NCBI GenBank assembly: GCA_030390025.1
Contig: CM059431.1
Coordinates: 125,738,001-125,802,000 of the forward strand
Source of the DNA: Squalus acanthias
Taxonomy: Eukaryota
DNA: 64,000 bases
Direction of reading: 5' to 3'
The translations under genes were made by a program, and so were the position numbers. Positions 1 through 64,000 of the stretch are shown here, piece by piece. Below the pieces are notes generated by a model, which saw only the letters and a list, made by a program, of their open reading frames with translations, was not told the origin of the DNA and searched no databases. Positions within the stretch are counted from its first letter, which is position 1, and each line of letters starts with the position of its first letter.

Positions 1-953
1 AAAAGACTGTTGAACTTTCTGATCCGTACGGATCTACCTCGTGTCGCGTAACGAAGACCTATGTTGGTAACTGGCAGCGGAACCAAAGGCCCGAGATGAG
101 ATGAGATGAGATGAGATGAGAGGAGAAGAGAAGAAGACCATATCCATCGCCACGGTCAGTAAATCCCGACCGCGCCTGTAGGTCGATCAGCCAAGTCTTC
201 TCGACAGGAAGTTTTCTTCTTTAAACTTCTAACAAAACATATTGCATCAATGATAACTGGACTGTGCAAACACATCGTATCAATGATATTGACAACGGTG
301 CTCCTCGACTAAACTGTGAAGTCCACCAACAGAGGTCTTCACTACAGCAGACGGTCCAGCCTACTAGCCCGAGCAGCAGAAGCCAGTAAACAAGTGGGAC
401 CAGGAGATCTCCTGACCGACACGTGGGTGCTGCGGTGAAAAACATCCGATCAGCTATTCGGAATTTCTCCGAGTTATTACGAGTGGTGAGCATGAGTCTC
501 GAGATCCTACGAAGCTAGTTTAGGATAGATATTGATAGGGGAGGGTTTAAAGATTAAGGATATTTGTAATGTGTGCCCTATTTACGTTGTGCCGTTCGTT
601 CCTCGTTTCCCTAAGATTGATTATAACCGTTTGTAAGATTGTACTGTCATTAATCTGTGCGTATGACATGTATTTCATAATTTTAAGTATCATGCAATAA
701 AGATTTTCCATTTCGTACCATTCAAACCAAGTCTACATGAGTTTTATCTCCATTACTGCTCTCGCATCTAAGTCCAGTGTCTAGAACCGTAAGGGAGAGT
801 GATTCGAACCACTCACAGGTGTGTCTAGTGTTCCCAGACTGGCTGGAGACCAGAACAGGCAACCAGGCCTAGACCCGCACTGACATACAGGCTGCACAGA
901 GCCGCGTGAATCTCACAGGCTACGAGACACGCAGGGCAGGAGAATCCCTTACA
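1..953 (+). mobile_element. ERV LTR, family A, 5'-truncated by the window edge (solo or 3' LTR)
   Basis: Matches the 3' half of LTR 41650-43327 (GAGAT repeats, GTG|GTGAGC, AATAAA, ends GAATCCCTTACA at 953). Not followed by a PBS. Confidence 0.93.
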
Positions 954-1554
954 GCCGGGGACCTGGAGGCCCTGCCGATCTGAACGGCAGGTCCTTATTT
1001 AAATAAAATGCTGCAGTCTCCTGCCCGACAGCCTGGCTGGCGGGTGGGAGCACAAGCAAGTGGAAGGAGGCCACAACCAGGGACTGTGGGGGCGGTCCAC
1101 GGCAATCCGTGGGGTTTTGAAGATCGGAGCCGTGATCAAGAGTGGCGGCAGGGGGCTGAGAGGTCTTGCCATGATTGGAGGGAGGGGGGCTAATCCTGTT
1201 CAAGGGAGGCCCAAGGCTTCTTCGTGAAGCCCGGAGGAACACTCCTGCTCATTTTGACCCAAAAGAAAACCTGAAAAATAAATTTGAAACTTGCTGCTGT
1301 GCCTCTTCTGGCCCAGGATCCAGCTCCCGAAAGGTTTTGCCTGGTGGGAGAGCCGACACTGCCCCTCATCCTGCACCCCCCCCCCCTCTCACCAATCAAG
1401 CCTCTGGTTGAAGTTACAGATTGGGTCTTGATGACAACATCTGACCCAATCCGCTGTAGTCCTTGTGGTGATGGTTCTCACATGGTATGTTAGATAGGGA
1501 ATTCCAGGATTTTGGCATCATATGTCCAAGTCAGGAGGTGTGGCTTGCAATTCT

Positions 1555-1790
1555 CAACACAACCTATCTCAGACCTTCCCTTTTGTTCTTTCAACCCCTC
1601 CCCCATTTCCCAGCTCCTACACTTGCTTAAAAATCTGTTCCATTTCCTGCTTTTTTCCAGTTCTGACGAAAGGTCATCGACCTGAAACGTTAACTCTGTT
1701 TCTCTCTTCACAGATGCTGCCTGACCTGCTGAGTATCTCCAGCATTTTCTGTTTTTATTTCAGATTTCCAGCATCTACAATATTTTCTTT
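1555..1790 (+). mobile_element. Penelope-like element terminal fragment
   Basis: Near-identical to the 3' end (approx. 8040-8260) of the GIY-YIG-bearing element at 7340-8260. Confidence 0.75.
1658..1696 (+). ncRNA. Minimal type I hammerhead ribozyme motif (Penelope-associated)
   Basis: AGTT-CTGACGA-A-AGGTC(ATC)GACCT-GAAACGTTAACT: CUGANGA and GAAA cores, paired stem II, short palindromic stem III (AACGTT). Confidence 0.7.
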
Positions 1791-2599
1791 TTGTAGAACC
1801 TTTTTCTTACTGCTTTAAGTAAAGTGCCAGGAGGAGCTCCAAGAACTGCTCCTTCATTGAACAGAGCCTGGAGGTTCTGCTGGATAAGGTGACGCTGAGA
1901 AAAGTGGCATATTTAGAGATGAGGTGAACCCTCCTCATACAGCAAATGTGCAGCACACAAGAGAGGATGGGAGGCTGATCAGGAATTGATCTCTCTGGAT
2001 GATGATCTATCCACTCACCCCAGTTAGCCTATCTCATAGGACTGCAAAAGAGGCAGGTAGGGAAGAGGATAAGCCAGCCATAACAGACACCGAGGTGCTG
2101 GAAGTAGAGGCAGTGTCATCTCAGGACCCAATCGCAACAAGGTAATGAACACAGGAAAGGCACAGGTTCCCCATTGAGGTGACATTTAGGAGTATGAGAC
2201 TACAAAGTAGACAACATACACACTACACTGGCCTGCAAAATCCAGGGGTCAGTTTGTGGGGTAGGATCCCAGCAGTTATATCAAGATTGTGCTCACTGTG
2301 GAAGTTCACCACTGACTTGCTGAAGTTCATAGGGTCGGGGAGTGGGGCCTGCAGTAGTGAATCTTTGACGATGTGGGTGTACATCAGTGGCAACACTCCT
2401 TCGCACCAAAGACTCTGGAAATGCCAGACGTGGCTGGGTTCCCAAGAAAAGAAGCCCCCTTTCAACCCCTTGTTTTTTGGTTCCTCATCTTCCGGGGTCC
2501 AGGCCCCAACCCTGGCCTGGATCCCCAGGTGGGCCCCATTTCTGCTGGGATCAGACTGGTAATGAAAAACAACGTATCTACATCAAGATGAAGGCATTG

Positions 2600-3300
2600 T
2601 GATAGGTGCCAGGGTACCTACATTATTCTATTATTGTGAACCAAGAGCAACTGAATGCTAATAGAATGGTAGTCTTTATGATTCACATGTGCCATGGAAT
2701 TGGAATTGATGGCTACATGGGTGTCATCAATGAGATCCGGCACTTTAAGGAAACCAGTTACCAGGTAGAAGTGTTGCACCTTCTCATGTTGTTCTCTCTT
2801 TTCCATTGGGAAAGTGAAAAAAATGTTTCCTCTGACAAATATGGCATTGGTGACCAGCTTGAAACATCGACAGACTAGAGTCTGATTAATGTGGCAAATG
2901 TCACCAATGGTGGCTTGAAAGGATCCTGTGGTGTGAAAGTTCAATGCAGTGGTGACGTTCAACACGATGAGCAGGGCTGTCCTTGTGCTGGATCAAGTCT
3001 TTAGATTTGCTGTCCAGTAGAGAGTAAAGTTCAATACTGAAGAGGAGACAGCAAAGGCTCTTCACATATACCCAAGTAGTTGAGCCTGGGTCGAATAACA
3101 TAGTTCCTGGGCTAACTGTGGCTGAGTGCCAGATACCTGAGGTGCAAGCACGTCTGCCTTTACTTCCTTTGCTGAACATGTCTTCCTCCTTCAAATCCAG
3201 GATAGCCATTGTCGGGTCCAATGGTATAATCATGCGGAGCAGTATGATTGTAGTTGAGGAAGGTAACTGGTGGTATCAAGAATGCTGCAGCTCTCAGCAC
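2600..3300 (-). pseudogene. Degenerate PIF/Harbinger (HARBI1-like) transposase fragment
   Basis: ORF 2618-2965 (VTTALNFHTTGSFQATIGDICHINQ...IDDTHVAI) parallels the transposase at 3725-4705. Confidence 0.7.
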
Positions 3301-3463
3301 TGGGACTGCCTGAATTTTTCCATTTGAATTTTTCTTGCTATTTAGGTGTGGTCGTACAGAGGTGTTTGCATTATTCTGAGTGCAATAGTTTTACAGCTAT
3401 TTTCTGTTGCTTTTCTGCAATTGTGGCCACAGTGCTCCTGAGTTTGAAGGTGGCGGACGTCTC

Positions 3464-4705
3464 TCAAAAGCGCTGTTCAATTAGATGGCGGCGAGCGTCC
3501 CTCTCAGGTGTGGCACGTCTACCTGGAAACCTCTGGGGCTCCCCCTGGTCCTCCTCCTCCTCCTCCTCTTCATCATCCTCCTCTTGTGGCTGCTGAGCTT
3601 GACCCTCAGGCACAATTGCTGGTGGTAATGGCAGGTCTCTCAGGATCATCAGATTGTGGAACATGCAGCAAATCACCACGAATGTGGACACCTTCTGAGC
3701 CGAATACTCCAGGGCACCACCTGATCAGTCAAGGCATCTAAACCTCTGCTTGAGGACCCCAGTGGTCTGCTCAATGATATTCTTGGTGGCTGACTGGCTC
3801 TCATTGTATGAGTGCTCAGCTGGTGTCTGGGGGTTTCTCAGAGGAGTCATGAGCCATGGCATCAGAGGATATTCCTTGTCACCTAGTAGCCAGCCATGCA
3901 CATTGCGTTGGGGCTTAAAGATCTGTGGGATGGATGACTGTCTCATTATAAATGCATTGTGGCAGCTCTCTGGATAGCAGGCATTCACCTGCTTAATTCG
4001 CTGCCGGTGGTCGCAGACAAGCTGTACATTGAGGGAATGGAATCCCTTCCTGTTCCTGAACACATCCAAGTTTAAATGAGGGGTTCGCATGGCCACATGT
4101 GTACCGTCAATGGCTCCGTGGACCATGGGGAATCCTGCAATCCTGTCAAATCCTAGTGCTCTCTGCCTCTGGTCTTCTCTGGCAATAGGGAATGATATGT
4201 AGTCATTCCTCAGAGCGTATAGAGCCGCAGAGACCTCACTTATGCAGAGGTGCACAGAGCATTGTGAGATGTGACTTGTATCACTTGTAGCAGCCTGGAA
4301 GGTTCCAGTAGCATGAAGGTTAAGTGCTACTGTGACCTTGACTGCCACAGGCAATGCAGTCCTGGCTGTGCTTTGACATCTGAGTCTTCGTTCCACAAGG
4401 CCACAGATCTCTGTGATGACCTCCTTGGTAAAGTGCAGCCTCCTCATGCACTGGTCTTGGGTCATGTGAATGTAGGAGTATTGCCCTCTGAAGACCCTGG
4501 GTGGATAGCGCCCCCTGCTGAGAGTCCTCCTCGCTCTCCTGTCCCTCTCTCCTGCAGCAGCTGGTGCTGCTCTACCTGCCCTCATCTCCTCCTCCAAATC
4601 CTCACGCAGAGCAAGGGGGACCCATAGCAAGATGCCCATGATCAAGCACTCTCTTTCTCCTGGTGACTCCTGTAACGTGTCTAATAATGTAGAGTAGCAC
4701 AGCAC
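3464..4705 (-). pseudogene. PIF/Harbinger DDE transposase (HARBI1-like) with a premature stop
   Basis: Motifs AIDGTHV, NRKGFHSLNVQLVCD, LLGDKEYP, IEQTTGVLKQRFRCLD. C-terminal CCMFHN and an acidic tail continue in 3464-3691. Confidence 0.88.
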
Positions 4706-5110
4706 TCACTCTTTTTAGGTGAATTCCTGAGAAAATATCCAGGAAAAACATTGATAAAGTGTTGGTGAAGTCTTGACAAAGTGTCCCAGAAAGTCTCCTG
4801 ATGTGTCTCAAACGATCTCTTCAAGTACAATGCAGTCAGTCAATCTCAATCAGCAAGTGAACATTGAAGGCTGAGCATGGCTTTAAGTAACACTTGAAAT
4901 AATCAGCAAGGACTTGTTTACTTCTGTTTAGCTGGTCGGTGTTTGGAGAGGTTGTTAAATTAAGCCTTACCTACCAAAATGGCATGTAGCCTCTTAAATC
5001 AGCGCTAGCAGGCAATTTAATTGTCAATCAGCCACTTAACGTTCCTAGCGCTGGCTTCAACTCCTTTACCATGATGGTGTCTTGCACTAAACGTGGGCTA
5101 AACCGGTGTT

Positions 5111-5797
5111 TCATAGATTCATAGAAGATAGGAGCAGGAGTAGGCCATTCGCCCCCTCTAGCCTGCTCCGCCATTCAATGCGATCATGGCTGATCATCCA
5201 AATTCAGTACCCTGTCCCTGCTTTCTCCCCATATCCCTTGATCCCTTAGCCTTAAGAAATATATCCAACTCCTTCTTGAATCTATTTAATGAATTGGCCT
5301 CTACTGCCTTCTGTGGCAGAGAATTCCACAGGTTCACCACTCTCTGGGTGAAGAAATTCCTCCTCATTTCTGTCCTAAATGGCTTACCCCTTATCCTTAG
5401 ACTGTGACCCCTGGTTCTGGACTCCACGACCATCGGGAACATTCTTCCTGCATCTAGTTTGTCCTGTCCTGTCAGAATTTTATAAGTTTCAACGAGATCC
5501 CCTCTCATTTTTCTAAACTCCAGTGAGTATAAGCCCAATCGACCCAATCTTTCTTCATACGTCATTCCTGCCATCCCAGGTATCAGCCTTGTGAATCTAC
5601 GCTGAACTCCTTCCATGGCAAGAACATCCTTCCTCAGATAAGGCGACCAAAACTGCACACAGTACTCAAGGTGTGGTCTCACCAAGGCCCTGTACAACTG
5701 CAGCAAGACATCCTTGTTCCTGTACTCAAACCCTCTCGCTATGAAAGCCAACATACCATTTGCCTTCTTAACCGCCTGCTGCACCTGCATGCTTACT
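5111..5797 (-). mobile_element. CR1 LINE 3' fragment
   Basis: ORF 5194-5790 has the CR1 RT C-terminus (LYRALVRPHLEYCVQFWSP, FFTQRVVNLWNSLP), followed by a 3' UTR with CATAGA repeats. Confidence 0.92.
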
Positions 5798-5836
5798 TGC
5801 TACTTGAGACCCCATCTTGTTCACCTCTTTACTTCT

Positions 5837-7335
5837 TTAGTGCCTAAAGTATTTGGCTAAAATAGCCCCCCAAATCCTTAATCTTTCTTTTCCTAGCACT
5901 CCAACATGGTGCAACCCCTGTGGCTTGCGCAGAGGTAGAGGCAGGCTGCTCAGATCCCTGCTCTGACTGTTGAGCTGCTCTTGGCCGACGGCCTCTGGGT
6001 TTTGGGGCCCGCGAGGGCCTCGCCAAAGACAGCTCCACCTGCACCTGTGCAGGGGTAGACTCGGCCATCGGGACTCAAAGCAGCATGTTGGGTACTGACT
6101 GTGTGGGGGGTGGGGCAACGGATGAGAATTGGAAGTGCTTTGAATGGAGCCCGCACTTCCGTGTCCCCGTTCACTATCATCTCTCTCATGGCCCAGCCAC
6201 ACGTCATTGCTACCACTGTGCTGGAGAGCACTCTGTTGCAGATCAGTGGGGCACTGCAAGGCCAAGGCTAGGGTATCTGTCAACTTATTTAAGGTGGCAT
6301 CCAGAGTCTGCAAGCCCTTGCTTAAGGCCTGCATGGACTCATGTGATTGCTGTGTTTGATGTTCCATGACGTTGGCTAGTCTATCCATGTAAGAAGACAT
6401 CATCGCAGTGCCTTGCGACATCAACCCACTCATGCTTGAGGCTGACTTCTCCAATCTCTCTGCAGTCGTGGTCAATGTGCTTTGAAGGCCTGTCAGTACA
6501 TCACACACTCGCTGCTGTTGCTCAATGATTATCCTCTTCATCAATGGCCCCCGGGATACAGCATCTGTGTCCAGCTGAGCAGAGCTTGGAGAGGGCTATG
6601 CCCTCCGACATGGACTCTCCACTGCTGTCCCTGCCACCACCATCTGCTCTTGCTCACTTGTGAAGTGTGAGTCTCCAGGTGAAAACCCATCTATCTGTCT
6701 TACTGGTCCCACCTGCGAGTATCTGAGCTGGTGCATGGTATGCAGAGACTCCACTGATCTCCAGCGCCTCCTCCTCTGCACTTGTGAGTTGCGAGATGGC
6801 TGGAGGGCCACCTCCAGTTCTCTGCATCTTCCTGGTGTTTTGTGCTCTCTTATCCGGCAAGGAGGGAAGGAACAGACCTACGAGTGAGTATAATTCCATG
6901 TGTTTATCAGATGATGGAGAGCATTTAGTATGGCTGAGTATCATGGAGAGGCATGACATTGCAGAAGGATGGGGGTGAGCATCAGTGGTGGATGGATAGA
7001 TGGGGATGTGAGGAAGTGCATAGACAGAGAGGGATGAGTGCACCTGCAAAGTAAGTGGGTATGAGGAGTGATGTGATGGAGTAGCTTGAGAAGGCAAGGT
7101 GTGGGGGTGGGTGATTCAAACAATGTAGGTGAATGTACCACTGTACTCACCTTTTTTTACCTGGTTAGGTCATTAAAATGTTTCCTGCACTGCATGCAAG
7201 AGCGTGGAACTACAGTCCTGCTGCTGACCACCACTGCAGTCTCCAACTATGAGTTCTTGGTCTCTGCCGCAGGGTTTTTCCTCCCATTGCTGGAGAATAG
7301 TATCTCCCACTATTAAAATAGTATTTCTGCCACCT
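5837..7335 (-). pseudogene. Harbinger Myb/SANT-like second gene, intron-containing remnant
   Basis: KRAQNTRKMQRTGGGPPAISQLTSAEEEALEI (TGGG motif of MSANTD-type proteins) plus a coiled-coil ORF at 5837-6544. Confidence 0.65.
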
Positions 7336-7339
7336 CCAG

Positions 7340-8260
7340 TGTGATTCCACCACTAAACACATCTTCCCCTTCCCTCCCCTTTCAGCATTCCAAAGGGACT
7401 GTTCCCTCTGCGACGCCCTGGTTCACTCCCCTATCACCCCCAACACCCACTCCCCTTCCCACAGCACCTTCCCGTGCAAGCACAAGAGATGCAACACCTG
7501 CCCTTTTACCTCCTCCCTTCCCACTGTCCAGGGCCTCAAATACTCCTTCCAGGTGAAACAGTGATTTACTCATACTTCTTTCAATTTAGTATACTGTATT
7601 TGCTGCTCACGATGCGGTCTCCTCTACATTGGGGAGACCAAATGCAGATTGGGTGACTGCTTTGCACAACACCTCCGTTCAGTCCGCAAGCGTGACCCTG
7701 AGCTTCCGGTCGCTTGTCATTTTAATTCTCCAGACCACTCCCACTCTAATCTCTCTGTCCTTGGCCTCCTACACTGTTCCAATGAAGCACAACATAAGCT
7801 CAAGGAACAGCACCTCATCTTTCTTCACTTCACAGCCTTCCAGACTCAACATTGAGTTCAGCAATTTCAGATCATAACCTCTGCCCCCGTTTTTTCAGAT
7901 GGCAGCTGTTGCTGATGATTCTGCCACTCCCATTTACACCTCCTCTAGACTCATCTTTTGTTTCTTTACTTGTCCCATTACCATCTGCTTTCACCTCGCA
8001 CCATCATCCCTTTTGTCATTTAATCTCTCCTGCCTTCCACCCTATCACAGACCTTCCCTTTTGTTCTTTCCTCCCCTTCCCCATTTCCCTGCCTCTGTAC
8101 TTACTTAAATCCTGTCACATCTCTAACCTTTTCCAGTTCTGACGAAAGATCATCGACCTGAAACATTAACTCTGTTTCTCTCTCCACAGATGCTGCCTGA
8201 CCTGCTGAGTATTTCCAGCAATGTCTGTTTTTATTTCAGATTTCCAGCATCTGCAGTATT
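7340..8260 (+). mobile_element. Penelope-like retroelement 3' part (GIY-YIG endonuclease remnant and terminal repeat)
   Basis: Translation gives NLVYCICCSRCGLLYIGETK, then DCFAQHLRSVRKRDPELPVACHFN...KLKEQHLIF. Confidence 0.85.
8134..8172 (+). ncRNA. Degenerate hammerhead ribozyme motif (Penelope)
   Basis: CTGACGA...GAAAC cores as at 1658-1696, but with mismatches in stems II and III. Confidence 0.5.
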
Positions 8261-8267
8261 TTCCTTA

Positions 8268-8535
8268 AGTACTGTTGAAGGGTCGTCTCTGTTGTAATGT
8301 AGGAAACGCGGCTGCTAATTTGCGCACAGCAAGTTCCCACAAACAGCAATGTTTTTAGGTGTTGGTTGAGGGACAAATATTGGCCAGGATACCAGGGAGA
8401 ACTTCTCTGCTATGCTTTGAAATAATGCCATGGGATCTTTTACATCCACCTGAGGGGGAAGACGGGGCTTCAGTTTAACGCGTCATGTGAAAGACAGCAC
8501 CTCTGACAGTGCAGTGCTCCCTCTGTATTGGACTG
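8268..8535 (-). repeat. Deu-domain-type SINE
   Basis: GCACAGCAAGTTCCCACAAACAGCAATG and CTGACAGTGCAG blocks; reverse complement of the copy at 50860-51200. Confidence 0.6.
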
Positions 8536-9387
8536 TCAGAGCAGTTAATATACTCTCAGAGCAGTTAATCTTATGGTGATTAACCTATTTGAAAAAAGTG
8601 CTCGACAAATATCTGGTTAAGCATGGTATTGAAGTTTATGAAGATAGTTTGAGATTAGCTAGAGATGATTAGTTATTGCAGCAAATGCTCTGGTTGCAGT
8701 CCTGCTTGGATCATGGGATTAAAATAAGTGGAATGTAACTGGAAAGGTTGAAAAATGAAGATTGTAATGCTAAATTATATCCTTCAGTTATTATTTTATT
8801 TCCTTAAAGGATGAGAAAGAAATTTTGTAGTTCATCTTCTTGCAAATTTTAGCTGTGGTTATTCACCTCTGGAGATTAAACAGAGTGGCCCGGGTTTTAC
8901 TCTCAGTGGCGAAGAAACAGCACTCACCGTTCACCTTGCTGACAGCTGCCCACAAAGTTTTCTCGGGCGTTTGAGTGGAGATTTGCTCTAATCTGGCGTC
9001 TGATTCAGTGCAGCGCCCTCTACAGAGCATCTGTGTTGTCTGTGAGCAGGCCAAGCAACAGTGAGGCTCCTCAACCAGTGAGATTGAAGAAACCTCACTG
9101 AGACATGCAGAGGCTTAAATTGGAAAGCCCCCAAATGCATGATACCCCGCGCCCATTCAGTGTAATGCAAGCAGCACACCAACTTCATGCATCCTGCTCA
9201 TTATAATGATTCCTGCTTGCAGCCAGCGCTAACCATGCTGTTCATTGGCTGCATGCATCAGCAGGGGACCCAATATGGTTACTTCCTAGCACTACATAAA
9301 GCTAGCCAGCGCTGCTTAAAGCTAGCCTGCACCTCTTAAAGGAGGTGCTGAGATCATTGGGAATAATGTGCTGTGCAACAATCAACA

Positions 9388-12300
9388 ATGGCTGACCATG
9401 GGAGAGAGTGTGCACCAAAGTTTTTGGATGCTGCACTGGAAGTATTGGTGGAGGAAATGGAACGGAGGATAGATGTCCAATATTCACAGTGGGGCAGGAG
9501 GCCATCCAGGCACACAATGAGAAGGCAGTGGTAACAGATAGCCGTGGAGGTCAATGCCAGGAGTTTAGCCACAAGGACCTGGATGCAGTGCTGCAAGAAG
9601 TATAATGACCTCACATGAGTGGTCAAGGTCAGTGAATGCCTCATCAAATGCAATATCCTACCAACTGCACCACTAGCCTCAGCCACTGCTCAATTTACCA
9701 CACCCCAATCAATCACCTACCAACCATCTCTATCAATCAGGACTCATACCTAACATTCATATGCTTCACTTCATCCTCACACACTTAGCACTGTTGCAAG
9801 CCTCACACCCACATCTCATAGCTTGCACACACTGCCAGCTATTCTACCATGACAGCCACATCATCCAAACATATTTCATAACACACACTGACACACTTCC
9901 CTTTCTCTTGCAGGAGAAGGTAGTGCACAAACAGGAACTAACCGGAGGGTGAGAGGCACACCTGCATGATCTAACCTCCATGGACGAGATGCTGCTGGCC
10001 ATTATAGGAAAGGCCATTGCTGAGGCCGTGGTCACCGGCAGGGCTGAATCAATTGAAGATGACGGTATCCTCATACCTAATCCTCCTCCTCACATCCCAC
10101 TTCCTCCTCATCCCACAATATTTTCTGACTTACAAGCTGCAGATGGTGTAAGCATGCACTTCTCACTTTCTCCTCTCCCCTCACCATAACCTAACCCTTG
10201 TGCCTTTTTCCTTTCAGATACCCAAGAACTGCAACCTGCAGTGGAGGAAGACCAAGAAGAGAGTGATGATGAAGACACATCGTCAGTCGATTTCACAGAC
10301 ACCAGCTCAGATACTGACACTGCACTTATCTTAGAGGATAGCATAGAGGCGGGATCTGCATGTGGTGAGACATCGGGCACAAGTGCGCTAGGCAGGGGGC
10401 AAGGACAGCACAGGTGCCAGCTCGCCAGAGGGCGAGATCGCACACGAGTTCTGCTGCAGAGGACTCAGATGAGGACTTTGATGGTCCAGGCTACAGAAAA
10501 AGGCTGATGGGTGTACACACCAAAATATTTGGTGCTTTGGGAAGCCTGCCAGAAAGCCTGCATTCAATGTCAAGGAGCATGTATGAGTCCGGCACCAACT
10601 TGGCACTGGGCTTTGCGCAGAGTTTTGAGCCCACCCTTTCCAGCATGGAACTTGTGGCCAACTGCATCAACACACTTGTGGAACCAACCACGATGCAGTG
10701 TCTGATGGGCAAAGACTCAGCTTCCATTGAAGCACAAGCAACAGCCACCCAACGCTCAGACCGCTGCCATCATGACTCTGGATACCAGTGTTCAAAGGGG
10801 CTTCCAAGGTGTCACAGCAGTCGAGCAATCTATCCTCCAACAGATTACTAGGATTGCTGAGGCTCTGCCCCAGGGGAGTGGCAGTGGCTCCATGGAGCAC
10901 AAACTTGCTGTTGCCTGTCAGCCAGCCAGCCGAGACTGCTGTCATCTATGCCGAGATGGTGCAGTCCAAAGCCGAGCCTTCCAGGCCCAGAGCTCCTGTA
11001 AAATTCGCAATTATCGCGATTCGAAATAACGAGATAATGCAGATTCGTTTCATCTGTTTTATTTCAACGAAATGCTGTCATGATTAAACAGGACACAGAA
11101 GCCTGTAAAATGGCCACCGCGCCTCGTGGCAGAAGCTTCCAGAATTTTCAGTGGGCAGACAAGATGGCGTTCGAATAAACATTTCAGTATAAGATTGGTT
11201 AATACGCAGCAAACACTGATAAAGACAGGATGCAACCTGTCTGCATTCGACACAATAGCAAGAGATAAGTGCTGGAATCATTTTCCATGCACAAGTAAGG
11301 ACCATTGTACTGGGCCATCGAAGGCCCATCCAGATACATCAATACGCAAATTCCCCACGGCTCTACAATGAGAGAGCCATTCTCGGGTGATTAAGTCAGT
11401 ATTCGAGGAGGCCCCAAAACCAGTCAGGGAGACTCCTAGCCGGTTCGACAATGGGGAAAACATTAACGGATAGTTGGCCAGTTTAAGGTGCTACCGAAAC
11501 GCATTAAAGGAAAGAATCGCCCCATGCTGGGAGTTTTGTGCACCAGTATTACACAAAGGACAAACATCAAGATTTGAGCGGGAGATAAGGGAACACAGCA
11601 CTATAACTATAGTGAACAAATGTCCATCGGGGGGCTTATTATCTCTGCTGACTCTTGACTCGGGCTGAACTCTTGACTGTTTTATCTCGCTGATGACTGC
11701 TGAACTTTTATTCTCCTATTCTGATCCTCGGGTATCGCTCTGCTGGATGAGCAGCCTTCTGTTTTTCTCTGGAGTCTGTTGACTACGAGACAAGATGAGA
11801 CGAGAAGAAGAGGAGAAGAATTCACGTACCGCCACGATCAGTAAACCCCGACCGCGCCCGAAAATACAAGAAAGAACTGCAGCGAAACGAGCCGAGTGCC
11901 TTACTTTAAAATTCTCCGAAGTATCACGAGTGGTGAGCATGTTTCCCGATGCTACAAATCTAGATTAGTGTAGGTATTGATAGGGGAGGGTCGTTTTATT
12001 AAGGATAAATATAATGTGTTCCCCTTTTTACGATGTGCCGTGCGTTCCTCATTACCCTAGACCAAGTTTTATGAATGTATGTATACTTGTACTGTCATTA
12101 ATTTGTGCCTATGACATGTACTTCATGATTTTGGACGTTATGCAATAAAGATTTCCATTTCGTACTATTCAACTGGGTCTATTTGAGTTTTCTCTGCATT
12201 ACTGCTCTCGCACCTAAGTCCAGTGTTAGTACCGTAAGGGCGAGTGGGTCGAACCACTCACAGGTGCTTATTGCAACAAGGCTGGCCGGAGACTAGAGCA

Positions 12301-12470
12301 AGCAATAGTATTAGGCAACGAAGGCCTAACCCCGCACAAGCACCTACGACCGAACCCCTTACACTCCTCGAAGCCATTCTCCAAGGCCATCTGCAATCTC
12401 CTGCACTGAAATTCACCAGCCTTCCACCAGCCATGCTGCAGCCGCTGGGGTAGCACTTCGCAGGAGCACT
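9388..12470 (+). pseudogene. Harbinger Myb/SANT-like gene remnant, interrupted by a solo LTR
   Basis: Begins MADHGRECAPKFLDAALEVLVEE and includes W..C.KKYNDL. GT/AG introns near 9628-9912 and 10065-10217, followed by an acidic exon. Confidence 0.65.
10997..12363 (+). mobile_element. Solo LTR, family B
   Basis: TGTAAAATTCGCAAT...CCCCTTACA with TSD CTCC on both sides; similar to the LTRs of 54406-62928. Confidence 0.92.
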
Positions 12471-12739
12471 AGGACAGGCAAAGGCACACAGAAGACAGGC
12501 ACTAAGGGAATGCACAGCAGTGATTAATTTATTTTTGTCTGCAATATGGCATGATTTAATTTATAACTTTGGTTTCAAATGTGTATATTGTTTTGGCTTT
12601 TATTTTTGCATTGTGGCCAAGAGTTCGATGTGATGGTCAGTGACAGAGGAAAGGTAAGGAGTGTGGGACTGTTGGTGAATGGGGAATTAGGTTTGAGGTT
12701 ACTGGTATCACACTTGAATTAGTTCTTCATGTAGAGCCC

Positions 12740-13498
12740 ATACAGAAAATAGCTATCTAGGTTGCAGCTTCCCTTACTCTTCGTCCACTTCCACCTCCTC
12801 CTCTTCCTCATCCTCTTCTTCTGCAGAATGAATGTTGCCAGGACCCCGGGCATCAACCTGCATGATGCACTGCCTCTGGTCACACACCAGCTGCATGTTG
12901 AGGGAGTGGAATCCCTTTTGTTTCAGGTACATTGCAGAGTTGACATAGGCGCATGCAAAGCAATGTGCGTGCAGTCAATGACACTCAGCACCATTTAGAA
13001 GCCTGCAAACCCTTGTGCTCGCTCCACCTGATTCTCTCTGGCAAGAGGGAATGAAATTAAATTATCTCTCTTTGAATAGAGAGCCTCAGTAACCTCCCTT
13101 ATGCAGCAGTGCACTGCAAACTGCGAGATGTTGCTAATATCTCCAGCACCAGTCTGGAAGGAGCCAGACGCATAAAAGTTCATAGCCACGGTCACCTTCA
13201 CAGCCACTGGCAATGCGGTCCTTTCCCTGCTCTGAGGTTGAAGCAGTTGGCAGATTTCAGTGACAACTTCCTTAGTGAAGTGCAGACGTCTTAAACACTG
13301 GTAGTCGCTGAAGCGCAGGTAGGAGAATTGCTCCCTCAGCACCCTTGCCGAATATGACTTCCTGCTGAGAATCCTTCTCCCTCGCCTCCTCCTCCCTCTT
13401 CTAGCAGCTTTTCCTGCTCTCCGTGGTATCTGCTCATTCGCCCAGTTATGCTCGATTTCTAGAGGAAGGCCTACTAGTGCACCCATGTACGGGAGCAA
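12740..13498 (-). pseudogene. Harbinger transposase remnant, convergent with the Myb-like gene
   Basis: CLRRLHFTKEVVTEIC...TALPVAVKVTVAMNFYASGSFQ is homologous to 3725-4705; internally deleted. Confidence 0.8.
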
Positions 13499-13831
13499 CT
13501 GGTTTGTGCAAAAGCCTTAAAGTCAGCAAAAAGAATTTCAGCACCTGCCACATCAGTCCCTGTGGACATTTGAAACTTGCAACAACTATGGAAAGCATCA
13601 AAAACGTGTAGCAACAGCCAGAAGAAATAAAGCAGCAACTAACCTGTAAGTAGCTGATGATCTCTTTAAATAGCGCTGATGGGGAGGTGGTGGGGGGCCT
13701 TCTGCTGCTTAACGTCCTGTTGAGCTGTGCTAGGTTAAGAGAGGGCATCACCTGGAAGGTGGGCTCCAAATGGCACGCTGATTAATGTCATGATCTGCCT
13801 GCTCTGCTTACTTCCAGTGGATGATAATTGC

Positions 13832-15609
13832 TGTAGGGGGTGGTGGTGGTTTATGCCAGCTTCACCTCTGGCCTCTGAGTGGTTCGAATCGCTCCCACAC
13901 CCTTGGTTCTAGACCTTGGGCTTATTTAGGGTTGTGAATAAAAGGTGCAGTAGACAATTGAGTTTAATGAGAGAACTCCAAACTTTATTCAAGATAAAAC
14001 ACAATAACAGACATAAACTTCAAGTACAGTAGGGGAACACTTCGGTACAAGCGAGAGAAATGACAGTACAACAGTAATTCACCACTCCCAACCCCACTAC
14101 ACTAACTAGGTTGGGTTTCAGAGGACCAGGAATAATGCTCACCACTCCTTGACAGTTCTTGACAGTTGAGGTATTTCGCGATTTCGGGGTTCACTGGGGT
14201 TTTTGGTTGTTGGGGCCTGCCGTGCCCCAGACGTGGTAGAAGACTTCAGTTGCACTCCAGGTCAGTTTGGGTCTGTCCGCTGATGCGGTAGGGTGCGTTT
14301 TGGACTTATCAGGTGAGTACCCAATTTCTTTGTTTCTAGCTGCAGGGTTTAGAGTCTTTGCATGTAAGTCTTACCCAGGGGTAAGCCAGGAGTAGTTGTA
14401 GTGTTGGCGTTTCTTCGGTTTTCCCCTGGTATGCTGGTTTCGGTCGCGGTTACCTGGTGGTTGGTTGCTGCGTGGGGCCTTGGTTTCCGCGGTATTTTCG
14501 AGTGTCGGTTTACCTCGTGGAGCCCTTGGCGGCTCTTGTTGTTGGTTCGTTGCGTTGGAGGCCTGTCGGGGCGGTACCTCCTGAGCTGGACCGTATGTTG
14601 AGCGATGCCGACTCGCTCCCAGCTTCCAGTGACCTTTGCTAGTGTCTGCTAGAGCTGGACCGTATGTTGAGCGATGCCGACTCGCTCCCAGCTCGTGTTC
14701 TCAGTTCTAGCCCTTGCCTGGCCTTGTCTGTCCCTGCCTCCGATCTCGCCTCGGGTCTGCCTGCCTCGTGGCCTAGCTGCTTGTCTCTCCTCCTGCTCGT
14801 TGCTTGCGTGTTGAGTTGACTTCCGAGTGTGGTGCCCGACTCTGCTCTCTCCACTCTCTCCGCTCTGTGCTAAGGGTCCCCCAATTATACCCCATTGGGA
14901 TTCCTTTATCTCTGCGCCAAATCTCGTTTGCTCTTTGTCTGTGCTTCCGTGAGCTCATTAAGTCTGATGACTTTAACTTTGTGTTAACTTGTCCTGATGG
15001 CTACCGATGTCTTCCATTGAGACAGGGCCCCTATCTACGCGCCAAATCTCGCTTCTTTTGTCTTAGGTTTTGGCGGGCTTGTTAAACTGTTCCGGTCGAT
15101 ACTTGGCTAATCGGTTTCTGATGGGATGATGGGCTATGAAACTGTGTACTGGAAGTTTTATTGTTAGGAATTGTTTTCAGACTTCCAGCATCCTGTCTGG
15201 ACCTGGGGATTTCAAAAGGGGTCTTGGTTTATTCATTTTTGAATGTGTTTGTGATGTTTTGGATGAGGCTCTTCCTCCTTGGTTGGATTGCAGTGCAAAC
15301 ATCTCCCAGACAGCTTGATTTGGTCCCAATGACCAAAAGCTGTCCACTGCCTCAACACACCCCTTCCCGCAGCCTGTGTTTCTGTGACTGCAGGTTTACC
15401 CAATGGCCCTTTTTTAAAAGGTATCTTATCATCCAAAGTCATTTTCCTCAGGGCTTTTTCTTCCTTGATCCTTTCAAAATGTTCAAAACTGAGGTTTTGA
15501 CCTCAAATTCCTTCATTTTGGTCCCACCATTCCAAATTCGTGTTAAGATCCAAAAATCACCCCCTTTAGGGTTCTATTCGAGTTTCTGGGGGATTTTGCG
15601 AAGCCTGCA
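13832..15609 (-). mobile_element. Solo LTR, divergent family C of the same ERV lineage
   Basis: TG...CA ends with TSD TTGC. Shares the GAGTGGTGAGCA donor motif, AATAAA, TATAAT and the U5 TTCGAACCACTC motif with families A and B. Confidence 0.8.
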
Positions 15610-17313
15610 TTGCGTGCGCGCTAACTCATTTACCAATATGTCGTCTGCTGCGCTTTGCATCAGATGCATGTGCATGTGCCACGGACGCCATGTTGGAACC
15701 TTAATAGTGTCCTCATAGTGCTCAAAAAACAGGTGCGACTGAGCCCAATTTTGACACCCTAAAGTTTAAACCAGGAAGTATAAACCAGAAACAAATTTAA
15801 ATTATGCACAGAAAGCTAAATAAAGATTGTGAAATACAGATGGAATTAAGAAAGAGAGATAAAAGAGACAGAAATAGTAAATAAAATTATTATAATTTTT
15901 TTTTGAAAATATCCAACACTAATTAATTTCTGAAGGAATGAGTCACCGCACTTGTAAAATTAAACTTTCAGGACCAGACAGGTTGTTTGGCAGTAATTAT
16001 CACTTATCACGCTGTTAAAAAATCACTTACTCCTGAATGTACCAGCCCTAACTTTTTCTGGTGTTTTTAGTGGAGAACTAGTGGGCAATTTCCCGCCATT
16101 GCTTTGATTTCAGTGCCGAGTCTATTGGTGAGGACTGTTACAGCGCACCCTGTGGAGGAGCAGGTTATCTCTGACAGCAACTGCGGATTTCCGCATTAAA
16201 CTGCACATGTGGAAGTAGCTGTCTGATTTACTCCATTATAACGGTGAGCACTGTTAGCCTCACCATTATTATCGACGTAAAATCAGGACCATTGTATAGA
16301 CTTTGTGATAGCGTAAATTGCAGATAGTCTGTTGGAAGAAGTAAGTTTTATGAAAATAATTAGTCATATAAAGGAAAAGTTGAGCTGTCAACAACACCTG
16401 CTTACACAGTCTCCTTAGCAGTAGTCATTCTCCCAGTAAATTAATGTATTGAAGTTTAGGTACTAGATGCACAGTTTGTTTACAGCCCTTTTCAGATTTC
16501 TCTGAAATGAATAAATAATAATTTGAGACAAGCATCAAACCCAAGTGTTGTCTTCCCACATCCATCACTGACAGTTTCTTGAGATTTGTCTTTGTAATTG
16601 TGGCAAAATTTTATTCCTCATAAATATAACAAGACATTCAGGATACTGCACATCCTTTTTCATTTCAAATCATTGTAGAGGTAAAGCAATGACTCTGCTT
16701 TGTATTGTAGGGTTCCCATTATAACAGAAACTATTTGCGTGCTGTTATTGCACTAAATTACATAGCAAGAAGATCTTTGTACAGTGTGCTTGTGAAATGT
16801 ATGCCTTGTAAGAAATAAAGCAATCATGCTTGTGAAATGATACAATACTCATCATAACACACATTAATGTGTAAATGAGGTGGAATCCATCTGATATGAG
16901 GACCACGTGACAGATGGGCCTCAATTTTAAAATGGAGCGGGTGACTTATCTACTCCCTTCCCACCTCGATTTGACCGACTACAATCTTCAATTACTGACA
17001 GCAAAGACACCCGCCCCAAACCGGCGGGGTTCAATTTAAATATGCACAGCAGGCTCCAACGATATAATCAGGGCCTGATCTGCAATTTTAAGCCGCAGCC
17101 TAAGCAGTAGAGCAGTGGTGGCTTCCCCTCCAGATCACACCTGCCGAGAACAGGAACCAGGCCAGAAGTGGCCCAGTAAGTTAAGTTATCTATATTTTAG
17201 TGTCCTTGTGGCACCAGGAGGAGTAGGAATGCTCATCCGGGCCTCAGAAGGATATCCTGAGCCTTCCCTGCTCTAGGATTCTCCCCGCTGACTGGGATTC
17301 CCTACCTTCCCGA

Positions 17314-17997
17314 CAACAAAAACAATTTACATTTATATAGCACCTTTAACATAGTAAAACGTCCCAAGGCTCTTCAAAGGAGCTTTACCAGACACAATTT
17401 GACACCGAGCCACATAAAGAGATATTACGACAGGAATTATGGTCAGAGAGGTTGGTTTTAAGGAGTTTCTTAAAGGAGAAGAGAGAGGCGAAGAGGTTTA
17501 GGGAATTCCAGAACTTGGGCCTAGGCAGCTGAAGGCATGGCCGCCAATGGTGGGGCTATGGAAATCAGGGATTCAAAAGAGGACAGGGTTGTAGGAATGC
17601 AGAGATTTGAATGGGTTGTAGAGTTGGAGGACGTTACAGAGATAGGGAGAAGAAAGGTCATGGAGGGATTTTAATATTAGGTTAAGAATATTAAATTCAA
17701 GGCATTGCCAGACCGGGAGCCAATGTAGGTCAGTGAGCACAGGGGTGATGACTGAATGAGTTGGTGCGAATTAGGATACAGGCAGCAGAGATTGGGATGA
17801 CCTGAAGTTTTCAAAAGGTGGAAGGTGGGAGGCCAGCAAGTAGAACCTGGAGGTAACAAAAGCATGGATGAGGGTTTTAGCAGCAGATGGGCTGAGGCAG
17901 GGGCGGATTTGGGTGATATTACGCAGGTTGAAATAGGTAGTCTTGGTGATGGAGAGGATATGGGGTTGGAGGTTCAGCTCAGGGTCAAATAGGGGTT
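17314..17997 (-). mobile_element. L2-type LINE 3' fragment (continues at 43328-43588 and 44349-44460)
   Basis: FDPELNLQPHILSITKTTYFNLRNI...AKTLIHAFVTSR; the sequence resumes after the ERV TSD. Confidence 0.8.
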
Positions 17998-19598
17998 TGT
18001 AGAATTCGCAATATATCGCGATTTGATTAATAAGGAGAAAACACAAAGTTTCGTTCAAACAGCTTTTATTTCAGCAGAATGCTGGCAGGTTTAAATTGGA
18101 CACAAGCAGCCTGTAAAATGGCCGCCGCACCTCGTGACAGAACATTCTAGACTTTTCAACAGGCAGACAAGATGGCGTTCCATTAAACATTTGTGCAAGA
18201 TCGATAACGATTCAGCACAGTGAAGATAATACACGAGACATTATGGGTTTGCAGTATAAACATAGATACTGGAATCGGTCTCCCAGGTACAAAGGAAAGC
18301 CATTGTACCGAGTAATCAAGGGCCCATCCAAAGGACATTAATATGTAAACTCCCAACGACTCTACGATGAGAGAGCCGTTAGCAGGTAGTTATACATGAC
18401 ACTTGGAAGCCCCAAACCCCTCCAGGGAGAACACCGACCGATTTAACAATGGGAGAAATATTAACAGGTACTCAAACATTCATGAGTAGCCCCGAAACCC
18501 ATTAAGAACGGAGATCACCCATACAAGACATTTGGGCGCCAAACCCTAAACAAAAGAATGGACATTATAGTTGGGCGGGAAACGGAAGATTTTTGCACTA
18601 TAATTGCAGGCCCCAAACCGTCCATTCGCTCTCTTGCCTCTTGCCTCGTGCTCTTGTTCGTGCTCCTGCGTTCGCTCGCTTGCTCCTGTGTTTTATCCGG
18701 TCGATTCGTAACCTCGTGGCTGCTCCTGTGTACTCGTAGTTGGGCTTCTGCGTGCCTGTTGCCTCTTCTGAAAAGACTGTTGAACTTTCTGATCCGTACG
18801 GATCTACCTCGTGTCGCGAAACGAAGACCTATGTTGGTAACTGGCAGCGGAACCAAAGGCCCGAGATGAGATGAGATGAGAGGAGAAGAGAAGAAGACCA
18901 TATCCATCGCCACGGTCAGTAAATCCCGACCGCGCCTGTAGGTCGATCAGCCAAGTTTCTCCTTGCCAGGAAGACTTCTTTGAACTTTAAAGGACAGACC
19001 CCGGAAGATTCTCCTTTGAGATATTGACTAATCTGTGAAACCCACCAACAGAGGTCTTCATCACAGCAGACGGTCCAGCCTACTAGCCGAAGCAGCAGAA
19101 GCAAGTAAACAAGTGGGACCAGGAGATCTCCTGACCGACACGTGGGTGCTGCGGTGAAAAACATCCGATCAGCTATTCGGAATTTCTCCGAGTTATCACG
19201 AGTGGTGAGCATGAGTCTCGAGATCCTACGAAGCTAGTTTAGGATAGATATTGATAGGGGAGGGTTTAAAGATTAAGGATATTTGTAATGTGTGCCCCTA
19301 TTTACGTTGTGCCGTTCGTTCCTCGTTTCCCTAAGATCGACTATATAACTGTTTGTAAGATTGTACTGTCATTAATCTGTGCTTATGACATGTATTTCAT
19401 AATTTTAAGTATCATGCAATAAAGTTTTTCCATTTCGTACCATTCAAACCAAGTCTACATGAGTTTTATCTCCATTACTGCTCTCGCATCTAAGTCCAGT
19501 GTCTAGAACCGTAAGGGAGAGTGATTCGAACCACTCACAGGTGTGTCTAGTGTTCCCAGACAGGCTGGAGACCAGAACAGGCAACCAGGCCTAGACCC
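17998..19598 (+). repeat. Outer provirus 5' LTR, first 1601 bp
   Basis: Identical by eye to 41650-43250 (offset 23652). TATAAT at 18599, donor GT at 19205, AATAAA at 19418. Confidence 0.95.
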
Positions 19599-21195
19599 TG
19601 TAAGGGATTCTCTCCTGACCCTGCGTGTCTCGTAGCCTGTGAGATTCACGCGGCTCTGTGCAGCCTGTATGTCAGTGCGGGTCTAGGCCTGGTCTCCAGC
19701 CAGTCTGGGAACACTAGACACCCCTGTGAGTGGTTCGAATCACTCTCCCTTACGGTTCTAGACACTGGACTTAGATGCGAGAGCAGTAATGGAGATAAAA
19801 CTCATGTAGACTTGGTTTGAACGGTACGAAATGGAAAATCTTTATTGCATGATACTTAAAATTATGAAATACATGTCATATGCACAGATTAATGACAGTA
19901 CAATCTTACAAACGGTTATAATCACTCTTAGGGAAACGAGGAACGACCAGCACAACGTAAATAGGGCACACATTACAAATATCCTTAATCTTTAAACCCT
20001 CCCCTATCAATATCTATCCTAAAACTAGCTTCGTAGGATCTCGAGACTCATGCTCACCACTCGTAATAACTCGGAGAAATCCCGAATAGCTGATCGGATG
20101 TTTTTCACCGCAGCACCCACGTGTTGGTCAGGAGATCTCCTGGTCCCACTTGTTTACTGCTTCTGCTGCTCGGTCAGTCGGCTGGACCGTCCGCTGTAGT
20201 GAAGACCTCTGTTGGTTGGATACAAGGTATGGTGGAGCACCGTTGTCAATATCGCTGATACGATGTGTTTGCACAGTCCAGTTATCGTCGATGCAATATG
20301 TCTTGTTAAAGAAGAAAACTTCCTGTCGAGAAGACTTGGCTGATCGACCTACAGGCGCGGTCGGAATCTACTGACCGTGGCGATGGATAAGGTCTTCTTC
20401 TCTTCTCCTCTCATCTCATCTCATCTCATCTCATCCCGGGCCTTCGGTTCCGCTGCCAGCTACCAACATAGGTCTTTGCAACAGTCTTTTACACAGGAGC
20501 AGCCACGATGATAACAGCAACAAGCGGCAAGAGTCAAGAACACGAGGCAAGAGCAAGAGCAAGAGGCCAGAGAGAGAATGGACGGTTTGGGGCCTGCAAT
20601 TATAGTGCACAGTTCTTCCGTTTCCCGCCCAACTACAATGTCCATTCTTTTGTTTAAGGTTTGGCGCCCAAAATGTCCTGTATGGGTGATCTCTGTCCTT
20701 AATGGGTTTCGGGGCTACTCCTGAATGTTTGAGTACCTGTTAATATTTCTCCCATTGTTAAATCGGTCGGTGTTCCCCCTGGAGGGGTTTGGGGCTTCCA
20801 AGTGTCCTGTATAACTACCTGCTAACGGCTCTCTCATCGTAGAGCCGTTGGGAGTTTACATATTAATGTCCTTTGGATGGGCCCTTGATGGCTTTCCTTT
20901 GTACCTGGGAGACCGATTCCAGTATCGATGTTTATACTGTAAACCCATAATGTCCTGTGTATTGTCTTCACTGTGCTGAATCGTTATCGATCTTGCAAGA
21001 ATGTTTATTGGAACGCCATCTTGTCTGCCTGCTGAAAAGTCTAGAATGTTCTGTCACGCGGTGCGGCGGCCATTTTACAGGCTGCTTGTGTCCAATTTAA
21101 ACCTGACAGCATTCCGCTGAAATAAAAGCTGTTTTGAACGAAACTTTGTGTTTTCTCCTTATTAAAATGAAATCGCGATAATTGCGAATTCTACA
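19599..21195 (-). repeat. Inner provirus 3' LTR
   Basis: Preceded on the minus strand by AACAGGAGGGAC; direct repeat of 30574-32170. Confidence 0.95.
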
Positions 21196-21619
21196 GTCCC
21201 TCCTGTTGATGCGAATAACTCCGCTTATCGTATCAAAAATCTCAGTGGTGAGCAATCTTATCTCGATTTCACTCCGAATCCAGTAAATTAATCCCATAAA
21301 TTTTAACTTCACTAGGGTCTCTGTGTCGTCCTCATTTCCCAAGAAAAGTCACATTTTATATCACCGTAGGCATCATTTGCCCTTAAACTTACACCACTTG
21401 TTTTCCTTCCCGGCGTAACCAGGCCGATACCTCACGCATCACCTGTATATTTGTCTTTTATTCAAGGGAAGGAAAAACAAAACCCAAAAACCAAACAATC
21501 AACACCATCACCAAAATAAACAAATCCCGACTCTTAAACATGTCGAGTTTCCAACGTATTTACAATGAGTACAAACTTCCGCGGCGCACGTGGCGAGCGG
21601 GAGTGACGCCATTTTCCCA

Positions 21620-23970
21620 TTACACTGCGCTCTCATCGTGCACGCGCACGTAACGTTCTCGCCACTCTCCCGTGTTCTCATGCTTGGTGAGGCGCTTGTC
21701 TCTTTTACAATGTATGAACAAAAGGTATACTACAATAAACACTTGACAGACGACTAAAATGTGGGAGGCTATTCTGACCCATGAGGGCACTTCAATATTC
21801 GTGAACAGATTCCACCACGGTGGAACCACTATGTCCAAAATGTCTGTACCTATCTCGACAGTTTTCTGCTCTAACGTATAAAAATGCTTCTGTGAAACCG
21901 CGACGGCTTTCAGAAGTTTGGTTAAATGCTCAGGGAGAGGGGGAATGAGGTACCCAAAATGTGCGACAAATCGCTGCAAGTCGGTAAAATTCTCTTTTAC
22001 TGTGAGATGAACAGTGGATGGTTCAGGGATTGGGATAATTCGCTGTTGTGCTACTTGAACTTCAGCCCTGGGTTTAAAACAGAAACTGCTGTCACTCACC
22101 GGACACCGGCTACGGTTTCCATGCTGGTAGTGTTGCGCTGCAGTGGTAACACAATATGTTCCACCCCCGATGTATGCTACCTGCGGAGGCACATGATCTT
22201 GTGCCATTGCCTCCATGGTGCAATTCATGGACTTGGCGCCAGCCGTTCTGAACCCGCACTGTGGTGTTAAAAAGGCATTCAAGTGCTGGGGGCACAGTAT
22301 TATGTGTGCTCCCCTGCCACGACAACCAGAGAGATCTGTACCTGTCATCGTTTGCTCCCAGCGGATGACGTAAGGTGGAACCGCTGCATAACGAATGTGG
22401 GCTCCCCCCTGAATGACACCAATGTTCTCTACCCGATACACCGGGGCGGGCTTTGCTGTGTTGCCCAAAACCGGCATGCGTAATACTATTCCCATAATAG
22501 TATGGTTTGAACGTCCGCAGTCCACGGGGACTGGGTAAGCTTCTGAAGCTAGCCTGAGCTGGCACGGACTTAATGCGTTCTGAAAAGGGTGGAGCGCCCG
22601 CAGGTGTTTGTTACTTATCCAGGACGGGACCAAACCTTGTTTTAAATCCTCCAAATTACTGCGGCCCTCGCCCAGTAACCACGCCCCGTAAAGCACGCAC
22701 ACCTCGTTCTGCGCAGCTTGATCGGATGCATTCCGATCTTCCCTAATCAGGGCATTTACCGTACGCGCATGTTTCTCCAGCTCTGCTATGATTTCCTTTA
22801 AGTGGAGTGTCATGGCTTGGTCCTCGTGCAGACCCGACCCTACCACTTTATTCTCATCTGTAAGAATATCCTTTAACTGTGTTTTTAAACCATTAATCTG
22901 GGTCTGCAGCTCCACACTGTCTAGAGCGTTGACCACAGATGTCCCTGTGTTAAAAGCAGTGAACGCATCGTTCACCAAACCCCTTCTTTGCCTCCCTACT
23001 TGGTCCAAAACTTCCTGCGGTGCGGTGTATAAACTTGTCTTATCAATTTCTGCAAAATCAAACTCGTAAAATTGCCTGAACATCTTGGTCAACAGGACCT
23101 GGTACAACTGTTCCGTCTTTTTGGGGCACCACTCTGGTAACCGTACCTCAGTGAGATTTAAAATCACCGAGGCCACCGCGTAATGTACCCCCTGAAATAG
23201 TATCTGGTCTGTGGGGACCAGTACCAAACCGTTCCCGGGTCCCTTACTAGTTTTAGGGCACCCTTCTTCCTCAGTTAGACTACCGGAATCGTGGGCGGGG
23301 CTTTGCGTGGGCGCGTAATGAGCTCAGTGGCATTTACTGGGATCGGAGAGTATGGGGCTCCGCACCCCCTGGTGCTCGCATCCCACCTCATCCCCTGTCC
23401 GTTATCCTGCCACTGGTTAATAAAGAATATGGAGATGCCTTTGGGGCAAACGTACTTTGACCCCCACATACAAACATAAATCCCCTCATCTGGTTCCCAC
23501 CATTTGTCCCAACAGACTTTCACTTGTCCATCTGTCCCCGTAATTGTCCGATGGGTATTATTACCCAGTCGCTCCCACTCAACCGAAGAGTTCCTCATAG
23601 TTTTGCTCAGCTTTCGCAGCCACCACCATCGGCTCAATGGGACATTCCCACTGCAGGTCAAACAAATCCGTTTGCCGACGGTGACGCTGATCCTGGGTGC
23701 GATGATCCGTACTTTGGGGCACATTAAAGAAGTCTCTTTGTAGGCGAACCCCGATGTGCTGGAATACTCCGTTGAGTTCGTTCCCAGCCATCCTGGCCAC
23801 CTTCCCTTGTGGAAATAGGTGCTGGTCCCTTCTGCCTTCCGTCTCCCGGTCCCATCCACCGCGATGGGGGCCGTGTCCCCGGAACATCCAAACACCACGA
23901 CATCCTTGGTGAGGCCCCGATAGGCCAATCCACATCCGATTGCCACGAGCAAAACTAGAAGTCGTTCCAT
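21620..23970 (-). pseudogene. env: env: signal peptide, Ig-like domain, RQRR furin site, F-protein-like fusion subunit, TM and tail; one frameshift near 23275
   Basis: ORFs 23275-23970 and 21620-23227 are read contiguously across this point in the outer copy. TM IASHILVVCQVFIVVYLLFIHC; YVRV motif in the tail. Confidence 0.9.
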
Positions 23971-24254
23971 CCTTCCTTGGTTCCTGTGATCAGATAGAAT
24001 GAGGTAGCCAGCCTCGCAAAAAGTCTCTGGCTTTTGTGAAGGGTGAGCGGGTCCCCTGACCTCGCCTCACGTAAACTTCAACGTTTGCTGAATAGACTTC
24101 CTCTAAACCTAGCCTTAAAACTCCCATCATTTTATCGTTTTCTGTTAAAAACACTACAAACTTAACCTTATTAAAACTACTTAAAACTTTAAACTAAAAC
24201 TTAAAACCTTAAACTAATAACTTTACAATGCCGCCCGTTCTCAGGGCGGCCCCT

Positions 24255-27200
24255 TTAAATCCTGAGAAGGCTGCTGCGAGCTCTTCCCGACGGTGGGAGG
24301 GCACTGACCCTTCCCTCTGATCTGCCGCAGCCTGTTGCTGCGCTGACCCTTTCCTCTGATCTGCCGCAGCCTGTTACTGCTTCGATGTGGCCTGTCTCTA
24401 CCCGGGTTATCTTAACCTGAAACTTACGCCCTGGGGCAGCCTGTGGACCTGACCACATCTTCCTGGGCTGGGGTACTCTGCTTGACCTACGGGGAATTGC
24501 TATGGGCGGGGGCTCCGTGACGGACGGACCGGGTCCCGAGACCTTCAACGGGATGACCTGGGGTTCCATCACAGGCGCCAGCCCCGCCTCCGCTGACTCC
24601 GCCTCCCTAACCTCGGGGCTGGCAGTTCGGGGCCCCGCCCTGCTCGGCCCAGCAGGCGGCCCTTCACTCGCGAACTCTGCCTCCCCTGAGGACTGGACGT
24701 TCAAAGCGGGCGGCCACACCTCTGGGAACCACATAGCGGCTGGCCCGGCCTCCTCTAGCTCCTTCCTCCTGCTGTCGGGACCTGCAGCTTGTGTGTCCAC
24801 CCCGTATGGATCTCTACCTAGCGGCCCCAATCCTCCAGACCGTTCCTCTGAAACCACCCGTCATCATCACTATGCTCATCTGCACTATCCTCATCTGACC
24901 AGGGTACCCTGGGGTCCTCGTCATCTAACCCCCAACTCCAGAAAAACGCTGCATGATCGTCCGGGATGTCCCTTCCCCTGATGCAAGCTGCTACGCCTGC
25001 CGGTGTGCCTTGTGGTCCTACCTGGGGCTGTGTTTTCCCATTGGCGGGATTTACCCCTGTAGTTTTCCCTTGCGCACCCGGCTGGTACAGTTTACATTGG
25101 TTTATGTGGAACCACTTAGTGCGCCGAGGTACTTTTACGGCGTAAACCATGGGACTTGCCTTGTCTACAATGTTGTAGGGTCCCATATACAGTGGTTCCA
25201 GACTCCCTACTCTGGCGTAGTTTCTGACCATGACCTGGTCTCCTACTTCCCACTCCCGCGTTTTGCGGGGTTCCAGCAACAAGCGATTGCCCTGGTGCTG
25301 CCTTCCCATGTTCCCAGCCGCCTGCTCATAAACTTGCTTCAGGCGCTCCAAGAGAGTTTGGGCGAACTTGTCCCTGCTGATCTCTTGAAGCTGACCCTCA
25401 GTGAGCACCGGGGCTAGCACATGGGTGGGGGTTCGCATGAGCCTGCCGGTCATTACCTCGTGCGGGGAGTACCCCGTACTTTTTGACTGACTGGCCCGGA
25501 CCCCCATGAGGACTAAAGGCAGAACTTCCGCCCATTTTTGGGGCGAGTTCCTAGTCTCTTTCCTCAATTTCTCCTTCAGGGTCCGGTTCATACGTTCAAC
25601 AATCCCGGATGACTGGGGATTGTGTGCTACGTGCCACTTCCCTTCAATGCCCAAAAGCATGAGGGTGTTCTGCATCACCTGGCCGGTGAAATGACTCCCT
25701 TGGTCTGACTCCACGAAACGGGGGAGTCCCCACCGCGAGAACACTTCCCGGACCAAGATTTTTGCTGTACCCAGTGCCGTAGCTGTTCGACAAGGGAAGG
25801 CTTCCACCCACTTGGAAAACACATCCACCAGGACGAGGCAGTACTTATAACCTCCCTGGGTGGTGGGCAGGGGTCCTATATAGTCGATCTGTATCGACTG
25901 CCATGGTCCCTCTACCCTTCTTACGTGTCCCATGGGCACCTTCCTTTTCTGGGGGTCTGGGTTGTTTGCAGCGCACACAAGACAGTTTGCACAGAACTCG
26001 CGGACTTGTTCCCTGAGCCCTGGCCACCATCCCGCTTGCTCTACCCGTTGCCAGGTAACCTCGGGCCCGGGGTGCCCTGCCCCTGGTCCCTCGTGAGCCA
26101 ACTGGAGGAATTCCCTCCTGTGCTGCTGCGGCACAACCCACTGCTCCTCGCGGAACAGCATGCCTTCCTTAACTGAGAGGGTTGCCGTACTGTACGGACC
26201 TTCTACCTGCCTCCCCTCAGCAATCGTTTTTAGGACTGCTTTTAGGGCGGGATCCTGGGCTTGGACGGTCTTAAGGTCTAGGGGCAATGCTACCCTGGTG
26301 TTCCCGGTATTCCCGTCCCCACCTCGGACCGCTGCTATGGGTCCGGTTCTATAGGGGTTCCAGAAAGTACCGTCGCGGGCACCCTCCCTGGCTAGCGCAT
26401 CCGCCTGCCGGTTGCCCTCCCCACGGGGCTCTGTGGAGGAGTGAGCTTTCACCTTATGGATGAAAATCTCCCCTTCCTCCCCTACTGCTGCTGCTAAGAT
26501 CTTTTCCAGCAAGGGCTTTACCGTTAAAGGTCGCCCGTCCGCGGAGGTGTATCCACGGCGGGACCAAATGGCCAGGTATTCCGTACACGAATTGCAGGTG
26601 AACATACTGTCCGAGCAAATCGTGTATGGGGTTGGGAAAATGTCTGGGTGGGTTACCACGTACACCACGGCAGACAGCTCAGCCTGCTGCGCGCTCATGG
26701 TGCTAGGGAGCTTGATCGCCAGGGCAAGGTCTGCCGCAGGGTCATAAACTCCACACCCTGTGAGTCGCTCGCCAGCAGATACTGTGCTAGACCCATCAAC
26801 ATAAATCTCGCGCCCAGTGGGATGTATCCCGGCCCGTAAACCTATGTTGACGTCCCACACCCCCTCCACCGAACACCGGTGGGCTGTACCGGGGTATACC
26901 AAATTGGCCGCAAGCCTGGGCTCGCAAAGACCTTTTACTCTGATGTCCAACTGGGAGAGAAGAAGGGTCCAACGCGCAATGCGTGCGCTGCTTACGGTCC
27001 CGTCTTTAATCCTCCCATCCAGAAGCATCTTAGTTGGTGTGTGATGTGTGAGGAGAGTGATGGGAGAGAGCCCTGTGAAGATCGCTGATCTTTTCACAGC
27101 CCAATGCGTGGCTAAAAGGTGCCTTTCGCAATTGGAAAAACTTCTCTCCACATCCGTTAATACCCTGGATGAATAGACAACCGGCCTCAGCTTGCCGTGA

Positions 27201-28756
27201 CGCTCTTGGAGCAGCACGGCGCTTAAGCTGTCTCCGCTGGCAGCTACCTCCAGGAAAAACTCCTTCCCCCCATCTATGGCCCCTAAGGCTGGCGCGGTCT
27301 GCAGATCCCTTTTTAACTTCTCGAAGGCTGCTTGGCAGCCCTCGTCCCAAAGCCACTCTACTCCCTTATGGAGGAGTCGGAGGAGCGGCGCCGCTGTGGC
27401 CGCATAATCCTCGATAAAATCCCTGCAGTAACCGGTCAGTCCCAAGAAGGACCTCACACCCCTTACGTTGTTGGGAATCGGTAATTCTTGCACCGACTCC
27501 CTCCTTGCTTTGTCTATGGCTCTTTCCCCAGCGCGTAGGGTCAGTCCCAGGAATTTTACTTCCTGCTGACCGATACGTGCTTTCTTTGGGTTTACTTTAA
27601 AACCCTTTCTCGCTAACAGCTCCAATAACTCGTCCAGTAGTGGTCCGTGCTCCTCCCTTGAGTCCGTAAATAGGAGCAAATCATCCACATACTGTACTAT
27701 CTGATTGGGCTGACTAAACTCCTTTAAACTTCCTGCCATACACTGGTGAAAAATACTGGGGCTATTGTGGAAACCCTGTGGCAAGCAGTTCCACGTGTAC
27801 TGTTGCCCTTTAAACGTAAAGGCAAACTTGTACTGGTCCTCTCGCCGCAGCGGGATGGACCAAAAACCGTTCGAGATATCCAGCACCGTGAACGTGGTCG
27901 CGGACGCTGGGATGCTCCCTATTAGGTCAGCAACTGCTGCTACTGTGGGCGCGCAGGCGGGGATGTTACTGTTAAGGACTCTGTAGTCCACCGTGGCTCT
28001 CCACGAATTATCCGGCTTCCTAACCGGCCATAATGGGGAGTTCACGTGTGTGGCTATCGGCCTCAACACGCCCTGCTGCACCAAGGAAGACATTGCTGCC
28101 TCCATATCGGGTTCTGCTTCTTTGGGGAAGTTATACTGCTTTTGGGGTCGGGTCATGGGGTCCCCATCTACGCTGACCTCAAACCCGACCACCCTCCCAC
28201 AATCGTGCTTGTGGGTTGCAAACGCGTGCATATTATCTGTCACGTACGTTTGCATGTCCGTTGGGACATCTGCGACCATAAGCCTGAGGTCGTAGCCTCC
28301 GGATGGCTGTACGGTACACAGGACCCCTGTTTCTTCCTCCCCTTGAATTACCATTACCTCGCCTTTTTCACCTTTAGCCCCCCAGAGACAGTGATTTCTG
28401 AGGTCCACGAGGATCCCGTGTCCCGCTAGCAGATCGGACCCGAGAATACCTCTTCCACCCCCCTTTTGCCATGCCATCAGTATACACTTCCACTTAAGGC
28501 GAAGTGTCCCTAAACGAATGGATAGCGGGAGGGAAAACGTGCCAGCCTGTTCTTTCCCTGTGAACCCTGCTAGCGTGAATGGGACCTTGGTAGATAGCGG
28601 CGAGTCAAAAGGGTCATCTGTATGGATTATGGTGCAAGAAGCTCCCGTGTCCAACAAATAACTGCCCTTTTGTTTCTCTACCTCCATCTCCACCACAGGT
28701 CGCCTCCACGCATCATAGCTGAGCGGACACAGGTAGACGGGCTGTGCTGGTTCTAG
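24255..28756 (-). CDS. pol: pro-pol (PR, RT, tether, RNase H, IN) plus acidic/Pro-rich C-terminal extension (frameshift near 24835)
   Basis: LLDTGAS; LDISNGFW, LPQG, YVDD; YVDGSS/AQQAEL/SDS/GNRQAD; HHCC, QIDYIG/ESDQG/VERMN, GPY. The enzymatic part (24818-28756) is open. Confidence 0.95.
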
Positions 28757-30569
28757 TCATGGGGCACTATTAGACGGTCCTGCGGCACCTACGGGGCCGG
28801 TTGCGACCGCCACCTGTCCACGCGCATTCAAAACCATCTTGCGCATGACTCCTAACACTGCTTCGAGGTCTTCGGGAGAGGTGGGTGCCTTTGCTTCCTT
28901 AGCCGGGACAGGCGCCTGGGTTCGGACCGCGGGATTTTTATCCTTGGAATCCTTCCAAGGGTTCCTGCAGTGCTTGCGCCAGTGCCCTGTCTTCCCACAC
29001 CCGTAACAGGCATTACTTGCCTGTGGGGCGCGATTACCCTCCTGATGCCACTCTCTTTGAGTCGGGGCTGCGGGTCGTACCTCATGTACTCTTCCCTTAA
29101 AGGGACGTGTCGTCATACCCCTTATGTTACGGTAACCTAACGTGAGTCGATTCAAGACCGACTCTTCCGTAAGGTTGAGGTCATTGGGATCGAACCAGGC
29201 TTTTGCCTGCTCTCTAACGGCTGGTAAACTGTTGGCTATTATGCACCTAAGCCAATGAATTAAAGCGGCGCCTTCCACATCTTCGCGCTCGGGCGCACCT
29301 AGACAGCTGCGCTCATATACTGGCCACAGCCTGTCGGCAAAAACCTTCGGGGGTTCTCCCTCCATCTGCACTGTCTGTCCCACTCTAGCAAACGGACCTC
29401 CGTCGTTCGCTCCCACTACTTCTAGGACCTCATTTTTCAATTCCTCATAACTTTTATTACCCCTCTTGCTATCGCCTGAGAGACACTGAAGGACCGAGCT
29501 ATCTAAAGAGAACAGCAGCATTTTTGCTGTCTCCCCATCATCGCAGCCGTTGATGGCTGCGGCTTGCTCAACTTCCCTAAAATGTACGGAAGGGTCGTCT
29601 ATCTCGGTCAGCTTCCTTACGTGGTTTATCATGGCCCTCAGCTGATGTGAACTGTGAGGCAACACCAGCTGTCCGAGGAGATCCCCCGGTTCTTCCCCAC
29701 CGTTTCTGCTTGGGCCCCTTTTAATCCCCGTTACTGGATACAACGATCCCTTTTCTACCTCCTTTTCAACGGGCTCTTTTGCTTCTTCCGTTGCTTCCTC
29801 CCTAACCCAGGTTTCTGAATAGCTGGGTGGCGCGGAGGGCGCAGTGGCTACTACTTCTTCTGCTTTACTTGGTGGGGAATTTCTAAATCTCTCATTTACT
29901 AGCGGCTGGCGTGCCGACGGATTAATAAGGCACACCATGCCGTTCGCATTATTCACGGCCTTTTTGAGGCTCTCTATCTCTTTTTCGCAGGCGCTATGGT
30001 CGGCTCCCTGAAACTTATCCTCAAGGGCCAACTTATACGCCGACCTAACCCCCATTAAGCTCTCTTCTTGAGTTCTTATCTGGGCAGCTTGACGGTTACA
30101 TCTTTCCTTCATCCTACTCTCGTTTAATTTTGCTTCAGTGATCTGGCACTCGAGATACTCTACCCTTGTTTTAAGGTAACTGGAGACTTCCTGGCTTTCC
30201 TGGCGTAACTCATTTAAACTCTTAATGAGCGCCTCCCCTCCAGAAACCTTCTCCTCCATTTCCTCCTCTAGACTGCTTGATTCGAGCGGTTAGCGCTGTA
30301 TTGGTCTGGTTTGAAATCTGAACCTGCCTTTTGTAGCACATAAGCCAGACTGCTTTCTCAACTGCCTTTTTATGCTCCTTACTATCCGTCCACCTTTCAG
30401 CTGCCTCTAGTGGGCTCTTATCCGCTAACAATTCGCTTATCCACTTTTTCGTTAGATTAACCTTTCCAAATACGTAATCCGCTATCTTTTCCTGCATCAC
30501 ATTTCGTACAGTCATTCCAAAATCTAACACACTACCCTCTCGCTGCCAGTGTCCTGCCGCGGTCGCCAT
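28757..30569 (-). pseudogene. gag: gag (coiled-coil N-terminus, PSAPPSY, capsid, CCHC knuckle); one frameshift near 30278
   Basis: ORFs 30222-30569 and 28757-30259; CYGCGKTGHWRKHC; VQMEGEPPKVFADRL. Confidence 0.92.
30551..30568 (-). promoter_or_regulatory. Primer-binding site, tRNA-Arg(UCG)
   Basis: TGGCGACCGCGGCAGGAC, 5 nt after the LTR, complementary to the recalled 3' end of vertebrate tRNA-Arg-TCG (GTCCTGCCGCGGTCG-CCA). Confidence 0.85.
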
Positions 30570-30573
30570 TTTC

Positions 30574-32170
30574 TGTAAGGGATTCTCTCCTGACCCTGCG
30601 TGTCTCGTAGCCTGTGAGATTCACGCGGCTCTGTGCAGCCTGTATGTCAGTGCGGGTCTAGGCCTGGTCTCCAGCCAGTCTGGGAACACTAGACACCCCT
30701 GTGAGTGGTTCGAATCACTCTCCCTTACGGTTCTAGACACTGGACTTAGATGCGAGAGCAGTAATGGAGATAAAACTCATGTAGACTTGGTTTGAACGGT
30801 ACGAAATGGAAAATCTTTATTGCATGATACTTAAAATTATGAAATACATGTCATATGCACAGATTAATGACAGTACAATCTTACAAACAGTTATAATCAC
30901 TCTTAGGGAAACGAGGAACGACCAGCACAACGTAAATAGGGCACACATTACAAATATCCTTAATCTTTAAACCCTCCCCTATCAATATCTATCCTAAAAC
31001 TAGCTTCGTAGGATCTCGAGACTCATGCTCACCACTCGTAATAACTCGGAGAAATCCCGAATAGCTGATCGGATGTTTTTCACCGCAGCACCCACGTGTT
31101 GGTCAGGAGATCTCCTGGTCCCACTTGTTTACTGCTTCTGCTGCTCGGTCAGTCGGCTGGACCGTCCGCTGTAGTGAAGACCTCTGTTGGTTGGATACAA
31201 GGTATGGTGGAGCACCGTTGTCAATATCGCTGATACGATGTGTTTGCACAGTCCAGTTATCATCGATGCAATATGTCTTGTTAAAGAAGAAAACTTCCTG
31301 TCGAGAAGACTTGGCTGATCGACCTACAGGCGCGGTCGGGATCTACTGACCGTGGCGATGGATAAGGTCTTCTTCTCTTCTCCTCTCATCTCATCTCATC
31401 TCATCTCATCCCGGGCCTTCGGTTCCGCTGCCAGCTACCAACATAGGTCTTTGCAACAGTCTTTTACACAGGAGCAGCCACGATGATAACAGCAACAAGC
31501 GGCAAGAGTCAAGAACACGAGGCAAGAACAAGAGCAAGAGGCAAGAGAGCGAATGGACGGTTTGGGCCTGCAATTATAGTGCACAGTTCTTCCGTTTCCC
31601 GCCCAACTACAATGTCCATTCTTTTGTTTAAGGTTTGGCGCCCAAAATGTCCTGTATGGGTGATCTCTGTCCTTAATGGGTTTCGGGGCTACTCCTGAAT
31701 GTTTGAGTACCTGTTAATATTTCTCCCATTGTTAAATCGGTCGGTGTTCCCCCTGGAGGGGTTTGGGGCTTCCAAGTGTCCTGTATAACTACCTGCTAAC
31801 GGCTCTCTCATCGTAGAGCCGTTGGGAGTTTACATATTAATGTCCTTTGGATGGGCCCTTGATGGCTTTCCTTTGTACCTGGGAGACCGATTCCAGTATC
31901 GATGTTTATACTGTAAACCCATAATGTCCTGTGTATTGTCTTCACTGTGCTGAATCGTTATCGATCTTGCAAGAATGTTTATTGGAACGCCATCTTGTCT
32001 GCCTGCTGAAAAGTCTAGAATGTTCTGTCACGCGGTGCGGCGGCCATTTTACAGGCTGCTTGTGTCCAATTTAAACCTGACAGCATTCCGCTGAAATAAA
32101 AGCTGTTTTGAACGAAACTTTGTGTTTTCTCCTTATTAAAAATGAAATCGCGATAATTGCGAATTCTACA
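30574..32170 (-). repeat. Inner provirus 5' LTR
   Basis: Adjacent to the PBS; about 8 differences from 19599-21195. Confidence 0.95.
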
Positions 32171-32174
32171 ACCC

Positions 32175-32251
32175 GCACTGACATACAGGCTGCACAGAGC
32201 CGCGTGAACCTCACAGGCTACGAGACACGCAGGGTCAGGGAATCCCTTACA
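32175..32251 (+). repeat. Outer provirus 5' LTR, displaced last 77 bp of U5
   Basis: Matches 43251-43327 and ends CCCTTACA. Confidence 0.95.
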
Positions 32252-32255
32252 GAAA

Positions 32256-34066
32256 ATGGCGACCGTGGCAGGACACTGGCAGCGAGAGGGTAGTGTGTTA
32301 GATTTTGGAATGACTGTACGAAATGTTATGCAGGAAAAGATAGCGGATTATGTGTTTGGAAAGGTTAACCTAACTAAGAAGTGGATAAGTGAATTGTTAG
32401 CGGATAAGAGCCCACTAGAGGCAGCTGAAAGGTGGACAGATAGTAAGGAACATAAAAAGACCGTTGAGAAAGCAGTCTGGCTTATGTGCTACAAAAGGCA
32501 GGTTCAGATTTCAAACCAGACCATTACAGCGCTAACAGCTCGAATCAGCCATTTAGAGGGAGAAATGGAGGAGAAGGTTTCTGGAGGGGAGGTGCTCATT
32601 AAGAATTTAAATGAGTTACACCAGGAAAGCCAGGAAGTCTCCAGTTACCTTAAAACAAGGATAGAGTATCTCGAGTGCCAGGTCACTGAAGCAAAATTGA
32701 ATGAGAGTAGGTTAAAGGAAAGATGTAACCGCCAAGCTGCCCAGATAAGAACTCAAGAAGAGAGCTTAATGGGGGTTAGGTCGGCGTATAAGTTGGCCCT
32801 TGAGGATAAGTTTCAGGGAGCCGACCATAGCGCCTGCCAAAGGAGATAGAGAGCCTCAAAAAGGCCGTGAATAATGCGAACGGCATGGTGTGCCTTATCA
32901 ATCCGTCGGCGCACCAGCCGCTAGTAAATGAGAGATTTAGAAATTCCCCACCAAGTAAAGCAGAAGAAGTAGTAGCCACTGCGCCCTCCGCGCCACCCAG
33001 CTATTCAGAAACCTGGGTTAGGGAGGAAGCAACGGAAGAAACAAAAGAGCCCATTGAAAAGGAAGTAGAAAAGGGATCGTTGTATCCAGTAACGGGTATT
33101 AAAAGGGGCCCAAGCAGAAACGGTGGGGAAGAACCGGGGGATCTCCTCGGACAGCTGGTGTTGCCTCACAGTTCACATCAGCTGAGAGCTATGATAAACC
33201 ACGTAAGGAAGCTGACCGAGATAGACGACCCTTCCGTACATTTCAGAGAAGTTGAGCAAGCCGCAGCCATTAACGGCTGCGATGATGGGGAGACAGCAAA
33301 AATGCTGCTGTTCTCATTAGACAGCTCGGTCCTTCAGTGTCTCTCAGGCGAGAGCAAGAGGGGAAACAAAAGTTATGAGGAATTGAAAAATGAGGTCCTA
33401 GAAGTAGTGGGGGCGAACGACGGAGGTCCGTTTGCTAGAGTGGGACAGACAGTGCAGATGGAGGGAGAACCCCCGAAGGTTTTTGCCGACAGGCTGTGGC
33501 CAGTATATGAGCGCAGCTGTCTAGGTGCGCCCGAGCGCGAAGATGTGGAAGGCGCCGCTCTAATTCATTGGCTTAGGTGCATAATAGCCAACAGTTTACC
33601 AGCCGTTAGAGAGCAGGCAAAAGCCTGGTTCGATCCCAATGACCTCAACCTTACGGAAGAGTCGGTCTTGAATCGACTCACGTTAGGTTACCGTAACATA
33701 AGGGGTATGACGACACGTCCCTTTAAGGGAAGAGTACATGAGGTACGACCCGCAGCCCCGGCTCAAAGAGAGTGGCATCAGGAGGGTAATCGCGCCCCAC
33801 AGGCAAGTAATGCCTGTTACGGGTGTGGGAAGACAGGGCACTGGCGCAAGCACTGCAGGAACCCTTGGAAGGATTCCAAGGATAAAAATCCCGCGGTCCG
33901 AGCCCAGGCGCCTGTCCCGGCTAAGGAAGCCAAGGCACCCACCCCTCCCGACGACCTCGAAGCAGTGTTAGGAGCCATGCGCAAGATGGTTTTGAATGCG
34001 CGTGGACAGGTGGCGGTCGCAACCGGCCCCGTAGGTGCCGCAGGACCGTCTAATAGTGCCCCATGA
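32256..34066 (+). pseudogene. gag: gag; one frameshift near 32840
   Basis: ORFs 32256-32849 and 32867-34066; near-identical to the inner gag. Confidence 0.92.
32257..32274 (+). promoter_or_regulatory. Primer-binding site, tRNA-Arg(UCG), one C>T change
   Basis: TGGCGACCGTGGCAGGAC. Confidence 0.85.
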
Positions 34067-37000
34067 CTAGAACCAGCACAGCCCGTCTACCTGTGTCCGC
34101 TCAGCTATGATGCGTGGAGGCGACCTGTGGTGGAGATGGAGGTAGAGAAACAGAAGGGCAGTTATTTGTTGGACACGGGAGCTTCTTGCACCATAATCCA
34201 TACAGATAACCCTTTTGACTCGCCGCTATCTACCAAGGTCCCATTCACGCTGGCAGGGTTCACAGGAAAGAACAGGCTGGCACGTTTTCCCTCCGCTATC
34301 CATTCGTTTAGGAACACTTCGCCTTAAGTGGAAGTGTATACTGATGGCATGGCAAAAGGGGGGTGGAAGAGGTATTCTCGGGTCCGATCTCCTAGCGGGA
34401 CACGGGATCCTCGTGGACCTCAGAAATCACTGTCTCTGGGGGGCTAAAGGTGAAAAAGGCGAGGTAATGGTGATTCCGGGGGAGGAAGAAACAGGGGTCC
34501 TGTGTACCGTACAGCCATCCGGAGGCTACGACCTCAGGCTTATGGTCGCAGATGTCCCAACGGACATGCAAACGTACGTGTCAGATAATATGCACGCGTT
34601 TGCAACCCACAAGCACGATTGTGGGAGGGTGGTCGGGTTTGAGGTCAGCGTAGATGGGGACCCCATGACCCGACCCCAAAAGCAGTATAACTTCCCCAAA
34701 GAAGCAGAACCCGATATGGAGACAGCAATGTCTTCCTTGGTGCAGCAGGGCGTGTTGAGGCCGATAGCCACACACGTGAACTCCCCATTATGGCCGGTTA
34801 GGAAGCCGGATAATTCGTGGAGAGCCACGGTGGACTACAGAGTCCTTAACAGTAACATTCCCGCCTGCGCGCCCACAGTAGCAGCAGTTGCTGACCTAAT
34901 AGGGAGCATCCCAGCGTCCGCGACCACGTTCACGGTGCTGGATATCTCGAACGGTTTTTGGTCCATCCCGCTGCGGCGAGAGGACCAGTACAAGTTTGCC
35001 TTTACGTTTAAAGGGCAACAGTACACGTGGAACTGTTTGCCACAGGGTTTCCACAATAGCCCCAGTATTTTTCATCAGTGTATGGCAGGAAGTTTAAAGG
35101 AGTTTAGTCAGCCCAATCAGATAGTACAGTATGTGGATGATTTGCTCCTATTTACGGACTCAAGGGAGGAGCACGGACCACTACTGGACGAGTTATTGGA
35201 GCTGTTAGCGAGAAAGGGTTTTAAAGTAAACCCAAAGAAAGCACGTATCGGTCAGCAGGAAGTAAAATTCCTGGGACTGACCCTACGCGCTGGGGAAAGA
35301 GCCATAGACAAAGCAAGGAGGGAGTCGGTGCAAGAATTACCGATTCCCAACAACGTAAGGGGTGTGAGGTCCTTCTTGGGACTGACCGGTTACTGCAGGG
35401 ATTTTATCGAAGATTATGCGGCCACAGCGGCGCCGCTCCTCCGACTCCTCCATAAGGGGGTGGAGTGGCTTTGGGACGAGGGCTGCCAAGCAGCCTTCGA
35501 GAAGTTAAAAAGGGATCTGCAGACCGCGCCAGCCTTAGGGGCCATAGATGGGGGGAAGGAGTTTTTCCTGGAGGTAGCTGCCAGCGGAGACAGCTTAAGC
35601 GCCGTGCTGCTCCAAGAGCGTCACGGCAAGCTGAGGCCGGTTGTCTATTCATCCAGGGTATTAACGGATGTGGAGAGAAGTTTCTCCAATTGCGAAAGGC
35701 ACCTTTTAGCCACGCATTGGGCTGTGAAAAGATCAGCGATCTTCACAGGGCTCTCTCCCATCACTCTCCTCACACATCACACACCAACTAAGATGCTTCT
35801 GGATGGGAGGATTAAAGACGGGACCGTAAGCAGCGCACGCATTGCGCGTTGGACCCTTCTTCTCTCCCAGTTGGATCTTAGAGTAAAAGGTCTTTGCGAG
35901 CCCAGGCTTGCGGCCAATTTGGTATACCCCGGTACAGCCCACCGGTGTTCGGTGGAAGGGGTGTGGGACGTCAACATAGGTTTACGGGCCGGGATACATC
36001 CCACTGGGCGCGAGATTTATGTTGATGGGTCTAGCACAGTGTCTGCTGGCGAGCGACTCACAGGGTGTGGAGTTTATGACCCTGCGGCAGACCTTGCCCT
36101 GGCGATCAAGCTCCCTAGCACCATGAGCGCGCAGCAGGCTGAGCTGTCTGCCGTGGTGTACGTGGTGACCCACCCAGACATTTTCCCAACCCCATACACG
36201 ATTTGCTCGGACAGTATGTTCACCTGCAATTCGTGTACGGAATACCTGGCCATTTGGTCCCGCCGCGGATACACCTCCGCGGACGGGCGACCTTTAACGG
36301 TGAAGCCCTTGCTGGAAAAGATCTTAGCAGCAGCAGTAGGGGAGGAAGGGGAGATTTTCATCCATAAGGTGAAAGCTCACTCCTCCACAGAGCCCCGTGG
36401 GGAGGGCAACCGGCAGGCGGATGCGCTAGCCAGGGAGGGTGCCCGCGACGGCACTTTCTGGAACCCCTATAGGACCGGACCCATAGCAGCGGTCCGAGGC
36501 GGGGACGGGAATACCGGGAACACCAGGGTAGCATTGCCCCTAGACCTTAAGACCGTCCAAGCCCAGGATCCCGCCCTAAAAGCAGTCCTAAAAACGATTG
36601 CTGAGGGGAGGCAGGTAGAAGGTCCGTACAGTACGGCAACCCTCTCAGTTAAGGAAGGCATGCTGTTCCGCGGGGAGCAGTGGGTTGTGCCGCAGCAGCA
36701 CAGGAGGGAATTCCTCCAGTTGGCTCACGAGGGACCAGGGGCAGGGCACCCCGGGCCCGAGGTTACCTGGCAACGGGTAGAGCAAGCGGGATGGTGGCCA
36801 GGGCTCAGGGAACAAGTCCGCGAGTTCTGTGCAAACTGTCTTGTGTGCGCTGCAAACAACCCAGACCCCCAGAAAAGGAAGGTGCCCATGGGACACGTAA
36901 GAAGGGTAGAGGGACCATGGCAGTCGATACAGATCGACTATATAGGACCCCTGCCCACCACCCAGGGAGGTTATAAGTACTGCCTCGTCCTGGTGGATGT

Positions 37001-38589
37001 GTTTTCCAAGTGGGTGGAAGCCTTCCCTTGTCGAACAGCTACGGCACTGGGTACAGCAAAAATCTTGGTCCGGGAAGTGTTCTCGCGGTGGGGACTCCCC
37101 CGTTTCGTGGAGTCAGACCAAGGGAGTCATTTCACCGGCCAGGTGATGCAGAACACCCTCATGCTTTTGGGCATTGAAGGGAAGTGGCACGTAGCACACA
37201 ATCCCCAGTCATCCGGGATTGTTGAACGTATGAACCGGACCCTGAAGGAGAAATTGAGGAAAGAGACTAGGAACTCGCCCCAAAAATGGGCGGAAGTTCT
37301 GCCTTTAGTCCTCATGGGGGTCCGGGCCAGTCAGTCAAAAAGTACGGGGTACTCCCCGCACGAGGTAATGACCGGCAGGCTCATGCGAACCCCCACCCAT
37401 GTGCTAGCCCCGGTGCTCACTGAGGGTCAGCTTCAAGAGATAAGCAGGGACAAGTTCGCCCAGACTCTCTTGGAGCGCCTGAAGCAAGTTTATGAGCAGG
37501 CGGCTGGGAACATGGGAAGGCAGCATCAGGGCAATCGCTTGTTGCTGGAACCCCGCAAAACGCGGGAGTGGGAAGTAGGAGACCAGGTCATGGTCAGAAA
37601 CTACGCCAGAGTAGGGAGTCTGGAACCACTGTATATGGGACCCTACAACATTGTAGACAAGGCGAGTCCCATGGTTTACGCCGTAAAAGTGCCTCGGCGC
37701 ACTAAGTGGTTCCACATAAACCAATGCAAACTGTACCAGCCGGGTGCGCAGGGGAAAACTACAGGGGTAAATCCCGCCAATGGGAAAGCACAGCCCCAGG
37801 TAGGACCACAAGGCACACAGGCAGGCGTAGCAGCTTGCATCAGGGGAAGGGACATCCCGGACGATCATGCAGCGTTTTTCTGGAGTTGGGGGTTAGATGA
37901 CGAAGAACCCAGGGTACCCTGGTCAGATGAGGATAGTGCAGATGAGCATAGTGATGATGACGGGTGGTTCCTGAGGAACGGTCTGGGAGGAATGGGGCCG
38001 ATAGGTAGAGATCCACACAGGGTGGACACACAAGCTGCAGGTCCCGAGGACAGGAGGGAGGAGCTAGAGGAGGCAGGGCCAGCCGCTATAGGAGCACAGA
38101 GAGTACCAATGTGGCTCCCAGAGATGTGGCCGCCCGCCTTTGAACGTCCAGTCCTCAGGGGAGGCAGAGATCACGAGTGAAGGGCCGCCTGCTGGGCCGA
38201 GCAGGGCGGAGCCACGAACTGCCAGCCCCGAGGTTAGGGAGGCGGAGTCAGCGGAGGCGGAGCCGGCGACTGTGATGGAACCCCAGGTCATCCCGTTGGA
38301 GGTCTCGGAACCCGGTCCGTCCGTCACGGAACCCCCGCCCATAGCAACTCCCCGTAGGTCAAGTAGAGAACCCCAGCCCAGGAGGATGTGGTCATGTCCC
38401 CAGACTGCCCCAAGGCGTAAAATTCAGGTTAAGATAACCCGGGTAGAGACAGGCCACATCGCAGCAGTAACAGGCTGCGGCAGATCAGAGGAAAGGGTCA
38501 GCGCAGCAACAGGCTGCGGCAGATCAGAGGGAAGGGTCAGTGCCCTCCCACCGTCGGGAAGAGCTCGCAGCAGCCTTCTCAGAATTTAA
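34067..38589 (+). pseudogene. pol: pro-pol with C-terminal extension; single-base indels near 34267, 34293 and 38138
   Basis: ORFs 34127-34327, 34215-38180 and 38140-38589; same catalytic motifs as the inner copy. Confidence 0.93.
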
Positions 38590-38875
38590 AGGGGCCGCCC
38601 TGAGAACGGGCGGCACTGTAAAGTTATTAGTTTTAAGTTTAAGTTTGTAGTGTCAAGGTTAAGTTTTAAGTTTTAATAAGGCTAAGTTTGTAGTGTTTTT
38701 AACAGAAAACGATAAAATGATGGGAGTTTTAAGGCTAGGTTTAGAGGAAGTCTATGCAGCAAACGTTGAAGTTTACGTGAGGCGAGGTCAGGGGACCCGC
38801 TCACCCTTCACAAAAGCCAGAGACTTTTGCGAGGCTGGCTACCTCATTCTATCTGATCACAGGAACCAAGGAAGG

Positions 38876-41226
38876 ATGGAACGAATTCTAGTATTGCTCG
38901 TGGCAATCGGATGTGGATTGGCCTATCGAGGCCACACCAAGGATGTCGTGGTGTTTGGATGTTCCGGGGACACGGCCCCCATCGCGGTGGATGGGACCGG
39001 AAGACGGAAGGCAGAGGGGACCAGCACCTATTTCCACAAGGGAAGGTGGCCAGGATGGCTGGGAACGAACTCAACGGAGTATTCCAGCACATCGGGGTTC
39101 GCCTACAAAGAGACTTCTTTAATGTGCCCCAAAGTAAGGATCATCGCACCCAGGATCAGCGTCACCGTCGGCAAACGGATTTGTTTGACCTGTAGTGGGA
39201 ATGTCCCATTGAGCCGATGGTGGTGGCTGCGAAAGCTGAGCAAAACTATGAGAAACTCTTCGGTCGAGTGGGAACGACTGGGTAATAATACCCATCGGAC
39301 AATTACGGGGACAGACGGACAAGTGAAAGTCTGTTGGGACAAATGGTGGGAACCGGATGAGGGATTTATGTATGTATGTGGGGGTCAAAGTACGTTTGCC
39401 CCAAAGGCATCTCCATATTTTTTATTAATCAATGGCAGGATAACGGACAGGGGATGAGGTGGGATGCGAGCACCAGGGGGTGCGGAGCCCCATTCTCCCC
39501 GATCCCAGTAAATGCCACTGAACTCATTACGCGCCCACGCAAAGCCCCGCCCACGATTCCGGTGGTTCTAGCTGAGGAAGAAGGGTGCCCTAAAACTAGT
39601 AAGGGACCCGGAAACGGTTTGGTACTGGTCCCCACAGACCAGATACTATTTCAGGGGGTACATTACGCGGTGGCCTCGGTGATTTTAAATCTCACTGAGG
39701 TACGGTTACCAGAGTGGTGCCCCAAAAAGACGGAACAGTTGTATCAGGTCCTGTTGACCAAGATGTTCAGACAATTTTACGAGTTTGATTTTGCAGAAAT
39801 TGATAAGACAAGTTTGTACACCGCACCGCAGGAAGTTTTGGATCAAGTAGGGAGGCAAAGAAGGGGTTTGGTGAACGATGCGTTCACTGCTTTTAACACA
39901 GGGACATCTGTGGTCAACGCTCTAGACAGTGTGGAGCTGCAGACCCAGATTAATGGTTTAAAAACACAGTTAAAAGACATTCTAACAGATGAGAATAAAG
40001 TGGTAGGGTCAGGTCTACACGAGGACCAAGCCATGACTCTCCATTTAAAGGAAATTATAGCAGAGCTGGAGAAACATGCGCGTACGGTAAATGCCCTGAT
40101 CAGGGAAGATCGGAATGCATCCGATCAAGCTGCGCAGAACGAGGTGTGCGTGCTTTACGGGGCGTGGTTACTGGGCGAGGGCCGCAGTAATTTGGAGGAT
40201 TTAAAACAAGGTTTGGTTCCGTCCTGGATAAGTAACAAACACCTACGGGCGCTCCACCCTTTTCAGAACGCATTAAGTCCGTGCCAGCTCAGGCTAGCTT
40301 CAGAAGCTTACCCAGTCCCCGTGGACTGCGGACGTTCAAACCATACTATTATGGGAATAGTATTACGCATGCCGGTTTTGGGCAACACAGCAAAGCCCGC
40401 CCCGGTATATCGGGTAGAGAACATTGGTGTCATTCAGGGGGGAGCCCACATTCGTTATGCAGCGGTTCCACCTTACGTCATCCGCTGGGAGCAAACGATG
40501 ACAGGTACAGATCTCTCTGGTTGTCGTGGCAGGGGAGCACACATAATACTGTGCCCCCAGCACTTGAATGCCTTTTTAACACCACAGTGCGGGTTCAGAA
40601 CGGCTGGCGCCAAGTCCATGAATTGCACCATGGAGGCAATGGCACAAGATCATGTGCCTCCGCAGGTAGCATACATCGGGGGTGGAACATATTGTGTTAC
40701 CACTGCAGCGCAACACTACCAGCATGGAAACCGTAGCCGGTGTCCGGTGAGTGACAGCAGTTTCTGTTTTAAACCCAGGGCTGAAGTTCAAGTAGCACAA
40801 CAGCGAATTATCCCAATCCCTGAACCATCCACTGTTCATCTCACAGTAAAAGAGAATTTCACCGACTTGCAGCGATTTGTCGCGCATTTTGGATACCTCA
40901 TTCCCCCTCTCCCTGAGCATTTAACCAAACTTCTGAAAGCCGTCGCGGTATCACAGAAACATTTTTATACATTAGAGCAGAAAACTGTCGAAATAGGAAC
41001 AGACATTTTAGACATAGTAATCCCGCCATGGTGGGATCTGTTCACAAACATTCAAGTACCGTCCTGGATCAGAATAGCCTCCCATATTTTAGTCGTCTGT
41101 CAAGTGTTTATTGTAGTGTACCTATTGGTCATACATTGTAAAATAGACAAGCGCCTCACCAAGCATGAAAACACGGGAGAGTGGCGAGAACGTTACGTGC
41201 GCGTGCACGATGAGAGCACCGTGTAA
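38876..41226 (+). pseudogene. env: env; one frameshift near 39362
   Basis: MERILVLLVAIGCGLAY signal peptide after the splice-acceptor-like CTCATTCTATCTGATCACAG (AG at 38861-38862); ORF 39376-41226. Confidence 0.9.
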
Positions 41227-41637
41227 TCGGAAAATGGCGCCACTCCCGCTCGCCGCGTGCGCCGCGGAAGTTTGTACTCATTGTAAATACGTTGGAAACT
41301 CGACATGTTTAAGAGTTGGGATTTGTTTATTTTGGTGATGGTGTTGATTGTTTGGTTTTGGGTTTTGTTTTTTCCTTTCCCTGAATAAAAGACAAATATA
41401 CAGGTGATGCGTGAGGTATCGGCCTGGTTACGCCGGGAAGGAAAACAAGTGGTGTAAGTTTAAGGGCAAATGATGCCTACGGTGATATAAAATGTGATTT
41501 TCTTGGGAAATAAGGACGACACAGAGACCCTAGTTAAGTTAAAATTTATGGGATTAATTTACTGGATTCGGAGTGAAATCGAGATAAGATTGCTCACCAC
41601 TGTGATTTTTGATACGATAAGCGGAGTTATTCGCATC

Positions 41638-41649
41638 AACAGGAGGGAC
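41638..41649 (+). promoter_or_regulatory. Short polypurine tract
   Basis: AACAGGAGGGAC directly before the 3' LTR; identical in all three proviruses. Confidence 0.7.
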
Positions 41650-43327
41650 TGTAGAATTCGCAATATATCGCGATTTGATTAATAAGGAGAAAACACAAAG
41701 TTTCGTTCAAACAGCTTTTATTTCAGCAGAATGCTGGCAGGTTTAAATTGGACACAAGCAGCCTGTAAAATGGCCGCCGCACCTCGTGACAGAACATTCT
41801 AGACTTTTCAACAGGCAGACAAGATGGCGTTCCATTAAACATTTGTGCAAGATCGATAACGATTCAGCACAGTGAAGATAATACACGAGACATTATGGGT
41901 TTGCAGTATAAACATAGATACTGGAATCGGTCTCCCAGGTACAAAGGAAAGCCATTGTACCGAGTAATCAAGGGCCCATCCAAAGGACATTAATATGTAA
42001 ACTCCCAACGACTCTACGATGAGAGAGCCGTTAGCAGGTAGTTATACATGACACTTGGAAGCCCCAAACCCCTCCAGGGAGAACACCGACCGATTTAACA
42101 ATGGGAGAAATATTAACAGGTACTCAAACATTCATGAGTAGCCCCGAAACCCATTAAGAACGGAGATCACCCATACAAGACATTTGGGCGCCAAACCCTA
42201 AACAAAAGAATGGACATTATAGTTGGGCGGGAAACGGAAGATTTTTGCACTATAATTGCAGGCCCCAAACCGTCCATTCGCTCTCTTGCCTCTTGCCTCG
42301 TGCTCTTGTTCGTGCTCCTGCGTTCGCTCGCTTGCTCCTGTGTTTTATCCGGTCGATTCGTAACCTCGTGGCTGCTCCTGTGTACTCGTAGTTGGGCTTC
42401 TGCGTGCCTGTTGCCTCTTCTGAAAAGACTGTTGAACTTTCTGATCCGTACGGATCTACCTCGTGTCGCGAAACGAAGACCTATGTTGGTAACTGGCAGC
42501 GGAACCAAAGGCCCGAGATGAGATGAGATGAGAGGAGAAGAGAAGAAGACCATATCCATCGCCACGGTCAGTAAATCCCGACCGCGCCTGTAGGTCGATC
42601 AGCCAAGTTTCTCCTTGCCAGGAAGACTTCTTTGAACTTTAAAGGACAGACCCCGGAAGATTCTCCTTTGAGATATTGACTAATCTGTGAAACCCACCAA
42701 CAGAGGTCTTCATCACAGCAGACGGTCCAGCCTACTAGCCGAAGCAGCAGAAGCAAGTAAACAAGTGGGACCAGGAGATCTCCTGACCGACACGTGGGTG
42801 CTGCGGTGAAAAACATCCGATCAGCTATTCGGAATTTCTCCGAGTTATCACGAGTGGTGAGCATGAGTCTCGAGATCCTACGAAGCTAGTTTAGGATAGA
42901 TATTGATAGGGGAGGGTTTAAAGATTAAGGATATTTGTAATGTGTGCCCCTATTTACGTTGTGCCGTTCGTTCCTCGTTTCCCTAAGATCGACTATATAA
43001 CTGTTTGTAAGATTGTACTGTCATTAATCTGTGCTTATGACATGTATTTCATAATTTTAAGTATCATGCAATAAAGTTTTTCCATTTCGTACCATTCAAA
43101 CCAAGTCTACATGAGTTTTATCTCCATTACTGCTCTCGCATCTAAGTCCAGTGTCTAGAACCGTAAGGGAGAGTGATTCGAACCACTCACAGGTGTGTCT
43201 AGTGTTCCCAGACAGGCTGGAGACCAGAACAGGCAACCAGGCCTAGACCCGCACTGACATACAGGCTGCACAGAGCCGCGTGAACCTCACAGGCTACGAG
43301 ACACGCAGGGTCAGGGAATCCCTTACA
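41650..43327 (+). repeat. Outer provirus 3' LTR (1678 bp)
   Basis: TGTAGAATTC...CCCTTACA followed by TSD GGTT. Confidence 0.96.
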
Positions 43328-43588
43328 GGTTCAAGGTTGTGAACAGTCTAATTCAGCCTCAGACAGTGGCCAGGGAGAGATGTGGAGTCGATGGCTAAGG
43401 AATGGAGTTTGTGGCGGGGATCGATGATGGCTTTGGTCTTTCCAATATTTAATACGAGGAAATCTCTTCTCATTAGCGTATTAGATGTCAGACAAGCAGC
43501 CTGAAAATGTAGAGGCAGTGGAGGGGTCAAGAGAGATGGTGGTGAGGTAGAGCTGGGTGTCGTCAGCGTACATGTGGAAACTGATGTT

Positions 43589-44348
43589 GAGGCAGAAATT
43601 CTGATCCCTACGGGTGGGTACGCACTCTGTACTCACCCGTAGGGTCAACGGAAATGCCGGTTTTAGGCATGCACTGCGAATGTGCTGGAAACCGGCATTT
43701 CCGATCTGTCAAGAAAGCTCTTGACAGATCCTCCGCCTGCCCGGGAGCAGGGCCTCTGCGGGTGGATAGTTCCGCTTTTTGTAGACCCTCCACCGCTGAA
43801 AACACTTACAATTCTTGCGCCTGGTAAAAGCAGGCGTAAGGCCTGTTTTTACCAGGATAAGAGTTGAAAAAAAGTAAAAAAAAAAAAATTCCACCAATTT
43901 ATCATTTAAAAATACTTTAAAGAAAGGTAAATTTATTTTTAGCCCCGTTAAAAACTATAATTATTTTTTTCAAAAAAGAAAATTTTTGTTTAAAATGCTT
44001 AATTTATTGTAACTTAAAGTCATTTCAAAAATGTGATTTTTTTCTTTTTAATTTATTTAAAGTTTTACTATGTTTTGGGGGTGATCTCTATTCATATATT
44101 TGACAGGTCTTCCTGCCAAATGTATGAAGGGAGATTCCCTTCTCTGATTGGCTCCCCATGATCCACATGATACCAGGGACGCTGCGAACCGCATGCGCCT
44201 CTGGGATACGTGGGCCCTGCGCATCGGCAGTTTGGAGAGGCCCAGCAACGGAACTCTGCGCCTCCCGGGAGCCCTCCGGTGCAGGCGCAGATTTTTCCAG
44301 ATCGCAGCCCTCCGCCCGCGGGAAGCCTGCGAACGGAATTTCTGGGCC
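43589..44348. mobile_element. MITE (Harbinger-type)
   Basis: Imperfect TIRs GAGGCAGAAATT / AATTTCTGGGCC, TSD GTT; interrupts L2; related to 49566-50321 in the opposite orientation. Confidence 0.75.
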
Positions 44349-44889
44349 GTTGTGTTTTCGGACGATGGGCCAACATGTAGTTGAGAAATAGGAGGGAGTC
44401 ATGGATAGATCCTTGCAGGACTCCAGTGGTAATGGTGCAGGACTGGGAAGTAAAGCCTATCCAATTAACTTAGTGCCAGGGACAAACCCCCTGGTTCCTG
44501 GCAGCTGCTTCCGACCGGAACAATTTTAACAGCCAGGCTGCTGTTTCCTGCACCATGCAAATGAGGCCTGACCATTAAAATCAGCAAGACTGCCTGCTGT
44601 CACTCCTGATGGGGACACCACTCGCTTGGCTGTGTATCCACCCTGGAGTAAAAAATTGAGGCCATGATTTCAGAAGTTTTTAACAACTATACTTCAGATT
44701 GCACTGTCTAATGGGGCTCAACACAAAAAAACTAAAATTGCAAGAATCTTATTGCTGAAGAAATAAAAAAATGAAATGGTATGTAACCAAATGTAGCTCA
44801 TTTTATACATGCTTATTAAAAGTTGCAAGAATTTCCATTCACCACAGTACTTTTAGCCAAAGCAAAGACATCAATGCAAACAATAGTCT

Positions 44890-45790
44890 TGCAGGGCAAT
44901 TTTCCCTGGATACTTTAGGTACTAAAGAGCCTCTGATGAGGCCAAGATGGGGTCTTAAGCTGAAACGCCGGATTAGCCCACGTTTAGCACAAGATGCCAT
45001 CTTGGTAAAGGAGTTGAAGCTTGCGCAAGGAACGACCGCCCTGAGGATCGTTAAGGGGCCACTTAAATTGCCTGCTAGCGCTCATTAAGGAGGCTGCACA
45101 GCATTTTGGTGGCTACCGCTTCATTTAATGCCCTCTTCTAACAGCTGATTGGGAGTAAACAAGTCATTGCTGAAGATTTTGAATGCTACTTAAAGGTATA
45201 TCACCTTTCACTGTGCACTTGCTGTTGGAGGTCTGAAGAGGACTCTTGAAACACATTGGGAAACACTCTGGGACAATTTGTCAAGACTTCACCAACACTA
45301 TCAATATTTATTCCAGAAATTAACTGAAGACTTCACCTAAAGAGAGTAAGTGCTGTGCTAATCTACCTTATTGGACACCTTATAGGAGTCTCTAGGAGAA
45401 AGGGAGTGGTGGGTCATGAGCATCTTGGTAGGAATCCACCTGGGTCGGCAGGAGGAATGGGAGGAGGACATGAGGCCAGGAAGAGCAGCACCAGCTACTG
45501 CAGGAGAGGGGCAGGTCGTCGAGCTGGACTCCTTCCCCCTGTGGGTAGAGGACATCCCTCCTCCTCTGGACCTCCTCCACCAGGATCTTCAGTGCCATGT
45601 CCGAAACCCTGCGCACCCTCTCCCTCGGTCCCTGAGTCATCCTGAAACCTGCCGCTGTGTGTCAGTCAGCCCACCCCATACCTTCAGTGGAAGTGGGTGC
45701 ATGGAGCCCACATATACTGCTCCACGAAAATTGCTTCTAATCAGTGCATGAGCACTAAACTTCCGGGTATCTTTTTCTGCGCTTCCAGGC
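44890..45790. mobile_element. Internally deleted Harbinger element (transposase 5' end on +, Myb-like 5' end on -)
   Basis: 45416 ORF EEDMRPGRAAPATAGE matches the 3725 transposase N-terminus; the minus strand gives RVSDMALKILVEEVQRRRDVLYP. Confidence 0.65.
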
Positions 45791-46599
45791 AAATTTAAAT
45801 CATGGTAATGATCACTTAGTCCCAAAGTTGTGTGGTAAAACCAGACTTTCAAACAGCCGTGTCTTATTAGCACAGGACCCACTGAGCGTCTATTTTCACC
45901 TTTTTCACCAAAATAACCACCCTTGCAGTTTGTAAGTGCTTACGTAATACAATCTGCAATAGTGCACAATCATCACTTTTACAATATGAAAAATAAGTAG
46001 AAATTTTGCACAAAGTAATTTATATCACCATATCATTTTCATTTACTGAAGCTTTTTCGGTGTCATGCATTGTCAGATGTAATACATCACAATCTTTATT
46101 AAATATACCATTCAGAGAATCACCATGAGACATTAAAGGAGTATTAAGCATCAGCCGTTACAGTTATATTGGTCTCAAGAAACTGTTTTACTAATACTGT
46201 GGATATTATGCCATGCTACAAGGGACTGCTTGAGTCTCAAAGTGCATTTGTTAGAGTGACAAGTGAAACAATTTGCTGTGATAACCAGGCTCTATTAGAT
46301 TACACATGGTCAAAAATCAGGGTCACAATCCTGGCAGTCACTCTGAGAGCAGGCCCGTTGGCCCTGCTGGAGTATGCAGGGTCAATGGGAGGACATGTCA
46401 TCTGTAAGGTGCTGGTAGATACCTGTGCCACAGTGGACACATCACAGGCATCCACCAGCCCCACACATCAGCAACTCCAATGCCAAGCCACCATCTTGGG
46501 AGGGGGCACCTAGATGACCCTGGAGAAATCAGTCCAGCGCCCCATTAACCAGGGGGATGATACTAAAAACAATTCCCACCGAAAAATGTTTTCTTCTTC

Positions 46600-47600
46600 A
46601 GGCACTTATTGTGATGGAGAGGATTTGGGGTTGGAAACAGGATGCCAAAGTTGCAACAGTCTGCTTCAGTCTGAGACAGTGGCCAAGCAGGAGGTTGGAG
46701 TTGGTAGTGAAGGTGTGGAGTTTGTGGTGGGAGCCCAAAGGCGATGGCTTCAGTCTTCCCAATGTTTAGTTGGAGGAAGTTACAGCCCATCCAAGAACAG
46801 AGCAGTCTGACAGCACAGAGGCAGTGAAGGGGTTGAGAGAAGTTCTGGAGAGAGTGCTGGTGTCATCAGCTTAAAATGGAAGCTGATACCATGTATCCAG
46901 ATGATGTCATGTAAATGAAGAATAGGAGCAGATCAAGGATGGATCCTTTGGGGACTCCAGGGGTGATGTGCAGGGCGGAAGGAAAACCATTGCTAGAGAT
47001 GATATGGCTATGACTGAACAGGTAAGATTGGAACCAAACAAGGGCATCCCAAGCAAGCTGGACAAAAGAGGAGAGATGTTGGAGAAAGATGGTGTGATAA
47101 CCATGCCAAAGGCTGCAGAAAAGTCAAGAAGGAGAAGGAAGGATAATGCACCATGGTTATAGCCATAGAAAGATTTTCCTTATTTTTGTTAGGCTATCTT
47201 GATGCTGTGGGAAAGGGGCAGAATTCTGACTGAGGGAATTAAAACAGGGAGTTGCAGGAAGATGGGCATGGATCTGGAAGACAACAATGCATTCAAAGTC
47301 CTTGGTGAAGAAAGGGAGACTGGAGTTAGTTAGAAGTTAGTGACAACAGTAGATTTGAGGCTATGTTTTTGAAAAGGGGAGTGATGATGCTGATTTTGAA
47401 AGGGACAGGGAGAGTGCCTGAAGAGGCAAGCCATTTATAATATCAGTTAAAATGGGAGCCAGGCATACAAGTTGTGTGGTCAGGAGCATAGTTGGAATAG
47501 GGTCAAGCAAACAGGAAATGGTTCTCATGGACGAGATGAGTGTTGAGAGGTTGGAGGGGATAGTGGAGCAGAAACTAAAGAGAGACAAGGGTAATGGGCT
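46600..47600 (-). mobile_element. Degenerate L2 LINE fragment
   Basis: NFLQLNIGKTEAIAFG and CLLDPIPTMLL...ILTDIING RT remnants. Confidence 0.7.
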
Positions 47601-47669
47601 ATTCTCAGGACAGTACTTTGTTGGCACTATTAATGGCCTTATCTCCCCCCAGACTAGCTCCGTATCTTT

Positions 47670-48514
47670 GGGCTGGATTTTGTCAATGGGAAGCTTTTGG
47701 AGGCGGGACTGCTGCTTGCCAGCTTTCAATCCCGCCTCCATCAGCTTCTGGCCAACCAGTGGGATTTTCCCCTGATTGACCTTGTTAAGCCCGCCCAGCG
47801 GGCTCAGCAGGCCAATTAGGGGGAAGTCAGTGCCAGAGCACGTCAACGTCTGATGTGCCATCTGTCAAGATTTCTTGAAAGAAGAAATGTTAGCATTTGA
47901 TAGATCTGTGAAGCTGTCAAACATTGACATTCTGCGTAGTTTGATGAGTCCTTGTGTTCAGGACTCATCAAACCTTTGAACTTTGCAGAAATCACCTGGA
48001 TGTTGGTTCGGAGGATCCAACAACCAGACTATGAAATCTACAATGAAGATGTCGGGACTCCGGCTCCACAGCGGCTGAAGGCTGTAGGCAGAAACAAAGG
48101 TAAGTGAACATTTTAGAACACTTAACACTCACCTTTCATTCTTACCACTCCACACGTGCACCCATCACTCACCTCTACATCTCACTTTCAGACCCCTCCG
48201 ACTCCCGCAGACCTCCTTCTTGTCTCCTGCACCCTGGCGGGGTTCTCCGAGGTCGGGAAGCCTGCACTTCGGAGCTAAAAATAGGGATAATCCTTTTTTC
48301 TGCCTGTTAACTATCTGTTAACAGGCAGTTAATAGGATTTAATCCCTTTCCCGCCTCAAGGAGACGGGACCCTGGCCAGGACGGCTTCCTGCCTCCTGGC
48401 AAGAGGGCACGGAGGCGGGATGGGGGCGGGTTTGCCAGCCGCCCCCAAATCCTGCAACTTTACCGGCAGTCCCGCCCCCATACCCACCTCCTCGGGGCTG
48501 ACAAAATCCAGCCC
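47670..48514. mobile_element. MITE with perfect 16-bp TIRs
   Basis: GGGCTGGATTTTGTCA / TGACAAAATCCAGCCC, TSD TTT. Confidence 0.8.
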
Positions 48515-48629
48515 TTTGTGTCTCTCTCTAATTTTAGCTTAACAGGCAGGGAAAGGGGGAAAGCAGCAAAGATATCTGAATGGATAGTCTCAATCTTAGT
48601 GCTGAAGAAATCCAGGAGTTCCACAAGTT

Positions 48630-50600
48630 ACATAACTACACAGAATCTACAGTACAGAAACTGCCGCCATTTACATAAATGATTTGGACTCAGAAAATGG
48701 AGGTATGGTGTCAAAATCTGTAGTTTTGGCCCAACTGGTCTATGCCAGTGTTAATACTACACATAAGCATCCTCCTACTCTATTACCCCTACCTACCCTC
48801 CCACTGTATCCCGCTATTCTCTTCTACTTCATGTATGAATCAAGCCTTTCCTTAATGCAGCAATGCTCTCTGCTTCAACCATTCTGTATGGCAGCGAGTT
48901 CCACATTCTCACTTCTCTTTGTGTAAAGAAATTCTCTGTAAATTATTTATTTGATCTGTTAGTGGCTATCTTATATTTATGCCCATTTGTTCTGGACTCA
49001 ATAACAAGTGGGAACTATTTTTCCAACTCGAACCTATCGAACCCTTTCATAATTTTAAGACCTCTAGCAGTTCTCCTTAGACTTTCCTTTTCCAGAGAAA
49101 AGTGCCCCAGCATACTCAATCTTTCCTGATAGTTGCTTCCTCACAATTCTGGTAAAGCCCTTGTAAATATTTTCAGCACTTTCTCCAGTGCTTCAAGATC
49201 CTTTTTGTAGTATGGAGACCAGACCTGCACACAGTACTTCAAATGTGGTCTAACCAAGATTTTATACAAACGTAACATTACCTCCCTCCTTTTGTATTCT
49301 ATTGCTCCAGAAATGAACTCCAGTACTTTGCAATCCAGATGTCTTTGCTCCTCTAACCCATTTAATTTCTTACCTTCCAAGGAATAAGTGGCCTGCTTAC
49401 TCCTCCTACCAAAATGAACCACCTCACACTTTGCTCTATTGAATTACATTTGATATTAATCCGCCCACTTGCAAGTCTGTTTATAGCTTCCTGTATTTTG
49501 ATGCAGTTTTCCTCATTTTTAGCTATATCCCCGAATTTGGTATAATCTGCAAATTTGAACATAATGGGCCAGAAATTCGGCTCTCCGGCTTCCCGCGGGT
49601 GCAAGGATCGCGCGCGTATTTACCTACCGCGCGTGGCGTTGTGCTTCGGGCCCGCGTGGAATTCGGCTCCTGGGCCTCCTGCAGCTGCCGGCGCGCAGTG
49701 CTTGCGTATCCCAGGGGCGCAGTTAGTTCGAAGCGTCCCCTGGGATCACGTGGGCCATGGGGAGCAGGGAATCTCCATTCATAGATTTTGGCAGGAAGAC
49801 CTGTCAAATCTATGAATAGAGATCGGCCCCAAAACCTCACTTAAAACTTCAAATAAGTAAAAAAAAAAATCACATTTTTAAAATAACTATAAATTACATA
49901 AATTAACTACTTCAAACAAAAATTTAAATTTTTGAAAAAATTAATTACACCTTTTAACGGTGCTAAAAATAAACTTACCTTTCTTTAAAGTATGTAAAAA
50001 AGATAAACCTGTTGAAAAAATGTTTAAATTGTAATTAATTCACCACTTACCTTGTTAAAAGCAGGCCTTGCGTCTCCTTTTTATCCGCGCAGCTTCTCCG
50101 TACTTACACTCACTCCAAAACCTGTAAAAAAAAATGGAAGATCGCTGCGTGCGCGCTGCCTCTCCGGCATACACGGTTGACCCTCGAACCTCTTCTTTCA
50201 CGAGACCGGAAGTTCCGGTTTCCCGTACAGGCGCAGTGCATGCGCGAAACCGGCACTTCCGGTGGCCCTAAGGGTGAGTACACAGCGCGTACTCACCCGT
50301 GGAGACCCAAATTTCTGCCCCAATAACTTCAATTTCTGAGTCCAAATTATTTATGTATATGGTGGACAACAGTGGTCCCAGCACCGATCCCTGTGGGACA
50401 GCACTTCCCACTTTCTGCCAGTCTGAGAAGCATCCCTTAACTCCTACTCTGTTTACTGTTTTGTGGTCATCCTTCAATCTATTCTGCTACCTGACCCCTG
50501 ACTCTACCCACCCTAACCTTTGTCATGAGTCTCTGAAGTGGTACCCAATCAAAGGCCTTCTGAAAGTCCTTTTATACCACATTCCACTGCATTGCCCTTG
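48630..50600 (-). mobile_element. Older CR1 LINE fragment interrupted by a MITE
   Basis: VPQGSVLGPLL..IYINNLD / KFADYTK / LYKILVRPHLKYCVQVWSP. Confidence 0.82.
49566..50321. mobile_element. MITE (Harbinger-type)
   Basis: TIRs GGGCCAGAAATT / AATTTCTGCCCC, TSD AAT; removing it restores the CR1 reading NNLDSEIEVIMFKFAD. Confidence 0.8.
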
Positions 50601-50859
50601 CCTACTCTTTCAATAAATTGCATTCCTATTCCTCTCCGTACCGAATGATCTGACCTCCTGCTGCCAGGATTCTCACCCTTGTCTGACCAGCATTATTTAG
50701 TTTAGCTGACCCCGAGATTTCTGATGCAGTCAGCCCCCTCCGATTTGGGTGAGCATAGGTCCCGCCCCGCCGCACTTACGTCACTGCTTTGGAAATCCAA
50801 AAATTTCCCGGCCTTTCTGTTTACAGCTTTTCAACTTGGAATGCTTGGGAACACACTGA

Positions 50860-51200
50860 ACTTTAATCAGAAAGTTTTGGGTTCAAGCTCCATACCAGAA
50901 CTTGAGCACAGAGCCTGGGTTGACACTGAGGCAGTGCTGCATTGTCAGAAGCGCTGCCTGTTTGTTCCAGTAGTTTAAGTGGACGGTAACGATTCCACAG
51001 CCCGATATGAAAAAGAGAAGAGTTCTCCTCGTGTCCCAGCCAACAATCCAACCTCAACCTAAACAGGACATTCATTTCATTGCTGTTTGTGGGACCTTGC
51101 TTTCTGCAAAATGTCTGTCGACACTACAATCGTTGCACAACCATCTTATCCATTGTATATGAATCATTTTGAGACATTTCTGAAAGATATGTGCAAATCT
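50860..51200 (+). repeat. tRNA-derived Deu-type SINE remnant
   Basis: B-box-like GGGTTCAAGCTCC followed by GTGCTGCATTGTCAGA and TGCTGTTTGTGGGACCTTGC. Confidence 0.55.
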
Positions 51201-51816
51201 TTCTTTCTTTTGCATGCCATGATTCGAATCCTCCTGACATTACAACGGCTTGATGCTTTCCTGAACCAGAAGATGAGATACAAATTGTTCATATGATGGA
51301 GTATACAAAAATGGAAGAAATACACAAAAAGAAACTAAGGTTTTTGAACCATCTTCATTGAACTTAATAAAAAAACTATTGAGGATGATAAGCATTTTCA
51401 TCTGCTTATAGAATGACACCATACATTATTACAATGTGTGCTGATAATAGTTAAAACTGCAAAATATGAAGTTGAGCCTGTCAATCCCTTTCATTGCAGC
51501 TTTATTCTAATTAGATGTCTTGTTTTTCAGCTGAAGGAAACATTGATATGCCAGCAGAATTTCTTTGTGTCAATTATGATGGAGAATGATGAACTAGATT
51601 CTTTTTCAAAACTGGTTACAAATCTGCCCACACAGCCTCTCTGGTTGCACCTTGTCCCCGCTCGCCCTCCACCCACCCATAGCATTTTAGTGTTGCAGCA
51701 AGCAAATATTACATCTAACATGCTGTAATTTGTTCTGTATCTACTCACTATTAATGCATAATAACAGCCATACCTATCACAGTTTAGCTCACCAGAGTTA
51801 GTTATACCAGCTTTTT

Positions 51817-54405
51817 ATAGAAACATAGAAACATAGAAGATAGGAACAGGAGTAGGTCATTCGGCCCCTCGAGCCTGCTCCACCATTTAATGAGATCAGT
51901 GGCTGATCATTCAAATTCAGTACCCCTGTCCCTGCTTTCTCCCCATTTCCCTTGATCCCTTTAGCCTGAAGAAATATATCTAACTCCTGCTTGAATATAT
52001 TTAATGAATTGGCCTCAACTGCCTTCTGTGGTCGAGAATTCCACAGGTTCACCACTCTCTGGGTGAAGAAATTCCTCCTCATCTCAGTCCTAAATGGCTT
52101 AACCCTTATCCTTAGACTGTGACCCCTGGTTCTGGACTCCCCCGCCATCGGGAACATCCTTCCTGCATCTAGTCTGTCTAGTCCTGTTAGAATTTTATAC
52201 GTTTCAATGAGATCCCCTCTCATTCTTCTAAACTCTAGCGAATAAAAGCCCAATCATCCCAATCTCTCTTCATACGTCATTCCTGCCATCCCAGGTATCA
52301 GTCTGGTGAATCTTCGCTGCACTCCCTCCATGGCAAGAACATCCTTCCTCAGATAAGGCAACCAAAACTGCACACAGTACTCAAGGTGTGGTCTCACCAA
52401 GGCCCTGTACAACTGCAGCAAGACATCCTTGCTCCTGTACTCAAGTCCTCTCGCTATGAAGGCCAACATACCATTTGCCTTCTTAACTGCCTGCTGCACC
52501 TGCATGCTTACCTTCAACGAGTGGTGCACAAGGACTCCCAGGTCTCGTTGCACTTCCCCTTTTCCCAATCTATTGCCGTTCAGATAATAATCTGCCTTCC
52601 TGTTTTTGCCACCAAAGTGGATAACCTCACATTTATCCACATTATACTGCATCTACCATGCATCTGCCCAATCACCCAACCTGTCCAAATCATACTGGAG
52701 TTTCTCTGCATCCTCCTCACAGCACACACGCCCACCCAGCTTTGTGTCATCTGCAAACTTAGAGATATTACATCTAATTCCCACGTCTAGATCATTAATA
52801 TATATTGTGAATAGCTGGGGTCCTAGCACCGATCCCTGCGGTACCCCACTAGTCACTGCCTGCCACTCAGAAAAAGACCCATTTATTCCAACTCTTTGCT
52901 TCCTGTCTGCCAACCAGGTGCATGCCAGAAGGAGAGTAACATATGAGGATACCAGCATCTTGTATCCTTTCAGCCCCGCCACTAGCCAAGGGCTCAGCCT
53001 GCCACTCGGAAAAAGACCCATTTATTCCAACTCTTTGCTTCCTGTCTGCCAACCAGTTCTCTATCCAAGTCAGTACCTTACCCCCAATCCCATGTGCTTT
53101 AACTTTGCATGCTAATCTCTTATGTGGGACCTTATCGAAAGCCTTCTGAAAGTCCAAATACACCACATCCACTGGTTCTCCCTTATCTATTCTACCAGTT
53201 ACATCCTCAAAAAATTCCATAGATTAGTCAAGCATGATTTACCTTTTGTAAATCCATGTTGACTTTGTCCAATCCTGTCACTGTTTTCCAAGTGCTCTGT
53301 TATTACATCTTTTATAATGGACTCTAGCATTTTCCCCACTACCGATGCCAGGCTTACGGGTATATAATTCCCCGTTTTCTCTCTCCCACCTTTTTTAAAC
53401 AGTGGGGTTACAATAGCTACCCTCCAATCCATGGGAACTGTTCCAGATTCGATAGAATTTTGGAAGATGACCAGCAATGCATCTACTATTTCTAGGGCCA
53501 CTTCCTTAAGTACCATAGGATGTAGATTATCAGGCCCTGGGGATTTATCGGCCTTCAATCCCATCAATTTCCCTAACACCATTTCCCTACAAATACTGAT
53601 TTTATTCAGTTCCTCCCTTTCATTTGACCTCATGTTCCCCGACATCTCTGGGAGGTTATTTGTGTCCTCCTTTGTGAAGACAGAACCAAAGTATGTATTT
53701 AATTGGTCTGACATTTCTTTGTTCCCCATTATAAATTCCCCTGATTCTGACTGCAAGGGACCTACGCTTGACTTCACCAGTCTTTTTCTCTTCACATATC
53801 TATAGAAGCTTTTACAGTCAGTTTTTATGTTCCCTGCAAGCTTACTCTCATACTCTATTTCCCCCCTCTTAATTAATCCCTTTGTCCTCCTTTGCTCAAT
53901 CCTAAACTGCTCCCAATCCTCAGGTTTGCTGCTTTTTCTGGCCAATTTATATGTCCTCTCCTTGGATCTTATGCTATCCCTAATTTCCCTTGTTAGCCAC
54001 GGTTGAGTCACCTTTTTTGTGTTATTTTTATGCCAAACAGGGATGAACAAATTCTGTCGTTCATCCATGCGATCTTTAAATGTTTGCCATTGCCTATCCA
54101 CCGTCAACCCTTTAAGTAACATTCCCCAATCCATCCTAGCCAATTCGTGCCTCATACCATCGTAGTTTCCTTTATTTAAATTCAGGACCCTAGTCTCTGA
54201 GTCAACTACTTCACTCTCCATCTTAATGAAGAATTCTATCATATTATGATCGCTCCTCCCCAAGCAGCCTCGCACAACAAGATTGCTAATTAATCCTTTC
54301 TCATTACATAATACCCAGTCTAAATGGCCTGATCTCTAGTTGGTTCCTCGACATATTGGTCCAGGAAACCATCCCGTATACACTCTAGGAATTCCTCCTC
54401 CACAG
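51817..54405 (-). mobile_element. CR1 LINE ORF2 region (resumes at 62933-63050 beyond the ERV)
   Basis: LGRSDHN endonuclease end, KSPGPD, YLDFQKAFDKV, GVPQGSVLGP, KFADD; 3' (ATAGAAAC)n tail. Confidence 0.93.
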
Positions 54406-54761
54406 TGTAAGGGGGCGTGTCTCAGACGGTGCTGGTGCGAGGTTAGGCCTTCGTTGCCTAATACTATTGCTTGCTCTGGTCTCCGGCCAGCCTTATTGCA
54501 ATAAGCACCTGTGAGTGGTTCGACCCACTCGCCCTTACGGTTCTAACACTGGACTTAGGTGCAGGGAGCAGTAATGCAGAGAAAAACTCAAATAGACCTG
54601 GTTGAATAGTACGAAATGGAAATCTTTATTGCATGGCATCGAAAATCATGAAATACATGTCATAGGCGCAAATCAATGATAGTACAAGTATACATGCATT
54701 CATAAAGCTTGGTCTGTGGAAATGGAGAACACACGGCACATCGTAGAAAGGGGAACACATT

Positions 54762-55653
54762 AGGGGAAAAATTCAGTCGCGCCCCGTTCGGGGCGCAAAT
54801 ATCATCCGGGCGCAAAAATTAGCGCCTGGCGCTAATTATCGCCACTGACTGGAAACGTCACTTTTAACGCCCCGGGAGGTGATTGGAGCGCTAAATCAGG
54901 CGCTTCACACCTGTCTTAAGGCGCAAAGGCCGAGGAGCGAGGCGCTAACTCAGAGCGCTGGCGAAGCTCATGTAATGTCAGTCAGCAATGGAACACACAC
55001 ACAATGGCACAGGCCAGTTCTTAAAGGGGATGGTTAATCTTGCTTTCCATCCACATCCTGTTCATTGCAGCCTTGAATCTCGGCCTGGAGAGACTTGCAC
55101 ATCAAATCTGCTGGAAAGAACAATGGAGAGTACCAGGCAAAGAGCTCAGAGTGCAGCCCCCACAGTCTCTGCTAAATTGATACAAGGAATGGCAAATCAA
55201 AATGAACCTGCAAAGTGCTGCTCAGTACCCAAAACTCCTTCACACAACGTTGAATCTCTCCAGAAGTCTCTCCCTCTCTCTCTCAGAATGCGTAGTTCAA
55301 AAATGGCACCAACAATAAAAGGCAGGAAGCGGTCACCTTTAAATAGCGCTCCCCCTTTCCCTTCATGACTGCAGAATGCTCCCCTCAACCTGTCGTTGCT
55401 AGCGTCAGGCGGTAAGGCAGGGGCGCCACTCAATATCCGCTCCAGGGCGATACCGGGGCGTTGCACACTCGAATGACGTGATGATCTGCCGGTGCAGGAG
55501 ATCGTGGCGGTAGTGTTTAGCGCCGCCGCAAAATGTCTAGTTAATTTCGCGAGCGGCACAAACATCTCCGCGCCCGGGCGCTGGATGCTTTGCGCCCCAT
55601 TAGCGCCCTCTTAAGGCGCTAACGGGAGGCGCAACCAACTGAATTTTTCCCCC
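54762..55653. mobile_element. Harbinger-derived MITE inserted in the 3' LTR
   Basis: TIRs (A/G)GGGGAAAAATTCAGT, TSD ATT; absent from the sister LTR (GAACACATTATATC near 61590). Confidence 0.88.
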
Positions 55654-57307
55654 ATTATATCTTAACCTTATTAAAACACCCTCCCTTAATAATACCTACA
55701 CTACGTCTAGATTTGTAGGATCGTAAAACATGCTCACCACTCGTTTAATTTCGGAGATTTTAAAGTGAGGCACTCGGCTCGTTTCACTGCAGCACCTGAC
55801 TGTCACGTGTTTGGAAGGGTCTCTGCACCCCACTTGTTTACTTTCGCTGCTGTCATGAAAAGTCGATGGACCCAAACCGGATCGTGCAGTAACCCGTAGA
55901 ATTCAAAGATGAGTTCTGTATTTATATTTTCGGGCGCGGTCGGGGTTTACTGACCGTGGCGGCACGTGGAATTTCTTCTCGTCTTCTTCTCGTCTTCTTC
56001 TCGTCTCGTCTCCTCAGGCCTCCGGGTCCAGACACCATTTACCGACACTCGGGATGGTGTACCCTTTTACTTGCCCTTGTCGGGGCGGCTCGTACCGATT
56101 GAGCTCCACCCAACACTCGAATAACCGACCAGTACGGCTAAGAGTCAAGAGTCAACAAAGTCCAGAGAGAAAATCAAGAGCCCACAAGTCAAGCGAGTTC
56201 ATGAAGAGGCAAGCGAATAAGAGTTCAGCAGTCAGCATCGAGATAAGAGCCAGCTGGGAGAATAAGAGACCGATGGACATTTGTTCTCTATAGTTATAGT
56301 GATGTGTCCCCTTATCTCCCACTCAAATCTTAATGTTTGCCCTTTGTGTAATATTGGCGCTCAAAACTCCCAGCTTGGGGCGGTTATCTTCCTTAACGGG
56401 TTTCGGTAGCACCTGAAACAGGCCAACTATCCGTTAATGTTTTCCCCATTGTTGAACCAGCCAGGATGTGTATGAATTGTCTCCCTGACTGGTTTTGGGC
56501 CCCCCCCCCCAATACTTGCTTAATCACCCGTCGATGTCTCTCTCATTGTAGAGCCGGGGGGGTATTTGTGTATTGATGTGTCTGGATGGGCCTTCGATTG
56601 CCCAGTACAATGGTCCTTACTGTGCATAGGAAAACGATTCCAGCACTTATATCTTTGCTATTGTTCCAAATGCAAACAGGTTGCATCCTGTCTTTATCAG
56701 TGTTTACCGAGTATGATCCAATCTTATACTGAATGTATATTCGACGCCATCTTGTCTGCCCACTGTGTTTCTGGAAGCTTCTGCCACGATGCGCGGTGGC
56801 CATTTTACAGGCTTCTGTGTCCTTTATTATCAGGACAGCATTTCGTTTAATAAAACTGATCAAACGAATCTGCTTTTATCTTGTTATTTTTGAATCGCGA
56901 TAATTGCGAAACTTTACAGTCCCTCCTGTTGATGCGAATAACTCCGCTTATCGTATCAATTAAAATGCTGGTGAGCAAAATTATCCCGATTCTCCACATC
57001 CAAACACTCCGGTAATTAAACTATCTATGGCCTCCATGCAGTCCTCATTTCCCAGAGAAAATACATTGTCTAACTTGGACAAATCGTAGGCAGCATTGCC
57101 TTTAAACTTACACTGCGTATACGCCTTCCAGGTGCAAAAGGCCGATGTCTCTCGCACCACCTGTATATGCATGTTTTATTATAAAAGGAAAATAATCAAA
57201 CCAACTATTTTAAAAATACAAAAATTCCAAACTTAGTTACACATACTCATAACTAACAACAATTACAAAACACACATGGAAAAATGGAGCGGCGTCATCC
57301 TGGCTGT

Positions 57308-58125
57308 TTACGCGGTACTTTCCTCGTTCACGCGCACGTAACGTTCTCTCCACTCCCCTGTGTTCTCCTGCCTTGTGAGGCGTTTGCCTCTTTTGCAGTG
57401 TACAACCAATAGGTACACTACAATCACAACTTGACACACTACCAAAATGTGGGAGGCTATCCTGATCCAAGACGGAACTTCAATATTAGTGAACAGATCC
57501 CACCACGGTGGGATTACTATGTCCAATATCTCTGTCCCTATCTCTACAGTCTTTTGTTCCAGAGTGTAAAAATGTTTCTGTGATACCATGACAGCTTTTA
57601 AAATCTTGGTGAGGTGTTCAGGGAGAGGGGGAATGATGTACCCGAAATGCACGATGAATCGCTGCAAGTCTGTGAAATTCTCTTTTACTGTGAGGTGAAC
57701 AGTGGATGGTTCAGGGATCGGGACAATTCACTGTTGTGCCACTTGAACTTCAGCCCTGGATTTAAAACAGAAACTGCTGTCACTCACCGGACACTGGCTG
57801 TGCTGTCCATGCTGGTAGTGTTGCGCTGCGGTGGTAATGCAATACGTTCCACCCCCTATGTATGCCACCTGTGGGGGCACATGATCTTGTGCCATTGCTT
57901 CCATGGTGCAATTCATGGGCTTCGCGCCAGCCGTTCTGAACCCGCATTGTGGTGTTAAAAAGGCATTCAAGTGCTGAGGACACAGGATGATGTGTGCTCC
58001 CCGGTCCCATCTGTCGCGATGGGGGCCGTGTCCCCGGAGCAACCGAACACAACAACATCCTTGGTGAGGCCCCGATAGGCCAATCCATATCCGATCGTTG
58101 CGAGCACTATCAGAATTGTTTCCAT
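57308..58125 (-). pseudogene. env: env remnant (signal peptide joined out of frame to the C-terminal third)
   Basis: METILIVLATIGYGLAY...APIATDGTG joined to GAHIILCPQH near 58000; additional stop at 57728. Confidence 0.88.
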
Positions 58126-58356
58126 ATCTCCTGGTTCCTGTGATCAGATAAAATGATGTAGCCAGCCTCCCAAGAGTCTCTGGCTTTTGTGAAGGGTGAG
58201 CGGGTCCCTTGACCTCGTCTCACGTATAAAGACATGTATGCTGGATAGACTTTAACTATTCCTATCACTAACTCCCATCATTTTACCATTTACTTTTAAA
58301 ATTAAACTACAAAGTTACCAAACTTAAGAAACTATAAACTTAAACTTATCCTAAAC

Positions 58357-59436
58357 TTAGCTGTACAGCGCCGCCCGTTCCCAGGGCGGCCTACCTAAAT
58401 TCTGCGAAGGCTGCCACGAGCTTTTCCCAGTGGCGGGGGGGGCACTGACCCCTTCCTTTGATCTGCCGCAGCCTGTCGTCGCTGCGCTGGGACTGGGATC
58501 TCCCTGGGCTGCCTTGAACTTACGCTTGGGGGTGTACGAGGGATTTGGCCACAACTTCCTGGGCTGGGGTGTCCGACTCGACCTACGGAGGGCTACCTTG
58601 GGCAAGATTTCCAGGACCGAAGGACCGGGAACCGAGACTTCCACCGTCACGGCCTGTGGTCCCACCACAGCCGCCGGCTCTGTCTCCCCTGGCTCCGCCC
58701 CCCTGGGCTCGGGATCTGCGGTTTCCGACTCCACCCTACTTGTCACTTCAGTATGTGGAACTCCACTCGCAATCCCTATCTCCCCTATGCTTGGGTCGGG
58801 GGCGGAACCTCCGTCCTCCGACCCCACCACCTCTCCGACCGGGTCACTACCTTGGTCGAGCTCTCCGAGCTCTTCCTCATCTGAATCCCAAGACCAAGAA
58901 AAGATCCTACACTTTTCCAGAATGTCCTCTCCCCTCACGCAAGCTGCTTTACCGGCCTGTGTGCCCTGCGGTTCTACCCGGGGCTGAGAGTCCCCACTCA
59001 CAGGTTTGGCCCCTCCCCTAAGACAGGCCACCGCCCCTGCTCGTGCATTCTGTGTCATCTCGCCTGCTGGAGGCTGAAGATTTCTATTCTGTTTTATTTT
59101 GGGCAACTCTGCTACCATGGCTTGCAACTGCGGGGTGGTGAATTCCCCCGGGGTTGTTGAGCAAACCATCCCTCTGGCTTTGGATAGGGCTTGGGTCAGA
59201 CCTTTTATCCTTTCCTCACAGGGCCCATGGTTTAAATCCTCATACTCCCGGCTCCTGGCTACCCTGTAGGCTGCCTTTATGTCTCTAAGCTGCCCTTCTA
59301 GCCCATCTATTTTCCCCATTAAGCGGGCGTTCTCCTCCCGCAAGGTCTGCTCTTTTAATCTGGCCTCCTTACAGGAGGCCCCCTCCTGTGCGTGTCTTTC
59401 AAGGGGACACAGGTAGGCAGGCTGCGCCGGTTCCAG
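58357..59436 (-). CDS. Chimeric readthrough-frame ORF: pre-protease stub, divergent Gag-like segment, Pol C-terminal tail
   Basis: Open for 360 codons (including the stop) in frame with the gag stop; see findings. Confidence 0.7.
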   Translation of the reverse strand: MEPAQPAYLCPLERHAQEGASCKEARLKEQTLREENARLMGKIDGLEGQLRDIKAAYRVARSREYEDLNHGPCEERIKGLTQALSKARGMVCSTTPGEFTTPQLQAMVAELPKIKQNRNLQPPAGEMTQNARAGAVACLRGGAKPVSGDSQPRVEPQGTQAGKAACVRGEDILEKCRIFSWSWDSDEEELGELDQGSDPVGEVVGSEDGGSAPDPSIGEIGIASGVPHTEVTSRVESETADPEPRGAEPGETEPAAVVGPQAVTVEVSVPGPSVLEILPKVALRRSSRTPQPRKLWPNPSYTPKRKFKAAQGDPSPSAATTGCGRSKEGVSAPPATGKSSWQPSQNLGRPPWERAALYS

Positions 59437-61236
59437 TCAGAAGTCTGGGTTGTATGGGGCTGTTGCTCCCTTCCCGTGTGAGGTCATGAGAGACCGCATG
59501 GCTCCTAACATGGACTCTATCGCATCGGGATGGATAGGCACACCAGCTCCTTTCTCAGAGACAGGCGCTTGGGTTCGGACTGCGGGAGCTTTTTTCCTGG
59601 AATCCTTCCAGGGATTCCTACAGTTTTTACGCCAGTGACCTGTCTTCCCGCACCCGTAACAAACACTACTGGTTTGTGGGGCGCGATTTCCCTCCTGATG
59701 CCACTCTTTCTGAGCCGGAGCTGCGGGCTCTGCTTCATGCACCTTTCCTTTAACGGGACGCGCTCCCGTGCTCCTAGTGTTCCGATACCCTATGGTGAGA
59801 TGACTCAGGACAGATTCCTCCATTGTCTCGGGGTTAGTGGGATCAAACCACGCTCTGGCCTGCTCCCTGACGGCTGGCAAGCTGTTGGCTACTATGCACC
59901 TGAGCCAATGAGCTTTCCCGGCGCCGTCCAGATAGATGTGCTGTGGCGCACCTGGGCAGCTACGCTGGTATACTGGCTACAATCTGTCGGCGAAAACCCG
60001 CGGGGGTTCTCCCTCCATCTGTACGGTCTGACACAGTCTGACGAACGGACCCTCGTCATCCGCCCCTAACACTTCTAGGACCTCGTCCCGTAACTCCCCA
60101 TAGGTTTTATTTCCCTTCTTGCTCTCGTCGGAGAGACACTGAAGGATCGAGCTATCTAAAGAGAACAGCAACATTTTGGTCTTTTCCTCGTCGTCGCAGC
60201 CATTAATCGCTGCGGTCTGTTCTACTTCCCTAAAATGTACAGAAGGGTCGTCTGACTCAGACAGCTTCCGTACATGGCTAATCATTGCTCTCAGCTGGTG
60301 TGAGCTGTGGGGCAATACAAGTTGGTTCAGGACATCCCCGTCTTCCCCATTGGCTGCATTCGGGCCTCTCTTGTGACCTCGGAGCGGACACATCGGTCCC
60401 GGTCTCGACTCTACCTCCGGGGATTGTCCTACCTCGGGAACCTCCTTCTCTATTTCCACCACTTCCTCCCTTACCCAGGTTGCCGAATAGCTGGGTGGCG
60501 CGGAGGGCATAGTGGCTGATACCTCTTCTGCTTTTTCCGGTAGGGATTTTGGGAATTCCCTACTTACCTGTGGCTGGTGTGCTGACGGGCTGATGAGACA
60601 CACCAAGCCGTTTGCCTTACTCAGGGACTCCCTCAGGTTCTCTATCTCCCTCTGGCAAACACTGTGGTCTGCTCCCTCATGCCTATCCTCGAGAGCCATC
60701 TTGTATGCCACCCTAACTCCCTTCAAGCTTTCTTCCTGGGCTTTTATCTGGTTAGCTAGGCGGACACACCGTTCTCTAATCCGACCCTCGTTTAATTTTG
60801 CTTCCGTGACCTGACATTCTAGGTAATCAATTTTAGCCTCATGGTGGTTGGCTACTATTTGGCGTTCCTGATGTAACGCATTCAATGATGCAATGAGTTT
60901 CTGTCCTCCCGTGACCTTTTCCTCCATCTCAACTTCCAATTCCCTGATCTGAGCTGCCTGTGCTGCAATGACCTGGTCCGAAAGTTGGACTTGCTTCTTG
61001 TAGCACATCAGCCAGACTGCTTTCTCTACCGACTTCTTATGATCTTTACTGCATGTCCATTTGATGGCAGCGTCTAGCGGACGCTTATCCATCAGTAGGT
61101 CACTTATCCACTTTTTGGTCAAGTTAACCTTCCCAAACACATAGTCAGTTACCCTCTCATCCATCACATTTCGCCTATTCAAACCAGTGTCTAAAACATT
61201 ACTCTCCTGCTGCCAATGTCCTGCCGCAGTCGCCAT
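59437..61236 (-). pseudogene. gag: gag with a single TGG>TAG nonsense change at 59977
   Basis: ORFs 59977-61236 and 59437-59880 are in the same frame; PSAPPSY and CYGCGKTGHWRKNC are retained. Confidence 0.92.
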
Positions 61237-63139
61237 TTTCTGTAAGGGGGCGTGTCTCAGACGGTGCTGGTGCGAGGTTAGGCCTTCGTTGCCTAATACT
61301 ATTGCTTGCTCTGGTCTCCGGCCAGCCTTATTGCAATAAGCACCTGTGAGTGGTTCGACCCACTCGCACTTACGGTTCTAACACTGGACTTAGGTGCAGG
61401 GAGCAGTAATGCAGAGAAAACTCAAATAGACCCGGTTGAAAAGTACGAAATGGAAATCTTTATTGCATGGCATCTAAAATCATGAAATACATGTCATAGG
61501 CGCAAATCAACGATAGTACAAGTATACATACATTCATAAAGCTTGGTCTGTGGAAATGGAGAACACACGACACATCGTAGAAAGGGGAACACATTATATC
61601 TTAACCTTATTAAAACACCCTCCCTTAATAATACCTACACTACGTCTAGATTTGTCGGATTTGAAAACATGCTCACCACTCGTTTAATTTCGGAGATTTT
61701 AAAGTGAGGCACTCAGCTCGTTTCGCTGCAGCGCCTGACTGTCACGTGTTTGGAAGGGTCTCTGCACCCCACTTGTTTACTTTCGCTGCTGTGAAAAGCA
61801 GGCCAGACTCCCTGTTGTCATGAAGAAGTCGATGGACCCAAACCGGATCGTGCAGTAACCCGTAGAATTCAAAGATGAGTTCTGTATTTATATTTTCGGG
61901 CGCGGTCGGGGTTTACTGACCATGGCGGCACGTGGAATTTCTTCTCGTCTTCTTCTCGTCTTCTTCTCGTCTCATCTCCTCGGGCCTCCGGTTCCAGACA
62001 CCGTTTACCGACACTTGGGATGGTGCACCCTGTTACTTGCCCTTGTCGGGGCGGCTCGTACCGATTGAGCTCCACCCAACATTCGAATAACCGACCAGTA
62101 CGGCTAAGAGTCAAGAGTCAACAAAGTCCAGAGAGAAAATCAAGAGCCCACAAGTCAAGCGAGTTCATGAAGAGGCAAGCGAATAAGATTTCAGCAGTCA
62201 GCAGCGAGATAAGAGAATAAGAGCGTTCAGCAGTCAGCATCGAGATAAGAGCCAGCTGGGAGAATAAGAGACCGATGGACATTTGTTCTCTATAGTTATA
62301 GTGATGTGTCCCCTTATCTCCCGCTCAAATCTTAATGTTTGTCCTTTGTGTAATATTGGCGCTCAAAACTCCCAGCATGGGGCGGTTATCTTCCATAACA
62401 AGTTTCGGTAGCACCTGAAACTGGCCAACTATCCGTTAATGTTTTCCCCATTGTTGAACCAGCCAGGATGTGTATGAATCGTCTCCCTGACTGGTTTCGG
62501 GCCCCCCCCCCCCGCCCCCGAATACTTGCTTAATCACCCGTCGATGTCTCTCTCATTGTAGAGCCGGGGGAGTATTTGTGTATTGATGTGTCTGGATGGG
62601 CCTTCGATTGCCCAGTACAATGGTCCTTACTGTGCATAGGAAAACGATTCAAGCACTTATATCTTTGCTATTGTTCCAAATGCAAACAGGTTGCATCCTG
62701 TCTTTATCAGTGTTTACCGAGTATGATCCAATCTTATACTGAATGTATATTCGACGCCATCTTGTCTGCCCACTGTGTTTCTGGAAGCTTCTGCCACGAT
62801 GCGCGGTGGCCATTTTACAGGCTTCTGTGTCCTTTATTATCAGGACAGCATTTTGTTTAATAAAACTGATCAAACGAATCTGCTTTTATCTTGTTATTTT
62901 TGAATCGCGATAATTGCGAAACTTTACAACAGTATTGTTACTAATTTGGTTAGCCCAAACTATATGTAGATTAAAATCACCCATGATAACTGCTGTGCCC
63001 TTATTGCACGCGTCTCCAATTTCCCGTTTAATGCCATCCCCAACCTCAGCATTATATGATTGGCATTATATGTTTGGCGCAGAGGAGAAAGAAGAAAAAT
63101 TAAGTATTCTATATGGTTATAAATAGCATCAGAACAGAA

Positions 63140-63560
63140 TAAATAACAGGAGATATGCCCTACTTTGGAAAGAATGTCAAGGCCGGGGAGAGGCTACAGA
63201 AGAGATTTACTGAGAAGGCTTCAGTTATGAAGGGAGACAACATAAACGGACTATTTTCATGAGGACACAAAATCTCACAGAGGTGCCCAAAATTATGAAG
63301 CTCTTTGAAAGACAACTAAGGAATAAAACTATTTTCGTCAGATCAGTGAGTTAGCAGTTAAAGAAAGTTAACTTAAGACCATCGCCAAAAGACAAATGTA
63401 AAATTAGAGGAATGTTTTTACACAAAGGATTCTTAGGTGGAAAGAGATTTCATAACAGCTTTTAAAAATGAAGTGGTTAAATATTTGAAAAATAAAAAAT
63501 TAAAAGTGTACCGGGATCAGAAAGGAAAATGGAACTCAGTGGATAACTCTTTCAGAGAGC
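63140..63560 (+). mobile_element. Highly degenerate CR1 3' fragment
   Basis: CAGAAGAGATTTACT and GGAATGTTTTTACACAAAGG resemble the QRRFT and NFFTQRV coding blocks. Confidence 0.5.
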
Positions 63561-63596
63561 CAGCACAAACGCAATGAGCTAAATTGCATTATTCAG

Positions 63597-64000
63597 TGGC
63601 CCGTAATTTCCGATAGGAGGCATCCTGCGTGCGGATGCCTCCTATCGGGAAAAAATCTACGCACTTACTTGAGGGCTCCCGAGGTCCGGACTCTTCCACT
63701 CCTGGGCCTCTCCTGGTGCACGCGCGCAGACGGCCAGGTATCCCAGGGGCGCAGGCGGTTCGCAAGCATCCCTGGGATTACGTGGGCCAGGCGAGCCAAT
63801 AGGAGAAGGGAATCCCCCTTCATACTTTTGACAGGTAGACCTGTCAAAAGTATGAATGGGGATCACTGAAAAAACACATTAAATATATTTTTTTTAAATC
63901 ACGTTTTTAAAATGAGTTAAAATTACATTAAATTAAATATTTTAAACAAAAATTAAATTTTTTGAAAAAAATAATTAAAGTTTTTACGGGGCTAAAAATA
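63597..64000. mobile_element. MITE of the 43589/49566 family, truncated by the window end
   Basis: GGCCCGTAATTTCC start; shares AGACCTGTCAAA..TATGAAT and the AT-rich core with 49566-50321. Confidence 0.7.

Follow-up and report, generated by a model that had tools for sequence, protein, structure and literature searches.

The window analysed here is a stretch of 64,000 nucleotides of the Squalus acanthias genome, in which a whole LTR-bounded provirus lies on the minus strand at positions 19598..32170. Its 3' LTR (19598-21195) and 5' LTR (30573-32170) form a direct repeat with 99.5% identity over 1,599 aligned bases, with six mismatches and two gaps. The pol ORF (28696-24818) encodes RVT_1, RT_RNaseH_2, RNase_H, Integrase_H2C2 and rve domains, and its RNase H is dual, with RT_RNaseH_2 and RT_RNaseH at amino acids 450-582 and RNase_H at amino acids 630-773. 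One env gene, whose N-terminal part contains an Ig-like module, follows pol, and the provirus has no gene for a separate attachment protein. In the window copy, a stop codon at 23277-23275 closes the N-terminal frame after 231 amino acids (frame break at 23270..23280, minus strand), and the fusion part downstream of the stop resumes in a different frame; therefore, this copy encodes no fused Env. The family to which it belongs is very young and highly amplified, and this copy is a broken representative of it.

The 231-amino-acid frame starts with a probable signal peptide (Env amino acids 1-16, MERLLVLLVAIGCGLA; 23923..23970, minus strand, as for all Env features below), which is indicated by a hydrophobic N-terminus and for which the cleavage point is a deduced one. 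In the pre-Ig segment (amino acids 17-84; 23719..23922), where alignment A3 has columns without variation, the conserved motif GRWPGWLGSNST-YSS occurs together with Cys29, Cys84 and, at N65, a glycosylation sequon. The Ig-like domain of V/I type (amino acids 85-184) corresponds to the codons at 23419..23718 and includes C106 (23655-23653), W115-117 (W117 at 23622-23620) and D161-x-G-x-Y-x-C167 (C167 at 23472-23470), as well as additional conserved Cys103, Cys153 and Cys175 and sequons at N127 and N137. A first-pass annotation, made from the sequence alone, had assigned an Ig-superfamily pattern to these residues with a Cys spacing of 61, and its coordinates and residues were accurate. The post-Ig segment (amino acids 185-231; 23278..23418) contains WQD, Cys203, a sequon at N213 and, at amino acids 220-229, the Pro-rich linker RPRKAPPTIP, which had likewise been correctly placed before the F2-like part. 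With 12 Trp and 9 Cys, the N-terminal protein has an unusually high content of these two residues, and it carries four N-glycosylation sequons.

The rest of Env, in intact-copy numbering, consists of a linker and F2-like segment (amino acids 233-326; 22994..23275) with GPGNGLVLVP at amino acids 244-253, a polybasic cleavage motif RQRR (amino acids 327-330; 22982..22993), conserved as RQRR or RHRR in relatives, and an F1-like subunit that extends from the fusion-peptide region at amino acid 331 to the stop codon (21620..22981). The F1-like part has about 450 amino acids and 10 ectodomain Cys, and includes a heptad repeat at about amino acid 355, a Cys-rich core, a membrane-proximal heptad repeat at about amino acid 700, a TM segment at amino acids 731-755 and a short tail. 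All elements of the F-type class I architecture, i.e., short F2, polybasic site, fusion peptide, HRA, Cys-rich core, HRB and TM, were found in this order. In the ESM Atlas, the nearest clusters of the F-like part were Baculo_F, Gypsy Env and paramyxovirus Fusion_gly, with scores of 0.94-0.96 that have low recognition value. The description of this Env as F-like in the first-pass annotation agrees with the architecture and with these clusters, but Pfam gave it no support: none of seven family members matched Fusion_gly (PF00523) or Baculo_F (PF12259) at E <= 10. In a sequence search against PDB, the F-like part matched no F protein. Its lone profile match, Niban 2, was rejected as a product of a chimeric gene model that the alignment included. 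With the F-like part as query, a word-based search for homologues reached elasmobranch relatives only, and thus gave no computed link to the lokiretrovirus Envs of bony fish. On the basis of architecture, ESM Atlas features and by-eye comparison, the rest of Env is probably of F type.

The core signature of the Ig superfamily (IgSF) is composed of a B-strand Cys, a C-strand Trp 11-14 residues later and an F-strand D-x-G-x-Y-x-C, with 55-75 residues between the two Cys. This signature is present in the viral domain as C106, W117 (+11) and D161/G163/Y165/C167. In 12 aligned sequences, which include relatives with identities of 45-73%, C103, C106, W116, W117 and C153 do not vary and C167 is kept in at least 90% of the sequences. 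C103 and C153 may be joined by a disulfide across strands B and E. When the mature 215-amino-acid sequence was shuffled 20,000 times, a long motif pattern, G-x(2-5)-h-x-h-x-C-x(8-18)-W-x(30-75)-D-x-[GA]-x-Y-x-C, was never matched and a shorter core pattern was matched three times. In the six-frame translation of the 64-kb window (127,996 residues), both patterns have a single match, which is the Env site. The Ig-superfamily pattern proposed earlier is therefore real as a pattern.

Profile and feature searches pointed to the same domain. Ig_3 was the sole recurrent Pfam family and matched 10 of 12 family members at E <= 1; it matched the window protein with 13.8 bits (E = 0.086; amino acids 88-167, profile positions 5-74 of 78) and the best relative with 18.6 bits (E = 0.0027). 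All Ig_3 scores are below the 30-bit gathering cut-off, and no family member exceeded the curated threshold for any of the Ig-clan families Ig_3, V-set and I-set, so that the Pfam/HMMER check proposed earlier gave a recurrent but sub-threshold signal. In a phmmer search of the window protein against PDB, the best 11 of the 20 matches listed at E <= 10 are Ig domains aligned to amino acids 80-175, with JAM first (E = 0.18). A seven-sequence profile made from the trimmed alignment A2 gave CRTAM IgV as the top PDB match, at E = 0.0043 and again at 0.0093; the next matches were DIP-eta, OPCML and two neurotrimin entries. A profile from the untrimmed alignment A1 had no match in PDB, because unrelated columns diluted the profile. 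For amino acids 80-190, all named ESM Atlas clusters listed are Ig (ig, V-set, I-set and C1-set), with scores of 0.84-0.85; scores below 0.9 are taken as leads only.

For the whole 231-amino-acid module, AlphaFold with 11 alignment rows gave a model with a pLDDT of 40, in which the fold of the pre-Ig segment is unreadable. The model of amino acids 78-206 has strands in Ig order at low confidence (pLDDT 53). When this model was compared with PDB by Foldseek, all 50 matches listed were Ig V domains of antibody, VNAR or TCR, with E-values from 3e-3 to 1.1e-2 (none at E <= 0.001); TMt was 0.30-0.57, and 0.43-0.57 for most of them. Among 48,161 chains, the highest Z that VIA-align reached was 6.3 (84 residues, rmsd 3.0 A), where a Z below 8 can mean a shared arrangement only. 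Nearly all of the 50 VIA-align rows listed are of Ig type, covering V-set domains of antibody, TCR, CTLA-4, CD79b and pIgR and I-set domains of titin and obscurin, while a few chains are not evidently Ig by title. These matches cover model residues 8-96, which are Env amino acids 85-173. The structural prediction, which the first-pass annotation had put forward as a check, is compatible with an Ig domain in strand order and in the nature of essentially all matches, but the confidence of the model and the Z-scores are low.

The reading frame was also followed in other copies and in relatives. From the thousands of ERV copies in the genome (about 5,800-6,100 first-look candidates), 150 copies were scored, and a count by hand found an open frame of at least 815 amino acids in 123 of them; the length of the intact-copy Env is 783 residues. 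The frame is uninterrupted across the linker in copy L001, and also in the skate proteins P0003 and P0007, in P0004 and in the older in-genome lineages L032, L031 and L029. The Ig-bearing module and the F-like part are in one frame in intact copies and relatives, and the fusion is real; the fused domain reported by the first-pass annotation exists in these sequences, while the copy from which it was reported is split by a stop and a second frame. The family is strikingly young, with nearly identical LTRs and an N-terminal module that is identical in at least 150 genome copies. With more than 120 copies that have an open env and the identical module, it looks recently, and perhaps still, active in this genome.

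The N-terminal module changes faster than the fusion subunit. Between two in-genome lineages, dN was 0.247 for the Ig part vs 0.117 for F1, and over the module dN ranged from 0.25 to 0.39 vs 0.12 for F1, which corresponds to a protein-level evolution two to three times faster. The dN/dS value between two in-genome lineages was about 0.12, but dS is saturated, with values from 1.0 to more than 3 and none defined for F2, which makes dN/dS unreliable here.

Taking these results together, we consider a diverged IgSF V/I domain, situated in a module of about 225 residues that serves an F-type Env as its receptor-binding head, to be the best explanation overall and on balance the probable one. From the window copy, the 231-amino-acid ORF might instead be regarded as a separate accessory gene or a misjoined host exon outside Env, since it stands alone with its own stop codon and the fusion part is in another frame. 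This explanation is refuted by the 123 of 150 scored copies with long open frames and by the uninterrupted junctions of L001, P0003, P0007, P0004 and the older lineages; furthermore, the ORF lies inside an LTR-bounded provirus and starts like a signal peptide, whereas the F-like part has no signal peptide of its own. The module would also be a genuine Env N-terminus if it were a Cys/Trp-rich domain of another fold in which the Ig signature had arisen by chance. The unusual Trp and Cys richness makes chance motif matches likelier, and a minimal C..W..Y-x-C pattern was indeed found in 1,783 of the 20,000 shuffles. Sub-threshold profile matches and low-confidence models are also compatible with another fold, as is the hhalign probability of 1.9% between the A2 family profile and a sea-bass multi-Ig protein (P0014), though this last value is uninformative because the template was a single sequence without secondary structure. 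On the other hand, the full motif was absent from all shuffles, and Pfam, PDB sequence searches, ESM features and fold search all gave Ig, and essentially nothing else, at the same residues. In addition, the hydrophobic spacing V152-x-W154-x-x-W157-x-x-x-D161-x-G-x-Y-x-C167 fits what we take to be the canonical E-to-F strand pattern. A different fold is thus quite improbable, and amino acids 85-184 very likely adopt an Ig-type fold.

An Ig-type domain could also have a role other than binding of an entry receptor, such as an antibody shield, an immune decoy that mimics an IgSF ligand (a role also suggested in the first-pass annotation beside that of a receptor-binding module) or a regulator of fusion triggering. 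The best PDB profile matches are immune and adhesion IgSF proteins (CRTAM and the IgLON family), which accords with such roles, and the elevated dN of the module and its four sequons would suit a shield and a receptor-binding domain alike. However, the module is under purifying selection in every lineage seen, and since the element has a single env and no attachment protein, something on Env must bind the cell; we therefore regard a shield, decoy or regulator as rather unlikely. For the receptor-binding head that we prefer, the arrangement would be as follows. A Cys-rich, sequon-bearing module of about 225 residues lies after the signal peptide and before the F2-like segment of a probable F-type class I Env. 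Cleavage at RQRR would produce two subunits, an outer subunit (amino acids 17-330) composed of the Ig-bearing module and F2, and a membrane-anchored F1-like subunit with the fusion peptide, heptad repeats and TM segment. Because the element has no separate attachment protein, the Ig-bearing module would be the receptor-binding head, and in function may correspond to retroviral SU or coronavirus S1.

As to its origin, the domain had been described as captured, for which no support was found: a search of 1.84 billion representative proteins gave no close cellular donor. P0014 (E = 3e-4) was the one cellular Ig protein that this search turned up; its score is raised by its own repeats and its match covers strands A to C only. 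Two bacterial proteins were rejected as repeat-inflated matches: the 5,014-amino-acid repeat protein P0011 (amino acids 21-89, E = 1.8e-12), whose score is the sum of 16 near-identical repeats that are each weak (31% identity, pairwise E of about 2e-5), and the Big_9/cadherin-like protein P0015. We put forward only tentatively, as a scenario that we would not yet call probable, that a clade of retroviruses with F-type Env, confined to elasmobranchs, acquired a cellular IgSF adhesion-type domain long ago as a receptor-binding head before F2. If this is true, a type of fusion protein that elsewhere needs a partner for attachment has become a self-sufficient entry machine. The conserved Ig-type module at the N-terminus of F2 is a concrete candidate for the attachment function of F-type Envs, and would add an independent case of a class I fusion machine that gained a modular binding head, comparable to retroviral SU and coronavirus S1.

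The closest known systems by overall layout are the lokiretroviruses, which are retroviruses of fish, amphibians and reptiles with an F-type class I fusion Env (Wang and Han, 2021; PMC7947760). In the parts of that paper available to us, the Env is described as having only a signal peptide, a cleavage site, a fusion peptide, a coiled coil and a TM segment. A comparison by eye was made with the 23 consensus Env proteins in the accessible supplement of PMC7947760, and the N-terminus is visible for 22. The present provirus shares with lokiretroviruses, as far as these sources describe them, a single env after pol and a dual RNase H in Pol. At the Env level, it appears by eye to be collinear with the consensus proteins and to have in common with them a signal peptide, an F2-like start PGPxxG(I/L/V)xL, a polybasic site about 85-90 residues further on, G-x-S-x-x-N in the fusion-peptide region, heptad repeats, a Cys-rich core and TM. 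An important difference is the inserted module, which contains the Ig-like domain and adds about 225 residues; with it, the present Env reaches 783 amino acids vs roughly 575-600 for the lokiretrovirus Envs in this supplement. In the survey of lokiretrovirus Envs proposed by the first-pass annotation, the signal peptide was followed by the PGPxxG start, with no module in between, in all 22 published consensus Envs for which the N-terminus is visible; therefore, as judged from these sequences, the module is an insertion peculiar to the elasmobranch clade. Another difference is that Fusion_gly, which has no match to the present Env, is reported for Loki-Str with E = 2.2e-7 in the accessible part of PMC7947760. 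The text of PMC7947760 available to us names no cartilaginous fish, and in its accessible supplement none of three Orectolobiformes (shark) genomes was positive, with the whale shark listed as screened; the host range of retroviruses with F-type Env thus appears to extend to elasmobranchs and to be wider than in the available parts of that report. In the portion of the literature accessible to our searches, no report linking a lokiretrovirus Env with an immunoglobulin domain was found.

The F proteins of paramyxoviruses, pneumoviruses and baculoviruses and the Env of errantiviruses (gypsy) have the same class I layout, in which a short F2 is N-terminal to a long F1, while the present Env has no sequence-profile match to paramyxovirus/pneumovirus F or to baculovirus F/gypsy Env. 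Paramyxoviruses attach by means of a separate protein (HN, H or G), and we are not aware that F2 carries an N-terminal IgSF module in any of these groups. The receptor-binding domain (RBD) of gammaretrovirus SU and coronavirus S1 are N-terminal binding modules, variable and glycosylated, that remain attached to a conserved fusion subunit after being cleaved from it. The present module may resemble them in this binding-head logic; no sequence or fold link to either was found in searches that included the viral fold library BFVD, in which no match was below E = 0.023. The gammaretroviral RBD has an Ig-like topology, a beta-sandwich without the canonical Cys-Trp-Cys signature of IgSF, and is carried on a gamma-type TM, not on an F-type protein. 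The best sequence matches of the viral domain are cellular, i.e., CRTAM IgV, the IgLON family, JAM and the fish multi-Ig protein P0014, with which the A'-B-C region and D-x-G-x-Y-x-C can be aligned at identities of about 20-36% over partial domains and with marginal E-values. Unlike these cellular IgSF domains, the viral domain has the extra conserved C103, C153 and C175 and a Trp-rich surface.

The Ig-like Env is enclosed by an LTR-bounded provirus at window 19598-32170 on the minus strand, and its LTRs (19598-21195 and 30573-32170, minus strand) align over 1,599 bases with 99.5% identity. The pol ORF of 1,292 aa (28696-24818, minus strand), which contains RVT_1, RT_RNaseH_2/RT_RNaseH, RNase_H, Integrase_H2C2 and rve, is followed downstream by an env N-terminal ORF of 231 residues with an ATG start (23970-23275, minus strand). 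The Ig-like region, Env residues 85-184, is encoded at 23718-23419 (minus strand; ISVTVGKRICLTC), and its residues are as first read: C106, a triple Trp at 115-117, and EPDEGIYVC with C167, giving a Cys spacing of 61. The Pro-rich RPRKAPPTIP was likewise confirmed at aa 220-229. Between pol and env, a Pro/Glu/Ser-rich ORF is found at 24255-24857 (minus strand); its counterpart in another copy in the same genome (L001, 247-1221) is continuous with the acidic C-terminal pol tail in a 324-aa open frame, and the split from pol in the window copy points, at the sequence level, to a second frame break in the provirus. The 3' LTR is bordered at 19044-19575 and 18501-18961 by inverted pieces of LTR from this family (87.5-95.5% identical), a sign of older insertions that are nested or lie next to it.

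The first-pass annotation described the Ig-like domain as fused to an F-like Env; this is real in other copies and in relatives, but the window copy is interrupted. Since a stop codon (23277-23275, minus strand) closes the 231-aa frame and the fusion part, an open reading frame of 567 codons reaching down to 21623 (minus strand), lies in a different frame, the window copy is broken at the linker. Of 6,074 first-look candidates in the 3.7-Gb genome that the window comes from, 150 loci were scored, and each is 100% identical to the 231-aa product; an open frame of at least 815 aa is present in 123 of these 150 (table counted by hand), while that of the window's own copy is 263 aa. At one of the long loci, the frame runs unbroken from the linker into the fusion part. 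A single frame across the junction was also found in two skate proteins (P0003 and P0007), in the relative P0004, and in three older lineages of the window's genome (L032, L031 and L029; 50-60% identical). The sawshark gene model P0013 has a continuous junction, but only the end of the module is kept before it. Sawshark models P0008 and P0013 join env fragments to host genes (zinc-finger protein, Niban 1-like), probably as gene-model artefacts around ERV insertions. The intact-copy Env has 783 aa, with RQRR at aa 327-330 and a TM segment at aa 731-755. The family is very abundant and young: the module is identical in every scored copy and most env frames are open, so that activity appears recent and possibly continuing; older lineages at 50-60% identity are also present in thousands.

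Two further env copies were observed in the window. The copy at 38876-41223 (plus strand) has a near-identical N-terminal module, a frame break near aa 163, within the Ig-like region, and an F-like part 97% identical over 563 aa. The copy at 58125-57314 (minus strand) is internally deleted, the module's first 47 residues (72% identical) abutting almost directly the last 230 F-like residues (89% identical); it represents an older lineage, and the deletion has removed its Ig-like domain.

Taken over all methods, which agree in the direction of Ig with none decisive singly, the domain very probably has an Ig-type fold. In Pfam, Ig_3 was the sole match of the window protein, aligning profile positions 5-74 of 78 with aa 88-167 at E = 0.086, though its 13.8 bits are below the cut-off of 30; it was the only recurrent family, scoring at E <= 1 in 10 of the 12 members (best E = 0.0027). 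The best 11 of the 20 matches listed in a PDB sequence search (E <= 10) were Ig domains over aa 80-175, headed by JAM (E = 0.18) and then antibody light-chain V domains. A PDB search with a trimmed seven-sequence profile ranked the CRTAM IgV domain first (E = 0.0043), with DIP-eta, OPCML and neurotrimin next; its six top matches were all IgSF. The nearest named ESM Atlas clusters of aa 80-190 were all Ig (0.84-0.85, a range that the tool rates as leads only).

The AlphaFold model of the whole module had pLDDT 40, and that of aa 78-206, built from 15 alignment rows, showed strands in the order expected of Ig but at pLDDT 53 and pTM 0.45 only. With the latter model, all 50 Foldseek PDB matches listed were Ig V domains (E 3e-3 to 1.1e-2), none reaching E <= 1e-3. 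Independent structural alignment against 48,161 chains peaked at Z = 6.3 (84 residues, rmsd 3.0 A; a Z below 8 may mean no more than a common arrangement), and V-set or I-set Ig domains, aligned with Env 85-173, made up nearly all of the 50 rows listed.

When the mature sequence was shuffled 20,000 times, the full Ig signature never arose and a shorter core pattern arose three times; each of the two occurs once in the window's six-frame translation. A minimal C..W..Y-x-C pattern, by contrast, turned up in 1,783 of the 20,000, as the protein's content of 12 Trp and 9 Cys would lead one to expect. Across 12 sequences with identity down to 50%, the signature residues vary little or not at all. 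C103, on the B strand three residues ahead of C106, and C153, on the E strand, presumably lie side by side across strands on the sheet's outer B-E face; with Ig geometry, an additional disulfide between them is possible and would account for the invariance of both.

The module belongs to Env, precedes the F2-like segment (ahead of RQRR), and is retained in every lineage seen. Its sequence diverges more quickly than that of the fusion core: dN between two lineages of the genome was 0.39, 0.25 and 0.33 for the pre-Ig, Ig-like and post-Ig segments, and 0.22 and 0.12 for the F2-like and F1-like segments. The dN/dS of the Ig part was about 0.12, a rough ratio because dS is saturated. Once the signal peptide is removed and RQRR cleaved, the module and F2 would together form an outer subunit that remains attached to the F1-like subunit and may supply receptor binding, since a single-env element must provide this somehow. 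A glycan shield or decoy is a live alternative for the module. For a receptor-binding module, the best sequence matches in the PDB profile search, N-terminal domains of IgSF adhesion molecules with marginal E-values, hint at a host IgSF partner as a candidate ligand.

No donor for a captured domain was found among 1.84 billion representative proteins. At E <= 0.001 there were 13 matches; nine were ERV relatives, and one was a sea-bass protein (E = 3e-4) carrying 13 Ig_3 domains, its repeats aligning to aa 69-124. This nearest cellular protein is distant and its score is repeat-inflated; hhalign of the family profile against it as a single-sequence template told nothing either way about an Ig fold (probability 1.9%). 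Over the long term a capture is plausible, canonical IgSF domains being in the great majority cellular; if it occurred, it would be older than the shark/skate lineage split of the ERV clade. Separately, a 5,014-aa bacterial protein contains 16 repeats whose unit resembles Env aa 21-89 in the pre-Ig segment (23910-23704, minus strand) at 31% identity over 70 aa, with E = 1.8e-12 summed across them; kinship was rejected as repeat inflation. No paper joining lokiretrovirus with immunoglobulin, or shark endogenous retrovirus envelope with fusion glycoprotein, was found by full-text search, and the accessible parts of the broader literature likewise gave no mention of an Ig domain on such an Env. 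Ig-like folds are common in viral attachment proteins, and therefore an Ig-bearing Env is not a new category.

The remainder of Env has F-type class I architecture, with a short segment before the polybasic site and then about 450 residues containing a fusion-peptide region, heptad regions, ten ectodomain cysteines and a TM segment. In the ESM Atlas it adjoins Baculo_F, Gypsy Env and paramyxovirus Fusion_gly clusters (0.94-0.96, of low recognition value); Pfam Fusion_gly and Baculo_F matched none of seven family members at E <= 10, and PDB sequence searches with this part found no F protein. The paper defining lokiretroviruses reported none positive among three Orectolobiformes genomes, lists whale shark as screened, and names no cartilaginous fish in the portions of its text available (PMC7947760). 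Two relatives of the window Env are whale-shark gene models; either the clade of the window Env was overlooked by that survey or its RT lies outside the Loki clade. The supplement gives 23 Env consensus proteins, and the 22 with the N-terminus shown have a hydrophobic signal peptide, PGPxxG(I/V/L)xL within about 10 residues, and R-x-K/R-R with the fusion peptide about 90 residues beyond (PMC7947760). Compared by eye, all 22 are without the module between signal peptide and F2-like start (PMC7947760). In the window Env, GPGNGLVLVP occupies aa 244-253 and RQRR follows 83 residues further on; judged by eye from these motifs, its F2-like part looks collinear with the Loki Envs and the preceding 225 residues look like an insertion.

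Follow-up and report, generated by a model that had tools for sequence, protein, structure and literature searches.

The window analysed here, by which we mean the whole stretch of 64,000 nucleotides of Squalus acanthias DNA, contains three proviruses (A, B and C), which were delimited by self-comparison. The original prediction had spoken of three proviruses sharing one arrangement of the gag start. Three copies are indeed present, yet A and B are 97% identical and form one family, with C as a second, so the window offers two families and not three independent cases of the overlap described below.

17998–19598 (plus strand), 5′ LTR of B up to the insertion of A, with the U5 arm of the stem and a mini-ORF (19414)
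19599–32170 (minus strand), provirus A, sitting in the 5′ LTR of B, target duplication ACCC
32171–32251 (plus strand), second part of the 5′ LTR of B, resuming beyond the inserted A
41650–43327 (plus strand), 3′ LTR of B, from LTR self-comparison
54406–62928 (minus strand), provirus C, second family, target duplication CTGT, gag region ~ 74% identical to that of B

The target duplication of B is GGTT. The LTRs of A are identical at 1590 of 1596 positions and those of B are identical across the parts compared; A and B are young. The insertion is nested (window positions 17998–43327), with A lying reversed within U5 of the 5′ LTR of B and putting 12.6 kb between the two arms of a predicted RNA stem of B. 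The proviruses are of retrovirus type, with LTRs with TG...CA ends, 4-bp target duplications (A, B and C), a primer-binding site (PBS) and a purine tract before the 3′ LTR. A domain search identified protease, reverse transcriptase, two RNase H-type domains and integrase in the pol of A and B; we did not find pol enzyme domains in C. When read by eye, env has a signal peptide and a membrane anchor, and it gave no match to Pfam. Gag has a long coiled coil and one CCHC knuckle, which was recognized as zf-CCHC in the gag of C (E = 0.0003) and in a related protein, P0001. Fold searches with a partial Gag model returned no match at E ≤ 0.001 and only weak capsid hits. The gag frame is broken in all three copies, near codon 100 in A, near codon 197 in B and by a stop at codon 420 in C.

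In each copy gag terminates at a TGA with the start of pol next in frame (34064 on the plus strand; 28759 and 59439 on the minus strand), and the junction reads TGA CTA G in A and B and TGA CTG G in C. TGA-CTA is a readthrough signal, and the in-frame layout suggests stop-codon readthrough. C also carries a 359-codon open frame (58357–59436, minus strand) in which the start of pol is joined to a stretch resembling a coiled coil and to a tail like the one that follows integrase. Its 3′ LTR exceeds its 5′ LTR by ~ 830 nt, the extra sequence lying between splice donor and poly(A) signal (55000–55860 region). Elsewhere in the window are two more LTRs with no PBS behind them (1–953 and 10997–12363, plus strand), one per family and the first cut by the window edge, and an unrelated frame for a DDE_Tnp_4 (Harbinger-type) transposase (3725–4705, minus strand).

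The junction between LTR and gag is built from the following features.

32252–32256 (plus strand), 5-nt spacer GAAAA of B, its last A being the A of the ATG
32256–32258 (plus strand), PBS-overlapping ATG of B, in frame with gag
32257–32274 (plus strand), 18-nt PBS of B, Arg-type by likeness
32328–32330 (plus strand), Met25 of B gag, at the second ATG and likely the main start
30551–30569 (minus strand), ATG and PBS of A by motif match, ATG at 30569
30495–30497 (minus strand), Met25 ATG of A, at the 3′ end of the predicted stem
61218–61236 (minus strand), ATG and PBS of C, ATG at 61236 and Met25 at 61162–61164

As originally predicted, the gag ATG overlaps the PBS in frame in all three proviruses (two families). 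The motif matched with no mismatches at 30553–30573 (minus strand), 32252–32272 (plus strand) and 61220–61240 (minus strand), and none of 100 shuffles contained any match. In all three copies the LTR end ...CCCTTACA (at 32251, 30574 and 61241) is followed by GAAAA and then by TGG, the LTR ends having been fixed through the 3′ LTR copies and the 4-bp target duplications. The 5-nt LTR–PBS spacer thus holds for every copy, as does the good start context, with A at −3 and G at +4 (AAAATGG). A spacer of about 2 nt is usual. Two details of the prediction needed correction: MATAAG had been given for all copies, and the copy at 32247 encodes MATVAG; and the PBS, read as Gag residues 1–6, has as its 18th base the first base of codon 7.

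No tRNA genes were found in the window. PMC11905727 assigns to tRNA-Arg a PBS that would encode the skate sequence MATTKG; by manual count, 14 of 18 bases are common to that site and the window PBS. An Arg/Trp ambiguity in PBS assignment is noted in PMC4724089. tRNA calls made at 15 of 110 motif matches, which lay in microbial and phage loci, gave Asp, Asn or no assignment; these have no bearing on the host tRNA.

A core motif beginning at the second Met was seen in 12 of 30 related proteins. Nine of the 12 carry MAT exactly 24 codons before Met25, one starts at the core Met and two start in between. Relatives and window copies together make up three lineages; the named Gag relatives that we looked up (10 of the hits) come from skate, catshark and horn shark, which makes a cartilaginous fish the likely host, and the PBS start is kept at the 24-codon distance in skate, catshark and unnamed relatives. 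These counts come from proteins and not from DNA, and are biased by the preference of gene callers for the longest frame. Judged from these sequences, the overlap of gag ATG and PBS, 24 codons before Met25, is a lineage trait. Residues 1–6 follow the primer tRNA (MATAAG versus MATTKG), since MATTKG is the translation of the PBS that PMC11905727 assigns to tRNA-Arg. In one relative (P0026, residues 20–26), L-H-M stands before ATAAG where the window has L-Q-K-M, which by back-translation would imply a 2-nt LTR–PBS spacer that still ends in A.

In the reading of the original prediction, Gag is initiated on unspliced RNA mainly at the PBS AUG, and binding of tRNA-Arg or of a 3′ fragment of it would switch the RNA from translation to packaging. 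Such a start is favored by the strong context, by a frame that is open in all three copies and by the occurrence, in 9 of 12 relatives, of the same start at 24 codons upstream of Met25. The CCA end of the tRNA would pair with the UG of the AUG by the very definition of a PBS, and 3′-tRNA fragments repress PBS-bearing mouse elements according to 10.64898/2026.01.22.698655. We nevertheless consider this reading unlikely. The count among relatives suffers from the bias just described, 3 of the 12 are annotated without the PBS start, a diverged 18-codon stretch would be free of stops by chance in ~ 42–53% of cases, and residues 1–6 follow the tRNA. The Met25 context is GTGATGC or GTTATGC, and that of the PBS AUG in A and B is the stronger (AAAATGG). 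A start-stop in another frame (ATG TGA) lies across the Met25 ATG of A (30495–30502, minus strand) and C (61162–61169, minus strand), reading AAATGTGATG; B has lost the stop.

We then compared coding constraint before and after Met25. Against its own PBS start the original prediction had set initiation at a downstream Met with first codons free of coding constraint, and the result lies half-way, with a synonymous excess in codons 25–78 and no significant one in codons 7–24. Between A and C and with a transition-matched null, P was 0.15 for codons 7–24, ≤ 0.002 for each of codons 25–42, 43–60 and 61–78, and 0.06 for codons 79–96; with an unmatched null, codons 7–24 reached P = 0.047. The first of these values counts against the PBS AUG as main start. 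In favor of that start, pN/pS in codons 7–24 is 0.35–0.41 (0.41 for A versus C) as against ~ 0.8 in the other two frames of the same codons; in codons 25–60 it is 0.17. Synonymous divergence is 0.52 in codons 7–24 and 0.94 in codons 25–60, a low early value that would be expected if the RNA itself were constrained. Differences by codon position are 4/5/6 in codons 7–24 versus 9/4/21 later, a contrast not significant on its own (Fisher P = 0.22). At the protein level, distant lineages match at 0–3 of 18 residues in codons 7–24 and 8–9 of 18 in codons 25–42, and the window copies match skate at 6 of 18 and 13 of 18, respectively; in the catshark/ENA group the block 7–24 is conserved like the later ones (12–14 of 18). 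The confidence of the Gag structure model is below 50 for residues 1–15. Taken by substitution pattern, coding constraint is clear from Met25 onward.

The flat codon-position pattern and the low protein identity in codons 7–24 would also be expected if the ATG were a by-product of an A placed before the obligatory TGG and were hardly used, with Gag made from Met25 by internal entry or from another transcript start and an RNA stem setting the 72-nt distance. One skate protein (P0024) is annotated from Met25, in line with this, and the stem predicted below would account for the fixed length. The frame and its openness are kept, though, in three lineages that share 0–6 of 18 residues there, and the A before TGG seems to have been kept even with the shorter spacer that P0026 implies. 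We hold a by-product to be a shade more doubtful than a main start at the PBS.

A folding prediction suggests what the bases between PBS and Met25 may do. In both families, bases +16 to +73, or the 57 nt that follow the PBS start, are predicted to pair with the 5′ part of U5, with most pair probabilities > 0.8.

30735–30810 (minus strand), 5′ arm of the predicted stem of A, in U5, beginning ~ 6 nt after the mini-ORF stop
30497–30554 (minus strand), 3′ arm of the predicted stem of A, ending at the Met25 ATG
32271–32328 (plus strand), 3′ arm of the predicted stem of B, codons 6–25, placed by identity to A, its U5 partner lying beyond the inserted A
61386–61468 (minus strand), mini-ORF and U5 stem arm of C, mini-ORF at 61460–61468

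The stem duplex amounts to −48.1 and −48.5 kcal/mol in the two families. None of 2000 shuffled queries was as good, and in scans of the entire proviruses (2470 and 1661 windows) no other window paired better than U5. Swapping the partners between families weakened the duplex by 5–7 kcal/mol (−41 and −43). The 15 leader differences between the families preserve pairing better than chance: when as many substitutions of like type were placed at random, the observed energy was reached in 7 and 8 of 3000 trials. Formal covariation was not significant with two families, as 3 of 44 pairs change on both sides and 66 of 500 shuffles reach that. It was limited to these two because the scans yielded no DNA of relatives: none was found by pol in viral contigs, and scans with PBS patterns returned 120, 51 and 38 loci with no Gag match and one weak integrase match among the 209. 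By energy the whole 322-nt region ranks 23rd of 72 windows, and z is about −2.1 to −2.3.

When the PBS was forced open in silico, the predicted stem over codons 7–24 remained. The PBS AUG itself is predicted to be mostly unpaired (0.76 and 0.64), a point in favor of its use as main start. The 3′ end of the stem is the A of the Met25 AUG, which places Met25 at the stem base and not beyond it; over the 50 nt that follow, the predicted unpaired fraction is 0.44 (A) and 0.28 (C). The claim of the original prediction that there is no leader between LTR and gag was not supported. A has at least 460 nt of LTR with six AUGs from splice donor to PBS (ten AUGs in C), and the sequence that follows the PBS is predicted to supply one arm of the U5–leader stem and to act as a structural leader. 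We also considered the stem as a mask of the 5′ poly(A) site; the predictions do not support this, as 3′ LTR contexts are about equally paired (0.40, 0.29 and a confounded 0.03 versus 0.28 and 0.24).

Upstream of the stem, the LTR contains a short ORF and a splice donor.

30817–30825 (minus strand), mini-ORF of A, overlapping the AATAAA poly(A) signal at 30816–30821
31027–31035 (minus strand), splice donor GTG/GTGAGC of the A 5′ LTR, GT at 31032–31031, upstream of the poly(A) signal
23968–24000 (minus strand), env splice acceptor, AG at 23985–23984, env ATG 13 nt into the exon

The mini-ORF (Met-Gln-stop, AUG-CAA-UAA) is found at the poly(A) site in 8 of 8 LTRs, and its stop lies 5–6 nt before the predicted stem in A and C. 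The overlap with the poly(A) signal alone could explain part of its conservation. The frame that ends on the mini-ORF stop is open for 46–54 codons in 8 of 8 LTRs (P = 0.016 for A and 0.041 for C), so that several upstream AUGs terminate there; these are 3 of 5 or 5 of 11 of the AUGs between donor and mini-ORF stop (7 of 8 LTRs). The A LTR has 15 AUGs upstream of the donor and 4 more from donor to mini-ORF. A hydrophobic frame (30817–30948, minus strand, in A) extends over 43–44 codons in A and C when counted from the first ATG. In all eight LTRs it is open as far as the stop at the poly(A) signal, even though its middle part is read in another frame in A and B; it is possibly translated as a peptide, or possibly acts as a funnel to the mini-ORF stop.

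Four sequencing runs provided eight joints and no transcript start or end sites on A. One of the joints links 31033 to 23983 on the minus strand with GT-AG ends. This env joint is represented by one contig, with 23 nt on its short side, from a run whose RNA origin is a guess. Scanning of six LTRs gave no second GGTRAG-type site besides this donor in any of them. Were the joint typical, the PBS would be absent from env mRNA, as it is with the R-region donor of foamy viruses, and genome-only sequence would comprise U5, PBS and gag. The original prediction had placed packaging signals in R/U5 or inside gag, and U5 and gag fit this if the single env splice seen is the normal one. In RSV, env shares the gag start. 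An env sharing the PBS ATG was rejected here, because env carries a separate ATG and the one env joint seen bypasses the PBS.

The LTR end and the first spacer base form a possible weak acceptor (TTACAG/AAAATGG) right before the PBS AUG. If the LTR donor were joined to it, the resulting spliced gag mRNA would lack the AUGs upstream, the poly(A) signal of the 5′ LTR and the U5 arm of the stem, the PBS AUG would lie 3 nt past the joint, and translation and packaging would take place on different RNAs. This would explain the 5-nt spacer, whose AG-making G is kept in 3 of 3 copies, as well as the strong context and open frame, and it would employ the one GGTRAG-type donor of the LTRs, which is used in one env joint. 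The pyrimidine tract is weak, however (7, 8 and 10 of 16, versus 12 of 16 at the env acceptor), the L-H-M of P0026 would back-translate to a 2-nt spacer with no AG, and the conserved Met25 would be left unexplained. We did not detect a joint to an acceptor at the LTR end among the eight joints listed, in contigs that can show presence only. A spliced gag mRNA appears quite improbable.

Our preferred reading, which we hold tentatively and at somewhat less than even confidence, is that Gag starts mainly at Met25 through a ribosomal shunt, with the PBS AUG as a secondary start in the same frame. Ribosomes would translate the mini-ORF and stop 5–6 nt before the stem. They would then shunt across U5 and PBS without melting them, bypassing the PBS AUG in the loop of the long predicted U5–leader stem, and reinitiate at Met25 at the stem base, as in prototype foamy virus (PFV) and CaMV. 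A scanning ribosome, by contrast, would have to pass 6–10 AUGs after the donor and to melt the stem before using the PBS AUG as main start. As any A before the obligatory TGG creates an ATG, selection would keep the PBS ATG open and in frame, since starts there would yield Gag with 24 additional residues rather than nothing. Against a shunt we count the better context of the PBS AUG in A and B, a frame open in three very divergent lineages, a landing stretch that is predicted to be partly paired, the position of Met25 at the stem base, and the many AUGs upstream of the mini-ORF, whose 5′-proximal position is presumed. It may be, although we think it rather unlikely, that one retrovirus lineage of sharks and rays makes two Gag forms, a long one whose first six residues are written by the tRNA and a short one via the shunt, with binding of primer or tRNA fragment shifting their ratio.

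If the preferred reading is true, the leader logic of foamy viruses, with the donor in R, a short ORF followed by a stem and the Gag AUG at the base of that stem, is also present in a shark retrovirus lineage whose Gag has a zinc finger, which bears on the form of the ancestral retroviral leader. Primer site, structural leader and open Gag frame within 75 bases would make a compact test case for the division of one RNA between translation and packaging, and database Gag proteins starting with MATAAG or MATTKG may carry a wrong or minor annotated start. A PBS inside GAG (Ty1), a U5–leader stem (HIV-1) and a shunt with a donor in R (foamy viruses) are already known. A literature search, mostly outside subscription papers, found no description of a PBS that forms the Gag AUG of a retrovirus, or of such a leader.

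Snakehead retrovirus (SnRV) uses an Arg primer and has a coiled-coil Gag and an env start upstream of gag; in the window copies, env starts at a separate ATG, with a signal peptide, downstream of the LTR donor. SnRV and its shark ERV kin are likewise a fish or shark retrovirus lineage, and SnRV differs in the noncoding region between PBS and Gag ORF (PMC12193657, PMC4422223). The part of the Lokiretrovirus supplement that was searched makes no mention of PBS or primer. Downstream of its PBS, HIV-1 has a long leader that includes the donor and the packaging signal. In its extended PBS stem, U5 likewise pairs 3′ of the PBS and affects the initiation of reverse transcription (PMC1865047), whereas in the window copies the stretch predicted to pair doubles as an open Gag frame and terminates at an AUG. 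Ty1 of Saccharomyces cerevisiae (PMC4974528) similarly has its PBS in the GAG frame and packaging signals in the 5′ end including GAG, but it is a copia-type element without env, and its bipartite PBS lies inside the ORF and does not supply the start codon.

Parallels also exist with shunting leaders. In CaMV and RTBV (PMC5902531), a short ORF stops before a stable basal helix (7–8 bases in RTBV/RTSV, 5–6 here), and the bypass leaves the central structure free for packaging. Their short ORF is 5′-proximal, their landing site is UA-rich and unstructured whereas the landing stretch here is predicted to be partly paired, and their PBS comes after the landing site whereas here it lies inside the loop. 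The shunt leader of PFV, as described in PMC2761275 and PMC5035957, differs in its tRNA-Lys primer, in the lack of a Cys-His finger where the window copies have a CCHC knuckle, and in that no in-frame AUG is noted in its PBS in the portions available; here, gag and pol are in frame across a TGA and the mini-ORF overlaps the poly(A) signal. PFV resembles the window copies in a splice donor within the LTR, which in PFV lies in the R region and here before the poly(A) signal with one contig joint, in a leader with several short ORFs and a long hairpin (predicted here) enclosing U5 and PBS, in a short ORF that ends just before the stem, in a Gag AUG near the 3′ side of the stem, and in the distance from U5 to Gag (~ 100 nt, versus 77 nt to Met25). 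The layout of mini-ORF, predicted stem and Met25 matches the short-ORF-plus-stem configuration of PFV and CaMV, and by analogy with these viruses it would support shunting.

What the first reader, a model, noticed from the sequence alone, without database searches (positions are those of the whole stretch)
58357..59439. Satellite-like provirus in which pol is replaced in frame by a second, divergent Gag fragment
Seen: after the gag UGA the frame stays open. It reads LEPAQPAYLCPL (cf. LEPAQPVYLCPL before the protease), then 59095-59370 EARLKEQTLREENARLMGKIDGLEGQLRDIKAAYRVARSREYEDLNHGPCEERIKGLTQALSKARGMVC..FTTPQLQAMVAELPKI. This aligns with Gag EAKLNESRMKERCNRQ..VRSAYKLALEDKFQGADHSACEKEIESLKKAVNNANGMVC..HSSHQLRAMINHVRKL, but is much more divergent than the element's own gag and lacks the PSAPPSY spacer. 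The ORF then joins the Pol tail (PQGTQAG.AACVRG..FSWSW..RRSSRTPQPRKLW). PR, RT, RH and IN are all absent, while LTRs, PBS and PPT are intact. Inference: a helper-dependent element whose readthrough product (Gag-Gag'-tail) may co-assemble with, hijack or interfere with helper capsids. Frame preservation across both junctions hints at selection.
Basis: partly seen in the sequence, partly recalled or inferred. Interest (0 to 1): 0.82.

Follow-up and report, generated by a model that had tools for sequence, protein, structure and literature searches.

The report
Lineage-hopping Gag cassette replacing retroviral pol
In what is probably a shark or ray genome, a short in-frame piece stitched together from several virus-like elements has replaced the enzyme gene in more than a thousand helper-dependent copies and has moved between three related virus families, keeping its reading frame each time, which suggests it helps these freeloading elements get copied.

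Summary
After the gag UGA a 359-codon frame stays open; PR, RT, RH and IN are gone. The insert is a 454-nt cassette (59468-59015), a mosaic from other lokiretrovirus-like families of the same genome: gag end, UGA, protease start and a link from an E/F-like family, Gag coiled coil from family D (84-92% nt), first capsid helix from family C (96-98%). The same cassette sits on three backbones: E/F-like (90 matches), B (this window) and the very young family A (1,017 matches); at least 1,381 junction matches against 2,104 normal protease starts. Frame is kept: 5 of 5 shared indels in the cassette are in frame, 0 of 5 private ones; 185 of the first 200 listed copies are in frame. Amino-acid constraint is not detectable (omega 0.5-1.0, intervals include 1), and the most successful form lost the capsid helix. 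Best reading: a portable Pol surrogate whose translation acts in cis (as with mouse IAP 1-delta-1), not shown to be a capsid-hijacking protein. This window's copy is itself decayed. New variant of a known kind.

The parts
61241..62928 (-). 5' LTR (family B type), TGT...ACA ends
   Evidence: 35 mismatches in 1622 aligned nt against the 3' LTR (2.2%)
62929..62932 (.). 4-bp target-site duplication, copy beside the 5' LTR
61218..61235 (-). Primer-binding-site-like stretch starting TGG, overlapping the gag start; same position as in family A; tRNA not identified
59437..61236 (-). gag of family B (N-terminal coiled coil, capsid, zinc knuckle); broken in this copy by an internal stop at 59977-59979; last 10 codons belong to the cassette
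59015..59468 (-). 454-nt foreign cassette replacing the B gag end through the IN end
   Evidence: parent family B matches to 59469 and again from 59014
59401..59468 (-). Cassette shell, 5' part: gag end, UGA (59437-59439), first 12 protease codons; E/F-like origin
   Evidence: 84% over 63 nt to L088, 81% over 64 nt to L090; continuous with an F-like gag in L092
59143..59400 (-). Gag coiled-coil fragment from donor family D, with a 30-nt in-frame deletion
   Evidence: 84-92% nt to 7 family D copies; deletion sizes; long helices predicted at aa 22-60 and 71-92
59089..59142 (-). First capsid helix (FTTPQLQAMVAELPK) from family C, joined across a 177-nt in-frame spacer deletion
   Evidence: 98% to L069, 96% to L081 and L083, 74-79% to family D
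59015..59088 (-). Link ending in a cleavage-site-like motif (AVACLRG), like the start of an E-type Pol tail
   Evidence: likeness to L087 (83% over 24 nt); continuous with an E-type tail in L092; cleavage is inferred
58357..59014 (-). Pol tail of family B (region after integrase), with the RRSSRTPQPR motif
   Evidence: 86-95% nt to 4 pol-bearing B copies; related motif in families A-E
57308..58125 (-). env remnant: start joined out of frame at 58002/58001 to the 3' end; 52 codons to the first stop
56919..56927 (-). Short polypurine tract before the 3' LTR
54406..56918 (-). 3' LTR, interrupted by an 890-bp terminal-inverted-repeat element at 54763-55652
54402..54405 (.). 4-bp target-site duplication, copy beside the 3' LTR

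Best explanation
The element is one copy of a non-autonomous, gag-retaining lokiretrovirus-like family that depends on pol-bearing relatives for PR, RT and IN (shown by anatomy). Its pol is replaced by a portable cassette. The cassette was assembled on an E/F-like backbone from Gag pieces of families D and C, then moved by recombination to backbone B, shortened there, and moved again to backbone A (shown by nested remnants and by falling identity to the donors). It works as a Pol surrogate in cis: ribosomes that read through the gag UGA (inferred from the same in-frame UGA before pol in the autonomous families) meet an open frame that runs into the native Pol tail. That translation favours the RNA that carries it, most likely by shielding it from nonsense-mediated decay behind the early gag stop and/or by the cis effect known for IAP 1-delta-1 (inferred, not tested). 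What is selected is mainly an open, translatable frame; the Gag origin of the filler reflects which RNAs were co-packaged, and its amino acids are at most weakly constrained.
For: Frame: shared indels in the cassette 5 of 5 in frame, private 0 of 5, intergenic shared 1 of 6 (Fisher p 0.008 and 0.015). In 20 copies picked only by a 17-mer, 19 of 19 complete cassettes were in frame without stops. Length classes: 98 of the first 100 listed A-type and 87 of the first 100 listed B-type matches in frame; every class with 5 or more members is in frame. The stop itself is kept in 66 of 69 copies. The env deletion in the same element is out of frame. Sequence: shared-change omega 0.93 over ORF codons 1-330 and 0.74 in the Gag piece, not below neutral, against 0.32-0.44 in three of four parts of own gag; between backbones 0.38-1.01, all intervals include 1 or more. 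The A form lost the capsid helix. Precedents: readthrough protects against decay in reporters (PMC5360307, passages); the IAP 1-delta-1 fusion acts in cis (PMC6466679, one passage).
Against: Omega point estimates between backbones are mostly 0.4-0.7, so weak protein-level selection is not excluded; power is low. The first coiled-coil heptads are kept in the forms I could read and were duplicated twice (+69 in B, +75 in A). No plain protease-start-to-tail deletion within 500 nt was found in family A (0 matches), and the first 100 listed of 656 short gag-to-tail joins all show the cassette start: if any open frame would do, plain in-frame deletions should also appear. Readthrough only shortens the distance to the 3' LTR from 2,519 to 1,439 nt, and the cited paper reports that longer downstream frames weaken protection. 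Direct repeats in the cassette are in frame more often than a third (0.37-0.65), which weakens the indel test; three +70 and two -137 copies may be shared frameshifts; one -7 shift in the tail is shared by 4 copies. No readthrough-stimulating structure stood out (z -0.6 to +1.3). Readthrough and expression were not observed.
Confidence: 0.5

Rival explanations
1. The coiled-coil fragment is a functional protein module. The readthrough product is co-packaged, helper protease frees or leaves attached a short Gag coiled coil, and this module oligomerises with Gag to bias assembly or packaging towards the satellite RNA or to damp the helper.
For: First heptads kept in all forms read and duplicated independently on B and A; helices predicted with pLDDT 75-91 over aa 21-80; cleavage-like motifs flank the piece; the cassette, not a plain deletion, is what spread on A; omega point estimates below 1; net omega against donor D 0.30, 95% 0.11-0.73.
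Against: The 0.30 value spans the donor's own time as a normal Gag. Within satellites omega is not distinguishable from 1. The capsid helix and the conserved HGPC...GMVC half are deleted in the most numerous form. A and B Gag share only a third of residues with the fragment. The duplications may follow in-phase microhomology.
Confidence: 0.22
2. The cassette is an in-frame adaptor whose job is to keep the native Pol tail expressed from the satellite, so that particles rich in satellite Gag still carry the tail peptide (for example a chromatin or nuclear tether; that role is a guess from the basic motif).
For: Every transfer rejoins the frame to the host backbone's own tail; an RRS.R.P.PR motif is shared by the tails of families A-E; 32 of 46 copies are open from the stop to beyond this motif, the same rate as an equal length of gag (31 of 46); shared tail indels 4 of 5 in frame.
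Against: Tail omega is 0.8-1.2; its in-frame indels may be inherited from pol-bearing parents; a shared -7 shift upstream of the motif occurs in 4 copies; a helper supplies the tail in trans; those 46 copies were chosen by similarity to the frame.
Confidence: 0.14
3. No translation-linked selection: the cassette spreads as an RNA element or as a passenger of short, well-packaged genomes, and frame is kept by in-phase microhomology and chance.
For: Omega near 1; in-frame share of direct repeats up to 0.65 in the cassette; the five construction junctions were what drew attention, so they are ascertained; homologous crossovers keep frame automatically.
Against: Private indels in the same stretch are 0 of 5 in frame against 5 of 5 shared; no class with 5 or more members is shifted in 200 copies; no stable fold after the stop; large parts of the RNA were deleted without loss of success.
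Confidence: 0.14

Closest known systems
Mouse IAP 1-delta-1 subtype (PMC6466679, one passage seen; primary paper not held)
   Same: Non-autonomous LTR element; internal deletion leaves an in-frame gag-pol fusion; the fusion acts in cis and the subtype outcompetes full-length copies.
   Different: There a plain self-deletion in one family. Here the gag stop is kept, the frame lies behind readthrough, the filler is foreign Gag from two other families, and it moved between three backbones.
BHIKHARI / Bik-1 and Bik-2 of zebrafish (bioRxiv 10.1101/2024.03.25.586437, passages seen)
   Same: Lokiretrovirus relatives, non-autonomous, keep a Gag with N-terminal coiled coil and capsid, lack pol.
   Different: Described with a single gag ORF; no second Gag piece, readthrough frame or Pol tail in the passages seen.
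recKoRV (PMC5696478, passages seen)
   Same: Recombinant between two endogenous lineages in which the coding centre is replaced; amplified with a helper.
   Different: The replacing PhER part has no coding capacity and gag is truncated; no frame conservation.
Lokiretroviruses (PMC7947760, first quarter of text, passages and supplement search seen)
   Same: gag, pol with tether plus RNase H, F-like env; 'smc' is annotated as part of an smc-gag-pol gene in the supplement, which fits the Gag coiled coil captured here (inference).
   Different: [quoted passage not shown]
TR-GAG plant elements (PMC4350172) and Ty1 p22 (PMC4599808); search listings and abstract starts only
   Same: Gag-only non-autonomous elements; a truncated Gag that acts on assembly.
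   Different: TR-GAG has one ORF; p22 is the C-terminal half of the element's own Gag and limits copy number.

Membership tests
Lokiretrovirus (helper families and backbone) | gag, pol, env between LTRs | tested here: met
   Family A copies in the window
Lokiretrovirus (helper families and backbone) | Pol with PR, RT, degenerate RH tether, second RNase H, IN | tested here: met
   Pfam RVT_1, RT_RNaseH, RNase_H, Integrase_H2C2, rve above cut-off; protease models just below cut-off
Lokiretrovirus (helper families and backbone) | Env related to Mononegavirales F proteins, with RXKR/RXRR site | tested here: inconclusive
   No PF00523 hit at E 0.1, no PDB hit; feature look-alikes are Baculo_F 0.94 and Fusion_gly 0.91 clusters (a lead); RQRR visible in the sequence
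Lokiretrovirus (helper families and backbone) | RT groups with lokiretroviruses in a phylogeny | not tested
Non-autonomous (helper-dependent) LTR element | Lacks replication enzymes but keeps LTRs, PBS, PPT | tested here: met
   the 3' LTR of this copy has a later insertion
Non-autonomous (helper-dependent) LTR element | Amplified as such: many dispersed copies with the same junctions | tested here: met
   1,017 and 364 junction matches, controls 0; many contigs, both strands
Non-autonomous (helper-dependent) LTR element | Different target-site duplications at different loci | not tested
   Only the window copy's 4-bp duplication was read; ends of other copies were not obtained. Some copies lie in tandem arrays
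Non-autonomous (helper-dependent) LTR element | A pol-bearing partner with matching cis sequences exists | tested here: met
   108 IN-end matches of family B, 93-95% nt to the element in 3 of 4 gag regions fetched; family A pol, 144 of 144 scored places identical
IAP 1-delta-1-like cis-acting fusion | In-frame fusion ORF created by loss of part of pol | tested here: met
   here behind a retained stop
IAP 1-delta-1-like cis-acting fusion | Translation of the fusion raises copying in cis | not testable with these tools
   Only the evolutionary signature (frame kept) was seen
Defective-interfering / satellite element with an assembly-hijacking protein | Encoded protein binds helper capsid or lowers helper output | not testable with these tools
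   No functional data; amino-acid constraint not detected

The most novel reading that the evidence does not exclude
The cassette is a selfish module one level below the satellite: a mobile mini-gene that converts any related autonomous lineage into its carrier by two crossovers (at the gag stop and at the Pol tail), and whose readthrough product, a short foreign Gag coiled coil cut out by helper protease, biases assembly or packaging towards its own RNA. It would have survived three successive virus waves by hopping to whichever family was active, and now marks about 40% of gag-stop junctions of families A and B.
Probability: 0.22. Interest if true: 0.88.

Novelty: new variant of a known kind. 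Interest (0 to 1): 0.74.

Why it matters
Non-autonomous retroelements are usually seen as dead-end deletions tied to one helper. Here the defect itself is a heritable, portable unit that crossed between backbones about 27% apart in gag DNA and reached more than a thousand copies. Its signature (frame kept, amino acids loose) gives a natural, large-sample test of whether translation past a retroviral gag stop acts in cis on copying, so far shown mainly for IAP 1-delta-1 and in reporters. It also documents co-packaging and recombination among at least five lokiretrovirus-like families in what is probably a cartilaginous fish, a group not listed as a host in the abstract of the paper that defined them.

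Tried and rejected
Self-duplication of the element's own gag: rejected, donors D and C are far closer. Unique or assembly-made junction: rejected (contigs of other runs bridge the junctions). Word-index protein search with aa 1-125 found nothing among 102 candidates; the exhaustive search found 5 relatives, two named from sharks. Feature look-alike search of the cassette protein gave only uninformative hits of 0.90 or less. Pattern searches for a donor with the cassette's gag end followed by a real protease found none (0; 1 match, a cassette variant), so the exact E/F-like shell donor is not identified. Search with a distant Gag (P0004) returned only 42-45% matches. One of four presumed B gag regions (L065) and several presumed IN-end regions (L074, L077, L082, L084, L089, L091) held no matching sequence. 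RNA folding after the stop: not above shuffles. Complex prediction of Gag B coiled coil with the fragment: no verdict. Sequencing runs: no RNA holder listed; contigs cannot show expression. The tree places the cassette beside family D, but its long outgroup branch makes the root unreliable; direction rests on nested remnants instead. Earlier scan notes: nothing found. The primary IAP paper is not held. Literature searches for such a cassette listed nothing describing it; the library lacks most subscription journals, and bioRxiv supplements were not seen.

Full report
1. Observation. The element lies on the minus strand between LTRs at 61241-62928 and 54406-56918, flanked by a 4-bp duplication; the LTRs differ at 35 of 1622 aligned sites. 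A 359-codon frame (58357-59436) follows the gag UGA. Its Gag likeness is far above chance: score 142 against own Gag, maximum 61 in 2000 shuffles and 87 in 2000 heptad-block shuffles. Pfam finds no enzyme domain in it, while full-length relatives in the window carry RT, tether, RNase H and IN. This copy is decayed: internal stop in gag at 59977-59979, which one other copy (L055) shares by position; 890-bp insertion in the 3' LTR; env remnant deleted out of frame.

2. It is a family. All 40 scored places of a DNA search and all listed places of a protein search (150 of 161) match. Junction 25-mers with up to one mismatch give 364 and 1,017 matches, controls 0; the normal protease start of families A and B gives 2,104. 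These are lower bounds; the cassette thus marks roughly 38-40% of such junctions. Target-site duplications of other copies were not read.

3. Parent and insert. A pol-bearing family B exists (108 IN-end matches). Three of four gag regions and four of four tail regions fetched match the element up to 59469-59472 and again from 59014. The 454 nt between are foreign and include the gag end and the stop.

4. Donors. A pattern that excluded the cassette's own upstream letters led to other families. The coiled coil is 84-92% identical to seven family D copies, with in-frame deletions of 30 and 177 nt (six and six of seven copies measurable at those sizes; L070 shows 169). The capsid helix is 96-98% identical to three family C copies but 74-79% to D. 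The gag end and protease start are closest to E/F-like copies (84% and 81%), and the link resembles an E-type tail; their exact donor was not found.

5. Lineage hopping. Of 20 copies chosen only by a 17-mer, 1 has an E/F-like backbone, 7 have B, 11 have A, and 1 is a fragment with an A tail (backbones of 11 of the 20 were checked against candidate parents, the rest classed by the same identity pattern). The E-type junction has 90 matches. Order E to B to A follows from nested remnants: A forms share the -138 and -3 deletions of short B forms and keep 10 nt of B tail before the A tail; identity to donor D falls 88.8, 85.5, 83.3%. Diversity agrees: A-type copies are nearly identical (pS 0.012), long B copies 0.045.

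6. Selection on frame. Among 68 copies, shared indels in the cassette are 5 of 5 in frame, private 0 of 5; intergenic shared 1 of 6; tail shared 4 of 5; own gag shared 1 of 3. Forty-eight of these copies were chosen by similarity, which favours intact ones; the 20 others were not, and 19 of 19 complete cassettes among them are open. From coordinates of the first 100 of 656 A-type and of 177 B-type matches, 98 and 87 are in frame; shifted ones lie one base from a class, one seven. Against: in-phase microhomology raises the null to 0.37-0.65; some classes may combine earlier events; three +70 and two -137 copies may be shared shifts.

7. No clear selection on amino acids. In 49 copies, shared-change omega is 0.74 for the Gag piece and 0.93 for the frame, not below neutral; own gag gives 0.32-0.57 (possibly inherited from helpers by recombination). 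Between backbones omega is 0.38-1.01 with intervals that include 1. Against donor D it is 0.30 (0.11-0.73), but that spans the donor's time as a normal Gag. The A form has lost the capsid helix and half of the coiled coil and duplicated the first heptads.

8. Mechanism. Shown: helper dependence by anatomy, mosaic origin, two transfers, frame conservation. Inferred: readthrough of the UGA (same in-frame UGA-C before pol in families A-F; leakiness of this context is recalled); cleavage at the flanking motifs (likeness only); a cis benefit of translating the frame. Precedents: IAP 1-delta-1 (PMC6466679, one passage) and readthrough against decay (PMC5360307, passages). The strongest fact against a pure any-frame model is that no plain protease-to-tail deletion was found in A while the cassette was imported; this keeps the coiled-coil and tail-delivery rivals alive.

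9. Comparison. It works like IAP 1-delta-1 (in-frame pol replacement favoured in cis), arose like recKoRV (inter-lineage replacement; PMC5696478, passages) and belongs beside BHIKHARI (pol-less lokiretrovirus relatives; passages). Lokiretrovirus membership is met for genome layout and dual RNase H, inconclusive for env, untested by RT phylogeny (PMC7947760: first quarter, passages and supplement search; PMC9040795 passages). Searches listed no description of a portable Gag-derived pol replacement; coverage of journals is incomplete. Family letters A-F are my labels.

10. Verdict. Real, amplified, under selection for frame; new variant of a known kind. Interest 0.74. The boldest reading, a hopping module with a capsid-biasing coiled coil, has probability about 0.22.

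Noticed in passing
window 54763-55652: 890-bp element with terminal inverted repeats inserted in the 3' LTR.
   Followed up: partly
window 19599-32172 (-) and about 32173-43328 (+): Two pol- and env-bearing family A proviruses back to back in inverted orientation; LTRs of the first differ at 9 of 1601 nt. Family A is very young and large: 144 of 144 scored pol places identical to the query.
   Followed up: partly
whole genome G000: At least six related lokiretrovirus-like families (A-F here) with an in-frame UGA between gag and protease. Nearest named relatives are from catshark, whale shark, sawshark and skate, so the host is probably a cartilaginous fish.
   Followed up: partly
window 10997-12344: Related LTR-like sequence, 83-90% to this element's LTR, apparently solo.
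   Followed up: no
window 3725-4705 (-): 326-aa frame that looks like a Harbinger-type transposase (recalled likeness, not tested).
   Followed up: no
window 51798-54335 and 5194-5799: LINE reverse-transcriptase fragments of CR1 type (recalled likeness).
   Followed up: no
L024, L006: Single copies in which own gag is largely missing and the cassette follows the leader region; L006's upstream part resembles a family A-like LTR.
   Followed up: partly
G000:C3:64285912-64318269: Six cassette-bearing copies in tandem at a 6.4-kb period.
   Followed up: no
Pol tails of families A-E (window 58561-58590; L062, L072, L085, L087): Conserved basic motif RRS.R.P.PR in an otherwise fast-changing tail after integrase; function unknown.
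   Followed up: partly
P0002: Whale shark gene model joining a Gag coiled coil to an env-like start; may be a similar deletion or a prediction artefact.
   Followed up: no
runs X1, X2, X9: Contigs of runs labelled organisms A, B and C show the 138-nt skip and cassette sequence; whether these are other species is not known.
   Followed up: partly
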